A stretch of 40,293 nt of DNA. Source: Acutalibacteraceae bacterium (GTDB lineage Bacteria > Bacillota > Clostridia > Oscillospirales > Acutalibacteraceae). The notes under the pieces are model-generated. The model was not told the origin of the DNA. It saw nothing but the letters and a program-made list of their open reading frames with translations, and searched no databases. Below are positions 1 through 40,293 of this stretch, piece after piece. The position numbers and the translations under genes are program-made. The stretch lies in NCBI GenBank assembly GCA_045604745.1, contig JAZUOR010000124.1, positions 1 through 40,293 of the forward strand. The letters run 5' to 3'. Within the stretch, counting starts at the first letter, position 1; every line of letters starts with the position of its first letter.

Positions 1-149
1 CCAAGAACGACAGTGTCATACTCCATGAGCTTTGAAACGGCCGCTTTTTTTGTTTCGATACAGTCAAATCCCGTTTCCTCCTGCAGCCACTGTGCGTACT
101 TTTTTGTTGCACCGTACTTTGACTGGTAAATAATAATCCCTTTACTCAT
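1..149 (-). CDS. flavodoxin-like protein, N-terminal part (gene runs off the left edge)
   Basis: My translation of the minus strand from the ATG at 149 gives MSKGIIIYQSKYGATKKYAQWLQEETGFDCIETKKAAVSKLMEYDTVVLG, a typical flavodoxin-fold N-terminus. The start overlaps the stop of the upstream MarR gene by 8 nt, suggesting an operon. Confidence 0.55.
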   Translation of the reverse strand, partial: MSKGIIIYQSKYGATKKYAQWLQEETGFDCIETKKAAVSKLMEYDTVVL

Positions 150-633
150 TGATGCTCTCTCCTTCGATTTTTTTGATATTCTCTTCTATCTGAATTATGG
201 TGTGTATGGTGGTGCGCAGCTGTTCTTCCGGAATCCCTTTGAACATGGCTGTCATTATGCGGGCGCTCATTTCATCGTTGCGGCTGCAGTATTCCATGCA
301 GTGCGGCGTAAGTAAAACCCGCTGCTTTCGCCTGTCCTCCGGGTCGGACGTTATTTGGACAAAGTCTTTTTTCTCCAGCTTGAGCAGTAGCTGCTTTACG
401 TTCTGGTGGGATGTGCCGATGATTTCCGCCAGTTCTTTTATTGTGGGCGGTGTACGGCAGAGATTTATGCATATGATGGCAAAAAACTGCTTCCAGCTTA
501 TCTCCTTCATCTGCCGGTCAGCCATTGCCTGAAAGCGGTTGTCAAACGCACTGAGCAGACCGAGAAGGAAATATGACGATTCTATGCCGGAAAAGTCTAC
601 ATTTTCGTGCTCAAATATTTCTCTGAAATCCAT
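142..633 (-). CDS. MarR-family transcriptional regulator
   Basis: 163-aa ORF. The winged-HTH core (TIKELAEIIGTSHQNVKQLLLKLEKKDFVQITSDPEDRRKQRVLLTP) matches the MarR pattern. Palindromic operator candidates lie just upstream. Confidence 0.85.
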   Translation of the reverse strand: MDFREIFEHENVDFSGIESSYFLLGLLSAFDNRFQAMADRQMKEISWKQFFAIICINLCRTPPTIKELAEIIGTSHQNVKQLLLKLEKKDFVQITSDPEDRRKQRVLLTPHCMEYCSRNDEMSARIMTAMFKGIPEEQLRTTIHTIIQIEENIKKIEGESINE

Positions 634-648
634 GCTGCCTCCGATTAA

Positions 649-685
649 GTAATATATTACCTTATCACAAATAGTAACATATTAC
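649..685. promoter_or_regulatory. two copies of a 12-bp palindrome (GTAATATATTAC at 649-660, GTAACATATTAC at 674-685): candidate MarR operator
   Basis: Read directly. The first copy is a perfect palindrome and the second has one mismatch. Centres are 25 bp apart, 16-52 bp upstream of the marR-like start codon. Confidence 0.4.
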
Positions 686-750
686 CTTTCCTTTGTCAAG
701 TGTTATTATGAAAAAAGAGCCCCGACAAAAAGCCGGAGCCCGTGCATGCA

Positions 751-1170
751 TCATTGACTCCGCAGATACATCTGCGAGTCAATGTATTCTTTTTCAGCAA
801 AGCGCAGAAGCTGTTCAAGATCGTCAAATGCGTATTCGATCTCATCGTCAGCGTCGTGATCCCACGAGGTAAAGGCCGGTTCGCCAGAAACCGGCTGCAT
901 TCTGCACAGCCAGAAGGCAAAGTATTCATCTGCACCGAAGTGAAAAGCTCTCTCACTTCTGAATGGCTCCTCCACTTCCGAGCACCTGACCGCCTCATCC
1001 GGCGTTTCAATATGTCCGAAAGGAAACTCCGCACTGCTGTACAGGGCATAAAACTCCGCAAGCGGTGCCGGTATTTTTTCCGGATACGAATTGGTCTGAG
1101 CCGGTCTGAGCGCAACGGCATCGCCGTACTTCTGCTGAATCTCGGCTAAATACTCTGTCACCGCTGTCAT
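751..1170 (-). CDS. SMI1/KNR4 (SUKH)-like small acidic protein
   Basis: 139-aa ORF. The pattern IPAPLAEFYALYSSAEFPFG plus an acidic C-terminus resembles SUKH-1 family proteins. Its ATG overlaps the stop of the MATE gene (ATGA), suggesting translational coupling. Confidence 0.45.
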   Translation of the reverse strand: MTAVTEYLAEIQQKYGDAVALRPAQTNSYPEKIPAPLAEFYALYSSAEFPFGHIETPDEAVRCSEVEEPFRSERAFHFGADEYFAFWLCRMQPVSGEPAFTSWDHDADDEIEYAFDDLEQLLRFAEKEYIDSQMYLRSQ

Positions 1171-2594
1171 GTTACCCCTCCTGCTTTTTCCGCTGGCGGC
1201 ATTATTTCTGCCTCTTCCTCCTGCTCAAGCCTGCTGATGCTGCGCAGGAAGCCGACAGCAAAGGGTATGCTTACAAGGAACGTGCAGAAATCACTGACAG
1301 CCTGCACCAGCTCCACACCCAGCAGACCGAGCATCGGCGGCAGTATCATGACGCAGGGAATAAAGAAGAAGCCCTGTCGGCAGCATGAGAGCAGCACCGC
1401 CCTGAGCTTGCTGCCGGTTGCCTGAAAGGTCATGTTGCACACCACGTTGGTGCAAAGAAACGGCAGAGCAATGGCCTGAAATCTAAGAGCACGTGCTCCG
1501 ATATCGATAACCTTCGGGTCGTCAATGAACAGCGGAATAATGTCGGGAGCAAAGATCAGAGCAACTATACCCAGCGCGGAAAGGCAGGCCGTTCCGACGA
1601 CGAAGGTAAACGTAAATGCCGTACGTACTCTCCCCCACAGCTTTGCTCCGTAATTATAGCCTGCAACCGGCTGGTATCCCTGACCGATGCCAAGGCCGAC
1701 ACAGAAAATGAGCATGTATATCTTGAGTACTATGCTCATTCCGGACAGAGCTTCGTCGCCGCCGTATTCGCCCGCCTGATTGTTGAGCAGGATGGTGGAA
1801 ATGCTGGCAAGTCCCTGCCGGCAGAATGACGGAGCCCCGGTGCGCACTGTTTCCCAGAGAGTTCCGATGCCGGAGACAGCGTGTCTGACGCTGACTCTGA
1901 TAGTGCTCTTTGTGAGCAGCATTATCAGCAGAATCACGCAGGACACGGTCTGACTTATGAGAGTCGCGATGGCTGCGCCGGCAACGCCCATGTCAAACAC
2001 AAAGATAAACAGCGGATCAAGGGCAATATTCAGTACGCCGCCGGTTGTGATGCCTACCATGGAAAGCTGCGCCTTGCCCTCCGCACGCAGAAGATTGTTA
2101 AGCACAAAGGAAGATGCCATTATCGGCGCGCCAAACAGAATGTACGACGCATAATCACGGGCATAGGGCAGCACCGTCGGCGTTGCACCCAGCATGGACA
2201 TCAGCGGGTTTATGAAGATATAGCCCGCAACGGTCAGAGCCAGTCCGAGCACAACCGCCGCCATGATAGCCGCAGAAGCAAAACGGCTCGCTTTGTCGTA
2301 ATCCCTGACTCCCAGAGCACGGGAGACTACGCTGCCCGAACCCATACCCAGCGTAAAGCCGAGAGCCTGAATTATTGCCATGAGCGAAAAAACGACACCG
2401 ACAGCACCGGATGCGCTTTTACCCAGCTGGGAGACAAAGTAGGTATCCGCCATGTTGTAGAGCGACGTGACCATCATTGTTATAATGGTAGGTATGGCCA
2501 GCCGTATGATGAGCGGACGAACGGACGACTGTGTCATCAGCCGGTACTGTTTTTCCTGGGCGGACAAACCGGCTGTTGCCTGTGCTTTTGCCAT
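1167..2594 (-). CDS. MATE-family multidrug/oligosaccharide efflux transporter
   Basis: About 12 predicted TM segments. The N-terminus (RPLIIRLAIPTIITMMVTSLYNMADTYFVSQLG) is the canonical MATE/NorM motif. I moved the start to the ATG at 2594 (MAKAQ...), which is preceded by AAAGAGG. Confidence 0.9.
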   Translation of the reverse strand: MAKAQATAGLSAQEKQYRLMTQSSVRPLIIRLAIPTIITMMVTSLYNMADTYFVSQLGKSASGAVGVVFSLMAIIQALGFTLGMGSGSVVSRALGVRDYDKASRFASAAIMAAVVLGLALTVAGYIFINPLMSMLGATPTVLPYARDYASYILFGAPIMASSFVLNNLLRAEGKAQLSMVGITTGGVLNIALDPLFIFVFDMGVAGAAIATLISQTVSCVILLIMLLTKSTIRVSVRHAVSGIGTLWETVRTGAPSFCRQGLASISTILLNNQAGEYGGDEALSGMSIVLKIYMLIFCVGLGIGQGYQPVAGYNYGAKLWGRVRTAFTFTFVVGTACLSALGIVALIFAPDIIPLFIDDPKVIDIGARALRFQAIALPFLCTNVVCNMTFQATGSKLRAVLLSCCRQGFFFIPCVMILPPMLGLLGVELVQAVSDFCTFLVSIPFAVGFLRSISRLEQEEEAEIMPPAEKAGGVT

Positions 2595-2709
2595 AGAGCA
2601 TGCGCCTCTTTCAATAGAAGTTATACGGATAACATATTGATTTATTATATACCCCAAATCCGGTCGTGTCTACGAAAAAATCCGGATATATCATCAAAAA
2701 GACACCGTA

Positions 2710-3324
2710 TCAGCAATAGGCTGCGGTCAGTTCTTCCCAGTGTGTCAATGCAACTTCCGCAAGCTCCGGGTCATACATAATGCCGATGTTCCGCTCTATT
2801 TCCTCTCTGCAGCGTTCAAGCGGCATAGCTTCGCGATATGCTCGCGCAGAGGCCATGGCATCAATTGAATCGCATATAGCGATAATCCGCGCGCCCAGAG
2901 GGATTTCCTCGCTCTTTGCGCCATACGGGTAACCCTTTCCGTCATAGCGTTCGTGGTGGTGAAGTATGATGGCAGATATCCTGGCAAAACGCTTTGATTT
3001 TGAGAGAATATCAGAACCGATCTGCGGATGGGTGTTCATGACGCTGCGCTCGTAATCATTAAGCCTTGCCGGCTTGAGCAGAATCGAATCCGGGATACCT
3101 ATTTTTCCGATATCGTGCAGATGGGCGGCAATGTGAATCTCCTGAGTTTCTTCTTCGCTCAGACCGATATATCCGCACAGCATGCAGGCCATATCGCTCA
3201 CCCGCCGGGAATGATTGCCGGTGTAGGGGTCACGTGCATCAAGAGCGGAGGTGATGCATTCCACCAGCTCATGATATTCATAGGTTTCCTCGCAGCTGCA
3301 CTGCTGCTTGTCCATTGTTTCCAT
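2710..3324 (-). CDS. HD-GYP domain protein (putative cyclic-di-GMP phosphodiesterase), stand-alone
   Basis: Motifs HLHDIGKIGIPDSILLKP and HHHERYDGKGYPYG are present. I moved the start to the ATG at 3324 (METMDK...), which is preceded by GGGAGGAG. Confidence 0.85.
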   Translation of the reverse strand: METMDKQQCSCEETYEYHELVECITSALDARDPYTGNHSRRVSDMACMLCGYIGLSEEETQEIHIAAHLHDIGKIGIPDSILLKPARLNDYERSVMNTHPQIGSDILSKSKRFARISAIILHHHERYDGKGYPYGAKSEEIPLGARIIAICDSIDAMASARAYREAMPLERCREEIERNIGIMYDPELAEVALTHWEELTAAYC

Positions 3325-3403
3325 ACTTTCTCCTCCCGCACGGTCAGTACCTGCCGCGCTGCAAAGACAACCGATGCGCTTTTCACGCACCGGTTGTCGC
3401 CCA

Positions 3404-3910
3404 TTATTCTTCGCAGCAGGCCTTTATCAACTCAACGGCCTTTTCCACTGTTTCTTCGATGTGCATGCCGCCCGCGTTAAGAATGATGTCCGCATAGCGT
3501 TCGTAAAGCGGACTGCGCTCGGCGTAAAGGTCGGCAATGGTCTTCCCCTTCTGCATGGCAACTCCGCGGGTCTTTATGTTGGTCAGCCGACCCTCCAGCT
3601 CTTCACAGGGCAAAGATATGTACAGTATGACAGCATCTTTCCCAAGGTGTTCCATGGCTTTCTGCGAATAGACCGCACTGCCGCCGGTGGCTATGACCGA
3701 ACCATCCTCCTTTATGGCACACAGAGTTGCCTCTTCCTCGGCAAGAAAGGATTCCAGTCCTTTCCGGTCGATTATTTCCTGCAGGCTCATGCCGCTGCGT
3801 TTCTGTATTATAAGGTCGCAGTCCACAAAGGTATACTGCATGGCCTTGGCAAGCAGCACTCCAACGGTGCTTTTGCCGCAGCCGGGCATTCCTATAAGAA
3901 CTATGTTCAT
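3404..3910 (-). CDS. aroK: shikimate kinase
   Basis: MNIVLIGMPGCGKSTVG is a Walker A motif, followed by FVDCDLIIQKRSGMSLQEII and GGSAVYS. The size (168 aa) is typical. I moved the start to the ATG at 3910. Confidence 0.85.
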   Translation of the reverse strand: MNIVLIGMPGCGKSTVGVLLAKAMQYTFVDCDLIIQKRSGMSLQEIIDRKGLESFLAEEEATLCAIKEDGSVIATGGSAVYSQKAMEHLGKDAVILYISLPCEELEGRLTNIKTRGVAMQKGKTIADLYAERSPLYERYADIILNAGGMHIEETVEKAVELIKACCEE

Positions 3911-3930
3911 GATCTGATACCTCTTTTTGA

Positions 3931-5808
3931 TCAATCGGTTTTCAGCGCACGGATGGAATTGAGCACTGCCAGAACCATTACACCGACGTCGGCAAAGATC
4001 GCCGCCCACATGTCAGCTGCGCCAAAGGCACCCAGCACAAGGCAAAGAAGCTTGATCCCGATGGAGAAAATTATGTTCTGTCTGACGATGGAGATGCATT
4101 TGCGTGAGATCTTTATGGCGCGGGCGATCTTTCGCGGATCGTCGTCCATCAGCACCACGTCGGCAGCCTCAATGGCAGCGTCCGAGCCCATGGCTCCCAT
4201 GGCAATGCCTATGTCTGCCCTTGACAGCACCGGAGCGTCGTTGATTCCGTCACCTGCAAAGGCAACCTTTTCTTTTCTGCCCTTTGAAGCAATGATATCC
4301 TCCATTCGGGCAACCTTGTCAGCAGGCAGCAGCTGGCTGTACACCTCATCCACACCCAGCTCCGATGCTACTTTCCCGGCAACTCCGGCGACATCTCCGG
4401 TAAGCATGACCGTTCTGGTCACCCCTGCTTTTTTCAGCATGGCAACAGCTTCGCCCGCCTCCGGCTTTACCACATCGGAAATTACGATATGTCCGGCATA
4501 GCTGCCGTCTATGGCTACATGGAGCACGGTGCCTGCGCTGCTGCATTCATTGAAAGCTATGCCGAGCCTGTTCATGAGTCTGCCGTTACCAACGGCAACG
4601 CTGACGCCGTCCACCGTTGCGGTGACTCCGCAGCCGCTCGTTTCCGCAATATCGGTCACACGGCTGCGGTCGATATCTCTGCCGTAAGCCTTGCGCAGAC
4701 TGCGGCTGACAGGATGTGAGGATGCACACTCGGCATGAGCGGCATACTCCAGCAGTCTTTCCGCGTCAAGCGTGCTGTGATGCACTCCGGTAACCTCAAA
4801 CACACCCTGCGTAAGGGTACCTGTCTTGTCAAAAACCACGCATCCGGTCCGAGAGAGAGCTTCAAGATAATTGGAACCCTTGATGAGTATACCCTCTCTT
4901 CCTGCTCCGCCTATTCCGGCAAAAAAGCTCAGAGGAACACTTATAACCAGCGCGCAGGGACAGCTGATGACGAGAAATGTAAGCGCCCGGTATAACCAGT
5001 CAGAAAAGTCTGCCGGCTTACCAAGTGCCATTGACACAAGGGAAGGGATCACTGCAAGAGCCAGAGCGGAAAAACACACCGCCGGAGTATACACTCTTGC
5101 GAATCTGGAAATAAAGTTTTCCGAGCGCGACTTGCGCGACGCGGCATTCTCCACCAGTTCCAGCACCTTTGATACGGTGGACTGTCCGAATTCCTTTGTT
5201 GTGCGCATCTGCAGAACACCGTTCATGCATACGCTGCCGCTGATCACCTCGTCGCCCTCTGCAGCATCTCTGGGAAAGCTCTCTCCGGTGAGTGCAGAGG
5301 TGTTGAGACTCGCAGAACCGCTGGTCACTATGCCGTCAATAGGTACCTTTTCACCCGGCTGAACGGTTATGGTGCTGCCCACCGCCACCTCACGTGGATC
5401 AACCTGCACAAGCTGACCGTTCTGCTCAACGTTGGCATAGTCCGGACGAATATCCATAAGCCGGCTGATGCTTCTGCGGCTCTTGCCAACGGCACAGCTC
5501 TGGAACAGCTCGCCGATCTGATAGAACAGCATGACGGCAATGGCCTCGTTATAATCTCCGCTGCGGCTGTATACAGCAAGCACAAAGGCTCCTATGGTGG
5601 CAACTGCCATGAGAAAATTCTCGCTGAACACCTGCCCGTTGACAATTCCCAGCACAGCCTTTCTGAGAATGTCATATCCGATTATCAGATATACCGCAAG
5701 ATAAAGCGTCAGACGCAGCCAGCCGCTCACGGGAATCAAATTAAGCACCACAAGCATAACTGCGGAGACGATTATGCGCACAAGCATTCTTTTCTGTTTG
5801 CGATTCAT
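3931..5808 (-). CDS. heavy-metal translocating P1B-type ATPase (Cd/Zn-type CPC motif), lacking a fused N-terminal metal-binding domain
   Basis: Motifs CPCALVISVPL (TM6), DKTGTLT (phosphorylation site), SSHPVS, MLTGD and GDGINDAP are all present. Confidence 0.95.
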   Translation of the reverse strand: MNRKQKRMLVRIIVSAVMLVVLNLIPVSGWLRLTLYLAVYLIIGYDILRKAVLGIVNGQVFSENFLMAVATIGAFVLAVYSRSGDYNEAIAVMLFYQIGELFQSCAVGKSRRSISRLMDIRPDYANVEQNGQLVQVDPREVAVGSTITVQPGEKVPIDGIVTSGSASLNTSALTGESFPRDAAEGDEVISGSVCMNGVLQMRTTKEFGQSTVSKVLELVENAASRKSRSENFISRFARVYTPAVCFSALALAVIPSLVSMALGKPADFSDWLYRALTFLVISCPCALVISVPLSFFAGIGGAGREGILIKGSNYLEALSRTGCVVFDKTGTLTQGVFEVTGVHHSTLDAERLLEYAAHAECASSHPVSRSLRKAYGRDIDRSRVTDIAETSGCGVTATVDGVSVAVGNGRLMNRLGIAFNECSSAGTVLHVAIDGSYAGHIVISDVVKPEAGEAVAMLKKAGVTRTVMLTGDVAGVAGKVASELGVDEVYSQLLPADKVARMEDIIASKGRKEKVAFAGDGINDAPVLSRADIGIAMGAMGSDAAIEAADVVLMDDDPRKIARAIKISRKCISIVRQNIIFSIGIKLLCLVLGAFGAADMWAAIFADVGVMVLAVLNSIRALKTD

Positions 5809-5850
5809 AGTGTCACCCTGCCTTGATTATTAAAGAATAAATCTATCTGA

Positions 5851-6069
5851 TCAAAATTCGATATCGCAGTCGGGTTCGATTTTGCGGCAGGCTTTGAGCA
5901 CCTGCTTCATGACCTTCTTTTCATCCTGTCCATCTTCAAACTCAACGGTCATCTTCTGGGTCATGAAGCTGAGAGTGGCACTTCTGACTCCATCGATCTT
6001 CCCGGCGGCCTGCTCCATAAGATCTGCACAGTTTGCGCAGTCTACTTCGATATTGTATACTTTTTTCAT
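5851..6069 (-). CDS. heavy-metal-associated (HMA) domain metallochaperone
   Basis: MKKVYNIEVDCANCADLMEQ contains a CxxC metal-binding motif in a ~72-aa ferredoxin-like protein. It lies directly upstream of the P-type ATPase. The start at 6069 is preceded by AGGGAG. Confidence 0.8.
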   Translation of the reverse strand: MKKVYNIEVDCANCADLMEQAAGKIDGVRSATLSFMTQKMTVEFEDGQDEKKVMKQVLKACRKIEPDCDIEF

Positions 6070-6097
6070 TGCTGGCATCTCCCTTTCAATTTTTACA

Positions 6098-6120
6098 CGA
6101 TTAAGCACTTGTTTAATCGT
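6098..6120. promoter_or_regulatory. inverted repeat ACGATTAA-N7-TTAATCGT in the divergent promoter region: candidate ArsR/SmtB-type operator
   Basis: Read directly. It sits between the HMA/ATPase operon (minus strand) and the ArsR-AraC regulator (plus strand). A TATAAT-like box (agTATAAT) follows at about 6130. Confidence 0.3.
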
Positions 6121-6215
6121 TGCAGCTTCAGTATAATAATTCCGGACAGAAAATCAAGACATTCTGGCGCTTAACTGCCAGACCGGCGAATTTAGCTTCC
6201 AAAAAGGAGAATTGT

Positions 6216-6920
6216 ATGCTCACGTCATCCATGCCCCATGAACACGGAGATTACCATAACCTCAGCGAGGTCAGGGCGGCTCTTGCAAACTCCGGAGCGT
6301 TCAACGCAGCCGCAGAGCTGTTTCATCAGATCGGCGACCCCACACGCATACGTATCTTCTGGCTGCTGTGCCACCGCGAGGAATGCGTAGCCAATCTTTC
6401 GGCGCTGCTGGGAATGTCCAGTCCGGCAGTGTCTCACCATCTGCGCCCGCTCAGGGAATGCGGACTGATCATCAGCCGACGGAACGGCAAGGAGGTGCAC
6501 TATCGTGTGGCAGACACCGAGGTGTGCCGGCTGCTTCATCTGATGACCGAACAGGTCATGGAGATCGCCTGTCCGGAGCACACCGGTGATGCCCAGCCCT
6601 CCAACGCCGATATCGTGCGTCAGGTGCACGATTATCTGGTGGAGCATCTTGCCGGACGCATTACCATTGCCGAGCTGGCAAGACAGTTCCACATCAACCC
6701 GACCACTCTCAAGGAGATGTTCAAGGCTGAATACGGCAACTCCATAGCTGCCCATATCAAAGAACACCGAATGGAAAAAGCCGCCGCTCTGCTGACTTCC
6801 ACCCGCAGCAGCATTGCGCACATAGCAGGCGAAGTTGGATTTGAGAGCCAGAGCCGTTTTACCACGGCGTTCAGGGAGACCTACGGCATGCTTCCCACCG
6901 AATACCGCAAAAAGTCATAG
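6216..6920 (+). CDS. ArsR/SmtB-type metalloregulator HTH fused to a C-terminal AraC-type HTH domain
   Basis: The N-terminal half (GDPTRIRIFWLLCHREECVANLSALLGMSSPAVSHHLRPLRECGLIISRRNGKEVHYRV) is ArsR-like. The C-terminal half (ITIAELARQFHINPTTLKEMFK...IAGEVGFESQSRFTTAFRETYGMLPTEYR) is AraC HTH. The start at 6216 follows AAGGAG. Confidence 0.8.
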   Translation: MLTSSMPHEHGDYHNLSEVRAALANSGAFNAAAELFHQIGDPTRIRIFWLLCHREECVANLSALLGMSSPAVSHHLRPLRECGLIISRRNGKEVHYRVADTEVCRLLHLMTEQVMEIACPEHTGDAQPSNADIVRQVHDYLVEHLAGRITIAELARQFHINPTTLKEMFKAEYGNSIAAHIKEHRMEKAAALLTSTRSSIAHIAGEVGFESQSRFTTAFRETYGMLPTEYRKKS

Positions 6921-7041
6921 TTCAGGCAGCTGCTTCTTTATTTTATACGGGAATCAGACAAATAATGACTTTTCATGCCGGGATAAATATGATAGAATAC
7001 AGGCACAAGAACAGTATCACGCGGCTATACGCAGGAAAGGA

Positions 7042-7956
7042 ATGGTCACGTATATGGACGACAACCGCAGAATGGTCTCTTCGGATGCAATAACCCGCAC
7101 ATACATCGACAGTCTCCTGGTTGAGATGCGGCATCTGGACGCGGTAACGCCCTCCACTCAGCTTGAGCTTTTCGGGAAAACTTTTGCCACACCGGTCATG
7201 ACCGGCGCGCTTTCCCACCTCGGCAATGTGTGCTCCGACGGCATGGCCGTGATGGCTGAAGGCGCCCACGCCGCAGGAGCTGTGGTGTGGAGCGGCATGG
7301 GCCCCATGGATGAGCTGGAGGCCATGACCGCCACAGGAGCCTCCGTAATCAAGATAATAAAGCCCTATGCTGACCGGGACAGCATCCGCGAAAAAATACG
7401 CCATGCCGAAAAGTGTGGTGCACTGGCTGTCGGAATCGACATCGACCATGCCTTTGACCGCAGCCGGGGCTACGACCGGATAGACGGCATGGACATGTTC
7501 CCGCTGAGCAGCTCCGAGCTGGCCGAGCTGGTAAAATTCACTTCTCTTCCCTTTGTGATAAAAGGTGTGCTCAGCCGACAGGACGCACGCAAATGCCTTG
7601 ACGCAGGCGTGCAGGGAATGGTGGTTTCCCATCACAACGGACGGCTGGACTGTGCCGTTCCTCCGCTGATGATTCTGCCTGAGATACTTGAAGAGACCGG
7701 CGGCAGGGTGCCGCTGTTTGTCGACTGCAGCCTGCAGACCGGCCTTGACGTGTTCAAGGCACTGGCTCTGGGCGCCACCGCCTGTTCTGTCGGACGGCCG
7801 CTGATGGGGCGGATGAAAGCCGACGGCGCACAGGGCGTCAAGGAAGCCATTGAAGAAATCACACGTGACCTTGCCTACACTATGGCCATGACCTGTTCAA
7901 AGGATCTTGGTTCCATCGACCGCTCGGTCGTGAGAAACAGCTATTTTTACCGGTAA
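7042..7956 (+). CDS. FMN-dependent alpha-hydroxy-acid dehydrogenase/oxidase family protein
   Basis: The C-terminal pattern VIKGVLSRQDARKCLDAGVQGMVVSHHNGRLDCAVP...GRVPLFVDCSLQTGLDVFKALALGATACSVGRP is typical of the FMN_dh TIM barrel. I chose the start at the ATG at 7042. Confidence 0.75.
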   Translation: MVTYMDDNRRMVSSDAITRTYIDSLLVEMRHLDAVTPSTQLELFGKTFATPVMTGALSHLGNVCSDGMAVMAEGAHAAGAVVWSGMGPMDELEAMTATGASVIKIIKPYADRDSIREKIRHAEKCGALAVGIDIDHAFDRSRGYDRIDGMDMFPLSSSELAELVKFTSLPFVIKGVLSRQDARKCLDAGVQGMVVSHHNGRLDCAVPPLMILPEILEETGGRVPLFVDCSLQTGLDVFKALALGATACSVGRPLMGRMKADGAQGVKEAIEEITRDLAYTMAMTCSKDLGSIDRSVVRNSYFYR

Positions 7957-7974
7957 ATTAAGGAGGATATAATC

Positions 7975-8811
7975 ATGCGTCTTGGCGGTTCGGTAATGAA
8001 TCCCTACAGCTGTCCGGAGCAGTGGCTGGCTCAGGTAAAGGAGCTCGGATATACTGCTGTCATTTTTCCCGTTGACCACACTGCTTCTCCTTCGGAGATA
8101 CAGGAGTATCTTCACTGTGCACAGGAAAACGACCTGCTTATCGGTGAGGTAGGTGTGTGGCGCAACTGCATGTCTCCCAACATATCCGAACGGGAGGAAA
8201 ACATCAGATACGCCATCGGTCAGCTTGAACTTGCAGAAGAAGTGGGTGCACGCTGCTGCGTCAACATCAGCGGTTCATGGGCTCAGCTGTGGGACGGCTA
8301 CCACGCCGACCATGACTCCCAGCTGTATTACGAACTGCTCATCGGTACCACCCGCCAGATAATCGATGCGGTAAAGCCGCAGAACACCTGTTATTCCCTT
8401 GAGCCTATGCCGTGGATGTGCCCCGAATCTCCGGAACAGTACACCAAGCTGATGAAGGACGTGGGAAGGGACGCCTTCAAGGTTCATCTTGATTATGCCA
8501 ACATGGTGAACAGTCTTGACCGCTACCGTCGTTCCTCCGACTTCATCCGCAGCTGTTTTGAGCAGTTGGGACCTCACATCCGCAGCATTCATGCAAAGGA
8601 CCTCATGCTGGACGACACCCGTCTGCCGCTGTGCATTGAGGAAGCTGCTCCCGGAAAGGGCACTATAGATTTCGGGCTGGTGCTGAAGCTGTCCGATCAG
8701 CTCGGAGCTGACACTCCCGTTTTCGTTGAGCATCTGCCCGATCATGCTGCCTATATGGCTGCTGCAGAGCATATGCGTACTGTCGCAAAGGCTAACGGTA
8801 TAAGAGTCTGA
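7975..8811 (+). CDS. sugar-phosphate isomerase/epimerase (xylose-isomerase-like TIM barrel)
   Basis: 278 aa. LEPMPW, VHLDYANM and IHAKD are spaced as the metal-ligand strands of the AP-endonuclease-2/xylose isomerase-like fold. Confidence 0.7.
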   Translation: MRLGGSVMNPYSCPEQWLAQVKELGYTAVIFPVDHTASPSEIQEYLHCAQENDLLIGEVGVWRNCMSPNISEREENIRYAIGQLELAEEVGARCCVNISGSWAQLWDGYHADHDSQLYYELLIGTTRQIIDAVKPQNTCYSLEPMPWMCPESPEQYTKLMKDVGRDAFKVHLDYANMVNSLDRYRRSSDFIRSCFEQLGPHIRSIHAKDLMLDDTRLPLCIEEAAPGKGTIDFGLVLKLSDQLGADTPVFVEHLPDHAAYMAAAEHMRTVAKANGIRV

Positions 8812-8835
8812 CGCCATTCATCTGTAAACACAAAA

Positions 8836-8880
8836 CCAGTCCTGTCCGACAAACACGGTGTCTGACAGGACTGGTTTTTC
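8836..8880 (+). terminator. rho-independent terminator
   Basis: An 11-bp perfect stem (CCAGTCCTGTC...GACAGGACTGG) is followed by TTTTT. Confidence 0.8.
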
Positions 8881-9036
8881 TTACGAAAAGATGCTTTTTC
8901 AATCTTTTCGTGATTTTTATTCAGAATGGCATTGCTTATTTTTTCGGGATATGTATAATGTTACTGTAACTATTGTATTTTGCAAATATCTATCACCAAA
9001 GATCTGATACAAATATATTATCATGAGGTAATTTAC

Positions 9037-9798
9037 ATGCAGTCCGATCGACACATCACATACAAATCATTTATCCAGCGCGAGATCGCCTTCAAGCACC
9101 GAGAGTATAACATTGAATTTGAATATTATAATCTTATCGTGGATGGCAAGCTTGACGAGGTCAAAGCCGATTTTTCGCCCTTCGGCGGCGAAGGAGCAGG
9201 CGTGCTTTCCGACAACCCGGTAAACAACATTCGCTATCATTTCATTATTACCGCAGCACTCATCGCAAGATACTGCATTGAGTCGGGTATGGAAATGGAA
9301 ACCGCATATACGCTCAGCGACTATTACATAAACCTCGTCGACCATTGCAGCACCATTGACGAAATTGAAAAGGCGCATTATGACATGGTGTGCGACTACA
9401 CCTCACGCATGAAGGACACCGAAAAGTACAACGTCTGCTCAAAGCCGGTCATTCTTGCCATGGAGTACATCTATGACAACCTCCACAACCATATCACGGT
9501 CAACGATGTCGCCGAGCATGTATCGCTCAGCCCCAATTACCTTTCGCGCATTTTCCACGCCGAGACCGGCTGCACTGTCAGCAGTTATATCACCAACTAC
9601 CGTCTGACCGCCGCAAAAAACATGCTGAAGTATTCGGAATACACCATACTTGAGATATCAAATATACTTTCCTTCAGCTCCCAGAGCCATTTTACAAACC
9701 TGTTCAAGAAGCACGTCGGCGTTTCTCCGCGTGAATACCGCAACAAGTATTACCGCAAGGACATGAGCAGCGTGGGAAAGGCTGAAAAAAACGCGTAA
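9037..9798 (+). CDS. AraC-family transcriptional regulator
   Basis: The C-terminal double HTH is ITVNDVAEHVSLSPNYLSRIFHAETG...ISNILSFSSQSHFTNLFKKHVGVSPREYR. The start at 9037 follows GAGGT. Confidence 0.85.
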   Translation: MQSDRHITYKSFIQREIAFKHREYNIEFEYYNLIVDGKLDEVKADFSPFGGEGAGVLSDNPVNNIRYHFIITAALIARYCIESGMEMETAYTLSDYYINLVDHCSTIDEIEKAHYDMVCDYTSRMKDTEKYNVCSKPVILAMEYIYDNLHNHITVNDVAEHVSLSPNYLSRIFHAETGCTVSSYITNYRLTAAKNMLKYSEYTILEISNILSFSSQSHFTNLFKKHVGVSPREYRNKYYRKDMSSVGKAEKNA

Positions 9799-9830
9799 TA
9801 GCAATTCAAAAACTGAAAACAACACAAAGA

Positions 9831-9868
9831 AATCCCGGCTTTCCGCCAGCAGACGGAGAGTCGGGATT
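9831..9868. terminator. strong hairpin between convergent genes, probably a terminator for the minus-strand peptidase gene and possibly bidirectional
   Basis: AATCCCGGCTTTCCG...CGGAGAGTCGGGATT forms a stem of about 15 bp including G-U pairs. The T-rich tract is on the minus-strand side. Confidence 0.55.
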
Positions 9869-9928
9869 ATTGAATTCAATTCCAATTAAGACACTTGCGC
9901 ATTTTCAGGCACATGGAAAACCGTACAG

Positions 9929-10966
9929 TCATTCTTCCAGCATATACGCCAGCAGCAGCTTTACGGTGTTTTCAAGACCGTCTATGTGAGTGCGCTCCAT
10001 TCCGTGGCTGCAATAGACCGCCATGCCGAAGGCGGCACTTCTGATATTGTTTCCTGCCCGCAGGGCTGCATTTGCATCGGTGCTGTAGCGGAAGAAAACA
10101 TCCACCGCATAGTCGCACTGTGCTGACTTTGCGCAGTCTATCAGGTGATTGGTCAGCTCATAATCGTAAGGTGCGGTGTTATCCTTTGCACAGATGCTGA
10201 CCTTGCGCTCGCTGCCGTCAAGGCCCGGTCCGATCAGTCCGATGTCTATCGCCACATACTCGGAAACGCCCTCCGGAACAAACGTGCCGCCGATGCCGAT
10301 CTCCTCATAGTAGGGAAAGGCGATGATGGTTCTGTATCTGGGTCTTACTTTTTTCTCAGCCAGATATCTGAGCGCAGCAAAGCAGCAGGCTATACCGCCC
10401 TTGTCATCAATAAAACGCGATTTTATATAGCCGTTTTTCGTATACTGAAAGCGAGGCTCCACTGAAACATAGTCTCCGTTCTGTATTCCGAGAGCCCGTA
10501 CAGCTTCGCCGGTGGTCACGTCCTCATCCAGCAGAATGCGCATGGAGTTTTCATCTCTTGCCAGCGAGCGTGCATCCTCGAACACATGAACAGAGTGGGA
10601 TTTGCACATTACAAGGCCGGTGTACTCACGACCGTCTCTGGTATGCACCGTCACGCTTTCGCCCTCAAGACTTGAGAAAACCACACCGCCCAGATTGCGC
10701 ACACAGAGCGTTCCGTCACTCTCTATGCTGCGAACGACCATTCCGAGAGTGTCAGCGTGCGCTCCGACCAGAACAGTTCTGGAATTATCGCTGCCGTCAA
10801 GGGTTATGTACAGTGTGCTTTTGTTGTCACAGGAGACCGAATAACCCAACTCCGAGGCCATTTTTTCGAGCAGCGGGTTCAGTTTGACATAATATCCGAC
10901 CGGGCTTGGGACAGCCAGAATTGCTCTGAGGCTGTCGATAATGTATTCTCTGTCAATTTCAAACAT
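9929..10966 (-). CDS. M42-family metallopeptidase (aminopeptidase/endoglucanase-like)
   Basis: About 345 aa with VPSPVGY, GAHADTLGMVV, RFIDDKGG and EEIG motifs spaced as in M42/FrvX-type peptidases. I moved the start to the ATG at 10966. Confidence 0.8.
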   Translation of the reverse strand: MFEIDREYIIDSLRAILAVPSPVGYYVKLNPLLEKMASELGYSVSCDNKSTLYITLDGSDNSRTVLVGAHADTLGMVVRSIESDGTLCVRNLGGVVFSSLEGESVTVHTRDGREYTGLVMCKSHSVHVFEDARSLARDENSMRILLDEDVTTGEAVRALGIQNGDYVSVEPRFQYTKNGYIKSRFIDDKGGIACCFAALRYLAEKKVRPRYRTIIAFPYYEEIGIGGTFVPEGVSEYVAIDIGLIGPGLDGSERKVSICAKDNTAPYDYELTNHLIDCAKSAQCDYAVDVFFRYSTDANAALRAGNNIRSAAFGMAVYCSHGMERTHIDGLENTVKLLLAYMLEE

Positions 10967-11232
10967 CTTATAATACCTGCCATACGCTTGATTTGAAAAG
11001 AGTGTAGCACAAAGGCACGGCTTCGTCAACCGGACCTGTTCAGCTTGTTTTTATATTTGTTCACACATATCACCGCTGCCTCTTCTTTGATGCTGCCTGA
11101 CTCCGCACAGCACGTTCCGCGTCACATTTTCTCTATTGAACAACCGATGTCTGTAGTATATAATCAATTCGGATAATCGTGTGCTTTCCTTATACCCAAA
11201 CGGAAGCCGCAGCTACATCAGGAGGATACAGA

Positions 11233-13098
11233 ATGTCCAACAACAATACACCAGCAAAAACGCAGCAGCCGGTGTCGGTACAGGCAAAAAAATACTTTGA
11301 CAGGCTTTTTGACCGGCTGGCAACACTGTTCATGGCAATAACAGTAGTGGTACTGCCGCTGTATATGAATCACGAAAAATACACTGCCATAACCGCCGCC
11401 AAGTCAGGATTCTTCTCGGTCACCTGCATGCTGACTCTTATTGCAGCCATTGTGCTGCTGGCAGCCATGTGCATCTACAAGATAGACATTGACGAGCCCG
11501 GCACGTTAAAGCGGCTCACTTTCCGTGAACGGATCGGGAAGGATCCCATGCTGATGGCCGATATTGCCATAATCGCCTACTGGGGCCTCATGCTGCTGTC
11601 TACGATATCGGGCGAAGATATCCGCACTTCACTTTACGGTATTGATCCGCGTGACAACGGCTTTTTCTGCCAGACCATGTACATCGCAGCCTATTTCATC
11701 GTGTCCCGCACCATGAAGCCGGCACAGTACAAAGGACTTATCTTCGTTTGGGGCGGTGCATTGCTGAGTGCAGCAACCATTCTGCACTATTTCGGCGTGG
11801 ATCTTTATAATGTCGTTAGCTACTACAGCATGAACAGCAAGGGCGAACTGGTTGAACGAACCCTGTCTCCAAGTTATTCCGGCCCCTTCTGGGACAGCAC
11901 CAGCTATAAATTCCTCGGTCCGGTGGGCAACGTGAATCTCGGCTCATACATTCTTTCGGTCGCTCTTGTTCTGGCTGCCGGATACTACATCACCGGCGTG
12001 CATCCGGTGTTTTACGGTCTGCGCAGAAAGCAGCAGAATAACAGCAGGAAGAAAGAAAACAGCAAAAATCAGGAAAATGGCAAGCTGCCCTTTGAGGTGG
12101 TCAAGTGTCCGGACAAGCACAGCATCAGTCTGCTGGCGTGCTTTGTCATCATCCTTTATGCCGAGCTCAACATCAACACAGACGCAGGCCTTGTGGCTAT
12201 CGCCGCTGCAGTGCTGGCGATCCCTGTGGTTCTGTGCTGCACTCCGGAAAGACTGTGCCGCGGACTGGTGGTTTTTGCTCTGGCCTTCGCCACTGCCGGA
12301 CTTAGTATATTCATCGACTCCTCGCTGTGCAAAGAACCCTTCGGCACGGTCGGCAAGGCTCTGCTGGCTCTTGCTGTGCTTTGCGGAGCAGCTGCCTTTG
12401 CCGCATTCCGCATCAGAAACAAAGACAGCATCAAGCGCATTGCCACACCTCGCAGCATGCGCATTGTCCTGAGCAGTCTGATGGCTCTGGCTGTTGTCGC
12501 CGGAATCGGACTTTCACTTTACATTACCAAGCCCGACGACACCGCAGCCGGCGCTCTTTCGGGAGCCACTGTAGTGCTGGAGCGTGTTGATCTGCGCGAA
12601 AAGTCAGACACCATTATCCACGAGCTCGGTCAGATACTGCGCGGTAATCTTGACGATCACTTTGGCCACAACCGGCTGTTCACATGGAAGCGCACACTCT
12701 CTCTTGTCAAAAACAATCTCTGGCTGGGCATCGGCCCGGACAACTTCAAAACATATTTTGCCCGGTTCTATCGCGATGAAGCAGTGGAGATGTTCCCCGC
12801 CTCCAACGGCAATCTGGACAAGGCGCACAACGAATTTCTCGATGTCCTTCTGTGCAACGGCGTACTTGGACTGACGGCGTACATGCTGTTTTTCGGCACT
12901 CTGCTGTACTGCTGTTTCCGTCGTGCGGACAGAAGCAGCTTTGCTCCGGCGCTTGGCGTTGCCGTGGTAAGCTATATGGCCCACGCCTTCTTCGGCTACC
13001 AGCTGCCCATCCAGTCGCCGGTCATGTGGATGCTTATCGGAGCAGCCGGTGCCTTTGCCCGCGGCGAAGGCAAAAGACCGGTAAACCATACTCTATAA
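11233..13098 (+). CDS. O-antigen ligase (Wzy_C)-family polytopic membrane protein
   Basis: Many TM helices. The C-terminal region (GIGPDNFKTYF...KAHNEFLDVLLCNGVLGL) matches the O-antigen ligase/Wzy_C signature. The start at 11233 follows AGGAGG. Confidence 0.75.
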   Translation: MSNNNTPAKTQQPVSVQAKKYFDRLFDRLATLFMAITVVVLPLYMNHEKYTAITAAKSGFFSVTCMLTLIAAIVLLAAMCIYKIDIDEPGTLKRLTFRERIGKDPMLMADIAIIAYWGLMLLSTISGEDIRTSLYGIDPRDNGFFCQTMYIAAYFIVSRTMKPAQYKGLIFVWGGALLSAATILHYFGVDLYNVVSYYSMNSKGELVERTLSPSYSGPFWDSTSYKFLGPVGNVNLGSYILSVALVLAAGYYITGVHPVFYGLRRKQQNNSRKKENSKNQENGKLPFEVVKCPDKHSISLLACFVIILYAELNINTDAGLVAIAAAVLAIPVVLCCTPERLCRGLVVFALAFATAGLSIFIDSSLCKEPFGTVGKALLALAVLCGAAAFAAFRIRNKDSIKRIATPRSMRIVLSSLMALAVVAGIGLSLYITKPDDTAAGALSGATVVLERVDLREKSDTIIHELGQILRGNLDDHFGHNRLFTWKRTLSLVKNNLWLGIGPDNFKTYFARFYRDEAVEMFPASNGNLDKAHNEFLDVLLCNGVLGLTAYMLFFGTLLYCCFRRADRSSFAPALGVAVVSYMAHAFFGYQLPIQSPVMWMLIGAAGAFARGEGKRPVNHTL

Positions 13099-13105
13099 TC
13101 AGTAA

Positions 13106-13146
13106 AGCAGCCACAGGATGCACGGTCGCTCCTGTGGCTGCTTTTT
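13106..13146. terminator. bidirectional rho-independent terminator between convergent genes
   Basis: A 13-bp stem (AGCAGCCACAGGA...TCCTGTGGCTGCT) is flanked by an A-run upstream and a T-run downstream. Confidence 0.75.
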
Positions 13147-14035
13147 ACGTCCGGCTTTCTGCCAGCATTTTCATTATGGTTCCCAGTACCCGCTTTTTAT
13201 CCAGACTCCACAGCGGTGCTGCCAGTTCGTCCCGCGCACCATCGCCGGTTATCCTGTGCACCACCATTTCCGGCGGCAGCATGCGGATAAGTCTTGCTGC
13301 TATGGCGGCGTATTCCTCCAGTTCGAGTGTGCTTACCTCTCCCCTCAGGTACATCTGCTCAAGAGGCGTGTCACGCAGAATATGCAGAAGCTGGAGCTTG
13401 ATGCCCTCTGAGCCTGCTGCCACAATGTGCCGCACGGTGTTTTCCATGTCAGCTTCTTTCTCTCCCGGCAGTCCGATTATCATGTGGGTTATAACCTCGA
13501 TTCCGGCAGCGTGCAGACGTGCGACGGCATCGTCGTACACCTCCAGCGCGTATCCCCGGTTGATAAGCCGTGCCGTTGCCTCGCTTGCGGTCTGAAGTCC
13601 CAGTTCAACCCATACCGGCTTGATAGCGTTGAGCCTTCCGAGCAGGTCAATCACATCGTCGCCCAGACAGTCCGGACGGGTGGCAATACTCAGCACAGCG
13701 ATGTCCGGACGAGCTATCACCCTGCTGTAGAGAGTATCCAGATATTCCACCGGCGCGTAGGTGTTTGTATAGCTCTGAAAGTAGGCGATGTATCTGTCTG
13801 ACCGGTTCTTGGCGGCAACCTGCGCCTTGGCCTTGTCTATCTGAGCGTCGATATCTCCGCACTGCCGCTGAGCAAAGGCACCCGATCCGTTAAGGCAGAA
13901 GATACAGCCGCCAGTGCCCACAGTACCGTCCCTGTTGGGACAGGTCATACCTCCGTCCAGAGTCAGCTTGTACAGCTTTTCTCCGAAGCGTTCGATCAGA
14001 TAGCTTCCCAGAGTGCGATATCCCGGTATGGGCAA
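13145..14035 (-). CDS. radical SAM protein, TIGR01212-like family
   Basis: The N-terminus (YKLTLDGGMTCPNRDGTVGTGGCIFC) is the characteristic Cys cluster of this family. 296 aa. Confidence 0.85.
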   Translation of the reverse strand: MPIPGYRTLGSYLIERFGEKLYKLTLDGGMTCPNRDGTVGTGGCIFCLNGSGAFAQRQCGDIDAQIDKAKAQVAAKNRSDRYIAYFQSYTNTYAPVEYLDTLYSRVIARPDIAVLSIATRPDCLGDDVIDLLGRLNAIKPVWVELGLQTASEATARLINRGYALEVYDDAVARLHAAGIEVITHMIIGLPGEKEADMENTVRHIVAAGSEGIKLQLLHILRDTPLEQMYLRGEVSTLELEEYAAIAARLIRMLPPEMVVHRITGDGARDELAAPLWSLDKKRVLGTIMKMLAESRT

Positions 14036-14163
14036 AATAATTCCTCCAAATTTTTATTCTTGTAAATATGCAGTTTTTGATGTTTTTCGCGAGGTTTGGT
14101 ATTGTAATATTGCCGCCGATGTAGTAGAATAATTATCACTGTTTGCAAAAAGGAGGCTTGTCT

Positions 14164-14892
14164 ATGCTCGGAAACTATATAAGAGTCACCGTGGATCCGG
14201 TCTTCGAGCAGGGCGTGAAGATCCCGCCCGGCGAGCTGAGAGTTATAAACGGTACAGCCGGTGAGCTCGGAAGCCACGGTGAGCCGGCGGTAAAGGCCTA
14301 TATATTCAGCACAACCGACATGCGCGGACTGATGAAGCTGCGTGTCATTGCGATTATTACCGAAAAAAGCACCGGACGTATCAGCTACGCCGTTGCCGCC
14401 GAACGCATGGTGGTCTATGAGCCTCAGATCCGCGAGCTGCTGGATGACCGGATCACCGGTTCCTACGATGTACAGTGCCTCAACGAAAAATCCTGCGGAG
14501 CGGTGATTTATCGCCGCAAGAGCGGAAATCTTGAATTTCTGCTCATAAAGAATCGCCGCGGCGGAAACTGGGGCTTTCCCAAAGGGCATATCGAGCGCGG
14601 AGAAGACGAAAAGGCCACCGCTCTTCGGGAAGTCAAGGAGGAGACCGGTCTGGACGTTATCCTTACCGAAGGTTTCCGTTCCCTGAGCGAATATCATCCG
14701 CGGGGCCGCATATTCAAGCAGGTGGTATTCTTCCTCGCCGAAATGCCGGAGGGCGGCGAAATAACTCCGCAGCAGTCGGAAATCGACCGCTTCATCTGGG
14801 CCGACTACGGTCTTGCCATGCGCACATTCCGCTTTAACAATGACCGAAACGTCATAACACAGGCTCGCGACTGGCTGCGCTCAGCGCGATAA
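14164..14892 (+). CDS. NUDIX hydrolase with an N-terminal extension of about 100 aa
   Basis: The Nudix box is GFPKGHIERGEDEKATALREVKEETGL. The start at 14164 follows AAGGAGG. Confidence 0.8.
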   Translation: MLGNYIRVTVDPVFEQGVKIPPGELRVINGTAGELGSHGEPAVKAYIFSTTDMRGLMKLRVIAIITEKSTGRISYAVAAERMVVYEPQIRELLDDRITGSYDVQCLNEKSCGAVIYRRKSGNLEFLLIKNRRGGNWGFPKGHIERGEDEKATALREVKEETGLDVILTEGFRSLSEYHPRGRIFKQVVFFLAEMPEGGEITPQQSEIDRFIWADYGLAMRTFRFNNDRNVITQARDWLRSAR

Positions 14893-14904
14893 ATTAAACA
14901 ATAA

Positions 14905-14946
14905 ACACGGGCTTCCGCAGCTGATGCGGCAGCCCGTGTATTTTTC
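14905..14946. terminator. bidirectional terminator hairpin between convergent genes
   Basis: The stem ACACGGGCT...AGCCCGTGT has inner CCGCAG/ATGCGG-type pairing and is followed by TTTTT. Confidence 0.7.
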
Positions 14947-14965
14947 CGGAGAAGGCAAAAAACAA

Positions 14966-15283
14966 TCAGAAATTATCCTTGCCGAACACATCGTCGGCAC
15001 GCTGTTCCATGCGAGCATTGGGATCATAGCGTTTGTTTTTGATTGCAGAAACTGTGGAGATAACCATACCTACTGCTGCCACAATATCGTCCAGCCAGCC
15101 CACGACAGGAATAAGGTCGGGCATGAAGTCCGTAGGCAGTATGATATAAGCAAGCATCAAAGCCGATACCAGATATTTCCACCACTGACCGGCAGACTTT
15201 GCAGAGCCTCCGGCAGCTTTGGCGGTGGGAACTGTGGGAGCGGTAACGTTTTTGGGGAGCTTATCAAGTTTGATGTTTTTCAT
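14966..15283 (-). CDS. DUF1232/YkvA-family small membrane protein
   Basis: ILPTDFMPDLIPVVGWLDDIVAAVGMV is the hallmark DUF1232 motif. 105 aa. Confidence 0.75.
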   Translation of the reverse strand: MKNIKLDKLPKNVTAPTVPTAKAAGGSAKSAGQWWKYLVSALMLAYIILPTDFMPDLIPVVGWLDDIVAAVGMVISTVSAIKNKRYDPNARMEQRADDVFGKDNF

Positions 15284-15461
15284 TTCCGCACGACCTTTCT
15301 TTGATATTTCTGTTTTAACAACAGAGATTATATCACATATGACAAAAAAAGTAAAGCATCCTGACCGTTCAATTGCTCAAAATATGTATAATGACACACA
15401 GCGGCAAAGTCTCTGCAGAAACTTTGCCGATAAGTATTTCGGATTCAGGAGCGTGTTTTGG

Positions 15462-15490
15462 TTGACAACGCCGCACCGTGAGTTTATAAT
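15462..15490 (+). promoter_or_regulatory. consensus sigma-A promoter for the tRNA gene
   Basis: TTGACA (15462-15467), a 17-nt spacer and TATAAT (15485-15490), about 54 nt upstream of the tRNA 5' end. Confidence 0.65.
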
Positions 15491-15543
15491 ATTCAAGCAT
15501 GTACTTTTCGGTGCAGTAATGTTGATTTCAGCAAATCAAACAA

Positions 15544-15619
15544 CGGGGTGTAGCGCAGTTGGTAGCGCGCCAGCTTTGGGAGCTGGATGCCGCGAGTTCG
15601 AGTCTCGCCACTCCGACCA
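15544..15619 (+). tRNA. tRNA-Pro, anticodon UGG, with encoded CCA
   Basis: Folded by hand. Acceptor stem CGGGGTG/CACTCCG, D arm GCGC-AGTTGGTA-GCGC, anticodon arm CCAGC-TTTGGGA-GCTGG (anticodon TGG), T arm GCGAG-TTCGAGT-CTCGC, discriminator A, then CCA. Confidence 0.95.
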
Positions 15620-15649
15620 TCATTGGGCTACAAAAAAGATGTCGCCCCG

Positions 15650-15679
15650 AAAAAATCCGCACTATTGTGCGGATTTTTT
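15650..15679 (+). terminator. rho-independent terminator after tRNA-Pro
   Basis: AAAAAATCCGCAC-TATT-GTGCGGATTTTTT forms a perfect hairpin with a U-tract. Confidence 0.8.
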
Positions 15680-15826
15680 CGTATCTGTCACTTGATTTTG
15701 TGACATTCAAAACCGTAGATGTCATCGGAGTTTTTCCAGAGTCGAACTCACGTAATTCTCCTATTTCTGCAAAACAATAACATATCCGCCGTATAAACAA
15801 AGAAAAAACAGAACACTTCAAAGCAC

Positions 15827-15879
15827 AAGCCCGCAGTTTTCTCAAGGAGAAATCCTTCAAAGAACTGCGGGCTTTTTTC
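15827..15879 (+). terminator. conserved terminator-like hairpin immediately upstream of the paralog RBS (copy 1)
   Basis: AAGCCCGCAGTT...AACTGCGGGCTT forms a stem, followed by TTTT. The loop contains CAAGGAGAAATCCT. The same structure recurs at 22983-23033. Confidence 0.6.
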
Positions 15880-15910
15880 ATTTTAAATCAAATTGACCAG
15901 GAGGAAACCA

Positions 15911-16444
15911 ATGTACTTTTCATGCAATCAGTCCCACGCACCCAGATCAATCGATAAGCGCTCTCCAGCCGCATCATGGGATCTTATGATGCGCTCTGCG
16001 CTGTCCGATGTCAAGCATTCCGGATTCAACGAGCGGCTTCGGCGGCACCAGGCAAAGGAAAGCTGCTCCAAGATCTTCTTCGAGAGCGAGAATCACCGGG
16101 AGTTATTCTGCAAAGCCGCAAAACAGCTGCGTAAGGACAGACCTCATATGCTGGCAGTCATATATCTCTTGACAGCCAATCGAACGCTATGGTCAAGAAT
16201 CTGTCACAGAATGATTCCGGCAGAGCTATCGTTCGACAATGATCAGCTGGGCAAGGTTAACATCGGAGCATATACCCTGTTTTCATTTGCAAAAGATCTG
16301 CACACCGGATCGCAGCACATAACGGTTGAAGACATGATAGATCCGACAACTATCCCCGATAAGCTGTTTGCGCTCATATGCAACGCCATCGCTATACATC
16401 AGTTTGGCGTCGGCGCTCTTTCTTTTCTGCCGGACAATCCGTGA
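15911..16444 (+). CDS. conserved mobile-element hypothetical protein, paralog 1 (family not confidently recognised)
   Basis: 177 aa starting at the ATG at 15911 after AGGAGG. By eye it is about half identical to the ORF at 23066-23599 (shared RPxMLAVxYLL, LWSRxC, GKVN, FAKDLHTGSxHI, IPDKxFxLICNAI). Confidence 0.75.
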   Translation: MYFSCNQSHAPRSIDKRSPAASWDLMMRSALSDVKHSGFNERLRRHQAKESCSKIFFESENHRELFCKAAKQLRKDRPHMLAVIYLLTANRTLWSRICHRMIPAELSFDNDQLGKVNIGAYTLFSFAKDLHTGSQHITVEDMIDPTTIPDKLFALICNAIAIHQFGVGALSFLPDNP

Positions 16445-16581
16445 TAAGGCAAGCACAATGTCTCACTGCTTTCTTTGTGCATTGTTGGTATGGATATTGA
16501 AAAAGCATTCATTCATACATATCCATTTTCTCTCGCTCATAGATACTACATAAATATTATTATAACGACTTCCTTATTATA

Positions 16582-16610
16582 TTGCTTTTTTACAATGGGC
16601 GTGATAAAAT
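16582..16610 (+). promoter_or_regulatory. candidate promoter of the two-gene cassette (TTGCTT, 17-nt spacer, TGaTAAAAT extended -10)
   Basis: Read directly. The background is AT-rich, so chance matches are likely. Confidence 0.3.
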
Positions 16611-16707
16611 AAAGCAGTATATCATATATTTTTTAAATGCGAAATGAACAATAGATATTGTACCTAATTAGTGGTAAATCATCTCAATTTCGAAAGGGCT
16701 GTGTTTT

Positions 16708-18801
16708 GTGTCTCATTCTAAGACTTCAATCTATCTGAACGCTATCGGTTGTTTTGCTCGTTATTGGATTAGTAATATTTTCCCCACTGAATACCGTATG
16801 CTTGAAATGCAACCAGAGGGTGTCAATTCCATTAATCTCAGTAGCAAATATCTATATAGCGACGAGGTGCAACTTGCTAAGCTCAAAGAAAATAGAGACA
16901 CTGATATCTTTTTAGCCGCATGTTTTAGCTTGCTGTTCACACGGTATATATCTACCACAATTAATGAGGATGTTAAATACAATAGCATTAATCGTCCTAT
17001 ATTGACTTTTGTTTCCAAAAAAGGGTACTGGCTTTATAGAGTTGCACGAAATGGTCTCTGCTTTATTAAGGATGTATTTTCAAGTAGCACCTATGAAGAG
17101 TGCACAAATTTCTGGAGTGAACTAGTAGAAGTAAAAAGTGATCGATACTTTTTAAAATCGCCCCAAATAAATATGTACTCAAATTGTAATATTATTTTGA
17201 TTGATGATATTAGTCATACAGGTGAAAGCATTTCCGAATTTACAAACACAATGTGGAATGATGGGAGAACAATTCACTGCATAGTATTCGCCATCCACCA
17301 AGATGCTTTGATTCTACTTTCAGAAAAACATATACCTATATACTCTCCAAATAAGGACTTGGACAACGATGCCCTTGGAGAACTTTCTATAAGACAAGTC
17401 GCACTATTTCAAGCACTTGGTGTCCCCTACGCTATTGATCTTCCAATAATAAAACTTGAAAATACGCATTGCCATGAAACCCACAATATTGGAGCATCAT
17501 TTTCAAGTGGATTTATTTCTTTTGATGTCTTTAACAGAATACGTAAGGAGTGCAACGAAAAGGGATGGAAATGTGTTGACACCTCTTTCTTCATTGCGCC
17601 TGACGAAGAAGTAAAAAGCTGTGTCTTTTGCCTGAATACAGACCCACTAATGCCAAAGTATAAGAATTTGTTTCAGAACCTTGTGGTTGAGTGCAGCTAT
17701 AGACATATAGGAGAATATGTGGATGTTTCTCTTGTTCCTTTCGCGATTATGCGCTCAATAAATTTCTATGAATTATTTACTCTATATAATATTGTTTTCA
17801 AAGATACCGATTACAGAGACGAACTATTTATCTTTATAAAAAAATATATTCCTAGCAAAAGATTTTATCAGAATAAACATAATATATACTTTTTCAATAT
17901 CTTGATTACTGCATTATATCGATCATTAGTATATTTTTTCAGTTTGTATGTATCGAAACAATTCCATGAACTATTGAGTCATTATGATATCTTTCTTTGG
18001 ATTGATAACAGCCACGTTTCAGAGCATTGGGACGAATGTTTCTTCAACAGTAACGTTATAGCTTTATTTTCCGATCAATCCGATATTTCTTATAAAGCGC
18101 TTAATTCGATTTTTGAAAAAATATATGCAGTAAACGACATAGAATTAAGCGATGAGTACTGGACTTCAAAAAAAGAGATTTATCCTTTAGCATCATACGA
18201 AAATCTATACTTTATTATGCATAAGTTTTTTTCGCAACCAATAACACATAAAAAAACAAATTTTTGTTCCATCGAACGACTGGAAGCAACTATGTCAAAA
18301 ATTTCAGGAAAACAAATCGATGATTTGTCTTTTCGTAATGAGTTCACACAAACCATTCTTCGAATGTTGAATCAAAGCGCAATAAGCAACTCAATATATT
18401 TTGATCGTAGCAGCGGATTTGTTTTACGCGGATTTCGCCCCGGAGAAAACTGCAATCTACTTCTGCCCTTCAATCAACCTACAGTATTCTGCGCATTATA
18501 CGAGTATTACTCTTGTTGCATCAACAGTTCTACAGAAAAAAATAATGCAGTCTCAATATACAAAAAAAACTATGATCAGATGACAAAGATGCTTTTAGAT
18601 TATATATATGATGCAAGGCTTAACACTTATTTGGATGTAAATGAAACAAAGCATCTATTGGATTATTATCGAAATATTGACCCTGAAGTTCACATTAAAA
18701 ACAAAAAGTACATTGTAACGAATTTAAATGAAAAAAAATCTACTGATGCAATCTTAGCTAAGGTATTACAGAGTCAAGTTCGAACATTTCCATTGCAGTA
18801 A
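16708..18801 (+). CDS. large PRTase-like (phosphoribosyltransferase-fold) protein with a C-terminal region of about 470 aa of unknown function
   Basis: 697-aa ORF. The PRPP-loop signature NIILIDDISHTGESI (nt 17188-17232) lies about 60 aa after a candidate PPi-loop strand, ILTFVSKKGYWLYRVA. The start is uncertain: GTG at 16708 or ATG at 16795. Confidence 0.7.
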   Translation: MSHSKTSIYLNAIGCFARYWISNIFPTEYRMLEMQPEGVNSINLSSKYLYSDEVQLAKLKENRDTDIFLAACFSLLFTRYISTTINEDVKYNSINRPILTFVSKKGYWLYRVARNGLCFIKDVFSSSTYEECTNFWSELVEVKSDRYFLKSPQINMYSNCNIILIDDISHTGESISEFTNTMWNDGRTIHCIVFAIHQDALILLSEKHIPIYSPNKDLDNDALGELSIRQVALFQALGVPYAIDLPIIKLENTHCHETHNIGASFSSGFISFDVFNRIRKECNEKGWKCVDTSFFIAPDEEVKSCVFCLNTDPLMPKYKNLFQNLVVECSYRHIGEYVDVSLVPFAIMRSINFYELFTLYNIVFKDTDYRDELFIFIKKYIPSKRFYQNKHNIYFFNILITALYRSLVYFFSLYVSKQFHELLSHYDIFLWIDNSHVSEHWDECFFNSNVIALFSDQSDISYKALNSIFEKIYAVNDIELSDEYWTSKKEIYPLASYENLYFIMHKFFSQPITHKKTNFCSIERLEATMSKISGKQIDDLSFRNEFTQTILRMLNQSAISNSIYFDRSSGFVLRGFRPGENCNLLLPFNQPTVFCALYEYYSCCINSSTEKNNAVSIYKKNYDQMTKMLLDYIYDARLNTYLDVNETKHLLDYYRNIDPEVHIKNKKYIVTNLNEKKSTDAILAKVLQSQVRTFPLQ

Positions 18802-18872
18802 GTAACCGCATCACGCTTAGAGCTATAGCTAAATTGCTAGACTATTTTGTGTTTTGTAAGGATTTGATTTTA

Positions 18873-21800
18873 ATGACATGTTTTATCGAACAATGCTTTC
18901 GGAAACGTATTCTTCAGCACCCTGGCGGAAAGGACATCTTGAACAAATGGGAGTCAGATAAAAAGGCTTATCGAGATAGAACTGCTTTGACCGCATTTGA
19001 CTTTCAGCATTTTAGCATGCATGATGAAAGTCACTCTGTAAAGATTCTTAATTATGTTGAGTTGCTTTTAGGCAAAAATCGAATTGCTAATGATTTAAGC
19101 GTAGGCGATTTATGGCTATTGTTAGAGTGCGCATACTTCCATGATATTGGTATGACTCTGACCAAAGATCAGCGAACTAATCTTTGGTTAAATGATAAGA
19201 AATTCAGAGAATACATCACTGACCGATTGAAAGATAATTCAATTGGTCCCCATCGCGATATATTTGAGGCAGCCCAATACTATAAACATGTAGATGACCT
19301 CCTGAATGGCAAATATTCCTCCGAGGTGCTGGACGAAGATATTACTCATACACCAGATTGGCCAGAAACCCTTAACGATAAAATCCGATTGTTAATGACT
19401 GACTATATTCGCCAGCATCATGCGGATTATTGCAGGAATGCATTAGATGAAATCGTGATCAAGGACAGTGAATTCTTCGACGGAGTAATAGAAAAACGAT
19501 TATATGAACTAGTTTCCATTATCTCAGCACAACACACGAAAGAGTTTCACAATATTTTTCTTGATCTCCAGTATCAAGAGATTGCTTTTGGAAATATATA
19601 TATTCATCCGCAGTTTATTGCCGCATTACTTCGCATCGGAGATGTGCTAGATATAGATAATAACCGTTTTAACGTTAGAGTTTTAGACCATATCGGCACT
19701 TTGCCTCCATCGAGTGCTCTTCATCTTGAAAAACATAAATCTTTAACAAACTACAACGTGAGTTCTTACGGAATTACAGCTGTTGCATGTTCATCTGATC
19801 TTGATGTCTGTAAGATCACTCGTGATTGGTTTAACTGGATCGAATCTGAGGTCAAAGAAATAAAATATCATTGGAACAACATTGCTCCCAAAAGACTCAA
19901 TCATTGTCGCCTGAAATTTTGTGATTTAAGAGTGTTCCTTAATGGGAATGAATTTACTTCGCATAATGTTAATCAGTTCAGTTTTGACAGCCGCAAGATG
20001 CAGAAGCTATTAATTGGCGATAGTATATATTCTTGCAAACTCGATTGTATTCGAGAATACATACAAAATTCCATAGATGCGTCAAAAGTAAAAGTATGGG
20101 AAATCCTAAAACACGAAAACGCTGAATATCTCTTCAAAAACAGCAACCATAGTTGGCCTTGGTCAATGACATTGCCATGTGACCTTAAGGAAGATATATT
20201 TAATCAATTTCCTATTAGTATCGAACTATCATTACGTAAGGCAACTAAGCTAGGCGAAATTGATCAGATTATCTTTTCAATTCATGACTACGGAATCGGG
20301 ATGGATAGCGCCTGTGTAAAAGACATAACTACTATCGGTAAAGGCTGGCGTAATCGCCTAGAGTATCAAGATGTATTTTGCAGTGCACCGAAGTGGTTAC
20401 GTCCTACTGGCGGATTTGGAATCGGCATTCAATCTGCATTTATGCTGACGGATCAAGTAATCTATTTAACTCGGTCTGAAAACGAACCATACGGTCATGT
20501 AATTAGATTGGATTCACCATCTAAGGGAGGCAATGTCAGTGATGAGATTCGAAAAGGTGTTTTAAGAGGCACAAAAGTTGAGTTTGCTATTGATGCATTT
20601 TTGTTTTTAGATCCCAGTTTGTTAGGTCTGAGTAACACAGTACAAGAGTATGTCCGCAAAAAAATGAACGCAACAGTCGCAGCGATGTTTTCAGACCAAT
20701 ATTTGTTAGAGCTTGCTGGAACAGTATGTCGTGGATATATTGAGGAACAGCTTCCTAATTCGCTATTTCCGATTCGTTTTAGCTTCCGAGGACAAAAATC
20801 CATTTTGTTACCTTCACCTAGCTATTACGAATATGATATAATCGGTAATGAGATTGTTGGTAAGTACCCGCTTCGCATGCATTCTTTTAAGGACATGAAT
20901 ACTACCGACGTTTTTGAGGATAGCTCAAAAGACTCTTATGTATACCACATTCTTCCCAATGAGCAGATCCCCACTTACGATGGGCGTGATAAAAAAATCA
21001 TTCTATGGAGTCGTACTCACATGGATTGTGTTGATTTTATATTTTCAGATGCACCATTGAATCATTCAATAGGAAAGTCGGCAACCATAACTTTTAAGGA
21101 TATTTTAGTGCCAGATCACGGAAAAGAACTGGAAATCCCAAATGTAATATATAGATATAATCTTTTGGGCCAAACTGCTGGAAACGCACTTCTTGTAAGC
21201 CGTGCAAAGCTAAATCGTGATTTTGAAAGTATTTTTCTTGAAAGACTATATCAATATCTTTATTGCGCCCTTACGATTCTAATCCCTGAATCGATAAAAG
21301 AAAATATTGTTACAGCAAATAGCTATAAGCGAATGTTGTTTGCTTTGATATCTCAGAAAGCATTCCAAAAAGGTCTTTCTGATACAATAAATACATTACA
21401 AATATGTGATCATGCAGACAGCACATATCTGAACACTATTTACCATATCAAACCCACCAATCCAGACGCAGATGACTCATTGCAATATAGTATTGTTAGA
21501 GAAGATGCCAAAAATGCAATTAGCGAATTACTGAAAATACTTAGCAAGTATCACGAGAACCCTTCGCAATGCTTTGTTCTTTACACCCTATCTCATATTG
21601 ATAATACGAACGAATCCATTGTTCCGTCAGCACATTCTTGGATCTCTGTGTTTTCCATTCAACAAACCGAATACTATAATAGCGATGAACTAGAATCTGA
21701 AAATGCGGATAATCTGGACAGCGAATACGATTCTCTTTATTGCGGATTTTTTGAGCAAGATATCGCATCCACAAAATATTCTAGTAAAAAGGAATATGAT

Positions 21801-22379
21801 TCATTGCTGCAAAATATATGTATATTCAGCGAGGATTGGGAGTATTGTTTTGCTAATCTTTTGATAGATAAAAATACTGTGCTAATAAAAAAAATAAGTC
21901 CATTTGTGTTATCCGTAGAAAGTGACGCTCCAACCCTTAATCGGTATTATAAGATAACAAAATTCCATTTTAAAAATGTTGATTCATCAGATATTGATCA
22001 TGAAATTTATCATACTCATCCTTTGTTTGATGACTTAGCATGTCAAGCTAAATATCCACAATTGAGAGTAAAGGCAGTACCTTTCCCAAAATCCGGCAAG
22101 AGTAGCAATTTCAAATTTGCGCATCTTATTCCCGGAAAGGAAATACTAGGCAGCTTAACTGAAGTTGGTTTGAATCATAGGGAAATTACCACAGAAGCTA
22201 TCAGGCAAGCTTTAATTACAGACGCTGGTCTATTAACTGACTTCAAACGTTTGGTTAGGTGGACATACATACACCAATATAAAAATTCAAACGACAATTC
22301 ATATTCCTACCAAGAAATAGAGCAGGCGTACTTGACGATGCTTCTCGATATTATCAAAAGCCTAAACTTCTCAAAATAA
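18873..22379 (+). CDS. giant HD-domain phosphohydrolase fused to a GHKL (Bergerat-fold) ATPase, with a C-terminal region of about 600 aa of unknown function
   Basis: HD motifs: HDESHSV, AYFHDIGM (nt 19140-19145 encode HD), RQHHADY and LLRIGDVLDID. GHKL motifs: N-box IREYIQNSIDA (about 20049-20087), G1 DYGIGMD (20286-20306), G2 GGFGIGIQSAF (20409-20441) and RGTKVEF. I chose the ATG at 18873; the ORF track opens at a TTG at 18834. Confidence 0.8.
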   Translation: MTCFIEQCFRKRILQHPGGKDILNKWESDKKAYRDRTALTAFDFQHFSMHDESHSVKILNYVELLLGKNRIANDLSVGDLWLLLECAYFHDIGMTLTKDQRTNLWLNDKKFREYITDRLKDNSIGPHRDIFEAAQYYKHVDDLLNGKYSSEVLDEDITHTPDWPETLNDKIRLLMTDYIRQHHADYCRNALDEIVIKDSEFFDGVIEKRLYELVSIISAQHTKEFHNIFLDLQYQEIAFGNIYIHPQFIAALLRIGDVLDIDNNRFNVRVLDHIGTLPPSSALHLEKHKSLTNYNVSSYGITAVACSSDLDVCKITRDWFNWIESEVKEIKYHWNNIAPKRLNHCRLKFCDLRVFLNGNEFTSHNVNQFSFDSRKMQKLLIGDSIYSCKLDCIREYIQNSIDASKVKVWEILKHENAEYLFKNSNHSWPWSMTLPCDLKEDIFNQFPISIELSLRKATKLGEIDQIIFSIHDYGIGMDSACVKDITTIGKGWRNRLEYQDVFCSAPKWLRPTGGFGIGIQSAFMLTDQVIYLTRSENEPYGHVIRLDSPSKGGNVSDEIRKGVLRGTKVEFAIDAFLFLDPSLLGLSNTVQEYVRKKMNATVAAMFSDQYLLELAGTVCRGYIEEQLPNSLFPIRFSFRGQKSILLPSPSYYEYDIIGNEIVGKYPLRMHSFKDMNTTDVFEDSSKDSYVYHILPNEQIPTYDGRDKKIILWSRTHMDCVDFIFSDAPLNHSIGKSATITFKDILVPDHGKELEIPNVIYRYNLLGQTAGNALLVSRAKLNRDFESIFLERLYQYLYCALTILIPESIKENIVTANSYKRMLFALISQKAFQKGLSDTINTLQICDHADSTYLNTIYHIKPTNPDADDSLQYSIVREDAKNAISELLKILSKYHENPSQCFVLYTLSHIDNTNESIVPSAHSWISVFSIQQTEYYNSDELESENADNLDSEYDSLYCGFFEQDIASTKYSSKKEYDSLLQNICIFSEDWEYCFANLLIDKNTVLIKKISPFVLSVESDAPTLNRYYKITKFHFKNVDSSDIDHEIYHTHPLFDDLACQAKYPQLRVKAVPFPKSGKSSNFKFAHLIPGKEILGSLTEVGLNHREITTEAIRQALITDAGLLTDFKRLVRWTYIHQYKNSNDNSYSYQEIEQAYLTMLLDIIKSLNFSK

Positions 22380-22413
22380 AAAGTGGAAGGTTAAACTTGC
22401 GTAGAACTGAACT

Positions 22414-22456
22414 CAACCACTAAACTCGAGCTCCAATGAGCCGAGTTTAGTGGTTG
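22414..22456 (+). terminator. 15-bp perfect-stem hairpin downstream of the cassette (probable terminator)
   Basis: CAACCACTAAACTCG, a 13-nt loop, then CGAGTTTAGTGGTTG, followed by CTTCTTTCTT, 35 nt after the stop codon. Confidence 0.6.
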
Positions 22457-22982
22457 CTTCTTTCTTAGTAATCATCGAAGGGTGGCGAAGCCACTTGATA
22501 AGGTACAATAAAAATAGACATGGTTTTCAGGCTCTTGGTAGAATGAAGTTGCTACACAAACATTCGAAAGGAGAGCAGCCCTTGACGGTGGCGTTGACAT
22601 CTTGAATCCCCATTGCACCCCCATTGAGTTCCGGCAACATGACGGAACTCCTAGACCTCAATTTTTCTTCTTAGCACCGCACTACAACAGAATTATTCCG
22701 AGAGTTCAGCTTCGCATAAATAAATTCACCTACATCATCCTTTTCGTATTACACATACATTATTGGGGTACAATTTAGATGCCCCAGCAAAAAGCCGCAC
22801 AATAGTGCTTTTTTGCGTTAAGAACCTGAATTTTTCGTTGGTGTACAAAAGATGACATATCGCTTTTTCCGATGCTGAACTCAAACATAAACGCATAAAT
22901 CATCCAATTTTGATGGTCAAGAGTAAAAAATCAAAATATTTTTTGATTTATAGACACCACAAACAATTAATTATTCGAAGCA

Positions 22983-23033
22983 AAGCCCGCAGTTTACCCA
23001 AGGAGAAATCCTCAATAGACTGCGGGCTTTTTC
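22983..23033 (+). terminator. conserved terminator-like hairpin upstream of paralog 2 (copy 2)
   Basis: AAGCCCGCAGT...ACTGCGGGCTT followed by TTT, with the same CAAGGAGAAATCCT loop core as copy 1. Confidence 0.6.
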
Positions 23034-23065
23034 TATTTTAAACCAAAAATGAGGAGGTATCATTC

Positions 23066-23599
23066 ATGTACTTTTCAGACAGTCCGTCCACCAGACCTCG
23101 CTTCCCCTGTCAGACCGATCCGCCCACTACATGGGATGCCATGATCCTCTCCGTGTTGAGTGATCTTGATAACGACAACTTCCGGTACCGGCTCAACAGG
23201 ATGATTACAAGAGGAAAACCATCCGGCATATTCTTTGCAAATGAAACTCACTACCGGATATTCTACCGAGGCTCAAAGCAGCTCCGGCAGGATCGCCCGT
23301 ATATGCTTGCGGTGGTATATCTGCTCTCCTCCTGTAAAAGATTGTGGTCAAGAGTCTGCAGCGATAAGCTGCCAAGTGAGATCGTATCCGATGATAAGGC
23401 TATAGGCAAAGTCAATGGAAACATCTACACCATATACTCATTCGCAAAGGATTTGCACACCGGCTCACGCCACATATCGGTCGGAGATATGGCAGATGTC
23501 CTGCTTATCCCCGACAAACAGTTCGTTCTCATCTGCAACGCCATCACAATACACAGCTTTGGCGTAGCGGCTTTGGACTTTATGCCGAACGAATCATAA
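23066..23599 (+). CDS. conserved mobile-element hypothetical protein, paralog 2
   Basis: 177 aa, with RBS GAGGAGG. Paralogous to 15911-16444. Confidence 0.75.
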   Translation: MYFSDSPSTRPRFPCQTDPPTTWDAMILSVLSDLDNDNFRYRLNRMITRGKPSGIFFANETHYRIFYRGSKQLRQDRPYMLAVVYLLSSCKRLWSRVCSDKLPSEIVSDDKAIGKVNGNIYTIYSFAKDLHTGSRHISVGDMADVLLIPDKQFVLICNAITIHSFGVAALDFMPNES

Positions 23600-23709
23600 T
23601 CGGCTACTCACAATGATGCGAGGGAAATCTTGTGCATTGTTGGTATAGATATCAGCCAACCGAGGTGATATTGTCTTGAACTAAAATACGACTGGAGGAG
23701 GTGATCACC

Positions 23710-23994
23710 ATGCAATCGGAAACCATCAGGCAGCTATATAACGGAACACTTGTGCCAAGCGAATGGCCTTTGCCGGACACTCTGGAAAACACATCTCTCA
23801 ACGCTGAAGTAGTTGAACGGCTCAATGCCCTGCTCAATCGTCTGGACGACGAGGATAAAAAGGCACTCGGAGAACTCATGAGCGCAAAGAATCTTATGAT
23901 GCAGCGCTATTCCGAGCAGGCATTTGTTGACGGCTACAAGACTGCCACCACTCTGCTGTTTGAGGGGCTTGCCGGATTAGAACGAATCGAATAA
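23710..23994 (+). CDS. small conserved ICE hypothetical protein
   Basis: 94 aa from the ATG at 23710 after GGAGGAGG. The QLYNGTLVPSEW N-terminus resembles small helical proteins common in Clostridia conjugative elements. A hairpin (GCCGCATGAA...TTCATGCGGC, 24015-24044) follows. Confidence 0.6.
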   Translation: MQSETIRQLYNGTLVPSEWPLPDTLENTSLNAEVVERLNALLNRLDDEDKKALGELMSAKNLMMQRYSEQAFVDGYKTATTLLFEGLAGLERIE

Positions 23995-24073
23995 GTGAAA
24001 CCCACAGCCGCTATGCCGCATGAAGCTCATCTGTTTCATGCGGCAATTTCTATAACCGAAGGAGAAATTCTCA

Positions 24074-24385
24074 ATGAATAAATTTGACAGAATGCGCCGG
24101 GATGCCGAAATAAACAAACGGCTGTATCCTCCCGGAACACGCATCGAGCTCATCAAAATGAACGATCCTTACGCACCCGTAGAACCGTTGACGACAGGCA
24201 CGGTTGTCGCTGTTGACGATGCCGGAAGTCTCATCATGAAGTGGGATAACGGCAGAACCCTTTCCGTCATTCCCGGCGAAGATTCTTTCCGTAAAATCGC
24301 ACTGGAGGCAGAACAGTCTGCGTCAGAAGCTCCCGAAAACAATGCGGAAGAACCTACTGAAGAATCCCCCACAATAAGTATGTAA
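24074..24385 (+). CDS. DUF4314-like small protein
   Basis: YPPGTRIELIKMNDPYAPVEPLTTGTVVAVDDAGSLIMKWDNGRTLSVIPGEDSF matches my recollection of the DUF4314 core seen in Firmicutes mobile elements. Confidence 0.65.
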   Translation: MNKFDRMRRDAEINKRLYPPGTRIELIKMNDPYAPVEPLTTGTVVAVDDAGSLIMKWDNGRTLSVIPGEDSFRKIALEAEQSASEAPENNAEEPTEESPTISM

Positions 24386-24398
24386 AGGAGAAATAACA

Positions 24399-26015
24399 AT
24401 GATTTCTATTTTCATCTACACCCACAATCGTCATATTCCTGAGAATGCGTTCACCGCAAATATCACTCTTCCGGCTGAAGCCATCCTCATCGAGGACGCT
24501 CTGAGCCGTGCAAGATACAAGGACAACGGTCAGAGCAGCATCAGCATCGGCGAGTGCATTGCCCTCCCTGAACTGGAGGGAATGAACATTTCCTTCGCCA
24601 ATATTGACGAGCTGAATTTCCTCGCAGGTCGTCTGTCCGGACTCTCCAGACCGCAGCTTGCTGCTTTCGGTGCGATCCTCGGACGCGAGGAATTCAAGAA
24701 CGGATCCTCCATCCGTGACCTCATCAACATCAGCTACGGCTTGGATGATATTCACGTATGGGCTGTTGGCAGCGACGAGGAATACGGTCGAATGGTTGTT
24801 GAAAACAATCTGCTGGAGGATCTTGAAAACATTCCCGATTCTGCGCTCGGATATCTTGATTATGCCAAGATCGGAGAATCCGTGCGTACTGCCGAGGGCG
24901 GTGAATTCAGGAACGGTATGTATGTTGTCACCCCTCATTTTGAAATGCCTGATATTTACGACGGCATCGATCTGCCCGAAGAAAACAACGACCACACCGT
25001 GTTCAGGCTGTGCGATTCCGACCGTGAGGAAGATGACGAAACCATTCTGAATCTTCCCTGTGATCCGCAGATGCTTGACGATGTGGAGGGCGAACTTGAC
25101 ATCGTGAGTGCATTCCCCTGTATCGATCCCAACGACTTCGACGATACCTTCACACTTGAAGATCTCAACGCTCTGGCGGAGCGCATTTCCGAGCTATCGG
25201 AGGATGACCGCATCAAACTTCGCGCCGTGTGTTCGGCTCACGCACCGCATAGCTGCGAGGATGTTCTCGACAGCATTTCTTCTCTGGACGAATATCAGCT
25301 TGACAGCAGCATATCCTACGCTGATGATTTTGCAAAGGTATACCTTGCCGCAAATCTTCCGGAGGACTTTGACACCAGCCTTCTTGACAGCCTTGGACTT
25401 TATGGCTTCGGAACACAGCTGATGAACCGTCTGAATGCAAGCTCCACGCCATACGGTATTCTGTCTGCCAAGGGCGGTCTGCTCACCGAGGTAGTCAAAG
25501 CCGAGGGCATCGTTGCTGAAGATCCGGACATAACCGTTGAGCTTTCCGATGACGAATCAGAGGAAAGCGAAAATGTGACTGTCTCTGAGCCGGAGGACTC
25601 CATAGAACAGGAACCTCCCTCGGAGCTGGATCAGAACACAGATGCCGGTGGCGGCGACACCGGAACAGAACAGGATCTGACCGCTGAACGGCTCGATGTC
25701 GTCGAGGTGTTCGGTCAGACCGCTCTCTTCTCCAATGCAAGAATTCTCGAATCCCAGCTCCCGGAGGGTCTCTACAAGTACGATCTCCGACAGGGCGGTG
25801 AGATGGCTTTCGCCAGCATGGAAAAGGTTGTCGGTGTTGACCACGCCGGAACGCTGATCTCCTCGCAGCCCTTTGACTTCGCAGATGACAGCTGTATCCC
25901 CTTCGACGAGGACTCGTCTCCCAACTTCCTCGGCTACGACATGAGCCTCGAAGAATACATGAACGCTTCCTTCGAGCAGTCTGAAAGTCAGGATGCAGGG
26001 GGTATCTCGATGTGA
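24399..26015 (+). CDS. ArdA-like antirestriction domain fused to a long, very acidic C-terminal extension (polyvalent-type ICE protein)
   Basis: The segment SDEEYGRMVVENNLLEDLENIPDSALGYLDYAKIGESVRTAEGGEFRNGMYVV parallels the ArdA C-terminal pattern (..Y.IEE.G.LGE.P..L..YIDY...GRD....G.F...G). The rest is D/E-rich. RBS is AAGGAG. Confidence 0.6.
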   Translation: MISIFIYTHNRHIPENAFTANITLPAEAILIEDALSRARYKDNGQSSISIGECIALPELEGMNISFANIDELNFLAGRLSGLSRPQLAAFGAILGREEFKNGSSIRDLINISYGLDDIHVWAVGSDEEYGRMVVENNLLEDLENIPDSALGYLDYAKIGESVRTAEGGEFRNGMYVVTPHFEMPDIYDGIDLPEENNDHTVFRLCDSDREEDDETILNLPCDPQMLDDVEGELDIVSAFPCIDPNDFDDTFTLEDLNALAERISELSEDDRIKLRAVCSAHAPHSCEDVLDSISSLDEYQLDSSISYADDFAKVYLAANLPEDFDTSLLDSLGLYGFGTQLMNRLNASSTPYGILSAKGGLLTEVVKAEGIVAEDPDITVELSDDESEESENVTVSEPEDSIEQEPPSELDQNTDAGGGDTGTEQDLTAERLDVVEVFGQTALFSNARILESQLPEGLYKYDLRQGGEMAFASMEKVVGVDHAGTLISSQPFDFADDSCIPFDEDSSPNFLGYDMSLEEYMNASFEQSESQDAGGISM

Positions 26016-26605
26016 TTACACAGATATCTACCGATGATCTCCGCAAAATGAAAGGCAGTGAGGGACTGATCATTCAGGGCTGCGGAGGTGACCTGAACCA
26101 ATGGGTCGACGGAATAAATGACCTATTGACCAAAGCCGGAATACTGCCGGACGGGAAGACATTTACCGATGCATCGCAGTTTTCCAATGACGGCGTGACC
26201 TGTCTGCTGTTCAAGTTTACCGATGACCTGAAGCATCTTGATGTGGGTAAGCTGGCAATATGGCGTCTGCAGACCCACGAAGCTTTCGGAGGCACATGGC
26301 TTTCCGATTATGTCCCTAACCGCCTTGGAGGATTCATATCAAATCCTTCCGGAGCAGAAAGAAAAAAGCCCGATTGTGAGCTGATCGGGAAAGACGGCAA
26401 CATCTTTAATCTCGTTGGAATTGCGGCAAGAACCCTGAATCGCAACGGGATGTCTGATGAAGCCAAAGAGATGTCATCCAGAGTGTTTGCGTCGGGAGAC
26501 TATAACGAAGCTCTCTGTATCATCGGTGAATATGTCAACATTGTCGGCTCGGACGTGAACTTCGACGAGGACTTCGGCGGAGATCTCAATCCCATGACGA
26601 TGTAA
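26012..26605 (+). CDS. hypothetical ICE protein (unknown function)
   Basis: 197-aa ORF with coding-like composition. Its GTG start overlaps the stop of the upstream gene (ATGTGA), suggesting coupling. Confidence 0.6.
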   Translation: MITQISTDDLRKMKGSEGLIIQGCGGDLNQWVDGINDLLTKAGILPDGKTFTDASQFSNDGVTCLLFKFTDDLKHLDVGKLAIWRLQTHEAFGGTWLSDYVPNRLGGFISNPSGAERKKPDCELIGKDGNIFNLVGIAARTLNRNGMSDEAKEMSSRVFASGDYNEALCIIGEYVNIVGSDVNFDEDFGGDLNPMTM

Positions 26606-26798
26606 TAAAAATCAAACCGGTATCAGTCGTTCTGCGGAATGAATGATGCCGACTTTTTTGCATATTTTTTCAAATCAAAAAGCTACTGCAAAAATCCGAG
26701 AGGAAGGCCGCGCTTATTGCCGACTCGAAGGATTTTTGTTAGTAGTCTTATTTGAAGAATTATGTTTTCCGCTGGACGATTGATGCCAACGGAGGTGA

Positions 26799-27794
26799 AT
26801 GCCTGTAGAAATACCCTACCAACCCCTTGACAGCCCGGTAACATGGGTGGGCAGTAAAAAGAAACTTCGCGCCATTCTCTATGCTGTGTTCCCTGCGGGT
26901 TACAGCAGGTATATTGAGGTCTTTGGCGGCAGCGGAAATGTTCTGCTCGGAAAACCACCGGATTGCTTTGAAGTATACAACGACTTCAACGGCGATCTTG
27001 TCAATCTCTTCCGATGCATCCGCGACCGTCCGATGGCTCTGTTAAGCAATCTCGGCTTCCTTAATCTCAACTCAAGGGATGACTTCAAGGTGCTTCGCAA
27101 ATTCTTCAAGCAAGAGGAATTTCACGATGATTTCCTTGAAGAAGAACTTGAACTGACACGACTGATGCTTCCGGAGTGCAGTGCACAGGAGATAATAGAG
27201 CTGAGAAACACAAAAGCCAAAGACTTTGATGTACGCAGAGCTTCCATGTATCTGCGTCTGATCCGCACCAGCTACTCCAGCATGGGCAAAAGCTTTGCAA
27301 GCCAGCCGTTTCATGTCGGAAAGCTGAAATCCCTGATATGGGATGCATACCGCAGGCTCGAAACGATTGTGATTGAAAACCAGCACTTCGCTGTGCTCAT
27401 AAAGCATTATGATCGCAGGGGTGCTTTTTTCTATTGTGATCCGCCGTACCTCAACACAGAAACGATGTATGACGCTATGTTCAACTGGGATGACCATCTT
27501 GCCTTGCGAAAACTCGCCGGGGACTGCAAGGGGTATTTCCTGATATCGTACAACGACTGTCCGGAAATACGCAATCTGTATTACGGCTTCTGGTTCTTCG
27601 ATTTCAAGAGAGCGCATTGCATGGCACAGAGAACAGACCCCGGAAAGGAATTTCCGGAGCTGCTCATCGCCAACTACGATATGTTCGCTCCGCATCGGGA
27701 AAAGCCTACGCAGACCACCTTGTTTGAAGATGACAAGGAACTTTCTGAAGAAGAAATAAACCAAATCATAAAGGAGTGTATTATCAATGGATAA
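26799..27794 (+). CDS. orphan N6-adenine DNA methyltransferase, Dam/D12 class
   Basis: VTWVGSKKKL (Dam N-terminal motif), EVFGGSGNV (SAM-binding FxGxG) and FFYCDPPY (catalytic DPPY) are present. No adjacent restriction endonuclease gene. Confidence 0.85.
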   Translation: MPVEIPYQPLDSPVTWVGSKKKLRAILYAVFPAGYSRYIEVFGGSGNVLLGKPPDCFEVYNDFNGDLVNLFRCIRDRPMALLSNLGFLNLNSRDDFKVLRKFFKQEEFHDDFLEEELELTRLMLPECSAQEIIELRNTKAKDFDVRRASMYLRLIRTSYSSMGKSFASQPFHVGKLKSLIWDAYRRLETIVIENQHFAVLIKHYDRRGAFFYCDPPYLNTETMYDAMFNWDDHLALRKLAGDCKGYFLISYNDCPEIRNLYYGFWFFDFKRAHCMAQRTDPGKEFPELLIANYDMFAPHREKPTQTTLFEDDKELSEEEINQIIKECIING

Positions 27795-28005
27795 CAGATG
27801 CTTTCTCATCCCCGTCCCCGATTACATTATCGCCGAGTCCGGTGTAAACCTTGCCGACATCACGGAGGTGTTTGCCGAAGAAGGCATGGTGATTATCAGA
27901 AATCCCGTACCGGAGAGCATCGACGAATGCGGCTATTCCGATCATCGCTGCGGCAATAATCACGAAAGCTGCTGCCGCCATTGCTGCGAAAGAAAGAGAG
28001 GCTGA
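27787..28005 (+). CDS. small protein with an AbrB/SpoVT-like N-terminal half and a Cys/His-rich tail
   Basis: 72 aa. IPVPDYIIAESGVNLADITEVFAEEGMVIIRN resembles a swapped-hairpin strand pattern. The tail is DECGYSDHRCGNNHESCCRHCCERKRG. Its start overlaps the end of the methylase gene. Confidence 0.45.
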   Translation: MDNRCFLIPVPDYIIAESGVNLADITEVFAEEGMVIIRNPVPESIDECGYSDHRCGNNHESCCRHCCERKRG

Positions 28006-28007
28006 CT

Positions 28008-28292
28008 ATGAACAGCAAGCATTTCAGAATCCTTGGTGACTGTGGAAGAACAACCATTCCTCTTGCGCTGCGGATCAGCATGAATCTTTCCAGCAACGAC
28101 ATTTTGAGCTTTCGTCAGAACGGCGATGAGATCATCGTCCGTAAAGAAAGGCTCTGTGACAATTGCGGCGAAGCAAATAAGCGTCCCGCAGTAAACAATA
28201 ACCTGTTCGCTATGCTGGATAGTCTCTCTCCGGAGCAGCAGTTCAACGCTCTGACTCATCTGTCCCTCAAGTGGGCTGAACACAATCAGTGA
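28008..28292 (+). CDS. AbrB/MazE/SpoVT-family DNA-binding protein
   Basis: RILGDCGRTTIPLALRISMNLSSNDILSFRQNGDEIIVRKE is a typical SpoVT-AbrB domain. The ATG at 28008 follows AGAGAGG, 2 nt after the previous stop. Confidence 0.7.
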   Translation: MNSKHFRILGDCGRTTIPLALRISMNLSSNDILSFRQNGDEIIVRKERLCDNCGEANKRPAVNNNLFAMLDSLSPEQQFNALTHLSLKWAEHNQ

Positions 28293-28387
28293 TGCAGCAC
28301 AGCGAAAACTCACAACTCAAGTAAAGGAAGTGACCGTGTGCCTCGATCTCCCCCTGAAAATATAATACACAACCGAACACTTTCCCA

Positions 28388-28418
28388 AGCCCGACCCGAA
28401 AAAGGTCGGGCTTTTTTT
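28388..28418 (+). terminator. rho-independent terminator
   Basis: AGCCCGACC-CGAAAAA-GGTCGGGCT followed by TTTTTTT. Confidence 0.85.
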
Positions 28419-28472
28419 GCGCCCATTTTCCAAAATCAACAACAAAAAATATAAAATTTGGAGGAATTCAAA

Positions 28473-29297
28473 ATGAAAAATAAGACCCGTATCACTTCTC
28501 TCGTTCTCGCTCTCATCATGCTCGTCAGCGTGTTCGTTCCGACGATGTCTGCCAGCGCAGCCAACCTCTATACCTCGCAGGCTCGTGAGGGAACATATAT
28601 CGTAGCCAATATGAGCGAGTACAGCTGCGGTGTTCAGGTTCGTACCACTTCCAGCTACAATTACGGCAGCAAGATCGGTACTATCTATCCTGATATGGCT
28701 TACAAGTATCTGAATGTGACCGAAACCGATGAACACGGCAGAGACTGGTTCAAAATCCAGTACAGCACCGGTAAAACCGGCTGGGTATGCGACACCTATA
28801 CCCACAAGGTCACCGTCCATTCCAGAAACAAGGTGCTCACCACCGGCAGCCAGATCAACATGAGAAAAGGCCCGGGAACCAGCTACGCAACTTACGGTCT
28901 CAGCTACGCCAATACCTACTACTCCATCATTGGCTGTGCTGGCGAGGGCTTTACCATCAACGGAACAAAATGGTATCAGGTCATGGATAACAACAATCGC
29001 GTGTTCTGGTTCAAGGGTACTCTGCTGTCCAAGGTAGAGGTGTACACTACCGTGACCTGTGATGTCGACACCGGAACCTATTTTACTCGCACTTACAATT
29101 TCAAAGCTGCATCCTATGCCCGTACCGGTCCGAGTACCTCTAACAGCAAGGTTCGCAGCACCACCTTTAACACCAAAGCGATCATAGACATCACCAGCGT
29201 AAAGCTCAACACCAAAGGCGAATTGTGGTACGGCGTTCAGATCCGTGACGGCGGCAAGCTGTATAACGGATATGTGCTTGGTTCGCTGCTGAAATAA
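28473..29297 (+). CDS. secreted protein with tandem bacterial SH3-like domains
   Basis: Signal peptide MKNKTRITSLVLALIMLVSVFVPTMSASA. Repeated patterns of the type ..V.VRT..S....KIGTIYPD..Y......E.GRDWFKIQYSTGKTGWV and ..INMRKGPGTSY.....Y.....I.G.....TINGTKWYQV are SH3b-like. Confidence 0.65.
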   Translation: MKNKTRITSLVLALIMLVSVFVPTMSASAANLYTSQAREGTYIVANMSEYSCGVQVRTTSSYNYGSKIGTIYPDMAYKYLNVTETDEHGRDWFKIQYSTGKTGWVCDTYTHKVTVHSRNKVLTTGSQINMRKGPGTSYATYGLSYANTYYSIIGCAGEGFTINGTKWYQVMDNNNRVFWFKGTLLSKVEVYTTVTCDVDTGTYFTRTYNFKAASYARTGPSTSNSKVRSTTFNTKAIIDITSVKLNTKGELWYGVQIRDGGKLYNGYVLGSLLK

Positions 29298-29349
29298 TCT
29301 CTCCGCAAAAATCCAATCCCAATATCCTACAAGCAAGGGGGTGATAAGA

Positions 29350-29739
29350 ATGCCCATCAAACCCAAAGCCAAAGAAAACACCAACCAGACCACTCCCGCA
29401 ATCCCCACCATCGAAACCCGCATCGACAAGCTGGTGGATGATCCCGGCAGCAAGATCAAAGCCTTTGCCAGCGTGACAATCGGCGGTATGTTCGCCGTCC
29501 ATGGACTCAAGGTCATGGATTCCGCAAAGGGAATGTTCGTATCCATGCCCTACAATTCCTATAAGGACGCACAGGGAGAAACCAAGTACCAGGATGTCTT
29601 CCACGCCGTTACCGCAGAATCCCGTCAGGCAATCATCGATTCGGTGTCTCAGGCTTACGAGCAGGCGCTCTCCCAGAGCCAGACCGAGAGCAGTGAGATA
29701 GCCGCAGCACAGGAAAATTCCGCTGAGCAGAATATGTAA
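29350..29739 (+). CDS. SpoVG-family nucleic-acid-binding protein homologue
   Basis: IKAFASVTIGGMFAVHGLKVMDSAKGMFVSMPYNSYKDAQGETKYQDVFHAVTAESRQAIIDSVSQAYEQAL parallels the SpoVG core (..A.VSIT.D..FVVHDIKVI.G..GLFIAMPSRK...GE.RDIAHPI..E.R..I...V..AY). Confidence 0.7.
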   Translation: MPIKPKAKENTNQTTPAIPTIETRIDKLVDDPGSKIKAFASVTIGGMFAVHGLKVMDSAKGMFVSMPYNSYKDAQGETKYQDVFHAVTAESRQAIIDSVSQAYEQALSQSQTESSEIAAAQENSAEQNM

Positions 29740-29825
29740 CTACTTCGTTAATTCTTCAAGTTTGGTATAGACTTGTCAGCCTTTAATGGTATTGTTGAAT
29801 TAGATAACGAAAGGAGGCTTCAGCC

Positions 29826-30611
29826 ATGAAAACAGCAAAACTCATTGCGGTGTTCCTATGCGGAGTAATATTGATGGGTGCCATGTCCTGTGCCAGATCA
29901 GCTTGTATGACGCGTCCGGATATCGGAACAGACACCCCATCGGAATCCGATGTCGTATCGCACACCGATCCGCCGATAGAATCATCAACCGATGTTCCAC
30001 CGGCTTCGACCGAGCCTGCAGCATCTCCAACAGATGCATCGGCACCCGAAATTACTGAGCCGACTTCCTCTTCTACCGCAGCTGCAACAACATCAGTCAC
30101 AACTGCGGCGACAACCTCTACGGCGGCAAAGAAAACCACATCAACCTCGACAAGAGCTACGACAACTTCTACAAGGGCTACAACGGCTAAAACTACCTCA
30201 AAGCCTACAACAGCCAAAACAACCGTATCGACGACAAAGACTACTACGACCACTACCACAAAGGTGACCACCCGAACCACGACTACGACCACAACGGCAA
30301 AACCCACTACAACTACAAAACCGACCACAACAGCGAAGCCAACCACTACGACAACCGCTGCCCCGGCTTTCGATATCAGCAGGCTGTCCTCATACGCCAA
30401 AAGCTATGGTCAGAGCATTGGCATGACATATGACAGCGGCGTGAGCAGCTTCGACACTCCGCTGATACTGTCGGCAGCCACCACACAGCCGGAAAAACGA
30501 ATCCGTGACCGGCTTGACGGCTACGCAGCGAACGGTTACACACGCTTCAAGGTCTTGACGGAGCAGCGTGAATCGGACGGAAAATGGAAGCTCTACATCG
30601 CATACGGTTAA
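29826..30611 (+). CDS. secreted or possibly lipid-anchored protein with a long Thr/Pro/Ala-rich linker and a small C-terminal globular domain
   Basis: Hydrophobic N-terminal signal with Cys residues (LCGVILMGAMSCARSAC). About 100 aa of T-rich low complexity. RBS is AAAGGAGG. Confidence 0.65.
   Translation: MKTAKLIAVFLCGVILMGAMSCARSACMTRPDIGTDTPSESDVVSHTDPPIESSTDVPPASTEPAASPTDASAPEITEPTSSSTAAATTSVTTAATTSTAAKKTTSTSTRATTTSTRATTAKTTSKPTTAKTTVSTTKTTTTTTTKVTTRTTTTTTTAKPTTTTKPTTTAKPTTTTTAAPAFDISRLSSYAKSYGQSIGMTYDSGVSSFDTPLILSAATTQPEKRIRDRLDGYAANGYTRFKVLTEQRESDGKWKLYIAYG
30063..30365 (+). repeat. coding low-complexity Thr-rich tract (imperfect AKPTTTT/TTTT units)
   Basis: The translation reads TSSSTAAATTSVTTAATTSTAAKKTTSTSTRATTTSTRATTAKTTSKPTTAKTTVSTTKTTTTTTTKVTTRTTTTTTTAKPTTTTKPTTTAKPTTTTTAAP. 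Confidence 0.8.
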
Positions 30612-30685
30612 TACTCGAATCAACTCAAATCAGCGTCGCAGGACATCCTCCTGCGGCGCTGAACTCATTTCAGGAGGTATTCTTA

Positions 30686-33600
30686 ATGAAATCGCATTCC
30701 TTCATGTTCAGAAAAATAATTGCAATGCTCCTGCTGGCTGTCATGTTCTGCTCCTCGGCAGCACAGGTGTTCGCAGCCACGCAGGTATCCATCAACTGTG
30801 TCAACCTTCCGAGAGGTGACGATCCCAACAAATCCAATTGGGGACACGGTAAACTCACCCTCATGAACGGAGTCACATACAACTCCACAGACAAATTCGT
30901 TGCCAAAGGCGTCAATTCCTACACCGGCAAGGTGGCATACTGTGTCGAGCCGGGCAAGGTTCTTCAGGACGGCGACGGCCTTGTAAAGGACGAAAACTTT
31001 TGGGAAAACCTTGAGGACAACAAGACCATAAACGCAAGCACCATCCAGATGTACATCAGCCGTATCATGTACTACGGATATTCCGGCAAGCTGGATGTGC
31101 TGTGGTCATCCAAGAATTCTGCCGATGCCAACGAGATGGGCAATATGATCGCCACGCAGATCCTCATATGGGAAACCCTTGTCGGTGAGCGTGACAGCAA
31201 GTTCAACAAGGTTGATGCCTCAAAATATGGCTGCAACAATATCCTTGATACCATCGCAGCCAACCACCCCCTCCGCAGCCAGATCATGAGCAACTACAAC
31301 CGCATTGTCAGCTCGGTTCAGTCCCATTCGGCTCTGCCCAGCTTCATGTCATCCAGCAGCAGTACGGCTGAAAGTGTCGAGCTGACATACGACAGCAGCT
31401 CCGGTAAGTACAAGGCTGTGCTTACCGACAGCAATAATGTGCTGTCAAAGTTTTCCTTTTCTTCCTCTGATCCGGGCATTTCTTTTTCCGCAAGCGGAAA
31501 CAAGCTGACCATCACATCAAACTCCGCTCCGTCCGGAAAGGTCAGCATCAGCGCAACCAAATCCAACTGCACCACCGTCGGCATGATCATCTGGTCAGCA
31601 GGCGGCGTCCAGAGCGTTGTTACCTACGGTGAGGAAATCGAAGATCCTGTTGTGGCTCATATGTCCATTGCGGTCAGCGCAGGTACACTCCGGATCGTCA
31701 AGACCTCCGAGGACGGCAATGTTGCCGGAATCGAATTCACCATCACAGGTGATAACTTCTCCAAGACCGTCAAGACCGGCTCTGACGGTACAATTGCCAT
31801 TGACAACCTTGCAGCCGGTGTTTACACGGTGACCGAAAAAGACATCGACGGGTACGCACCGCAGAGCGCACAGCGCATCACCGTTGTGAGCGGTCAGACC
31901 GCTACCGTTACCTTTGACAATACCCTCCGCCGTGGATCTGTAGAGGTGGTCAAGGAAAGCGAGGACGGCAGAGTAAGCGGCGTAAAGTTCCGACTGTACG
32001 GCACTTCTCTGAGCGGTACTGCCGTTGACCTTACTGCGGTTACCGATGACAAGGGTGTTGCTAAATTTGATAATGTCCTCATCTCCGGTGACAAGCCGTA
32101 TACCATCGAGGAAACCGGAATATCGTCAAAATATGTGATCCCCAAGGCACTGAATGTGACCGTCAAATGGAACGAAACCTCGAAGGTCACCTTTGAAAAC
32201 AAGCTTCGTAAATTCTGTGTTACCGTAACCAAGTCGGACAGCGAAACCGGCACGGCACAGGGCAACGCAAACCTTGCCGGTGCTGTATATGGACTGTATC
32301 TCAACGGAGAGCTGGTGGAAAGCTGCACCACCGACAAGGACGGTAAGTTCACCACCGGATATCATCCCTGCGGCGATGGCTGGACTATCCGTGAGATCAG
32401 CCCCTCCGAGGGATATATGCTGGACAAGACGGTCTACACCGTGGACGGTTCGACCAGCGGTACGACCAATGTGGAGCTGAATAATGCTCCGTCCATTTCT
32501 GTAAAAGAGCAGATCATCAAGGGTGACCTCTCCATCATCAAGCACACCGATGACGGCTCCACACAGATAGAAACCCCGGAAGTCGGTGCCACCTTTGAGG
32601 TATTTCTCACCTCTTCCGGCAGCTATGACGCTGCAAAGGAATCGGAACGCGATCTGCTGGTGTGTGACGAAAACGGCTTTGCTCTTTCCAAGAAGCTGCC
32701 CTACGGAACATACACCGTAAAGCAGACCAAGGGCTGGGATGGTCGTGAGCTGATGAAGCCCTTTGAAACACAGATCTCCGCCAACGGCGAAACCGTTCGT
32801 TACATCATCAACAACGCACAGTTCGAGGCATACCTCAAGGTTGTAAAGGTAGATGCCGAAACCGGAAAAGCCATTCCGTATGCCGGAGCCGGATTCCAGA
32901 TTCTGGACTCCAGCGGCAAGCCGGTTACCATGAGCTACACCTATCCCACCGTTACAACCGCCGACACCTTCTACACCAATTCCGATGGCAGTCTTGTTAC
33001 TCCGGAGAAGCTTCCGCAGGGCAAATACAGCCTTCTGGAGGTTCAGGCTCCTCACGGCTATGTTCTCAATTCCGAGCCGGTGAGCTTCGTGATTGATGCC
33101 GAACACGCCTCCGATGACGGCGGCGTCACCGTAGTAAAGATCATCAAGGAAAATATGGCACAGAAAGCCACCATCGTCATTACCAAGACCGGTGAGTCCT
33201 TTTCCAGCGTGACCGCAAAGAGCCATGCAGAGGAAAAAGAAGGAGAAACGACTGTATCCGATACTATCTACACGCCGGTGTATGCCGAAACCGGTCTGCA
33301 GGGTGCGGTGTTTGAAGTCAAGGCAGCTACCGACATCTATACTCCGGACGGCACTCTGAGATATGAAGCCGGAACGGTTGTTGATACCATCACCACAGGC
33401 GCAGACGGCAAGGCTGTTACCAAGGCACTGTACCTCGGCGAATATTTCATCACCGAAACCGAAGCCCCTGACGGATATCTCTGCAGCACGGAGGTTCACA
33501 GCGCAGAGCTGGAATACGCCGGACAGCAGGTGGAAATAACCGAGAAAACCCTGTCATATTTCAATGCCCGACAGAAAGCCACTGCCCGTGTTCTCAAGCA

Positions 33601-35083
33601 GCTGGAGCCTGATGAGCAGTACGGTATTACCGGTGATTACAGCAAGGTAACCTTTGGTCTGTTCGCAGCAGAGCAGCTGACCGCTGCAGACGGCACAAGC
33701 ATTCCTGTTGATGGTCTGCTGGAAATTGCCCATGCCGATGCAGAGGGAAATATCGCTTTCAAGACCGATCTTCCGTATGGCAGCTACTATGTAAAGGAAA
33801 TGTCCACCGATGACCGTTATGTGCTTTCGGGAGAGAAGTACGAATTCGACTTCTGTCTCCTGAACAACGAGTATGCCGAGATTGTCATTCCGGTAAACAA
33901 CGGCGAACCGGTAGTCAATGAGCTTGCATACGGTTCGGTGTGCGGCATCAAGACTGATAACGCGGGGGTATCGCTCGCCGGTGCAGTCGTCGGTATTTTC
34001 AAGTCCGACACATCAGAATTTACCGAAGATACTGCCATACTCACCACCACATCTGCAGAGGACGGACTGTTCAGATTCGATAATATTCCCTGCGGCTCTT
34101 ACATCATCCGTGAGATCGCAGCCCCGGACGGTTATGTTCTGAGCGATGAGGTGTTCAAGGCTGACATCACCGAAAACGAACAGATCGTAGAGATTACCCT
34201 CATCAACAGGAAGATCTCCGGCAGCGTTCAGCTCACCAAGGTGGACGAGGACTATCCGGAAAACAAGCTGACCGGAGCTGTTTTCGAGGTGTACATTGAC
34301 GCGGAAAGTGACCTTGCTTTCGATGCTGAAAAGGACACTCTCGTCGGCACTCTCAAGGAAATTGAGCCGGGTGTGTACCGCCTTGATGGTCTTGATTACG
34401 GCGATTACTTCCTGCGTGAAACCAAAGCCCCGGAGGGTTTTGTGCTGGACACCGCATTCTATGCTTTCTCCATCAAGAGCGACGGTACTGTTGAGAATAT
34501 CGAAAACAAAGCCGGTATCGGCTTCATCAACAAACCCATCACCGGTACTCTCAAAATCACCAAAACCGATCTTACGGACGGTAAACTGATACCCAACGCC
34601 GGATTCCGTATCAAGGACGAAGCCGGAAATGTTGTGGTCGAGGGTTACACCGATGAGAACGGCGTGGCAGAATTCGAGCTACGCTACGGCAAATACACAT
34701 ATCAGGAGTTCGACGCTCCGGATGGATATCTGCTGGATGAGTCGGAATATCCTTTTGAGATCACCGAAAACGGACAGATCGTAACCGCAGGCATGACCAA
34801 TGAGCTGATCCCCGTGGAAACACCCCAGACCGGAGATAGTACCTCCACATGGCTGTGGATCACCCTGATGTGTGTCGGCGTTATGGGCATGGCGGCTCTG
34901 ACCATCCTCTACTTCATGGGCTATGCCGAGCAGCTGGAACTCAAACGCTATGCCCTTGCTGCCGCCGGTGTCGGAAAGACGCTGGCTGTTCGTACAGGAA
35001 ACTATATCTCGAAGCTCTCCGGTACTGTATGCCGTTTTGCAAAAACAAAGCTGCTGTGCCGGTTTGCTCTGACATCGAAATAA
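30686..35083 (+). CDS. giant cell-wall-anchored adhesin: N-terminal thioester-domain-like module, at least 9 Cna-B/SpaA-type Ig-like repeats, and a TPQTG sorting signal
   Basis: Signal peptide MKSHSFMFRKIIAMLLLAVMFCSSAAQVFA. Thioester signatures: YCVEPG (Cys codon 30941-30943) and TQILIW (Gln codon 31157-31159). Repeated pattern G.L.I.K.D.....L.GA.F.....G.......T...G......L..G.Y...E..AP.GY.L. The sorting motif TPQTG (34820-34834) is followed by a TM helix and a basic tail. The start at 30686 follows AGGAGG. Confidence 0.85.
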   Translation: MKSHSFMFRKIIAMLLLAVMFCSSAAQVFAATQVSINCVNLPRGDDPNKSNWGHGKLTLMNGVTYNSTDKFVAKGVNSYTGKVAYCVEPGKVLQDGDGLVKDENFWENLEDNKTINASTIQMYISRIMYYGYSGKLDVLWSSKNSADANEMGNMIATQILIWETLVGERDSKFNKVDASKYGCNNILDTIAANHPLRSQIMSNYNRIVSSVQSHSALPSFMSSSSSTAESVELTYDSSSGKYKAVLTDSNNVLSKFSFSSSDPGISFSASGNKLTITSNSAPSGKVSISATKSNCTTVGMIIWSAGGVQSVVTYGEEIEDPVVAHMSIAVSAGTLRIVKTSEDGNVAGIEFTITGDNFSKTVKTGSDGTIAIDNLAAGVYTVTEKDIDGYAPQSAQRITVVSGQTATVTFDNTLRRGSVEVVKESEDGRVSGVKFRLYGTSLSGTAVDLTAVTDDKGVAKFDNVLISGDKPYTIEETGISSKYVIPKALNVTVKWNETSKVTFENKLRKFCVTVTKSDSETGTAQGNANLAGAVYGLYLNGELVESCTTDKDGKFTTGYHPCGDGWTIREISPSEGYMLDKTVYTVDGSTSGTTNVELNNAPSISVKEQIIKGDLSIIKHTDDGSTQIETPEVGATFEVFLTSSGSYDAAKESERDLLVCDENGFALSKKLPYGTYTVKQTKGWDGRELMKPFETQISANGETVRYIINNAQFEAYLKVVKVDAETGKAIPYAGAGFQILDSSGKPVTMSYTYPTVTTADTFYTNSDGSLVTPEKLPQGKYSLLEVQAPHGYVLNSEPVSFVIDAEHASDDGGVTVVKIIKENMAQKATIVITKTGESFSSVTAKSHAEEKEGETTVSDTIYTPVYAETGLQGAVFEVKAATDIYTPDGTLRYEAGTVVDTITTGADGKAVTKALYLGEYFITETEAPDGYLCSTEVHSAELEYAGQQVEITEKTLSYFNARQKATARVLKQLEPDEQYGITGDYSKVTFGLFAAEQLTAADGTSIPVDGLLEIAHADAEGNIAFKTDLPYGSYYVKEMSTDDRYVLSGEKYEFDFCLLNNEYAEIVIPVNNGEPVVNELAYGSVCGIKTDNAGVSLAGAVVGIFKSDTSEFTEDTAILTTTSAEDGLFRFDNIPCGSYIIREIAAPDGYVLSDEVFKADITENEQIVEITLINRKISGSVQLTKVDEDYPENKLTGAVFEVYIDAESDLAFDAEKDTLVGTLKEIEPGVYRLDGLDYGDYFLRETKAPEGFVLDTAFYAFSIKSDGTVENIENKAGIGFINKPITGTLKITKTDLTDGKLIPNAGFRIKDEAGNVVVEGYTDENGVAEFELRYGKYTYQEFDAPDGYLLDESEYPFEITENGQIVTAGMTNELIPVETPQTGDSTSTWLWITLMCVGVMGMAALTILYFMGYAEQLELKRYALAAAGVGKTLAVRTGNYISKLSGTVCRFAKTKLLCRFALTSK

Positions 35084-35101
35084 TACAGGAGGAATCAGAA
35101 C

Positions 35102-35431
35102 ATGAAAAAGCTGAAAAGGCTGCTGCCGGTGCTGGTCATTCTGCTGCTGGCGGCTGTGATTTTTTCAATGAATGTCTTTGCTGCAGGAGATGTCTCCGGC
35201 GCAATCGAGGACACATGGAACACCGCACAGGCACAGATCCGCTCTGTGGTGGACAATGTCGTATTCCCGGTAATTGATATGATTCTGGCAATCATGTTCT
35301 TTGTCAAACTTGGCACCGCGTATTTCGATTATCGCAAACACGGACAGTTTGAATTTGCCGCACCCGCAATACTGTTTGCCTGTCTGGTCTTTACCCTCAC
35401 AGCCCCGCTGTACATCTGGGATATCATCTAA
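35102..35431 (+). CDS. small two-TM secreted membrane protein, possible VirB2/TrbC-like pilin of the T4SS
   Basis: 109 aa: a signal peptide (cleavage near VFAAG), an amphipathic segment and two hydrophobic helices. It sits at the head of the T4SS gene block. The family call is tentative. Confidence 0.45.
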   Translation: MKKLKRLLPVLVILLLAAVIFSMNVFAAGDVSGAIEDTWNTAQAQIRSVVDNVVFPVIDMILAIMFFVKLGTAYFDYRKHGQFEFAAPAILFACLVFTLTAPLYIWDII

Positions 35432-35497
35432 GTCATACGTTTCGCATTAGTTGGCGTACGTTCCGTCGCTGTTTATATTTTCCACACCCATTTATAC

Positions 35498-35535
35498 TAA
35501 TACTTAAAGAGTTAGTTTACACTCTTTCAGTATTA
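35498..35535. promoter_or_regulatory. 15-bp-arm imperfect palindrome (TAATACTTAAAGAGT-N8-ACTCTTTCAGTATTA): candidate operator of the XRE regulator
   Basis: Read directly. 14 of 15 arm positions are complementary. It ends 15 nt before the xre-like ATG, so it overlaps the RBS/promoter region. Confidence 0.45.
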
Positions 35536-35550
35536 CCAGGAGGGTAGAAA

Positions 35551-35883
35551 ATGGTTGATAAACGAATTGGTGTCAGAATCAAAGAATGCCGCGAAAGAGC
35601 AGGAATGACACAGGAACAGCTGGCTGAAGCCTCGGATATTTCCACCGGTTATCTTTCGAGCATCGAACGCGGAGAGCGATTCCCTCGCATAGAAAACCTG
35701 ATTTCAATTCTTAATGCGATGAATGCCTCAGCGAACGATATTTTCATAGATGTCCTTGATAACGCTGATCTGATTGAGGCTTCTGAATTGACCAAGCGCA
35801 TCAACGCTCTGCCCATAACGGAACAGCGTCGCATCCTCGCTGTACTGGAAACACTGCTCGCCGATGCGGAAGGCAGGAAATAA
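35551..35883 (+). CDS. XRE-family helix-turn-helix transcriptional regulator
   Basis: IGVRIKECRERAGMTQEQLAEASDISTGYLSSIERGERFPRIENLISILNAM is a canonical HTH_3 (Cro/C1) domain. Confidence 0.9.
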   Translation: MVDKRIGVRIKECRERAGMTQEQLAEASDISTGYLSSIERGERFPRIENLISILNAMNASANDIFIDVLDNADLIEASELTKRINALPITEQRRILAVLETLLADAEGRK

Positions 35884-35900
35884 TCGAATATGAGATATAA

Positions 35901-35939
35901 AAATCTGCATCTGTCCTTACAGGTGCAGATTTTTCTTTT
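35901..35939 (+). terminator. rho-independent terminator
   Basis: AATCTGCATCTGT...ACAGGTGCAGATT (12 of 13 bp paired) followed by TTTTCTTTT. Confidence 0.75.
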
Positions 35940-36040
35940 ATGTATGACATTTTTCGACTTTTTTCGACAAAACGTATGTGATATACTAACGCTGTAAGTG
36001 TGAGTTGTAATTCTTTTGGTGTTATCGAAAGGAACGAATT

Positions 36041-36553
36041 ATGAAGGAAAAATCTTGCGCATTCACAGGATTGCGCCCCGAAAAACTGCCGGTTCTCACC
36101 GACACCACTTGTCATGAATATGCTGTTCTCCGGCAGCGAATCAAGAAAGAAGTAAACAGACTGATCGCCGAAGAAAATGTGCGTTCATTTCTGTGCGGAA
36201 TGGCAAGAGGAATAGACCTCATCTGCGGCAGAATCGTACTGGAACTAAAGGAACAGCACCCCGACATTACCCTTGAATCTGTCATCCCCTACGAAGAGCA
36301 GGCGGTGGCATGGAGTGAGAGTGATAGGGACGAATATTTCGATGTTGCCGAGCATTGCGACAGAGAAACCATGCTGCAGGCGCATTATACCAGAGGCTGT
36401 CTGCAGAAACGCAACCGGTACCTCGTAGACAACGCCGACATCGTACTGGCTGTGTGGAACGGAACCTCCGGCGGCACTGCATACACGGTATCCTACGCAC
36501 AGAAGAAAGGTAAAACGCTAGTAATCATCAATCCTGACGAACCGGCAGAATAA
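36041..36553 (+). CDS. SLOG-superfamily protein, DUF1273/YpsA-like
   Basis: CAFTGLRPEKLP..., FLCGMARGIDLICGRIVLELK and ADIVLAVWNGTSGGTAYTVSYAQKKGKTLVII match the Rossmann-like SLOG pattern (GxxxGxD ... G..GGT). Confidence 0.7.
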   Translation: MKEKSCAFTGLRPEKLPVLTDTTCHEYAVLRQRIKKEVNRLIAEENVRSFLCGMARGIDLICGRIVLELKEQHPDITLESVIPYEEQAVAWSESDRDEYFDVAEHCDRETMLQAHYTRGCLQKRNRYLVDNADIVLAVWNGTSGGTAYTVSYAQKKGKTLVIINPDEPAE

Positions 36554-36556
36554 AGG

Positions 36557-36597
36557 AACAGGCGGCTGTTATGCTTTGAGCATGTCAGCCGCCTGTT
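36557..36597 (+). terminator. 12-bp perfect-stem hairpin after the SLOG gene (weak U-tract)
   Basis: AACAGGCGGCTG, a 17-nt loop, then CAGCCGCCTGTT. Confidence 0.5.
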
Positions 36598-36789
36598 GCG
36601 TTGGGAGGTATTCAGTTGCTCAAATAACGATCAATGTACTCGTTATGCACCGGAACACCCTGATTTTTATCCCATTATACACTCTTCTGGCAGACTAATC
36701 AACAATAAAACCGGAAAAACAGGAGGCGATTATCAATACTTGACTGGCTGATCAAAATCATTGAGGGTATCGGTGATGCCATCGGTGAG

Positions 36790-37668
36790 GTGTTCAACTT
36801 TCTCGGAGAGCAAATCTCCAACGTCATATGGGATACCATGCTCCAGTGGTTCTACACAACGATTTTCAATGCCGTATCAGACTTCTTCACCCTCATGGGC
36901 AACATGGGAGCAGAAATCTTTGAACTGTCATGGGTGAGCGCGACTGTTCGTCTGTTTACTCTTTTGGGCTGGTCGCTGTTTGCCGCAGGAACTGTGGTAG
37001 CTGTATTCGACATTGCCATTGAATATCAGAGCGGCAGAGCCAACCTGAAATCAACGGTAATAAACATCATTAAGGGCTTTTTTGCCGCAAGCCTCGTGGG
37101 TGTTCTTCCCATTGAGCTGTACAAGTTCTGCATCTCTCTGCAGAATGTGTTTTCACGGGATCTCGCAGGCATCTTTGCAGAAGGACAGAGTCTTGACCTG
37201 AACGGACAGAGCATGACTGTGCTTGAGGGCAGCTTCCGTGTCGCAGAGGATGTAACCCTCTCACTGTTCAATCTTCTGGCACTGATTGCGTTCGCCTATT
37301 GTGTGGTTAAGATATTCTTTGCCAACATCAAACGCGGCGGCATTCTCCTCATCCAGATAGCTGTCGGAACACTGTATATGTTCAGCGTACCGAGAGGATA
37401 TGATGACGGCTTCAAGCAATGGTGCAAGCAGATAATCGCTCTTTGTCTGACCGCTTTCATGCAGACAACGCTGCTGTTTCTCGGTCTGCTTACCTTCACC
37501 GACAATATGCTGCTCGGTCTTGGAATCATGCTTGCGGCAAACGAAGTGCCGAGAGTGGCACAGCAGTTCGGACTTGACTCCAGCGTAAAGGTCAACATGA
37601 TGAGCGTGGTACACACCACTTCCACCGCTGTCAATCTCACACGCAGCCTTGCAAGAGGCGGCAAATAA
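36790..37668 (+). CDS. polytopic membrane protein, VirB6/TrbL-like T4SS channel component (true start probably upstream of the annotated GTG)
   Basis: At least 6 TM helices, positioned directly before the PrgI-like and VirB4-like genes. The frame stays open and protein-like upstream (..LDWLIKIIEGIGDAIGEV), reaching an AGGAGG at 36721-36726. Confidence 0.55.
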   Translation: MFNFLGEQISNVIWDTMLQWFYTTIFNAVSDFFTLMGNMGAEIFELSWVSATVRLFTLLGWSLFAAGTVVAVFDIAIEYQSGRANLKSTVINIIKGFFAASLVGVLPIELYKFCISLQNVFSRDLAGIFAEGQSLDLNGQSMTVLEGSFRVAEDVTLSLFNLLALIAFAYCVVKIFFANIKRGGILLIQIAVGTLYMFSVPRGYDDGFKQWCKQIIALCLTAFMQTTLLFLGLLTFTDNMLLGLGIMLAANEVPRVAQQFGLDSSVKVNMMSVVHTTSTAVNLTRSLARGGK

Positions 37669-37683
37669 GGAGGAATCAAATCA

Positions 37684-37950
37684 ATGACAACCTATATCTA
37701 TCCGCAGAACCTCAAGGCGCACGCAAATATGTGGCTGTGGTCGCTGCGGGATTTTGCCATCATCTGTGTGGCTCTGCTCATATCCGTGCTGGCGCTTACA
37801 CAAACCGGAATTCTTTTTCCTCTGGCAATGACCATCGGATACGGCTTCCTGTCCATTCAGATGGACGGTACAACTGTGCTCGACTACATCGGATATGCTG
37901 CAGGCTATTTTCTTACCACACAGCAGCAGTACGAATGGAGGTGTGACTGA
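37684..37950 (+). CDS. PrgI-family (VirB3-like) small T4SS membrane protein
   Basis: 88 aa. MTTYIYPQNLKAHANMWLWSLRDFAIICVALLISV matches the PrgI-family pattern (a short cytosolic N-terminus, then two TM helices). RBS is AAGGAGG. Confidence 0.7.
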   Translation: MTTYIYPQNLKAHANMWLWSLRDFAIICVALLISVLALTQTGILFPLAMTIGYGFLSIQMDGTTVLDYIGYAAGYFLTTQQQYEWRCD

Positions 37951-37951
37951 C

Positions 37952-38539
37952 ATGGGAATCTTTTCCGGGCGAAAACGCTCCACAAGAGAACTCATCGGAG
38001 TAAAAATCTTCACTCGCTTCGGTCTGGAAACAGCCAAAGGCGAGCTGGTCATATTCGAGGTGGCTCCCACTAATATTTCGGTTCTTTCTCCGGCGTCCAT
38101 CGAGCTGAAGATCCTTCGACTGCAGCACTTGTTCCAGACCATGCCGGACATTGAACTCATATGCTGTGACTCCTGTGAGTGCTTTGATGCAAACAAGGCG
38201 TATGTAGCCTCACGACTGGAGGAAGAAAACAATCCCAATGTCAGAACTGTGCTGAAAAAGGAGCTGGAATTCTTCGACAGCATCCAGACCGAGCTGTCCA
38301 CAGCACGGCAGTTCATGTTCACCTTCCGCCTGAAAGCAAAGAAACCGGAACAGCAGCTCGAAGCTGTCAACCGTGTTGAAAAATGCATATCCGATCAGGG
38401 CTTTGAGATCCACCGTATGGAAAAGCCACAGCTCAAGCGGATGCTGGCTGTGTATTTCGGTGCAAGCAACGACGGCGATGCCATTCCTGACTTCGATGGC
38501 GAACAATATTTAATGGAGGAATCAGACGATGAAGATTAA
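37952..38539 (+). CDS. conjugation-cluster hypothetical protein (195 aa, acidic C-terminus)
   Basis: The ATG at 37952 follows GGAGGTG and comes 1 nt after the PrgI-like stop. Composition is coding-like. No motif recognised. Confidence 0.55.
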   Translation: MGIFSGRKRSTRELIGVKIFTRFGLETAKGELVIFEVAPTNISVLSPASIELKILRLQHLFQTMPDIELICCDSCECFDANKAYVASRLEEENNPNVRTVLKKELEFFDSIQTELSTARQFMFTFRLKAKKPEQQLEAVNRVEKCISDQGFEIHRMEKPQLKRMLAVYFGASNDGDAIPDFDGEQYLMEESDDED

Positions 38540-39299
38540 CAAATGGATATTTCTTTCGGCTATTGTACTGTGCCTTGCTCTGGTGGTCGTCGGTACAGTC
38601 TTTACTGTGCGTGACTGCACACAGCAGCGGAAAGACAAGGAGGTTTTCGAGCAGCTTTCTGTGTTTATTCCGGAAGTTGTTGTGTCTGAAACGGACTTGG
38701 GGTCAAGTGGTGGTACAGTATCTTCCGGGGATGTAGCCCCGGCTGAAAAGCCCACCATATACTCCGGAAATCCCGAATGTATCGGGTGGTTGTCCATCGA
38801 GGGTACCAATCTGAGCTACCCGGTGATGCACACACCTGACGAACCCACAAAATATCTCAACCGCAACTATTATGGCGATTACAGCAGTGCCGGTGTTCCT
38901 TTCCTCGATGCACGCTGTGACCTTTCAAACAGCGACAACCTCATATTCTACGGTCACCGGATGAAGAACGGCACAATGTTCTCCTGTCTGAAGAAATACA
39001 CCGACAAATCCTTCCGGGACAGCCACTCCACCGTCACTCTGCAGACTGAGGACGGTGTTTTTAATTTCGAGGTGTTCGCAGTCATCTCCACCGACAAGGT
39101 GGATCGCTGGTACTGTTTCACCAACGCCGTCAGCGCTGCAGAGTATGACTCCATGATCGACTATGCCATCGATCACAGCCTCTACAACACCGGTATCAGA
39201 CCAGCGCAGGGCGACCGGATCATATCGCTGTCCACCTGTTACGGCAGCGGTAAGGACGGCAGGCTCATCGTCATAGCAAGGGAGTTGAAGCAGTCATGA
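38529..39299 (+). CDS. class B sortase
   Basis: N-terminal TM anchor, then NPECIGWLSIEGTNLSYPVMHTPDEPTKYLNRNYYGDYSSAGVPFLD, NLIFYGHRMKNGTMF (catalytic His), LSTCY (catalytic TLxTC-type Cys) and RLIVIA (Arg). Confidence 0.85.
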   Translation: MKINKWIFLSAIVLCLALVVVGTVFTVRDCTQQRKDKEVFEQLSVFIPEVVVSETDLGSSGGTVSSGDVAPAEKPTIYSGNPECIGWLSIEGTNLSYPVMHTPDEPTKYLNRNYYGDYSSAGVPFLDARCDLSNSDNLIFYGHRMKNGTMFSCLKKYTDKSFRDSHSTVTLQTEDGVFNFEVFAVISTDKVDRWYCFTNAVSAAEYDSMIDYAIDHSLYNTGIRPAQGDRIISLSTCYGSGKDGRLIVIARELKQS

Positions 39300-40293
39300 G
39301 GAAAAGAAAGGTACTTACACCGGAGCAGATAGAGGAAATCCGCACCAAGGACTTCTTTGACATGATTCTCCCCGGCGTCATTCGATTCATGAATGACTAT
39401 TTCATCTGCGGCAGCACATACCGGAGTGTGTGGGTAATAAGAGAATACCCGCCCTCGACAGCGGAACAGGCGATACTGTCCCAGCTTGCCGACCGCACAG
39501 ATGTTACCCTTCGCATCTACAGCCGGCTTGTTGATGCTCATGAGCAGCGAAAGATCATCCAGAACGCCACCCGAAACAACCGCATGGCATCGGGAGGCAA
39601 TGATGTTACGGAAACCATTCAGGCAGAGGGCAATCTGCAGGATGTGGTGGAGCTGCTTGCAAACATGAGAAAAAACAAGGAACCTCTGCTCCACTGCACC
39701 GTGTTCATAGAGCTGAGAGCAAAATCCCACGATGCGCTTCGTGAGCTGCAATCTGAAATATCGATGGAGCTGAACCGTGCGAAAATTTCTGTTGACCGGC
39801 TTCTTCTCCGACAGCGTGAGGGCTTCCTGTCTGTAATGCCCATCGGCGCAAAAGAATTTGGCAGTCAGTATGAGCGTGTGCTCCCTGCATCAAGCGTGGC
39901 AAATCTCTATCCCTTCAACTACTCCGGCAAGACCGACCCGCAGGGCTTTTACATCGGTCGTGACAAGTACGGCACGAATATCCTTGTGGATCTCGACCGG
40001 CGCAGCGATGACAAGACTAATGCAAATGTTCTCATTCTCGGCAACTCCGGTCAGGGCAAATCCTTCCTCCTCAAGCTGCTCCTGACCAATCTGAGAGAAA
40101 GCGGAAAGCGAGTGATAGTGCTGGACGCAGAAGCTGAGTACGATGACCTGACAAGGGAGCTGGGAGGCTGCTGCATAGATTTCATGTCCGGCAGATACAT
40201 CATCAATCCCCTCGAACCCATAACATGGTCGGACGGCGACGATCAGCCGGATGGGGACGCACCCGAAGCATTCCGCAAGGTCACAAGGCTGAG
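39296..40293 (+). CDS. VirB4-family conjugative T4SS ATPase, N-terminal 332 codons (continues beyond the window)
   Basis: My translation (not in the ORF track because there is no stop in the window): MRKRKVLTPEQIEEIRTKDFFDMILPGVIRFMNDYFICGSTYRSVWVIREYP...NVLILGNSGQGKSFLLKLLL (Walker A)...RVIVLDAEAEY. The ATG overlaps the sortase stop (ATGA). Confidence 0.85.
   Translation, partial: MRKRKVLTPEQIEEIRTKDFFDMILPGVIRFMNDYFICGSTYRSVWVIREYPPSTAEQAILSQLADRTDVTLRIYSRLVDAHEQRKIIQNATRNNRMASGGNDVTETIQAEGNLQDVVELLANMRKNKEPLLHCTVFIELRAKSHDALRELQSEISMELNRAKISVDRLLLRQREGFLSVMPIGAKEFGSQYERVLPASSVANLYPFNYSGKTDPQGFYIGRDKYGTNILVDLDRRSDDKTNANVLILGNSGQGKSFLLKLLLTNLRESGKRVIVLDAEAEYDDLTRELGGCCIDFMSGRYIINPLEPITWSDGDDQPDGDAPEAFRKVTRL

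Follow-up and report, generated by a model that had tools for sequence, protein, structure and literature searches.

What lies on the 3' side of the proline tRNA gene of this contig, and could it move? Within the window, by which we mean the whole 40,293-nt stretch analyzed, two diverged copies of one ~0.9-kb sequence (copies A and B) bracket an AT-rich cassette, and the second copy leads into an ICE that continues past the end of the window. Our reading, held at a probability of about 85%, is that two elements of a single ICE family lie in tandem at tRNA-Pro, the proximal one being a decayed, CIME-like remnant. Features lie on the forward strand unless stated otherwise.

The tRNA-Pro site and the two left termini

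The tRNA-Pro(TGG) gene (15544-15619; ARAGORN) is intact, ends in CCA, and has a consensus promoter, TTGACA-17-TATAAT, at 15462-15490 in a promoter scan. It is the sole Rfam match (tRNA, 69.8 bits) apart from sub-threshold leader hits driven by terminators. Refined repeat starts place copy A at 15620 and copy B at 22760, each directly 3' of a CA dinucleotide, which for copy A is the last CA of the tRNA gene (15618-15619). The start of copy A, initially taken for flanking DNA, is in fact element sequence. The left boundary is fixed by four junctions at three different tRNA genes, namely tRNA-Pro (the window and L005), tRNA-Leu (L001), and a third tRNA (metagenome contig X23), and in these related sequences the family left termini begin directly after CCA. 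CA is all that the four left junctions and four right ends have in common, a pattern of short crossover with no long att repeat, and no duplicated tRNA 3' fragment is present at 22759. An exact left end is now defined for this ICE family, TYATTGGGSTACAA just 3' of the tRNA CCA.

Global alignment of copy A (15620-16508) with copy B (22760-23663) gives 63.1% DNA identity (z=26 against shuffles). The similarity extends outside the paralogous ORF: identity is 63% in the noncoding part upstream of it (z=14.6; best BLAST piece, E=4e-20), 63% in the ORF segment, and 62% over the 64 nt 3' of it, while 300 nt beyond either repeat boundary align no better than shuffled sequence. Copy A opens with a P' arm, TCATTGGGCTACAAAAAAGATG, which also follows CCA in L001 and L005. 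Next comes a CCGCAC terminator hairpin supplied by the element directly 3' of the tRNA (15648-15681; 15-bp stem plus T run; z=-7.7), with a predicted fold of -23.7 kcal/mol in copy A versus a weaker -11.4 kcal/mol in copy B. An AGATG..TTTTTCC..GAACTCA block, a AAGCCCGCAG hairpin (15827-15874 in copy A, z=-6.9; -29 kcal/mol in both copies alike), a 177-aa gene (15911-16444 and 23066-23599), and a TTGTGCATTGTTGGTAT box complete the series. The conserved box of copy A, TTGTGCATTGTTGGTATGGATAT (23 nt, 16475-16497), is 96% identical to that of copy B (23630-23652) and is kept in L001, L002, and L005. All of these elements recur in the same order in both copies, and the two proteins share 51% identity across 175 aa (E=4e-67); on each of these points, including diverged direct repeats with proteins about half identical, the preliminary description holds.

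The 177-aa gene is the first gene at the ICE left end, which is probably the leading end. Its product has no Pfam match above threshold and belongs to a remote family of 594 clusters; A and B fall in separate clades. An AlphaFold model of the protein has a pLDDT of 44 and was set aside as a basis for fold comparison. Look-ups of exact matches to the two 177-aa proteins and to a DUF1232 host protein gave none, and neither the left-arm pattern TYATTGGGSTACAANNNAGATGYC nor the 177-aa alignment found additional copies in metagenome and viral collections.

The copy A protein is 86% identical to a copy at tRNA-Leu (L001) and 73% identical to one at tRNA-Pro (L005), and two metagenome runs, X1 and X3, contain fragments with DNA 100% identical to that of copy A. 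The copy B protein is 86% identical to P0002, and copy B is ~97% identical at the DNA level to the X23 contig, which aligns from 22758 and is preceded there by the 3' end of the third tRNA. Each repeat is the left terminus of a separate lineage within one ICE family, truncated in A and intact in B. The element that copy B opens (22760-40293) looks intact over its visible 17.5 kb. Pfam identifies DUF6809, DUF4314, ArdA-LPD28, D12 methyltransferase, MazE-like, DUF3852, HTH, YpsA, TrbL_5, sortase, and SpaA/thioester adhesin genes, of which TrbL_5, DUF3852, sortase, and the adhesin may be part of a conjugation module whose ATPases, coupling protein, and relaxase would be encoded past 40293; the same Pfam search of 22760-40293 found no recombinase. 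Since the right end and recombinases of this ICE lie beyond the window, their type can be read only from relatives, as discussed below.

Decay of the proximal element, its cargo, and IS256-family debris

Copy A ceases to align with intact family elements at 16508-16509, a deletion or replacement junction. Intact A-type elements (L001, L005, and X3) continue into DUF6809, with DUF4314 and ArdA following; the X3 contig agrees with copy A at 100% identity over 16415-16508, after which 28 nt precede the start of DUF6809. Extant elements in runs X1 and X3 match copy A at 100% identity, which indicates that its decay is recent.

From 16509 to 22456 runs the cargo cassette, with a GC content of 33-38% versus ~50% in the ICE, closed by a terminator hairpin (22414-22456; -31.2 kcal/mol). 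The GC drop and the position are typical of the cargo slot of this family. Cargo gene 1 (16708-18801; 697 aa) carries a weak phosphoribosyltransferase-like motif, IILIDDISHTGES, at residues 152-195 (Pfam Pribosyltran E=0.18, below threshold), and has no match in PADLOC, NCBIfam, or PDB. Cargo gene 2 (18873-22379; 1168 aa; ATG at 18873 in an ORF that opens at 18834) encodes an HD-CE phosphohydrolase domain (PF24391, E=9e-42) and an HSP90/GHKL-like ATPase domain, with HSP90-like matches over residues 477-628; its nearest homolog is only 50% identical. Cargo gene 1, which is 35% identical to a 659-aa gene upstream of the HD-CE homolog in L006, is the conserved partner of the HD-CE gene. Neither cargo protein matches any system model in PADLOC-DB 2.0 at E<=0.01, a literature search on HD-CE and PF24391 found nothing relevant, and none of the public runs searched contained the cassette or the interval 22640-22760. 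The pair is a candidate for a role in defense, as suggested by its position and neighborhood.

The cassette had been described as lying exactly between the copies, but ~300 nt separate it from copy B, which contain debris of the IS256 family (22497-22644) and the 62-nt right terminus of an ICE. The debris begins with an 82-nt left-end remnant (22497-22578) comprising a terminal repeat, GATAAGGTACAATAA, a promoter (TAGACA..TAGAAT), and a ribosome-binding site. At 16 GTDB loci the same end is followed by a transposase starting MSNNIVQFNEE; no transposase gene follows it here. Fused to it is a reversed 32-nt 3' fragment (22613-22644, reverse strand; tblastn), nine codons of a transposase C terminus, RHVAGTQWG, which on contigs from X3 and X25 continues into transposase sequence. 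An intact element would have two terminal inverted repeats and an intact Transposase_mut-type gene; with a single end region and this fragment, the debris is a remnant.

Local duplication of an ICE left end inside a single element, the cassette having arrived separately, for example on a transposon with ends of its own, would draw on this IS256-family remnant at the right edge of the cassette and on the foreign GC content of the cargo. The remnant has no transposase and only one end region, and no inverted or direct repeats bracket 16509-22496. The two copies, only 63% identical, each have far closer relatives elsewhere and are for that reason not products of local duplication; a left-end duplication would also not produce the family right terminus that precedes copy B. 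We regard such an origin as extremely improbable, and the internal-duplication outcome that could have undone the tandem interpretation fails on the same evidence.

The internal junction and possible movement of the islet

The 62 nt at 22698-22759, CGAGAGTTCAGCTTCG..CATCCTTTTCGTATTACACATA-CA, end the islet in a right terminus of the ICE family. They match L026 at 16083-16144 (E=1e-8) and L025 at 15225-15248, both matches lie downstream of a recombinase triplet and cargo, and homology ends at the same CA. L032 has CATCTTTTTCGT..ACA 43 nt after a recombinase stop, the motif recurring there with nothing in the cargo slot. L001 carries the A-type left end together with a 549-aa large serine recombinase, homologs of which, 83-88% identical, occur in L025 and L026 within a triplet of 519, 283, and 549 aa; the order there is serine-recombinase triplet, variable AT-rich cargo, and the terminus matching the window. 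L025, L026, and L032 are linked to the family only through the L001 recombinase and the terminus match. In L001 itself, no right arm is present in the 10.9 kb examined, to the end of which its AT-rich cargo reaches. From L001, L025, and L026 we infer that the ICE of the window encodes a serine-recombinase triplet beyond 40293. The right end, CATCYTTTTYGT..ACA, gives an exact terminus to an ICE family whose limits annotation pipelines would miss.

Because a true right terminus of the family closes the islet, the internal junction (22736-22781; boundary at 22758 from the X23 contig) reads right end-CA-left end, an attP-like hybrid of a right arm, CA, and a B-type left arm. This is the order predicted by tandem integration of two related elements at one att site, as had been proposed. 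At 14/22 positions the right arm agrees with the A-type left arm in reverse complement, a score reached by only 18/80542 window positions. While its best match is the A-type left arm, its sub-terminal GAGTTCAGC motif best matches the B type, and the lineage of the right arm is ambiguous. Considered as a single spacer with dyad symmetry, 22460-22757 was rejected; the hybrid junction scores an unremarkable 11/22, and the match to the right termini of relatives is decisive.

An assembly artefact could mimic this arrangement, either by joining noncontiguous loci at the IS256 repeat or by assembling an ICE circle, with its own attP, into the chromosome. An excised circle also carries right end-CA-left end, the IS end is a multicopy repeat at which many MAG contigs break, and all 40,293 nt of the window come from one contig, the sole source of contiguity across 22497-22697. 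Unlike a repeat collapse, the debris consists of an 82-nt end and a reversed 32-nt fragment, and its joins share no k-mer; the X25 contig independently joins the cassette-side flank 22478-22497 to IS256-family sequence, and copies A and B are too diverged to fool an assembler. We judge an artefact improbable, and even then the left part would stay a decayed A-type element at tRNA-Pro.

In the tandem reading, family members insert directly after the CCA of tRNA genes at junctions sharing only CA. The proximal element (15620-22759) is a decayed A-type member that kept its left terminus and first gene as well as its right terminus and adjoining cargo slot, its core, including recombination and conjugation genes, having presumably been lost by deletion, and IS256-family debris having been added. 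A second element may then have integrated at the att site of the resident one, the order of arrival being our supposition. Large serine recombinases normally recombine attP with attB only, so integration at an already hybrid site would need relaxed specificity. None of the three ORFs of note in the islet is a recombinase, relaxase, or type IV secretion gene by Pfam, NCBIfam, or PADLOC, as the preliminary description had it, and without such genes the islet fits the published definition of a CIME (PMC5704250); excision and transfer together with a neighboring ICE, which that definition also names, would be a prediction for it. Derivation from an ICE by decay is borne out by copy A, an A-type left terminus with its first gene that breaks at 16508, and both att ends are kept in sequence, the left arm after CCA and the 62-nt right terminus down to CA.

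The ICE recombinases might carry out recombination between the outer left junction (tRNA-Pro::A) and the ICE right junction, so that islet and ICE would excise and transfer as one unit, a proposal we advance tentatively and with more doubt than confidence. At somewhat less than even odds is that the same tandem architecture holds an inert scar, in which only the ICE moves, if anything, and the cargo stays chromosomal. The outer left or the attP-like internal junction would then be no substrate; the large deletion and IS debris fit such a scar, the A- and B-type left arms differ at 5/22 positions, and serine recombinases tend to accept only particular pairs of sites. No excision joint appeared in any public run, but this carries no weight because the runs covered lack this strain. 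The termini are nonetheless well kept, with a right terminus that aligns with relatives to the last base and a left arm identical to B at 17/22 positions, and the recent decay of copy A also speaks against an inert scar.

Relation to known accretions and defense slots

Accretion and CIMEs, including those with serine recombinases, have already been described in general, so the conceptual gain here is modest. In CIME19258 and the ICESt1-ICESt3 accretions of Streptococcus thermophilus (Pavlovic 2004 and Bellanger 2011, summarized in PMC5704250), the CIME-ICE arrays are, as here, tandem, in the same orientation, built with a related ICE, and placed at the 3' end of a conserved gene, with a similar proposed history of integration, decay, and second integration. 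Likeness to these elements, as first suggested, stands for architecture only, since the family recombinases are large serine recombinases: the streptococcal elements use tyrosine integrases and att repeats of tens of bases, whereas here junctions share CA alone and relatives carry a serine-recombinase triplet. The target also differs, being the CCA end of several tRNA genes, and cis-mobilization was demonstrated experimentally in Streptococcus (PMC5704250), while our islet is known from its sequence.

A second parallel is provided by the Dehalococcoides ssrA islands with CcrB-like serine recombinases, which likewise form a tandem stack with variable cargo downstream of a small-RNA gene; several have no integration module and were proposed to be cis-mobilizable, as is the islet here (PMC3146451). 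Those islands are bounded by a 20-bp ssrA direct repeat, carry their integration module beside attL, and are nonconjugative (PMC3146451). In the present family, by contrast, the recombinase genes occupy the tRNA-distal end, and the islet has as its neighbor a conjugative element from gut Clostridia.

Staphylococci offer another case in which elements relying on large serine recombinases accumulate at one site, with composite SCC and ccr-less pseudo-SCC at rlmH (orfX). Recombinase-less SCC members have integration-site sequences at their boundaries, and the recombinases of a neighbor can excise them. Recombinase family, target gene, and hosts differ from those here, and SCC are not ICEs. Background on CcrA and CcrB is given in PMC3146451.

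What the locus adds is a base-by-base view of how a conjugative element of uncultured gut Clostridia may decay into an end-flanked remnant that retains cargo alone and stays physically coupled to an apparently working relative. The variable AT-rich slot of this family, with defense-like genes at a fixed element position, resembles the defense-gene hotspots of integrated mobile elements (PMC10201445). Unlike those hotspots, the window holds a PRTase-like and HD-CE/HSP90-like ATPase pair that matches no PADLOC 2023 model, a candidate two-gene system outside the known defense models. That the islet is a still-mobilizable CIME of serine-recombinase type, and its cargo pair an undescribed antiphage system in a dedicated defense slot of an ICE family of gut Oscillospiraceae-like bacteria with the CCA end of several tRNA genes as its target, is unlikely when taken as one claim; were it true, the slot between the last recombinase gene and the T-arm-like right terminus could be a general source of new defense genes. 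The variable slot beside the right terminus is itself recognizable: apart from those in which it holds nothing, relatives carry there a Shedu-like SduA_C gene accompanied by kinase and reverse transcriptase genes, TIR with Abi_alpha, or a histidine phosphatase set.

Two left termini of different lineages beside tRNA-Pro

The window, a single assembled contig from a strain for which no public sequencing run was found, holds one tRNA gene, tRNA-Pro(TGG) at 15544-15619, and to its left lie ordinary host genes (MatE, P-type ATPase, AraC regulators, M42 peptidase, radical SAM, and NUDIX) with a GC content of about 50-55%. The direct repeats claimed to its right are borne out by global alignment, with 63% DNA identity between copy A (15620-16508) and copy B (22760-23663; z=26 against shuffles), and the series of hairpins, sequence block, 177-aa ORF, and conserved 23-nt box that runs from 15620 was found again from 22760. 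The two 177-aa proteins, judged by eye in the preliminary description to be about half identical, share 51% of their residues (E=4e-67). Likeness is not limited to the ORF: the ORF portion is 63% identical in the global alignment, the 64 nt 3' of it are 62% identical, and the noncoding part upstream (291 and 306 nt) reaches 63% by itself (z=14.6). In the 300 nt beyond either repeat boundary, alignment scores are those of shuffled sequence.

Related loci reveal what the repeats are. At L001, a tRNA-Leu(TAG) gene ending in CCA is followed directly by TCATTGGGCTACAA..., just as tRNA-Pro is in the window, and L005 has the synteny of the window, a DUF1232 gene and tRNA-Pro, and then the same post-tRNA sequence. 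A 3.9-kb contig from metagenome run X23, ~97% identical to the window, begins its match exactly at 22758; ahead of that point it reads ...GGGTTCGACCCCCGCCGCCGGCAC, with which a third tRNA gene ends. Both repeats are thus left termini of integrated elements that start right after the CCA of a tRNA gene, and what had been taken for flank sequence after tRNA-Pro is element sequence.

The 177-aa family is scarce at close range, with four clusters among 5.8 billion proteins. Five of its proteins form two clades, one uniting copy A with L001 (86%) and L005 (73%), the other copy B with the related protein P0002 (86%). Local duplication, including the internal ICE duplication named at the outset as the alternative, is very unlikely as the source of the two copies, each of which falls in a separate clade with its own relatives; different lineages have been brought together. 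DUF6809, DUF4314, and ArdA-LPD28 come next after the 177-aa gene in L001, L002, L003, and L005, just as they do after copy B in the window. A 196-nt contig from metagenome run X3 matches 16415-16508 at 100% identity and then runs through 28 other bases to the start of DUF6809, while the window past 16508 turns AT-rich and unrelated, which places the break in copy A at 16508|16509. Run X1 likewise contains fragments of copy A with 100% identity. As the intact parent type persists with identical sequence, the loss from copy A is recent.

The first hairpin of copy A (15648-15681) is the tRNA terminator, at -23.7 kcal/mol; that of the internal copy B (22789-22815) is weakened to -11.4 kcal/mol, and in the tRNA-adjacent B-type copy of X23 three additional bases (GGT after 22808) restore the stem. 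Within 15827-15910 and 22983-23065, another strong hairpin with a T run, carrying AAGGAGAAATCC in its loop, stands ~35 nt upstream of the 177-aa start codon and so leaves a promoter no space. The gene may depend on read-through, for instance on transcription that crosses attP from the right end of the circular form, or alternatively may be expressed from single-stranded DNA on entry.

Right terminus and serine recombinases

The relatives L001, L025, and L026 carry large serine recombinases. L001 (1-10912) is another decayed member. Its left end, which reaches through ArdA, joins at 3446 to the 3' portion of the first recombinase gene; of the recombinase genes the last two are kept, and further AT-rich genes are carried. 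ArdA is followed there by a recombinase-gene fragment, a 549-aa large serine recombinase, and genes for TIR_2 and Abi_alpha. Homologs of the 549-aa recombinase in L025 and L026 (88% and 83% identity) are the last gene of a triplet, comprising a 519-aa serine recombinase, a 283-aa recombinase-domain protein, and a 549-aa serine recombinase, that ends ICE-like regions.

These two loci are 78% identical until the stop codon of the last recombinase gene and unrelated beyond it, where GC is 0.30-0.35 versus 0.42-0.47. This cargo slot holds a histidine phosphatase and two unknown genes in L025 (11651-15224, AT-rich), SduA_C (Shedu-like), a protein kinase, and a reverse transcriptase in L026 (11651-16082, AT-rich), and the AT-rich TIR_2 and Abi_alpha genes in L001. 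It is empty (11645-11686) in L032, a more distant relative whose recombinase is 71% identical.

After the slot, L026 16083-16144 matches window 22698-22759 (blastn E=1e-8) and ends in ...CATCCTTTTCGTCGCACACATACA; the L025 terminus, ending in ...CATCTTTTTTGTATCGCAAACACA, matches the same stretch, which in the window reads ...CATCCTTTTCGTATTACACATACA. In all three, likeness stops directly after CA. The matches in L026 and L025 are the top motif matches of their loci (21/24 and 20/24 positions; next best, 15-16) and sit at the expected right-end position. In L032, CATCTTTTTCGT..ACA lies 43 nt past the recombinase stop without cargo between, followed by a terminator hairpin and GC-richer host-like genes, and the family pattern is ...CATCYTTTTYGT..ACA. 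Because the matches follow the slot and homology ends at CA, the islet ends in a true family right terminus, which at the internal junction is joined through CA to the left terminus of the B-type ICE.

Against the reverse-complemented A-type left arm, the right arm agrees at 14/22 positions, a level reached by only 18 of 80,542 window positions; such partial dyad symmetry would be expected of attP. All junctions have only CA in common, with no duplicated tRNA fragment. Serine recombinases act by a two-base crossover, and the CA-only junctions fit this. The family appears, from gene content and termini, to use serine recombinases and not tyrosine integrases. For the window's own ICE, whose recombinases and right end fall outside the window, this would hold through L025, L026, and L032, tied to its family via L001 and the terminus match.

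A tRNA T-arm-like motif (CGAGTTCAGCTTCG; in L032, GAGGGTTCAAATCC) lies ~40 nt inside the crossover at right termini, with an inverted partner (GCTGAACTC / GTCGAACTC) ~105 nt inside left ends. The sites are 22702-22720, 22864-22882, and 15731-15751 in the window, 16088-16102 in L026, and ~11650-11670 in L032, and complementarity within the window pair is 84% across 19 nt. Such motifs may act as accessory binding sites or be what is left of a tRNA 3' end.

A tandem array and the order of arrival

The islet (15620-22759) begins with a left terminus and its first gene, followed, past a deleted core, by the cargo slot, IS debris, and the right terminus. It and the related ICE form a tandem and point the same way. 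No recombination or transfer genes were found in it, as had been said of integrase and conjugation genes. Tandem accretion with a CIME-like islet, the central proposal of the preliminary description, is thus supported by the right terminus-CA-left terminus junction and by an islet without mobility genes. The cassette does not lie exactly between the copies as stated there, since IS debris and the right terminus, 300 nt in all, separate it from copy B.

The debris comprises an 82-nt IS256-family left-end remnant from 22497, with promoter and ribosome-binding site, and a reversed 32-nt fragment of the transposase C terminus ending at 22644; no transposase gene is present in 22497-22644. This left end, present at 16 GTDB loci, is frequent in MAGs of Oscillospiraceae and Faecousia, many contigs of which break at it, and a contig from metagenome run X25 has the 20-nt flank 22478-22497 adjoining IS256-family sequence.

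The islet fits the published CIME definition and integration-decay-accretion scenario (PMC5704250), and it could be mobilizable in cis. It resembles the serine-recombinase-dependent tandem islands at ssrA in Dehalococcoides, some of which lack an integration module and were proposed as CIMEs (PMC3146451). The phenomenon itself is therefore already known; the anatomy here is unusually clean and provides usable termini and a cargo slot.

Two orders of arrival give the same structure. The B-type ICE may have inserted at the right junction of an A-type element already in place, an order favored by the greater decay of the proximal element, or an A-type element may have entered between the tRNA and a resident B-type ICE, at their CA junction, and later decayed. 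The latter is favored if recognition rests mainly on the tRNA half, as it may, since the sequences right of CA in L025, L026, and L032 are mutually unrelated and the tRNA side of the junctions has T-arm and acceptor in common. L026 carries a tyrosine integrase gene (16200-17405), encoded on the other strand, ~55 nt past the ICE right terminus, which suggests a further, unrelated element stacked at the same site.

Cargo and a probable leading region of the ICE

The AT-rich cassette (16509-22456; GC 33-38%) holds two genes and closes with a strong terminator hairpin (22414-22456). The first encodes 697 aa with no significant family match, a phosphoribosyltransferase-like motif, with DD at residues 158-159, falling below the Pfam threshold (E=0.18). 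The second, 1168 aa from an ATG at 18873, combines an HD-CE domain (E=9e-42) with an HSP90/GHKL-like ATPase region, and its closest HD-CE homolog is only 50% identical. The pair is conserved, with a 659-680-aa gene upstream of the HD-CE gene in L006 and L007; in L006 this partner shares 35% identity with the first cargo protein. A 36% identical HD-CE homolog in L030/L031 (1-19378) lies in a defense island between two SIR2-STAND genes. Nearby are a phospholipase-like gene and a PD-(D/E)XK AAA ATPase, and upstream, in place of a PRTase-like partner, a 330-aa Rv3785_N protein is encoded. Neither cargo protein matches any PADLOC model, and we call the pair defense-like from its position in the slot and this neighborhood, not from homology to a known system.

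Profile searches extended the 177-aa family to 594 remote clusters, 120-240 aa long, that are weakly linked to DUF6075; one member is fused to an ArdC N-terminal domain and metallopeptidase. With ArdA-LPD28 and D12 methyltransferase genes neighboring the 177-aa gene in the ICE, this end of the element has the look of an anti-restriction leading region. Three sizeable ICE ORFs, of 409 aa (28317-29546, minus strand), 261 aa (29826-30611, plus), and 197 aa (26012-26605, plus), have no family in Pfam, PADLOC, or NCBIfam; the 409-aa ORF is the only large minus-strand gene in that part of the ICE.

Follow-up and report, generated by a model that had tools for sequence, protein, structure and literature searches.

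A gene pair encoding a phosphoribosyltransferase-fold protein and an HD-GHKL ATPase: a candidate conflict module on mobile DNA of gut Clostridia

An AT-rich cassette of two genes, ORF A and ORF B, was analysed in a window of 40,293 nucleotides, the whole stretch of contig JAZUOR010000124.1 of an Acutalibacteraceae bacterium under study. ORF A encodes a protein predicted to contain a phosphoribosyltransferase (PRTase) fold and ORF B a large protein in which an HD-CE domain is fused to an Hsp90-like GHKL ATPase. The cassette is considered, with about an even chance of being so, to be an unnamed prokaryotic conflict module, most likely directed against phages or mobile elements, in which an ATP-driven clamp formed by ORF B would gate an HD effector. 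The pair is a credible new defence candidate. What is new here is only the pairing of A with B and the A family, neither of which is catalogued; to this extent the original prediction of an undescribed cassette stands, but the HD domain is already present in Pfam as HD-CE and the B-like proteins constitute a broad family annotated as 'ATP-binding protein'.

Organisation of the cassette and its mobile setting

Both ORFs are real, co-directional genes according to the open reading frame listing. ORF A starts with GTG, 8 nt downstream of a likely ribosome-binding site (AAAGGG), while the start of ORF B was placed at the ATG at 18873 and not at the TTG at 18834, with a Shine-Dalgarno sequence ahead of it and a public gene call of the same length. 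With this start the gap between the genes is 71 nt, in agreement with the predicted terminator-free gap of about 70 nt; a terminator scan of the spacer returned none and the spacer is unstructured, shuffled sequence folding at least as well (z = +1.3). The two genes form an operon, the promoter of which presumably lies in the AT-rich region upstream of ORF A (Table 1), where a promoter scan returned one weak sigma-70-like match (16601-16630), no better than chance. The 15-bp-stem hairpin predicted after the ORFs is present, with a 100% complementary stem, a 13-nt loop and four additional inner pairs in the fold; its folding (-37.7 kcal/mol, z = -8.3) was equalled in 0 of 200 shuffles.

The GC content falls to 0.33-0.39 over 16.5-22.5 kb against about 0.50 outside (0.354 for the cassette and 0.509 for the remaining window), which bears out the foreign composition ascribed to the insert, and in 11 of 16 loci the cassette is lower in GC than its flanks. 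The ORFs do not quite fill the insert as had been claimed, with approximately 300-500 bp of non-coding DNA beyond the hairpin. A tRNA-Pro gene is present at 15544-15619, and the presence of genes for ArdA/LPD28, an orphan D12 methylase, TrbL and a sortase downstream confirms the conjugative-element setting near antirestriction genes that had been proposed. The cassette occupies a 7.1-kb module (15618-22757) flanked by a diverged direct repeat, the spacing of 7155-7156 nt being common to repeat families D1, D2, D6 and D8. The left copy holds the tRNA-Pro 3'-end junction, a terminator hairpin, a second hairpin (15827-15874), a 177-aa gene (ATG at 15911 to 16444) and the 23-mer TTGTGCATTGTTGGTATGGATAT at 16475-16497; the right copy, with which the ArdA-bearing conjugative element itself begins, holds hairpins, a 177-aa paralogue (23066-23599) and the 23-mer at 23630-23652. 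The two repeat-encoded proteins are 51% identical (E=7e-67). The cassette was acquired horizontally, and its place is in an integrated conjugative element, at the end next to tRNA-Pro.

Table 1. Positions in the window of the features of the cassette and its flanks
Feature	Position	Strand	Details or basis
Left copy, diverged direct repeat	15618-16497	+	repeat families and pairwise DNA alignment
AT-rich 5' region, presumed promoter	16498-16707	+	sequence reading
ORF A	16708-18801	+	697 aa
ORF A N-terminal helical extension	aa 1-95		
ORF A PRTase-fold domain (predicted)	16993-17445	+	aa ~96-246
FVSKKGYW, PPi-loop-like motif	17008-17031	+	after first core beta-strand; translation, strand/helix from model
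NIILIDDISHTGESI, PRPP-binding loop signature	17188-17232	+	translation; weak Pribosyltran match here
ORF A remainder	aa ~247-697		beta-rich domain and helical C-terminal region
A-B spacer	18802-18872	+	71 nt; ribosome-binding site AAGGA 18858-18862
ORF B	18873-22379	+	1168 aa; HD-CE, Hsp90-like GHKL N-terminal/middle, variable C-terminal region
HD-CE domain (Pfam PF24391)	19002-19856	+	E=8.9e-42, profile positions 1-262 of 263
FHDIGM motif in HD-CE	19137-19154	+	translation
GHKL (Bergerat) ATPase N-terminal domain	20028-20672	+	motif conservation, phmmer, NCBIfam
N-box REYIQNSIDA	20052-20081	+	translation
Hsp90-middle-like (transducer) region	20673-21512	+	Foldseek; Arg777 invariant
Fast-evolving C-terminal region of ORF B	21513-22379	+	identity to homologues 16%
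Terminator-like hairpin	22414-22456	+	arms 22414-22428 / 22442-22456; CUUCUUUCUU tail after
Right copy, diverged direct repeat	22758-23652	+	repeat families and pairwise DNA alignment

Domains and conserved residues of the two proteins

ORF A is predicted to adopt a diverged type-I PRTase fold, an assignment that is structurally weak. In Foldseek searches of the PDB with the AlphaFold2 model (pLDDT 84.6, pTM 0.88), the best matches were almost all type-I PRTases, with probabilities up to 1.0, E-values of 0.02-0.7 and TM-scores of 0.35-0.5 normalised by target length. The Pfam Pribosyltran model matched weakly and below threshold (E=0.18, aa 152-195), and the homologue P0142 carries a weak precomputed match to the same model. 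The type-I PRPP-loop signature noted originally was upheld by its conservation as well as by the fold: the signature runs from a hydrophobic strand through DD and a loop with G into a helix, and among 118 representatives D166 is kept in 112, D167 in 115 and G172 in 111. The PPi-loop pattern [R/K]-K-[G/A/S]-Y-W is kept across the same 118 representatives, K104, K105, G106, Y107 and W108 being invariant in A1, and in the model both motifs fall on the expected strand-loop-helix elements. Since the residues of both loops are kept, the most likely ligand or substrate of ORF A is a 5-phosphoribosyl compound, either PRPP or a nucleotide. The protein exceeds salvage PRTases three- to fourfold in size, and its C-terminal region of about 450 aa is conserved and has no match to anything known. 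The family has 19 close clusters; at 50% identity, 192 clusters were found in a set of 1.84 billion representatives.

ORF B fuses an HD domain to a complete GHKL motif set, as originally described. The HD-CE domain, which matches its Pfam profile over nearly the full length, carries HDESH and FHDIGM together with the invariant residues His183, His221, Asp257 and Asp260; a search with this profile found no solved relative. The N-box is followed by the G1 box DxGxG (D472, G474, G476) and the G2 box GGFGxG (G513-G518), and 44 homologues of 26-52% identity show no change at the catalytic residues of the HD and GHKL domains. Searches of the PDB with phmmer retrieved Grp94/Hsp90 N-terminal domains (E about 1e-4), and Foldseek aligned approximately 510 columns to the N-terminal and middle domains of HtpG, TRAP1 and Hsp90 (E 8e-10 to 1e-7). 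The NCBIfam HSP90/HtpG equivalog models match ORF B weakly, at 22-26 bits against cut-offs of 371-455 bits. The enzymatic half of the protein is conserved (mean identities to homologues of 45%, for the HD domain, and 40%), whereas the C-terminal half has diverged (19% in the middle region and 16% in the C-terminal region). Model confidence falls in the C-terminal region, which is possibly a dimerisation, recognition or partner-binding module.

Distribution and proposed function

The A-B pair recurs in gut Clostridia. Co-occurrence, set beforehand as a test of the prediction, was observed in all 20 A-family loci for which sufficient context was available, in the orders A-B, A-C-B, B-A-C or A-C-B-SLATT; the linkage of A to B is obligate. 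Some B-like proteins stand alone or next to different partners, so that A is an accessory of one sub-family, not a universal partner.

No match to either protein was found in PADLOC v2 (5027 models), even at E<=1, and a literature search did not find a paper describing the pair, in keeping with the original remark that it could not be matched to a named system. Thus, ORF A lies outside the toxin/effector models of that library, the Shedu models do not match ORF B, and a defence role rests on guilt by association. This association is partial. Among 125 neighbours are matches to HEC-02A+B, PD-T4-4_A, AriA/PtuA/GajA-like proteins and MADS; an AAA_15/21 ATPase or AAA-PDDEXK_9 gene directly follows B in two loci (L021 and L018) and a SLATT/DUF4231 gene is directly 3' of B in two others (L005 and L042). 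One B-like gene lies within a STAND cluster with SIR2-STAND genes on its flanks, another lies directly downstream of an RVT_1 and HD-CE fusion of 1114 aa (L028), and plasmid copies are found near Abi genes, recombinases and an AAA-ATPase and UvrD pair, which we read as Gabija-like. The proposed neighbourhood beside defence genes was therefore found at some loci (HEC-02, AAA_15/OLD-like ATPases, SIR2-STAND, Abi), but several others (L009, L012 and more) lie amid housekeeping or polysaccharide-biosynthesis genes.

As a conflict module, the cassette would have ORF B as its core, an Hsp90-type ATP-driven clamp, probably dimeric, whose ATPase cycle would gate the N-terminal HD-CE domain as a metal-dependent phosphohydrolase or nuclease effector, the substrate of which may be nucleic acid, dNTP or a signalling nucleotide. 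Recognition of the trigger or of the partner protein would fall to the rapidly diverging C-terminal half. ORF A, which is tied obligately to one sub-family of B, could be either a ligand sensor feeding into ORF B or a second effector aimed at the nucleotide pool in the manner of ShosT.

An unlikely alternative is a toxin-antitoxin or addiction module stabilising the mobile element, with ORF A as a PRTase-type metabolic toxin and ORF B neutralising or regulating it, for example by hydrolysis of the ORF A product by the HD domain. A is never found without B and B is sometimes alone, the asymmetry that would arise if A were harmful in the absence of B, and the operon is tight and on mobile DNA; ShosT, too, is reported as a PRTase-domain toxin disrupting purine metabolism (PMC11961720). 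However, antitoxins are not typically ATPase-effector fusions of 1168 aa in which one half is hypervariable, ORF A matches none of the PADLOC toxin/effector models, and the occurrence of B-like proteins alone or with unrelated partners (RT-HD-CE, STAND cluster) argues for an effector function of B itself. Such a mechanism would in any case be compatible with abortive-infection defence.

It is quite unlikely that the cassette performs MORC- or Wadjet-like surveillance of DNA topology or foreign DNA against plasmids, in which the GHKL and middle domains of ORF B would clamp DNA, the HD domain would cut it and ORF A would be a cofactor. The HD domain of Cas3 acts as a nuclease and offers a precedent. 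Foldseek also retrieves MutL, Topo VI-B, GyrB and SMCHD1 (E about 1e-5), and the GHKL clamps of paraMORC/VcSduA-type defence proteins, with their middle domains, bind DNA (PMC12137116). The best structure and sequence matches are nevertheless to the Hsp90 family and not to MutL/MORC, the Pfam search detected no DNA-binding domain, and the PRTase-fold partner is left without an obvious role.

A place in the leading-region neighbourhood of a conjugative element, with antirestriction genes nearby, would likewise be compatible with an anti-defence or establishment function, with the cassette expressed on entry into the recipient to neutralise host immunity, for instance through degradation of signalling nucleotides by the HD domain or depletion of PRPP-derived signals. 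HD phosphohydrolases can degrade cyclic nucleotides, and the cassette lies between the tRNA-proximal end and a same-strand block of DUF6809, DUF4314, ArdA-LPD28 and the orphan D12 methylase. This is judged very unlikely, as the cassette is in a separate module upstream of the ArdA element, most homologous cassettes are outside such leading regions (L009 between an M20 peptidase and the YchF GTPase; L005 and L021 in chromosomal variable regions), ORF A has no homologues in the phage or plasmid collections searched, and the sole match of ORF B in the phage collection is one unannotated 7-kb metagenomic fragment. An ordinary role in metabolism or proteostasis and none in conflict, with ORF A serving as a PRTase of nucleotide salvage and ORF B as a chaperone like HtpG whose HD domain is regulatory, is highly improbable: both folds are common among housekeeping enzymes and some loci lie amid metabolic genes, but the family is patchy and rare, the composition foreign, the gene order variable and half of ORF B fast-evolving, ORF B scores far below the HtpG/HSP90 cut-offs, and ORF A is oversized and mostly of unknown fold.

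Comparison with known systems

Tiamat (TmtA) and Mza are reportedly defence systems organised around a GHKL-superfamily ATPase; neither is known to carry an HD domain or to be paired with a PRTase, and ORF B has no PADLOC match. With Hsp90, HtpG and TRAP1, ORF B shares the Bergerat fold, the N-box with its catalytic Glu, the G1 and G2 boxes, the long N-terminal and middle alignment and an invariant Arg in the middle region. It differs from them in its low equivalog scores, in having an additional HD domain of 345 aa, in a variable C-terminal half unrelated to theirs and in a mobile, patchy distribution.

ORF A resembles the PRTase-domain toxin of ShosTA, in which ShosT is paired with the DprA/SLOG-like ShosA and is reported to disrupt purine metabolism by PRTase and pyrophosphatase activities (PMC11961720); both are PRTase-fold proteins of two-gene defence-type modules. 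A PRTase-like fold is also shared with the effectors of retron type III-A3, such as that of Retron-Eco11 (PMC12746101). In contrast to these, ORF A matches no PADLOC model, is partnered by an HD-GHKL ATPase and not by a DprA-like protein or a reverse transcriptase with ncRNA, and bears its conserved C-terminal region of unknown fold. The RVT_1 and HD-CE fusion beside a B-like protein is similar, by domain architecture alone, to UG24, a class-3 UG/Abi reverse transcriptase combining RT and phosphohydrolase, with a variant having two uncharacterised partner genes (PMC9226505), and indicates a second use of the HD-CE domain, in a defence-associated family built on RT; the window, in contrast to UG24, contains no reverse transcriptase.

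VcSduA, a paraMORC3-type Shedu protein (type I-D), is a validated single-protein defence in which a GHKL ATPase is combined with a PD-(D/E)xK nuclease, the ATPase and nuclease residues both being required (PMC12137116); it serves as a precedent for the conflict-module reading. ORF B has its effector at the N-terminus, as an HD-CE domain, and VcSduA at the C-terminus, as a DUF4263 nuclease, the ATPase of ORF B is Hsp90-like and not MutL/MORC-like, and the ORF B sub-family needs a PRTase-fold partner. ORF B nevertheless shares with VcSduA a GHKL ATPase and a clamp-like middle domain joined to a hydrolytic effector, and B-like proteins are similarly able to stand alone, on mobile DNA.

Structure of the cassette and its genomic setting

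The cassette consists of two long open reading frames on the same strand, ORF A, coding for a phosphoribosyltransferase (PRTase)-like protein, and ORF B, coding for a protein with an HD-CE domain and an Hsp90-like GHKL ATPase (coordinates of all features are listed in the table below). The start of ORF B was set at ATG 18873, which is preceded at 10 nt by an AAGGA ribosome-binding site, and the identical protein is 1168 residues long in a public gene call; the spacer between the two genes is therefore 71 nt. No terminator-like site was found on scanning this spacer, and its fold is not more stable than that of shuffled sequence (z = +1.3). A perfect inverted repeat is located 34 nt after the stop codon of ORF B and forms a stable hairpin (-37.7 kcal/mol, z = -8.3). 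The GC content is 0.33-0.39 over about 16.5-22.5 kb as against about 0.50 elsewhere in the window, the cassette having an average of 0.354 and the remainder 0.509.

The DNA 5' of 15 kb carries ordinary chromosomal genes, including those for an M42 peptidase, a radical-SAM enzyme and a NUDIX hydrolase, and is followed by a tRNA-Pro gene. Genes 3' of the cassette code for DUF6809, DUF4314, an ArdA-LPD28 antirestriction protein, an orphan D12 methylase, a SpaA/thioester adhesin, a YpsA-SLOG protein, TrbL and a sortase; together they make up the leading portion of an integrative conjugative element of Bacillota. The original prediction had described two co-directional genes with a gap of about 70 nt and no terminator between them, followed by a hairpin with a 15-bp stem, of AT-rich foreign composition and within a tRNA-adjacent mobile element with antirestriction genes, and the analysis agrees with it on each of these points. 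The YpsA/SLOG-family (DprA-like) protein, the gene for which adjoins that of TrbL, is unrelated to the cassette but thematically akin to it, as SLOG domains are nucleotide-binding modules that occur in conflict systems such as ShosA.

A diverged direct repeat, the left copy of which begins within 2 nt of the 3' end of the tRNA-Pro gene, lies on both sides of the cassette. Each copy contains two hairpins, a gene for a 177-residue protein and a nearly identical 23-mer, TTGTGCATTGTTGGTAT[G/A]GATAT; the two 177-residue proteins are 51% identical and have no Pfam match, and an exact-sequence look-up of the flanking 177-residue protein gave no match. As the repeat is present on both sides, the bracketed DNA is a 7.1-kb module that shares its 'left end' with the ArdA-bearing element and carries ORFs A and B as its sole cargo. 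Thus, the cassette is not a simple insertion into the ArdA-bearing element, and the arrangement suggests either that two related elements accreted in tandem at tRNA-Pro or that one element end was duplicated and serves as a hotspot for cargo. No 'empty-site' version of the element was found. The non-coding stretch of intermediate GC content at the right end of the module has no ORF longer than 58 residues and no Rfam match, so that neither an ORF nor an RNA accounts for it, and it may be what is left of the module's right end. Rfam searches returned only the tRNA and sub-threshold leader matches, and megablast of the region against plasmids matched the tRNA only.

Coordinates of the features in the window and in homologous loci (L numbers denote loci fetched from other genomes that carry A-like and/or B-like genes)
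Feature	Locus	Coordinates	Remark
tRNA-Pro(UGG)	window	15544-15619	
Diverged direct repeat	window	15618-16497 and 22758-23652	about 70-78% DNA identity
23-mer in left repeat copy	window	16475-16497	
Module bracketed by the repeat	window	15618-22757	7.1 kb
ORF A	window	16708-18801	697 aa
ORF B, as in ORF listing	window	18834-22379	1181 aa
Perfect inverted repeat	window	22414-22428 / 22442-22456	15 bp
Intermediate-GC non-coding stretch	window	22457-22757	about 300 bp, between terminator hairpin and right repeat copy
YpsA/SLOG-family protein gene	window	36041-36553	
Gene order A-B	window, L001, L007, L009, L012, L020, L021, L034, L039		
Gene order A-C-B	L005, L014, L015, L017, L018, L022, L031, L042		
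Gene order B-A or B-A-C	L019, L032, L040		
Extra genes (C; DUF4231/SLATT)	L005	7316-8032; 11572-12558	
Extra genes (C; DUF4231/SLATT)	L042	2425-3093; 6549-7091	
Four-gene cluster with B-like gene	L003	2493-11378	B-like gene last
RVT_1 + HD-CE fusion gene	L028	6497-9841	1114 aa
B-like gene	L028	9947-13063	
Split A/B genes	L017	7425-9289 and 9953-13363	
Split A/B genes	L033	10028-11945	

Domain organisation of the two proteins

The N-terminal part of ORF B belongs to the Pfam family HD-CE (PF24391), which was matched at residues 57-341 of the 1181-residue listing with a score of 144 bits (cut-off 27; E=8.9e-42), the match covering positions 1-262 of the 263 of the profile. Little or no variation was observed in 44 homologues (26-52% identical) at the HD ligands H50, D51, H54, H90, D91, H183, H221, D257 and D260, and the metal-ligand set (H...HD...D) is likewise kept in 13 sequences of the HD region. 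The same degree of conservation was observed for the N-box (ExxxNxxD; E395, N399, D402), the G1 motif (DxGxG; D472, G474, G476) and the G2 motif (GxxGxG; G513, G514, G516, G518) of a GHKL ATPase, with REYIQNSIDA verified by translation, and for R777, an arginine of the middle region. A profile of the HD-CE region searched against PDB gave chance matches only (E about 0.5) and no solved structure.

The centre of ORF B is a GHKL (Bergerat) ATPase of the Hsp90 branch. Searches of PADLOC, PHROGs and NCBIfam returned only weak HtpG-type matches; the NCBIfam HSP90 and HtpG models matched weakly, the equivalogs NF003555 and NF010683 scoring 22.8 and 26.2 bits, below their cut-offs of 371 and 455, and phmmer against PDB retrieved the N-terminal domains of Grp94/Hsp90 at E about 1e-4. 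The AlphaFold2 model of ORF B (pLDDT 79) was aligned by Foldseek over about 510 columns with the N-terminal and middle domains of HtpG, TRAP1, Hsp90-beta and GRP94 (E 8e-10 to 1e-7), Hsp90-family proteins ranking above MutL, Topo VI-B, SMCHD1 and GyrB. These Foldseek lists are filled by GHKL proteins (Hsp90, MutL and topoisomerases in PDB; rIIA, Hsp90 and topoisomerases in BFVD), by which any neighbours of the HD domain are masked. An assignment of ORF B to the MutL/MORC type was considered and rejected, since the Hsp90-family matches were consistently better with NCBIfam, phmmer and Foldseek. Mean identity to ORF B is 45% in the HD region, 40% in the N-terminal region of the ATPase, 19% in the middle and 16% in the C-terminal region; the protein is a conserved engine coupled to a half that diverges rapidly.

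No Pfam, NCBIfam, PHROG or PADLOC model matched ORF A at threshold. Pfam Pribosyltran (PF00156) scored 11.5 bits over the DD loop against a cut-off of 26.3 (E=0.18), its precomputed match to the homologue P0142 is classed as 'weak', and a sequence search of PDB gave no match for ORF A. The close family of A comprises 19 clusters, beyond which a profile search of a word-indexed protein database found no homologues, while 1.84 billion representatives, searched exhaustively with an HMM, yielded 192 clusters at E <= 0.001, of which 117 also pass E <= 1e-30; the majority have 580-700 residues and are matched over most of their length. The AlphaFold2 model based on a 19-sequence alignment is of high confidence (pLDDT 84.6, pTM 0.88) and has a five-stranded parallel-beta core, and most of its top 50 Foldseek matches in PDB are type-I PRTases (OPRT, UPRT, APRT, XPRT, HGPRT), the better ones with probabilities of 0.72-1.0 but with weak E values of 0.02-0.7 and TM scores of 0.33-0.54, normalised by target length.

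Strand 98-101 of the model leads into FVSKKGYW, a PPi-loop-like motif, and strand 141-144 into SDRYF. The PRPP loop, NIILIDDISHTGESI, follows the expected order of a hydrophobic strand (162-169, NIILIDDI) with two acidic residues, a glycine-containing loop (SHTGES) and a helix (173-185). Among 118 full-length representatives of the A family, D166 is kept in 112, D167 in 115, G172 in 111, R146 in 107 and K105 in 89, with Arg in a further 7; strong constraint thus acts on these residues. The remaining ~450 residues form a beta-rich domain and a helical domain with the conserved motifs PFAIMRS, TALYR and RGFRxGEN and have no detectable relative. ORF A is concluded to have a diverged PRTase fold, which is probably able to bind a ligand.

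All the sequence motifs quoted in the original prediction for the two proteins were found, and its reading of ORF B as an HD phosphohydrolase fused to a complete set of GHKL motifs is borne out by the Pfam match and the invariant residues. The type-I PRTase signature proposed for ORF A is supported by the loop motif, the model and the conservation, but the Pfam score below threshold and the weak Foldseek scores leave it less secure.

Association of the two genes and their distribution

Thirty-five fetched loci were scanned with HMMs built from the A and B alignments, after which distant members of the A family were sampled. B adjoins A in 20/20 A loci with enough context, in one of three gene orders. 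In the A-C-B loci the two genes are separated by gene C, which codes for a very poorly conserved protein of 150-240 residues with no Pfam match, and in two of these loci (L005 and L042) a DUF4231/SLATT gene, the product of which is a predicted membrane effector, lies directly 3' of B. The cassette of the window has neither gene C nor a SLATT gene. A fusion of gene C into A or B of the window was rejected, as the C HMM has no match there.

B-like genes were also observed without A. In L003, the B-like gene is the last in a cluster with genes for a 462-residue protein with a weak ADP-ribosyltransferase match, a 1025-residue STAND-like AAA_16+TPR protein and a 330-residue Rv3785_N protein; SIR2-nSTAND genes lie on either side of it, so that the cluster clearly represents a defence island, with other partners for the HD-GHKL core. 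In L028, from a Candidatus Scybalomonas MAG, the gene directly 5' of the B-like gene codes for a reverse transcriptase (RVT_1) fused to HD-CE. Lachnospira eligens, Hymenobacter and Pantoea have plasmids with apparently solitary B-like genes, in the vicinity of which are Abi genes, recombinases or an AAA-ATPase+UvrD pair. The expectation that A would be a conserved neighbour of B holds in one direction, A being with B in all loci with enough context but B-like proteins occurring also without A; B therefore looks like a self-sufficient core and A like an obligate accessory of one Clostridia-centred sub-family. The family is concentrated in Clostridia of the human and animal gut (Lachnospiraceae and relatives), and no A homologues were found on plasmids or phages. 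The proteins of the window are outliers, with the nearest B 50% and the nearest A 39% identical. In two cultured isolates, Sporofaciens musculi (L017) and Eisenbergiella porci (L033), A and/or B are broken up into several ORFs and look like pseudogenes, which would agree with frequent decay of the kind seen in costly defence genes.

The 125 neighbours of 16 A-B loci were surveyed with PADLOC and Pfam. PADLOC matched HEC-02A and HEC-02B (two proteins each, E down to 3.5e-99), PD-T4-4_A, AriA/PtuA/GajA-type ATPases, NsnB and MADS components, and Pfam matched AAA_15/21, AAA-ATPase_like/PDDEXK_9, HTH regulators and DUF4231. Many sugar-nucleotide, polysaccharide, housekeeping and other metabolic genes are present among the same neighbours, and some cassettes sit between housekeeping genes. 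The GC content of the cassette is below that of its flanks in 11/16 loci. By raw neighbour counts, the cassettes appear to be associated with conflict genes, though only in part.

Proposed function and relation to known systems

In the model favoured here, B would act as an Hsp90-like, probably dimeric, ATP-driven clamp, the conformational cycle of which would license the N-terminal HD phosphohydrolase or nuclease, with the variable C-terminal half recognising a trigger or a partner; clamps of this type serve as chaperones in cells. A would bind a 5-phosphoribosyl ligand through its PRTase-fold domain and then report it to B, or act as a second effector on PRPP/nucleotide pools. This model is favoured because all three enzymatic modules have kept their catalytic residues, because A depends on B and B does not depend on A, and because B swaps its partners modularly (A, RT-HD-CE, the STAND cluster, SLATT), a behaviour typical of the cores of defence effectors and sensors. 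It is tentatively proposed, as a possibility, that A-B, together with A-C-B and A-C-B-SLATT, represents a new family of bacterial immune systems in which an Hsp90-type clamp switches an HD effector and a dedicated PRTase-fold enzyme reads or rewrites the PRPP/nucleotide pool. Such a family would link Hsp90-like ATPases, phosphoribosyl chemistry and immunity mechanistically, with no described counterpart.

Among the alternatives, a toxin-antitoxin or addiction module with A as the toxin, to be set beside the presence of B at every A locus with enough context and the occurrence of B alone, is unlikely though conceivable. A DNA-clamp system directed against plasmids seems unlikely. Anti-defence cargo of the conjugative element, which the neighbouring antirestriction genes would suit and the separate 7.1-kb module speaks against, is improbable, and plain metabolism is highly improbable despite the metabolic neighbours of some loci.

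The proposal of a defence or conflict role is partly supported: it draws on the domains, the linkage of A to B and the conflict genes near some loci, and is weakened by the lack of a PADLOC match and by the many housekeeping neighbours. The cassette is a well-defined and conserved candidate, one of many uncharacterised defence-like cassettes. If it is a working defence, it would represent a new architecture, in which a GHKL ATPase of the Hsp90 branch is fused to an HD effector and coupled to a PRTase-fold protein, and would provide a first functional handle on Pfam HD-CE, on the A family of roughly 190 clusters, which has no Pfam model, and on Hsp90/sacsin-like ATPase modules outside chaperoning. 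Experimental tests of defence systems in gut Clostridia are few, so that the pair could be of importance to phage-microbiome dynamics and to how conjugative elements spread.

As the original prediction had held, the pair fits no named system: neither protein matched any of the 5027 models of PADLOC-DB v2.0.0 even at E<=1, a collection that presumably covers Shedu, Tiamat, Mza, ShosTA, retron effectors, dGTPase, Detocs, and PDC and HEC candidates, among others. Full-text searches of the openly accessible literature yielded no account of a PRTase-like protein partnered with an HD-CE/Hsp90-like ATPase and nothing relevant on HD-CE/PF24391, PRTase+Hsp90 or GHKL+HD in a defence context, and the openly accessible papers of the Aravind laboratory do not mention such a system. 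The plasmid B-like proteins are labelled only 'ATP-binding protein' or 'hypothetical protein' in RefSeq, and two MAG homologues of B bear the source name 'ATP-binding protein'. The architecture is partly catalogued already, since its HD domain is an existing Pfam family. Judged from its sequence, the cassette is a predicted NTPase-plus-effector conflict module with an unprecedented combination of parts.

The closest functional precedents of the pair include the VcSduA/paraMORC3 Shedu system, a validated combination of GHKL ATPase and nuclease that needs both activities (PMC12137116), and the PRTase-domain effectors of ShosTA (PMC11961720) and of Retron-Eco11 (PMC12746101). In architecture, the RT-HD-CE protein of L028 resembles the UG24 class-3 UG/Abi reverse transcriptases, which are reported to carry a phosphohydrolase domain and to be accompanied by two uncharacterised partner genes (PMC9226505), and by this analogy the HD-GHKL protein of L028 may be one of the two UG24 partners.

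Follow-up and report, generated by a model that had tools for sequence, protein, structure and literature searches.

Can an ATPase of the chaperone type govern the depletion of nucleotides, and what role would a rare partner family with a phosphoribosyltransferase (PRTase) fold play in it? These questions are raised by two adjacent genes, here called ORF A and ORF B, in a stretch of 40,293 nucleotides from an Acutalibacteraceae bacterium (JAZUOR010000124.1), which we refer to as the window. The HD-CE and PRTase-CE families were reportedly defined by Nicastro, Burroughs, Iyer and Aravind in 2023 (NAR 51:11479) as predicted nucleotide-degrading immune effectors, and the abstract of that work is said to describe HSP90-related modules as analogues of STAND NTPases that are coupled to effectors. 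Comparative genomics has reportedly already put forward Hsp90-fold modules as switches that take the place of STAND NTPases in bacterial immunity.

The pair in the window is most likely a conflict system of the kind already predicted by comparative genomics. We see about an even chance that the two genes make up a biological-conflict system, directed against phages or plasmids and probably abortive, which is carried as cargo by an integrative conjugative element (ICE) and in which ORF B is both switch and effector. The pair is a compact two-gene version of such a system in a gut-type Bacillota bacterium, located on a mobile element and with all catalytic residues intact. If it merely confirms the published prediction, it will extend the catalogue in a useful but incremental way.

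Gene and domain architecture of ORF B

The gene for ORF B is located at positions 18873-22379, as a previous reading of the sequence alone (the sequence-only reading) had claimed; it lies on the plus strand and encodes a protein of 1,168 amino acids. An AAGGA Shine-Dalgarno motif is located about 11 nucleotides upstream of the ATG at 18873, and 22379 is the last base of the stop codon. The longest mechanical ORF opens at a TTG at 18834, but since the homologues align from the ATG, with an invariant M1, the start was placed at 18873. The AlphaFold model had a pLDDT of 79 and a pTM of 0.66. The following features were assigned, with the evidence in brackets:

18873..22379, plus strand: ORF B, HD-CE domain followed by Hsp90-like ATPase, variable region and helical C-terminus (Pfam, alignment, AlphaFold, Foldseek, profile)
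18873..19907, plus strand: HD-CE phosphohydrolase domain, amino acids 1-345 (PF24391 match, invariant ligands, pLDDT)
19980..20627, plus strand: Hsp90-type GHKL ATP-binding domain, amino acids ~370-585 (phmmer and profile matches to Hsp90, motifs)
20628..21302, plus strand: predicted Hsp90-type middle (transducer) domain, amino acids ~586-810 (Foldseek, profile alignment, invariant R777)
21303..22022, plus strand: hypervariable region, amino acids 811-1050, with an acidic segment at 911-970 (identity, indels, pLDDT)
22023..22376, plus strand: helical C-terminal domain, amino acids 1051-1168 (moderate conservation, predicted helices)

The Pfam HD-CE family (PF24391), in which CE stands for conflict effector, matched ORF B with an E-value of 8.7e-42 and a score of 144.1 bits, the cut-off being 27. 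The match spans amino acids 44-328 and positions 1-262 of the 263 positions in the model, and the same family was carried by all 120 listed homologues. The combination of HD and Hsp90 modules is not a new architecture: Pfam already has the HD-CE family, and the conflict effectors HD-CE and PRTase-CE reportedly date from the 2023 work. In an alignment of 48 homologous sequences, on which motif conservation was judged, the metal-binding and catalytic residues H50, H54, H90, D91, H183, H221, D257 and D260 are invariant; they include H54 in ESHSV, H90-D91 in FHDIGM, H183 in RQHHADY and D257 in RIGDVLDID. The H...HD...H...H...D metal-binding pattern of the HD superfamily is intact, and the domain was modelled with pLDDT values mostly between 85 and 97.

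HD domains include nucleases, such as Cas3 and Cas10, and it was considered whether the HD domain of ORF B might degrade invader or host DNA or RNA upon activation, with the architecture and regulation otherwise as proposed. No significant sequence relative of the HD region was identified in the PDB, where the best match was PDE8A (E 0.12) over the HxxxH...HD segment, which resembles cyclic-nucleotide phosphodiesterases in a weak match; no closely related structure speaks against a nuclease. Nevertheless, we think a nuclease unlikely: Pfam detected no nucleic-acid-binding domain across all 1,168 amino acids, the ATPase belongs with the Hsp90 chaperones and not with the GHKL proteins that clamp DNA, ORF A has a nucleotide/PRPP-binding fold, and the name of the HD-CE family and the work that reportedly defined it point to nucleotides as targets. 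Nicastro and colleagues predicted the same target for the sister family, Calcineurin-CE, and depletion of dNTPs by this family and a partner enzyme has since been demonstrated (PMC12871103). The nuclease reading nevertheless gains from the restriction-modification (R-M) systems, which target DNA, that often adjoin the relatives, and from the known pairings of GHKL ATPases with nucleases, in the form of paraMORC-HEPN fusions in R-M neighbourhoods and of sacsin, where Hsp90-like repeats are combined with HEPN (PMC3710099).

An ATPase module of the Hsp90 type

The Bergerat motifs of ORF B are likewise conserved: motif I with E395, N399 and D402 (EYIQNSIDA), motif II with D472, G474 and G476 (DYGIGMD), motif III with G516 and G518 (GGFGIGIQSAF) and motif IV with G566 and T567 (RGTKVEF), the last 2 residues being at least 90% conserved in the 48 sequences. 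Each HD and GHKL motif named in the sequence-only reading was thus recovered as a conserved column, and the HD domain does precede the GHKL domain, although the distance between them, given there as about 120 residues, is 138 residues when counted from D257 to E395. Nor are the motifs chance matches, as indicated by the HD-CE E-value, a profile match to Hsp90 N-domains in the PDB at an E-value of 1e-16 and the Foldseek match to full-length Hsp90 at 3e-10. Judged from their sequences, both domains look catalytically competent.

An arrangement as in MORC/MutL had been raised as a possibility, but the signature of the GHKL module and its best structural and sequence matches place it in the Hsp90 clade. 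In phmmer and family-profile searches, the ORF B family matched the N-domains of Hsp90, GRP94, HtpG and TRAP1 in the PDB with E-values down to 9e-17. A Foldseek search with the ORF B model retrieved Hsp90 structures as the best matches (about 39 entries at E-values from 3e-10 to 1e-6), and these were followed by SMCHD1, TopoVI-B, GyrB and MutL at 2e-6 to 6e-6; the matches to MutL, GyrB and TopoVI-B were 3 to 4 orders of magnitude weaker than those to Hsp90. The Pfam HATPase_c_3 family gave an E-value of only 0.065. The segment GGFGIGIQSAF, a signature of the Hsp90 clade, resembles GQFGVGFYSAF of Hsp90.

The structural similarity continues beyond the ATP-binding domain. Foldseek paired 500 to 550 columns of ORF B with full-length HtpG, GRP94 and TRAP1 (E 3e-10), and a second stretch of the family profile aligned to residues 194-530 of HtpG (2iop_A). 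In this alignment, R777 in LLVSRAKL falls on the arginine in LNVSRE of HtpG; R777 is invariant and K742 at least 90% conserved in the 48 sequences. By sequence and model, the Hsp90-clade GHKL domain is thus followed by an Hsp90 middle domain with R777 as the putative catalytic arginine. The GHKL domain is thus succeeded by a transducer-like domain, a point that the sequence-only reading had raised as a question, and this domain is of the Hsp90 middle-domain type. This domain, identified by R777 and the HtpG alignment, accounts for about 225 of the roughly 600 residues that had been described as uncharacterised, whereas amino acids 811-1050 still had no match in Pfam.

ORF B is not an orthologue of the HtpG/HSP90 chaperones, for which the NCBIfam equivalog models NF010683 and NF003555 gave 26.2 bits (cut-off 455) and 22.8 bits (cut-off 371). 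Its ATPase being of the Hsp90 type, the module suggests a protein- or client-type sensor rather than a DNA clamp.

The C-terminal half of ORF B

The region at amino acids 811-1050 is hypervariable: its identity to ORF B drops to about 10% among distant relatives and is 15% to 17% among close ones, as compared to 52% to 56% for the HD and GHKL domains among the same close relatives. It contains many indels, is shorter in the stand-alone clade, and includes the acidic segment at 911-970, where the pLDDT falls below 50. These features fit a candidate sensor or recognition part. It had been suggested that the long C-terminal half could serve in target recognition, and for amino acids 811-1050 the hypervariability agrees with this. 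The C-terminal domain at amino acids 1051-1168 has an occupancy of 0.9 and an identity of 25% among close relatives and 17% among distant ones, and was modelled with helices across residues 1089-1167. By analogy with the C-terminal domain of Hsp90, it is possibly a dimerisation element.

ORF A, a PRTase-fold partner

The gene immediately upstream of ORF B and the putative end of the transcript are as follows:

16708..18801, plus strand: ORF A, 697 amino acids, PRTase-fold N-terminus and about 450 amino acids with no structural match (RBS, homologues, AlphaFold2, Foldseek)
22414..22456, plus strand: perfect 15-bp inverted repeat, likely a terminator, 35 nucleotides past the ORF B stop codon

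ORF A starts with a GTG at 16708, which has GAAAGGG 9 nucleotides upstream. An ATG at 16798 was rejected as the start, as it had no ribosome-binding site. The N-terminus adopts a type I PRTase fold and carries the PRPP-loop motif IILIDDISHTGES and an HGPRT-like FVSKKGYW loop. The AlphaFold2 model (pLDDT 83.8, pTM 0.88) retrieved only OPRT, UPRT, HGPRT and APRT structures in Foldseek, over about 170 amino acids and at a probability of about 1.0; the remaining 450 or so residues had no structural match in this search. K76, K77, G78, D138, D139 and G144 are invariant among the relatives, and the acidic-acidic...TG PRPP-binding loop of type I PRTases is present. Pfam Pribosyltran matched 20 of 78 relatives, with a best E-value of 1.8e-7.

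Pfam PRTase-CE (PF24390) gave no match to ORF A itself, and weak matches to 3 of 18 close and 1 of 78 distant relatives, which were limited to the PRPP-loop region and did not exceed 16.8 bits, the cut-off being 27. ORF A was therefore not classified as a bona fide PRTase-CE, and because its relatives fall below this threshold its catalytic role is uncertain. The family is rare, with 205 clusters among 1.84e9 representatives.

As in the window, the HD-Hsp90 gene has a relative of ORF A beside it at 14 other loci (L001-L007 and L009-L015); L008 is a short contig with the partner outside of view. ORF A shares 36% identity with the gene located 5' of the homologue P0006, and 23% (E 2e-21) with the partner gene in L003. 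In the reverse search, 2 relatives of ORF A (P0136 and P0138) were found to adjoin HD-CE genes encoding 1184 or 1122 amino acids. ORF A is thus the obligate upstream partner, with strict linkage at the paired loci. The intergenic gaps at such loci are 24 to 71 nucleotides, and the 71-nucleotide gap in the window contains no terminator-like site, which argues for an operon. The inverted repeat downstream of ORF B likely closes this two-gene operon. Some of the related operons also carry a DUF4231/SLATT membrane protein.

Genomic setting and distribution

The GC content falls to 33% to 39% over approximately 16.5-23 kb, as compared to about 52% in the flanks, and the following features surround the 2 genes:

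15544..15619, plus strand: tRNA-Pro(TGG), probable integration site
15822..16497, plus strand: left module copy bordering the cassette, with a hairpin, an ORF for 183 amino acids (15893-16444) and the 23-mer TTGTGCATTGTTGGTATGGATAT
22982..23652, plus strand: right module copy bordering the cassette, with a hairpin, an ORF for 177 amino acids (23066-23599) and the 23-mer

The 23-mer of the right copy matches that of the left copy at 22 of 23 bases, and the homology between the modules stops exactly after it. The 2 module proteins are 51% identical (E 7e-67). The genes of the ICE lie to the right of the cassette, which occupies the tRNA-Pro end of the element and adjoins its anti-restriction cluster (ArdA-LPD28, DUF4314 and an orphan D12 methylase). 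The tRNA gene is probably the integration site of the conjugative element, with the ORF A/B cassette as its first cargo.

Relatives of ORF B were identified in 191 of 185,579 species representatives (about 0.1%), in Bacillota, Bacteroidota, Pseudomonadota, Campylobacterota, Spirochaetota, Fusobacteriota and one archaeal MAG. The spread across phyla is sparse and patchy, and the family is horizontally transferred. Many relatives are stand-alone genes without ORF A, and their neighbours include type I and type IIG R-M genes, RmrA and an Abi protein, as well as an AAA ATPase adjoining a UvrD helicase, which we read as Gabija-like. The association with defence islands was a rough count. Another related locus adjoins ParE/Phd and T4SS genes, whereas in L087 housekeeping genes surround the pair and no mobile element is visible. 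One relative (P0094) carries a second Pfam family, PF25794, which we believe to be sacsin-related. The family had 1 match in 50,697 phage records, no PHROGs family matched that of ORF B, and PADLOC-DB v2.0.0 contained no family for ORF A or ORF B at E-values up to 1.

The sequence-only reading had asked for the distribution of the HD-GHKL fusion and its neighbours and had allowed for a housekeeping family; what emerged was not a housekeeping family but a rare and patchy one, often beside R-M genes. An ordinary cellular function, in which a specialised chaperone is combined with nucleotide salvage by a PRTase and an HD nucleotidase, would draw on the Hsp90 and PRTase folds, both of them classic in housekeeping proteins. 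We hold it to be extremely unlikely in view of the presence in so few species across phyla, the low-GC island on an ICE, the equivalog scores of 23 to 26 bits against cut-offs of 371 to 455, and an ORF A family that is confined to so few clusters and has about 450 extra, unmatched residues.

The position as ICE cargo between duplicated modules, the related locus near ParE/Phd and T4SS genes, and the strict two-gene linkage, which is also typical of toxin-antitoxin pairs, could alternatively reflect an addiction or stabilisation module, with the HD hydrolase as a toxin that ORF A neutralises, favouring retention of the ICE. This is quite improbable, as toxin-antitoxin systems seldom consist of such large multi-domain proteins, many relatives of ORF B stand alone, and the pair in L087 is placed amid housekeeping genes. 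Furthermore, the hypervariability of one region of ORF B suggests that this region recognises something that changes.

A counter-defence device of the ICE, in which the HD phosphodiesterase and the PRTase-like protein would destroy the signals of CBASS, Pycsar, Thoeris or type III CRISPR systems during transfer, appears highly improbable, even with the anti-restriction cluster next to the cassette and the weak phosphodiesterase-like motif in the HD segment. The signal-degrading anti-defence proteins known to us are small and unregulated, whereas ORF B combines an ATPase switch with a hypervariable region. The GC content of the cassette departs sharply from that of the ICE backbone, the relatives are chromosomal and located beside R-M, Abi and Gabija-like genes, and the family is nearly missing from phages.

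Proposed mode of action

For the two-gene conflict system, the domain identities, the conserved catalytic residues, the strict linkage of the genes and the setting on a mobile element and in defence islands are observed, and we infer the activation logic, the substrate and the defence phenotype as follows. ORF B would be switch and effector in one, with the Hsp90-type ATPase in the role that is otherwise filled by STAND, ABC or SMC NTPases. A cue derived from the invader would bind the hypervariable region after the middle domain, and the N-domains of ORF B would then close or dimerise in an ATP-dependent manner. This would license the N-terminal HD-CE domain, a metal-dependent phosphohydrolase, so that hydrolysis would be ATP-gated, as had been proposed before. 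The domain would attack the phosphate linkages of free nucleotides, for example (d)NTPs or signalling nucleotides. ORF A would bind a ribose-5-phosphate compound and either finish the degradation, on the NMP or PRPP side, or gate ORF B by the nucleotide state, and replication of the invader would be starved.

In a more specific version, which we regard as possible but doubtful, the Hsp90-fold ATPase would sense phage or plasmid proteins in the manner of clients through the hypervariable region and thereby trigger demolition of the nucleotide pool, with HD-CE cutting phosphate bonds and the PRTase-fold ORF A acting on the ribose-5-phosphate or glycosidic side. If true, this would represent the first experimentally tractable bacterial innate immune receptor with a chaperone fold, and a new family of PRTase-based effectors.

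Comparison with known systems

The literature searched contained no experiment on any member of the ORF B family and no experimental test of conflict systems with HSP90 modules.

The closest resemblance is to the HSP90-coupled conflict effectors with HD-CE (PF24391), PRTase-CE (PF24390) or Calcineurin-CE, where HD-CE is reportedly a predicted nucleotide-directed effector under the control of an NTPase, and with which ORF B shares a full-length HD-CE domain fused to an Hsp90-like module and a context of mobile elements and defence islands. The difference lies in ORF A, which scores below the threshold of PRTase-CE and whose long C-terminal portion has no match. With the Hsp90 chaperones (HtpG, GRP94, TRAP1 and Hsp82), ORF B shares the glycine-rich signature and a middle domain with the putative catalytic arginine, but it has an N-terminal HD enzyme and a hypervariable region after the middle domain, and its family is sporadic, horizontally transferred and not orthologous to the chaperones.

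Sacsin and the paraMORC-HEPN (Ymh) proteins also combine a GHKL ATPase with a hydrolytic effector in one polypeptide. However, their effector is a metal-independent, C-terminal HEPN RNase, whereas that of ORF B is a metal-dependent, N-terminal HD domain, and the GHKL domain of ORF B belongs to the Hsp90 clade, unlike the MORC-clade domain of paraMORC.

The working model for ORF A and ORF B is the two-gene depletion of dNTPs by PUA-Calcineurin-CE-HAD and by Clover (the HD dNTPase CloA and the NTase CloB), the latter being a validated dNTPase-NTase pair from the same set of predictions (PMC12265719). In both, protection comes from a metal-dependent phosphoesterase as conflict effector that is joined by a second enzyme acting on nucleotides. 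These systems sense with a PUA domain that binds m6-dAMP or through signals made by the NTase, with neither an Hsp90 module nor a PRTase fold, and their effectors are Calcineurin-CE and a dGTPase-like HD domain, as compared to HD-CE in ORF B. Finally, STAND/Avs, PrrC/RloC, Gabija, Septu and Lamassu follow the same logic of an NTPase switch, a variable sensor and a hydrolytic effector, and are likewise located in defence islands or on mobile elements, but their NTPases are of the P-loop type, to which the Bergerat fold of ORF B is unrelated.

A two-gene cassette in a low-GC island

A low-GC island at approximately 16.5 to 23 kb of the window (33% to 39% GC, versus about 52% in the flanks) contained 2 co-directional open reading frames, which we refer to as ORF A and ORF B, and together as the cassette.

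16708-18801, forward strand: ORF A, 697 aa from a GTG start, with GAAAGGG 9 nt upstream
18834/18873-22379, forward strand: ORF B, 1,168 aa from the ATG at 18873, with AAGGA about 11 nt upstream

The alignment of ORF B homologues began at the methionine of the ATG at 18873, and a perfect 15-bp hairpin was located 3' of the ORF B stop codon. A 23-nt direct repeat, TTAC(A/G)ATGGGCGTGATAAAA, with 21 of 23 positions identical, was also noted at 16590-16612 in the upstream promoter region of ORF A and at 20975-20997 inside ORF B, and may be due to chance.

ORF B combines an HD-CE domain with an Hsp90-type ATPase

The sequence-only reading described ORF B as an HD phosphohydrolase fused to a GHKL ATPase. 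All of the motifs that it quoted were present and conserved in an alignment of 48 sequences with 22% to 53% identity. Residues H50, H54, H90, D91, H183, H221, D257, and D260 of the HD domain and E395, N399, D402, D472, G474, G476, G516, and G518 of the GHKL module were invariant, and G566 and T567 were conserved in at least 90% of the sequences. Furthermore, the HD-CE family (PF24391) of Pfam matched over the whole model with an E-value of 8.7e-42. Because of the motif conservation and the HD-CE match, the motif-level reading is confirmed as real and correct, far beyond chance matches, which were rejected. A single polypeptide contains intact catalytic residues for 2 enzymes, an HD enzyme and an Hsp90-type ATPase with its arginine. 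A profile of the HD region alone gave no significant match to PDB sequences, the best being PDE8A (E = 0.12). A nuclease activity of these intact HD residues, within an otherwise identical ORF A and ORF B architecture, is in our judgment unlikely, and we prefer an HD-CE enzyme acting on nucleotides.

The comparison of the GHKL module to the clamps of MORC and MutL was not borne out. Matches of ORF B to PDB sequences, in both single-sequence and profile searches, were solely to Hsp90-family N-domains (endoplasmin, HtpG, TRAP1, and Hsp82), with E-values down to 9e-17. For an AlphaFold2 model built on the alignment (mean pLDDT 79.4, pTM 0.66), the top Foldseek matches were full-length HtpG, GRP94, TRAP1, and Hsp90-beta, with 500 to 550 aligned columns that spanned the N-domain and the middle domain and E-values of 3e-10 to 1e-8, whereas SMCHD1, TopoVI-B, GyrB, and MutL ranked behind them at approximately 2e-6 to 6e-6. 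A MORC/MutL-type identity was therefore rejected. A transducer does follow the GHKL module, but it is of the Hsp90 kind, as aligned by Foldseek and by the HtpG profile comparison, in which a second stretch of the family profile aligned with HtpG residues 194-530 and placed the motif 'L-x-V-S-R' on 'LNVSRE' of HtpG. The arginine of this motif, R777 in ORF B, was invariant in 48 of 48 sequences. In Hsp90, the middle-domain arginine (R380 in yeast) completes the ATPase site. The GHKL module of ORF B is unambiguously of the Hsp90 type, with the middle-domain arginine. ORF B is not an HtpG orthologue, with scores of 23 to 26 bits against the NCBIfam equivalog models versus cut-offs of 371 to 455.

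A hypervariable region follows the conserved enzymes

The sequence identity differed strongly between segments of the protein.

Amino acid sequence identity of ORF B homologues, measured by segment against the ORF B query
Segment: close homologues; distant homologues
HD segment: 52%; 38%
GHKL segment: 56%; 35%
Middle domain: 33%; 16%
aa 811-1050: about 15%; about 10%
aa 1051-1168: 25%; 17%

Region 811-1050 was indel-rich, was shortened in a clade of proteins of about 950 to 1,060 aa, and contained an acidic segment (aa 911-970) of low confidence in the AlphaFold2 model. A Pfam scan of the C-terminal 568 aa, including this region, gave no match. The combination of conserved enzymes with one hypervariable module resembles the pattern of sensor regions in immune proteins, and region 811-1050 may have such a role.

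ORF A is a linked partner with a phosphoribosyltransferase fold

The gene that precedes the ORF B homologue P0006 shared 36% identity with ORF A, and the corresponding gene in the related locus L003 shared 23% (E = 2e-21). An ORF A profile was run against the open reading frames called in 85 sequences. It identified a relative adjoining the HD-Hsp90 gene in loci L001-L007 and L009-L015 as well as in the window. These comprise all of the closest loci except for L008, a contig of 3.4 kb. No ORF A relative was found among the called open reading frames in the more distant loci L016-L084. In the reverse look-up, the ORF A relatives P0136 and P0138 adjoined an HD-CE gene of 1,184 or 1,122 aa, and one of these pairs was located between housekeeping genes. 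ORF A is an obligate, strictly linked partner of ORF B.

Several related operons (L003, L006, L007, L009-L012, and L090) contained a poorly conserved third gene of about 210 to 240 aa between the PRTase-like and the HD-Hsp90 genes, and a few also contained a DUF4231/SLATT 2TM membrane protein (extra genes of these 2 kinds at 7316-8032 and 11572-12558 in L003 and at 1336-1845 in L012). The third genes, which shared 14% to 18% identity with the first sequence, could not be aligned convincingly and matched no Pfam family significantly. The operon in the window contained neither the third gene nor the DUF4231/SLATT protein.

No Pfam family matched ORF A above threshold. Its structural model (pLDDT 83.8, pTM 0.88) gave Foldseek matches solely to type I phosphoribosyltransferases (OPRT, UPRT, HGPRT, APRT, and XPRT) over about 170 N-terminal residues with a probability of about 1.0, and the remaining 450 or so residues had no Foldseek match in PDB or BFVD. 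The PRPP-loop signature IILIDDISHTGES was conserved, with D138, D139, and G144 invariant, as was an HGPRT-like 'KKGYW' loop. In the wider family, 20 of 78 proteins matched Pribosyltran, 10 of 78 PRTase_2, and 1 of 78 PRTase-CE; matches to PRTase-CE in the close relatives were sub-threshold and confined to the PRPP loop. When the ORF A alignment was used as the query in a word-indexed search for homologues, only the same 18 proteins were returned, and it was an exhaustive HMMER search of representatives that made visible a family of 205 clusters among 1.84 billion, in which most of the matches listed were full-length (about 550 to 700 aa) and the others looked like fragments. ORF A is a rare PRTase-fold partner without a Pfam family of its own, and the clade is a two-gene system.

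Relatives are rare, widespread, and located near defence genes

Relatives of the HD-Hsp90 core were identified in 191 of 185,579 species representatives, from Bacillota, Bacteroidota, Pseudomonadota, Campylobacterota, Spirochaetota, Fusobacteriota, Fibrobacterota, Myxococcota, and one archaeal MAG, as well as in 7 of 72,556 plasmids and 1 of 50,697 phage records, where GenBank names them solely 'ATP-binding protein' or 'hypothetical protein'. Megablast of the cassette DNA gave no match in 5,426 complete E. coli genomes. This distribution, the GC content, and the equivalog scores led us to reject a housekeeping chaperone identity for ORF B, and a housekeeping function of any kind for ORF A and ORF B is scarcely credible.

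Type I restriction-modification trios (R, M, and S) adjoined stand-alone HD-Hsp90 genes at 5 loci (L024, L028, L035, L049, and L061). In L024 and L049, co-transcription with the restriction-modification genes is suggested because the HD-Hsp90 gene overlaps the preceding gene by 4 nt. Type IIG enzymes accounted for 8 and type I methylases for 7 of the 127 scanned neighbour proteins of the stand-alone clade, which also included an RmrA-like regulator, an Abi protein, and an adjacent AAA ATPase and UvrD helicase pair that we read as Gabija-like. These neighbours fit a defence-island gene, according to a rough count rather than a controlled enrichment test.

Split or duplicated HD-Hsp90 frames were noted in L007, L009 (795 + 276 aa), L020 (405 + 560 + 880 aa, at 4694-9889), and L060, and may represent pseudogenes, assembly frameshifts, or tandem paralogues.

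The cassette is cargo of an integrative conjugative element

The genes to the left of the cassette were a tRNA-Pro gene and chromosomal-looking genes (an M42 peptidase, a Wzy_C protein, and a radical-SAM protein), and those to the right were typical of integrative conjugative elements (ICEs) in Bacillota.

15544-15619: tRNA-Pro(TGG), with a perfect hairpin beyond it at 15648-15681
15822-16497 and 22982-23652: diverged module copies bracketing the cassette, about 70% identical in nucleotide sequence
23701-27794: cluster in the style of an ICE leading region, with DUF6809, DUF4314, a 538-aa ArdA + LPD28 polyvalent protein, a 197-aa open reading frame with no Pfam match, and a D12 methylase
30584-35083: surface protein of 1,499 aa with a thioester (TED) domain and 10 SpaA/prealbumin-like repeats
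36041-36553: YpsA-type SLOG family protein, adjoining TrbL_5
38529-39299: sortase

The tRNA-Pro region likely marks where the conjugative element meets the chromosomal genes, as a boundary or attachment site. The annotated parts of the window (about 9.9 to 39.3 kb) showed no integrase. Each module copy consisted of a hairpin, an open reading frame of 183 or 177 aa, and a nearly identical 23-mer, TTGTGCATTGTTGGTAT(G/A)GATAT, after which the homology stopped exactly. The 2 module proteins were 51% identical to each other and matched no Pfam or PHROGs family. Possible explanations of the duplicated module are a hotspot for cargo insertion, a site of recombination, or tandem accretion. In the window, the ICE carries the cassette as cargo, inserted with a module copy on either side and adjoining the tRNA-Pro gene.

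Carriage on an ICE bears on 2 alternatives. ORF A and ORF B could serve the element as an addiction module, which we regard as improbable, or as a counter-defence enzyme that degrades immune signals, which appears very improbable; the neighbours of the stand-alone clade fit a defence-island gene, and a conflict system is the reading that we prefer.

The 1,499-aa surface protein, with the sortase nearby, probably serves the element as its mating adhesin, and the D12 N6-adenine methylase was apparently orphan. SLOG domains, such as that of the YpsA-type protein, have been predicted to bind nucleotides as modules of conflict systems. Three further open reading frames, at 28317-29546 (reverse strand, 408 aa), 29826-30611 (forward strand, 261 aa), and 13996-14697 (reverse strand, 232 aa), matched no Pfam family, and the last matched no PHROGs family either.

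Proposed mechanism and comparison with known systems

In the mechanism that we propose, a cue from an invader would bind the variable region of ORF B, with the Hsp90 module as the switch. Binding would lead to ATP-dependent closure or dimerisation of the N-domain and thereby license the HD-CE domain, which would hydrolyse free nucleotides. ORF A could process the products, on the ribose-5-phosphate or glycosidic side, or sense the nucleotide state; in the end, the invader would be starved of the means to replicate, or the infection would be abortive. In general terms, a conflict system whose HD effector is gated by an ATPase is rather probable; for the whole package, including the invader cue, the nucleotide-hydrolysing HD-CE domain, the role of ORF A, and starvation or abortive infection, we consider the chances to be even.

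No model in PADLOC v2 and no family in PHROGs matched ORF A or ORF B. In Pfam, PRTase-CE (PF24390) and HD-CE (PF24391) have consecutive accessions, and 'CE' stands for 'conflict effector'. Nicastro and colleagues reportedly predicted in 2023 that Calcineurin-CE, HD-CE, and PRTase-CE are nucleotide-degrading effectors, and are said to have found systems in which CE effectors are coupled to modules related to HSP90 and HSP70 that serve as counterparts of STAND and GTPase domains. According to PMC12871103, Calcineurin-CE, the sister family of HD-CE, was defined by Nicastro, Burroughs, Iyer, and Aravind (2023) as a predicted nucleotide-pool effector. Two of the 2023 predictions have since been validated, namely PUA-Calcineurin-CE-HAD, which depletes dNTPs with a partner phosphatase (PMC12871103), and the dNTPase-NTase system 'Clover' (PMC12265719). 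Older analogues are the paraMORC-HEPN fusions in restriction-modification neighbourhoods and sacsin, which combines Hsp90-like repeats with a HEPN domain (PMC3710099).

Our literature search on HD-CE/PF24391, on Hsp90 or GHKL with HD in phage defence, and on sacsin retrieved nothing on the architecture of ORF B and no experimental work on an HSP90-coupled conflict system. Hsp90 was absent from a wide-ranging review of defence systems from 2026 and from Kaur et al. (2020, 2021) and Payne et al. (2024), as was PRTase where it was looked for.

The architecture of ORF B is not new; ORF B is a member of a computationally defined, predicted class, and its domains would not surprise a specialist familiar with the 2023 paper. 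The present analysis adds the Hsp90-type GHKL module with a middle-domain arginine, the rare PRTase-fold partner, and the position as ICE cargo between duplicated modules, and a compact and intact Hsp90-switch immune system would bring an open prediction for this class within direct test.
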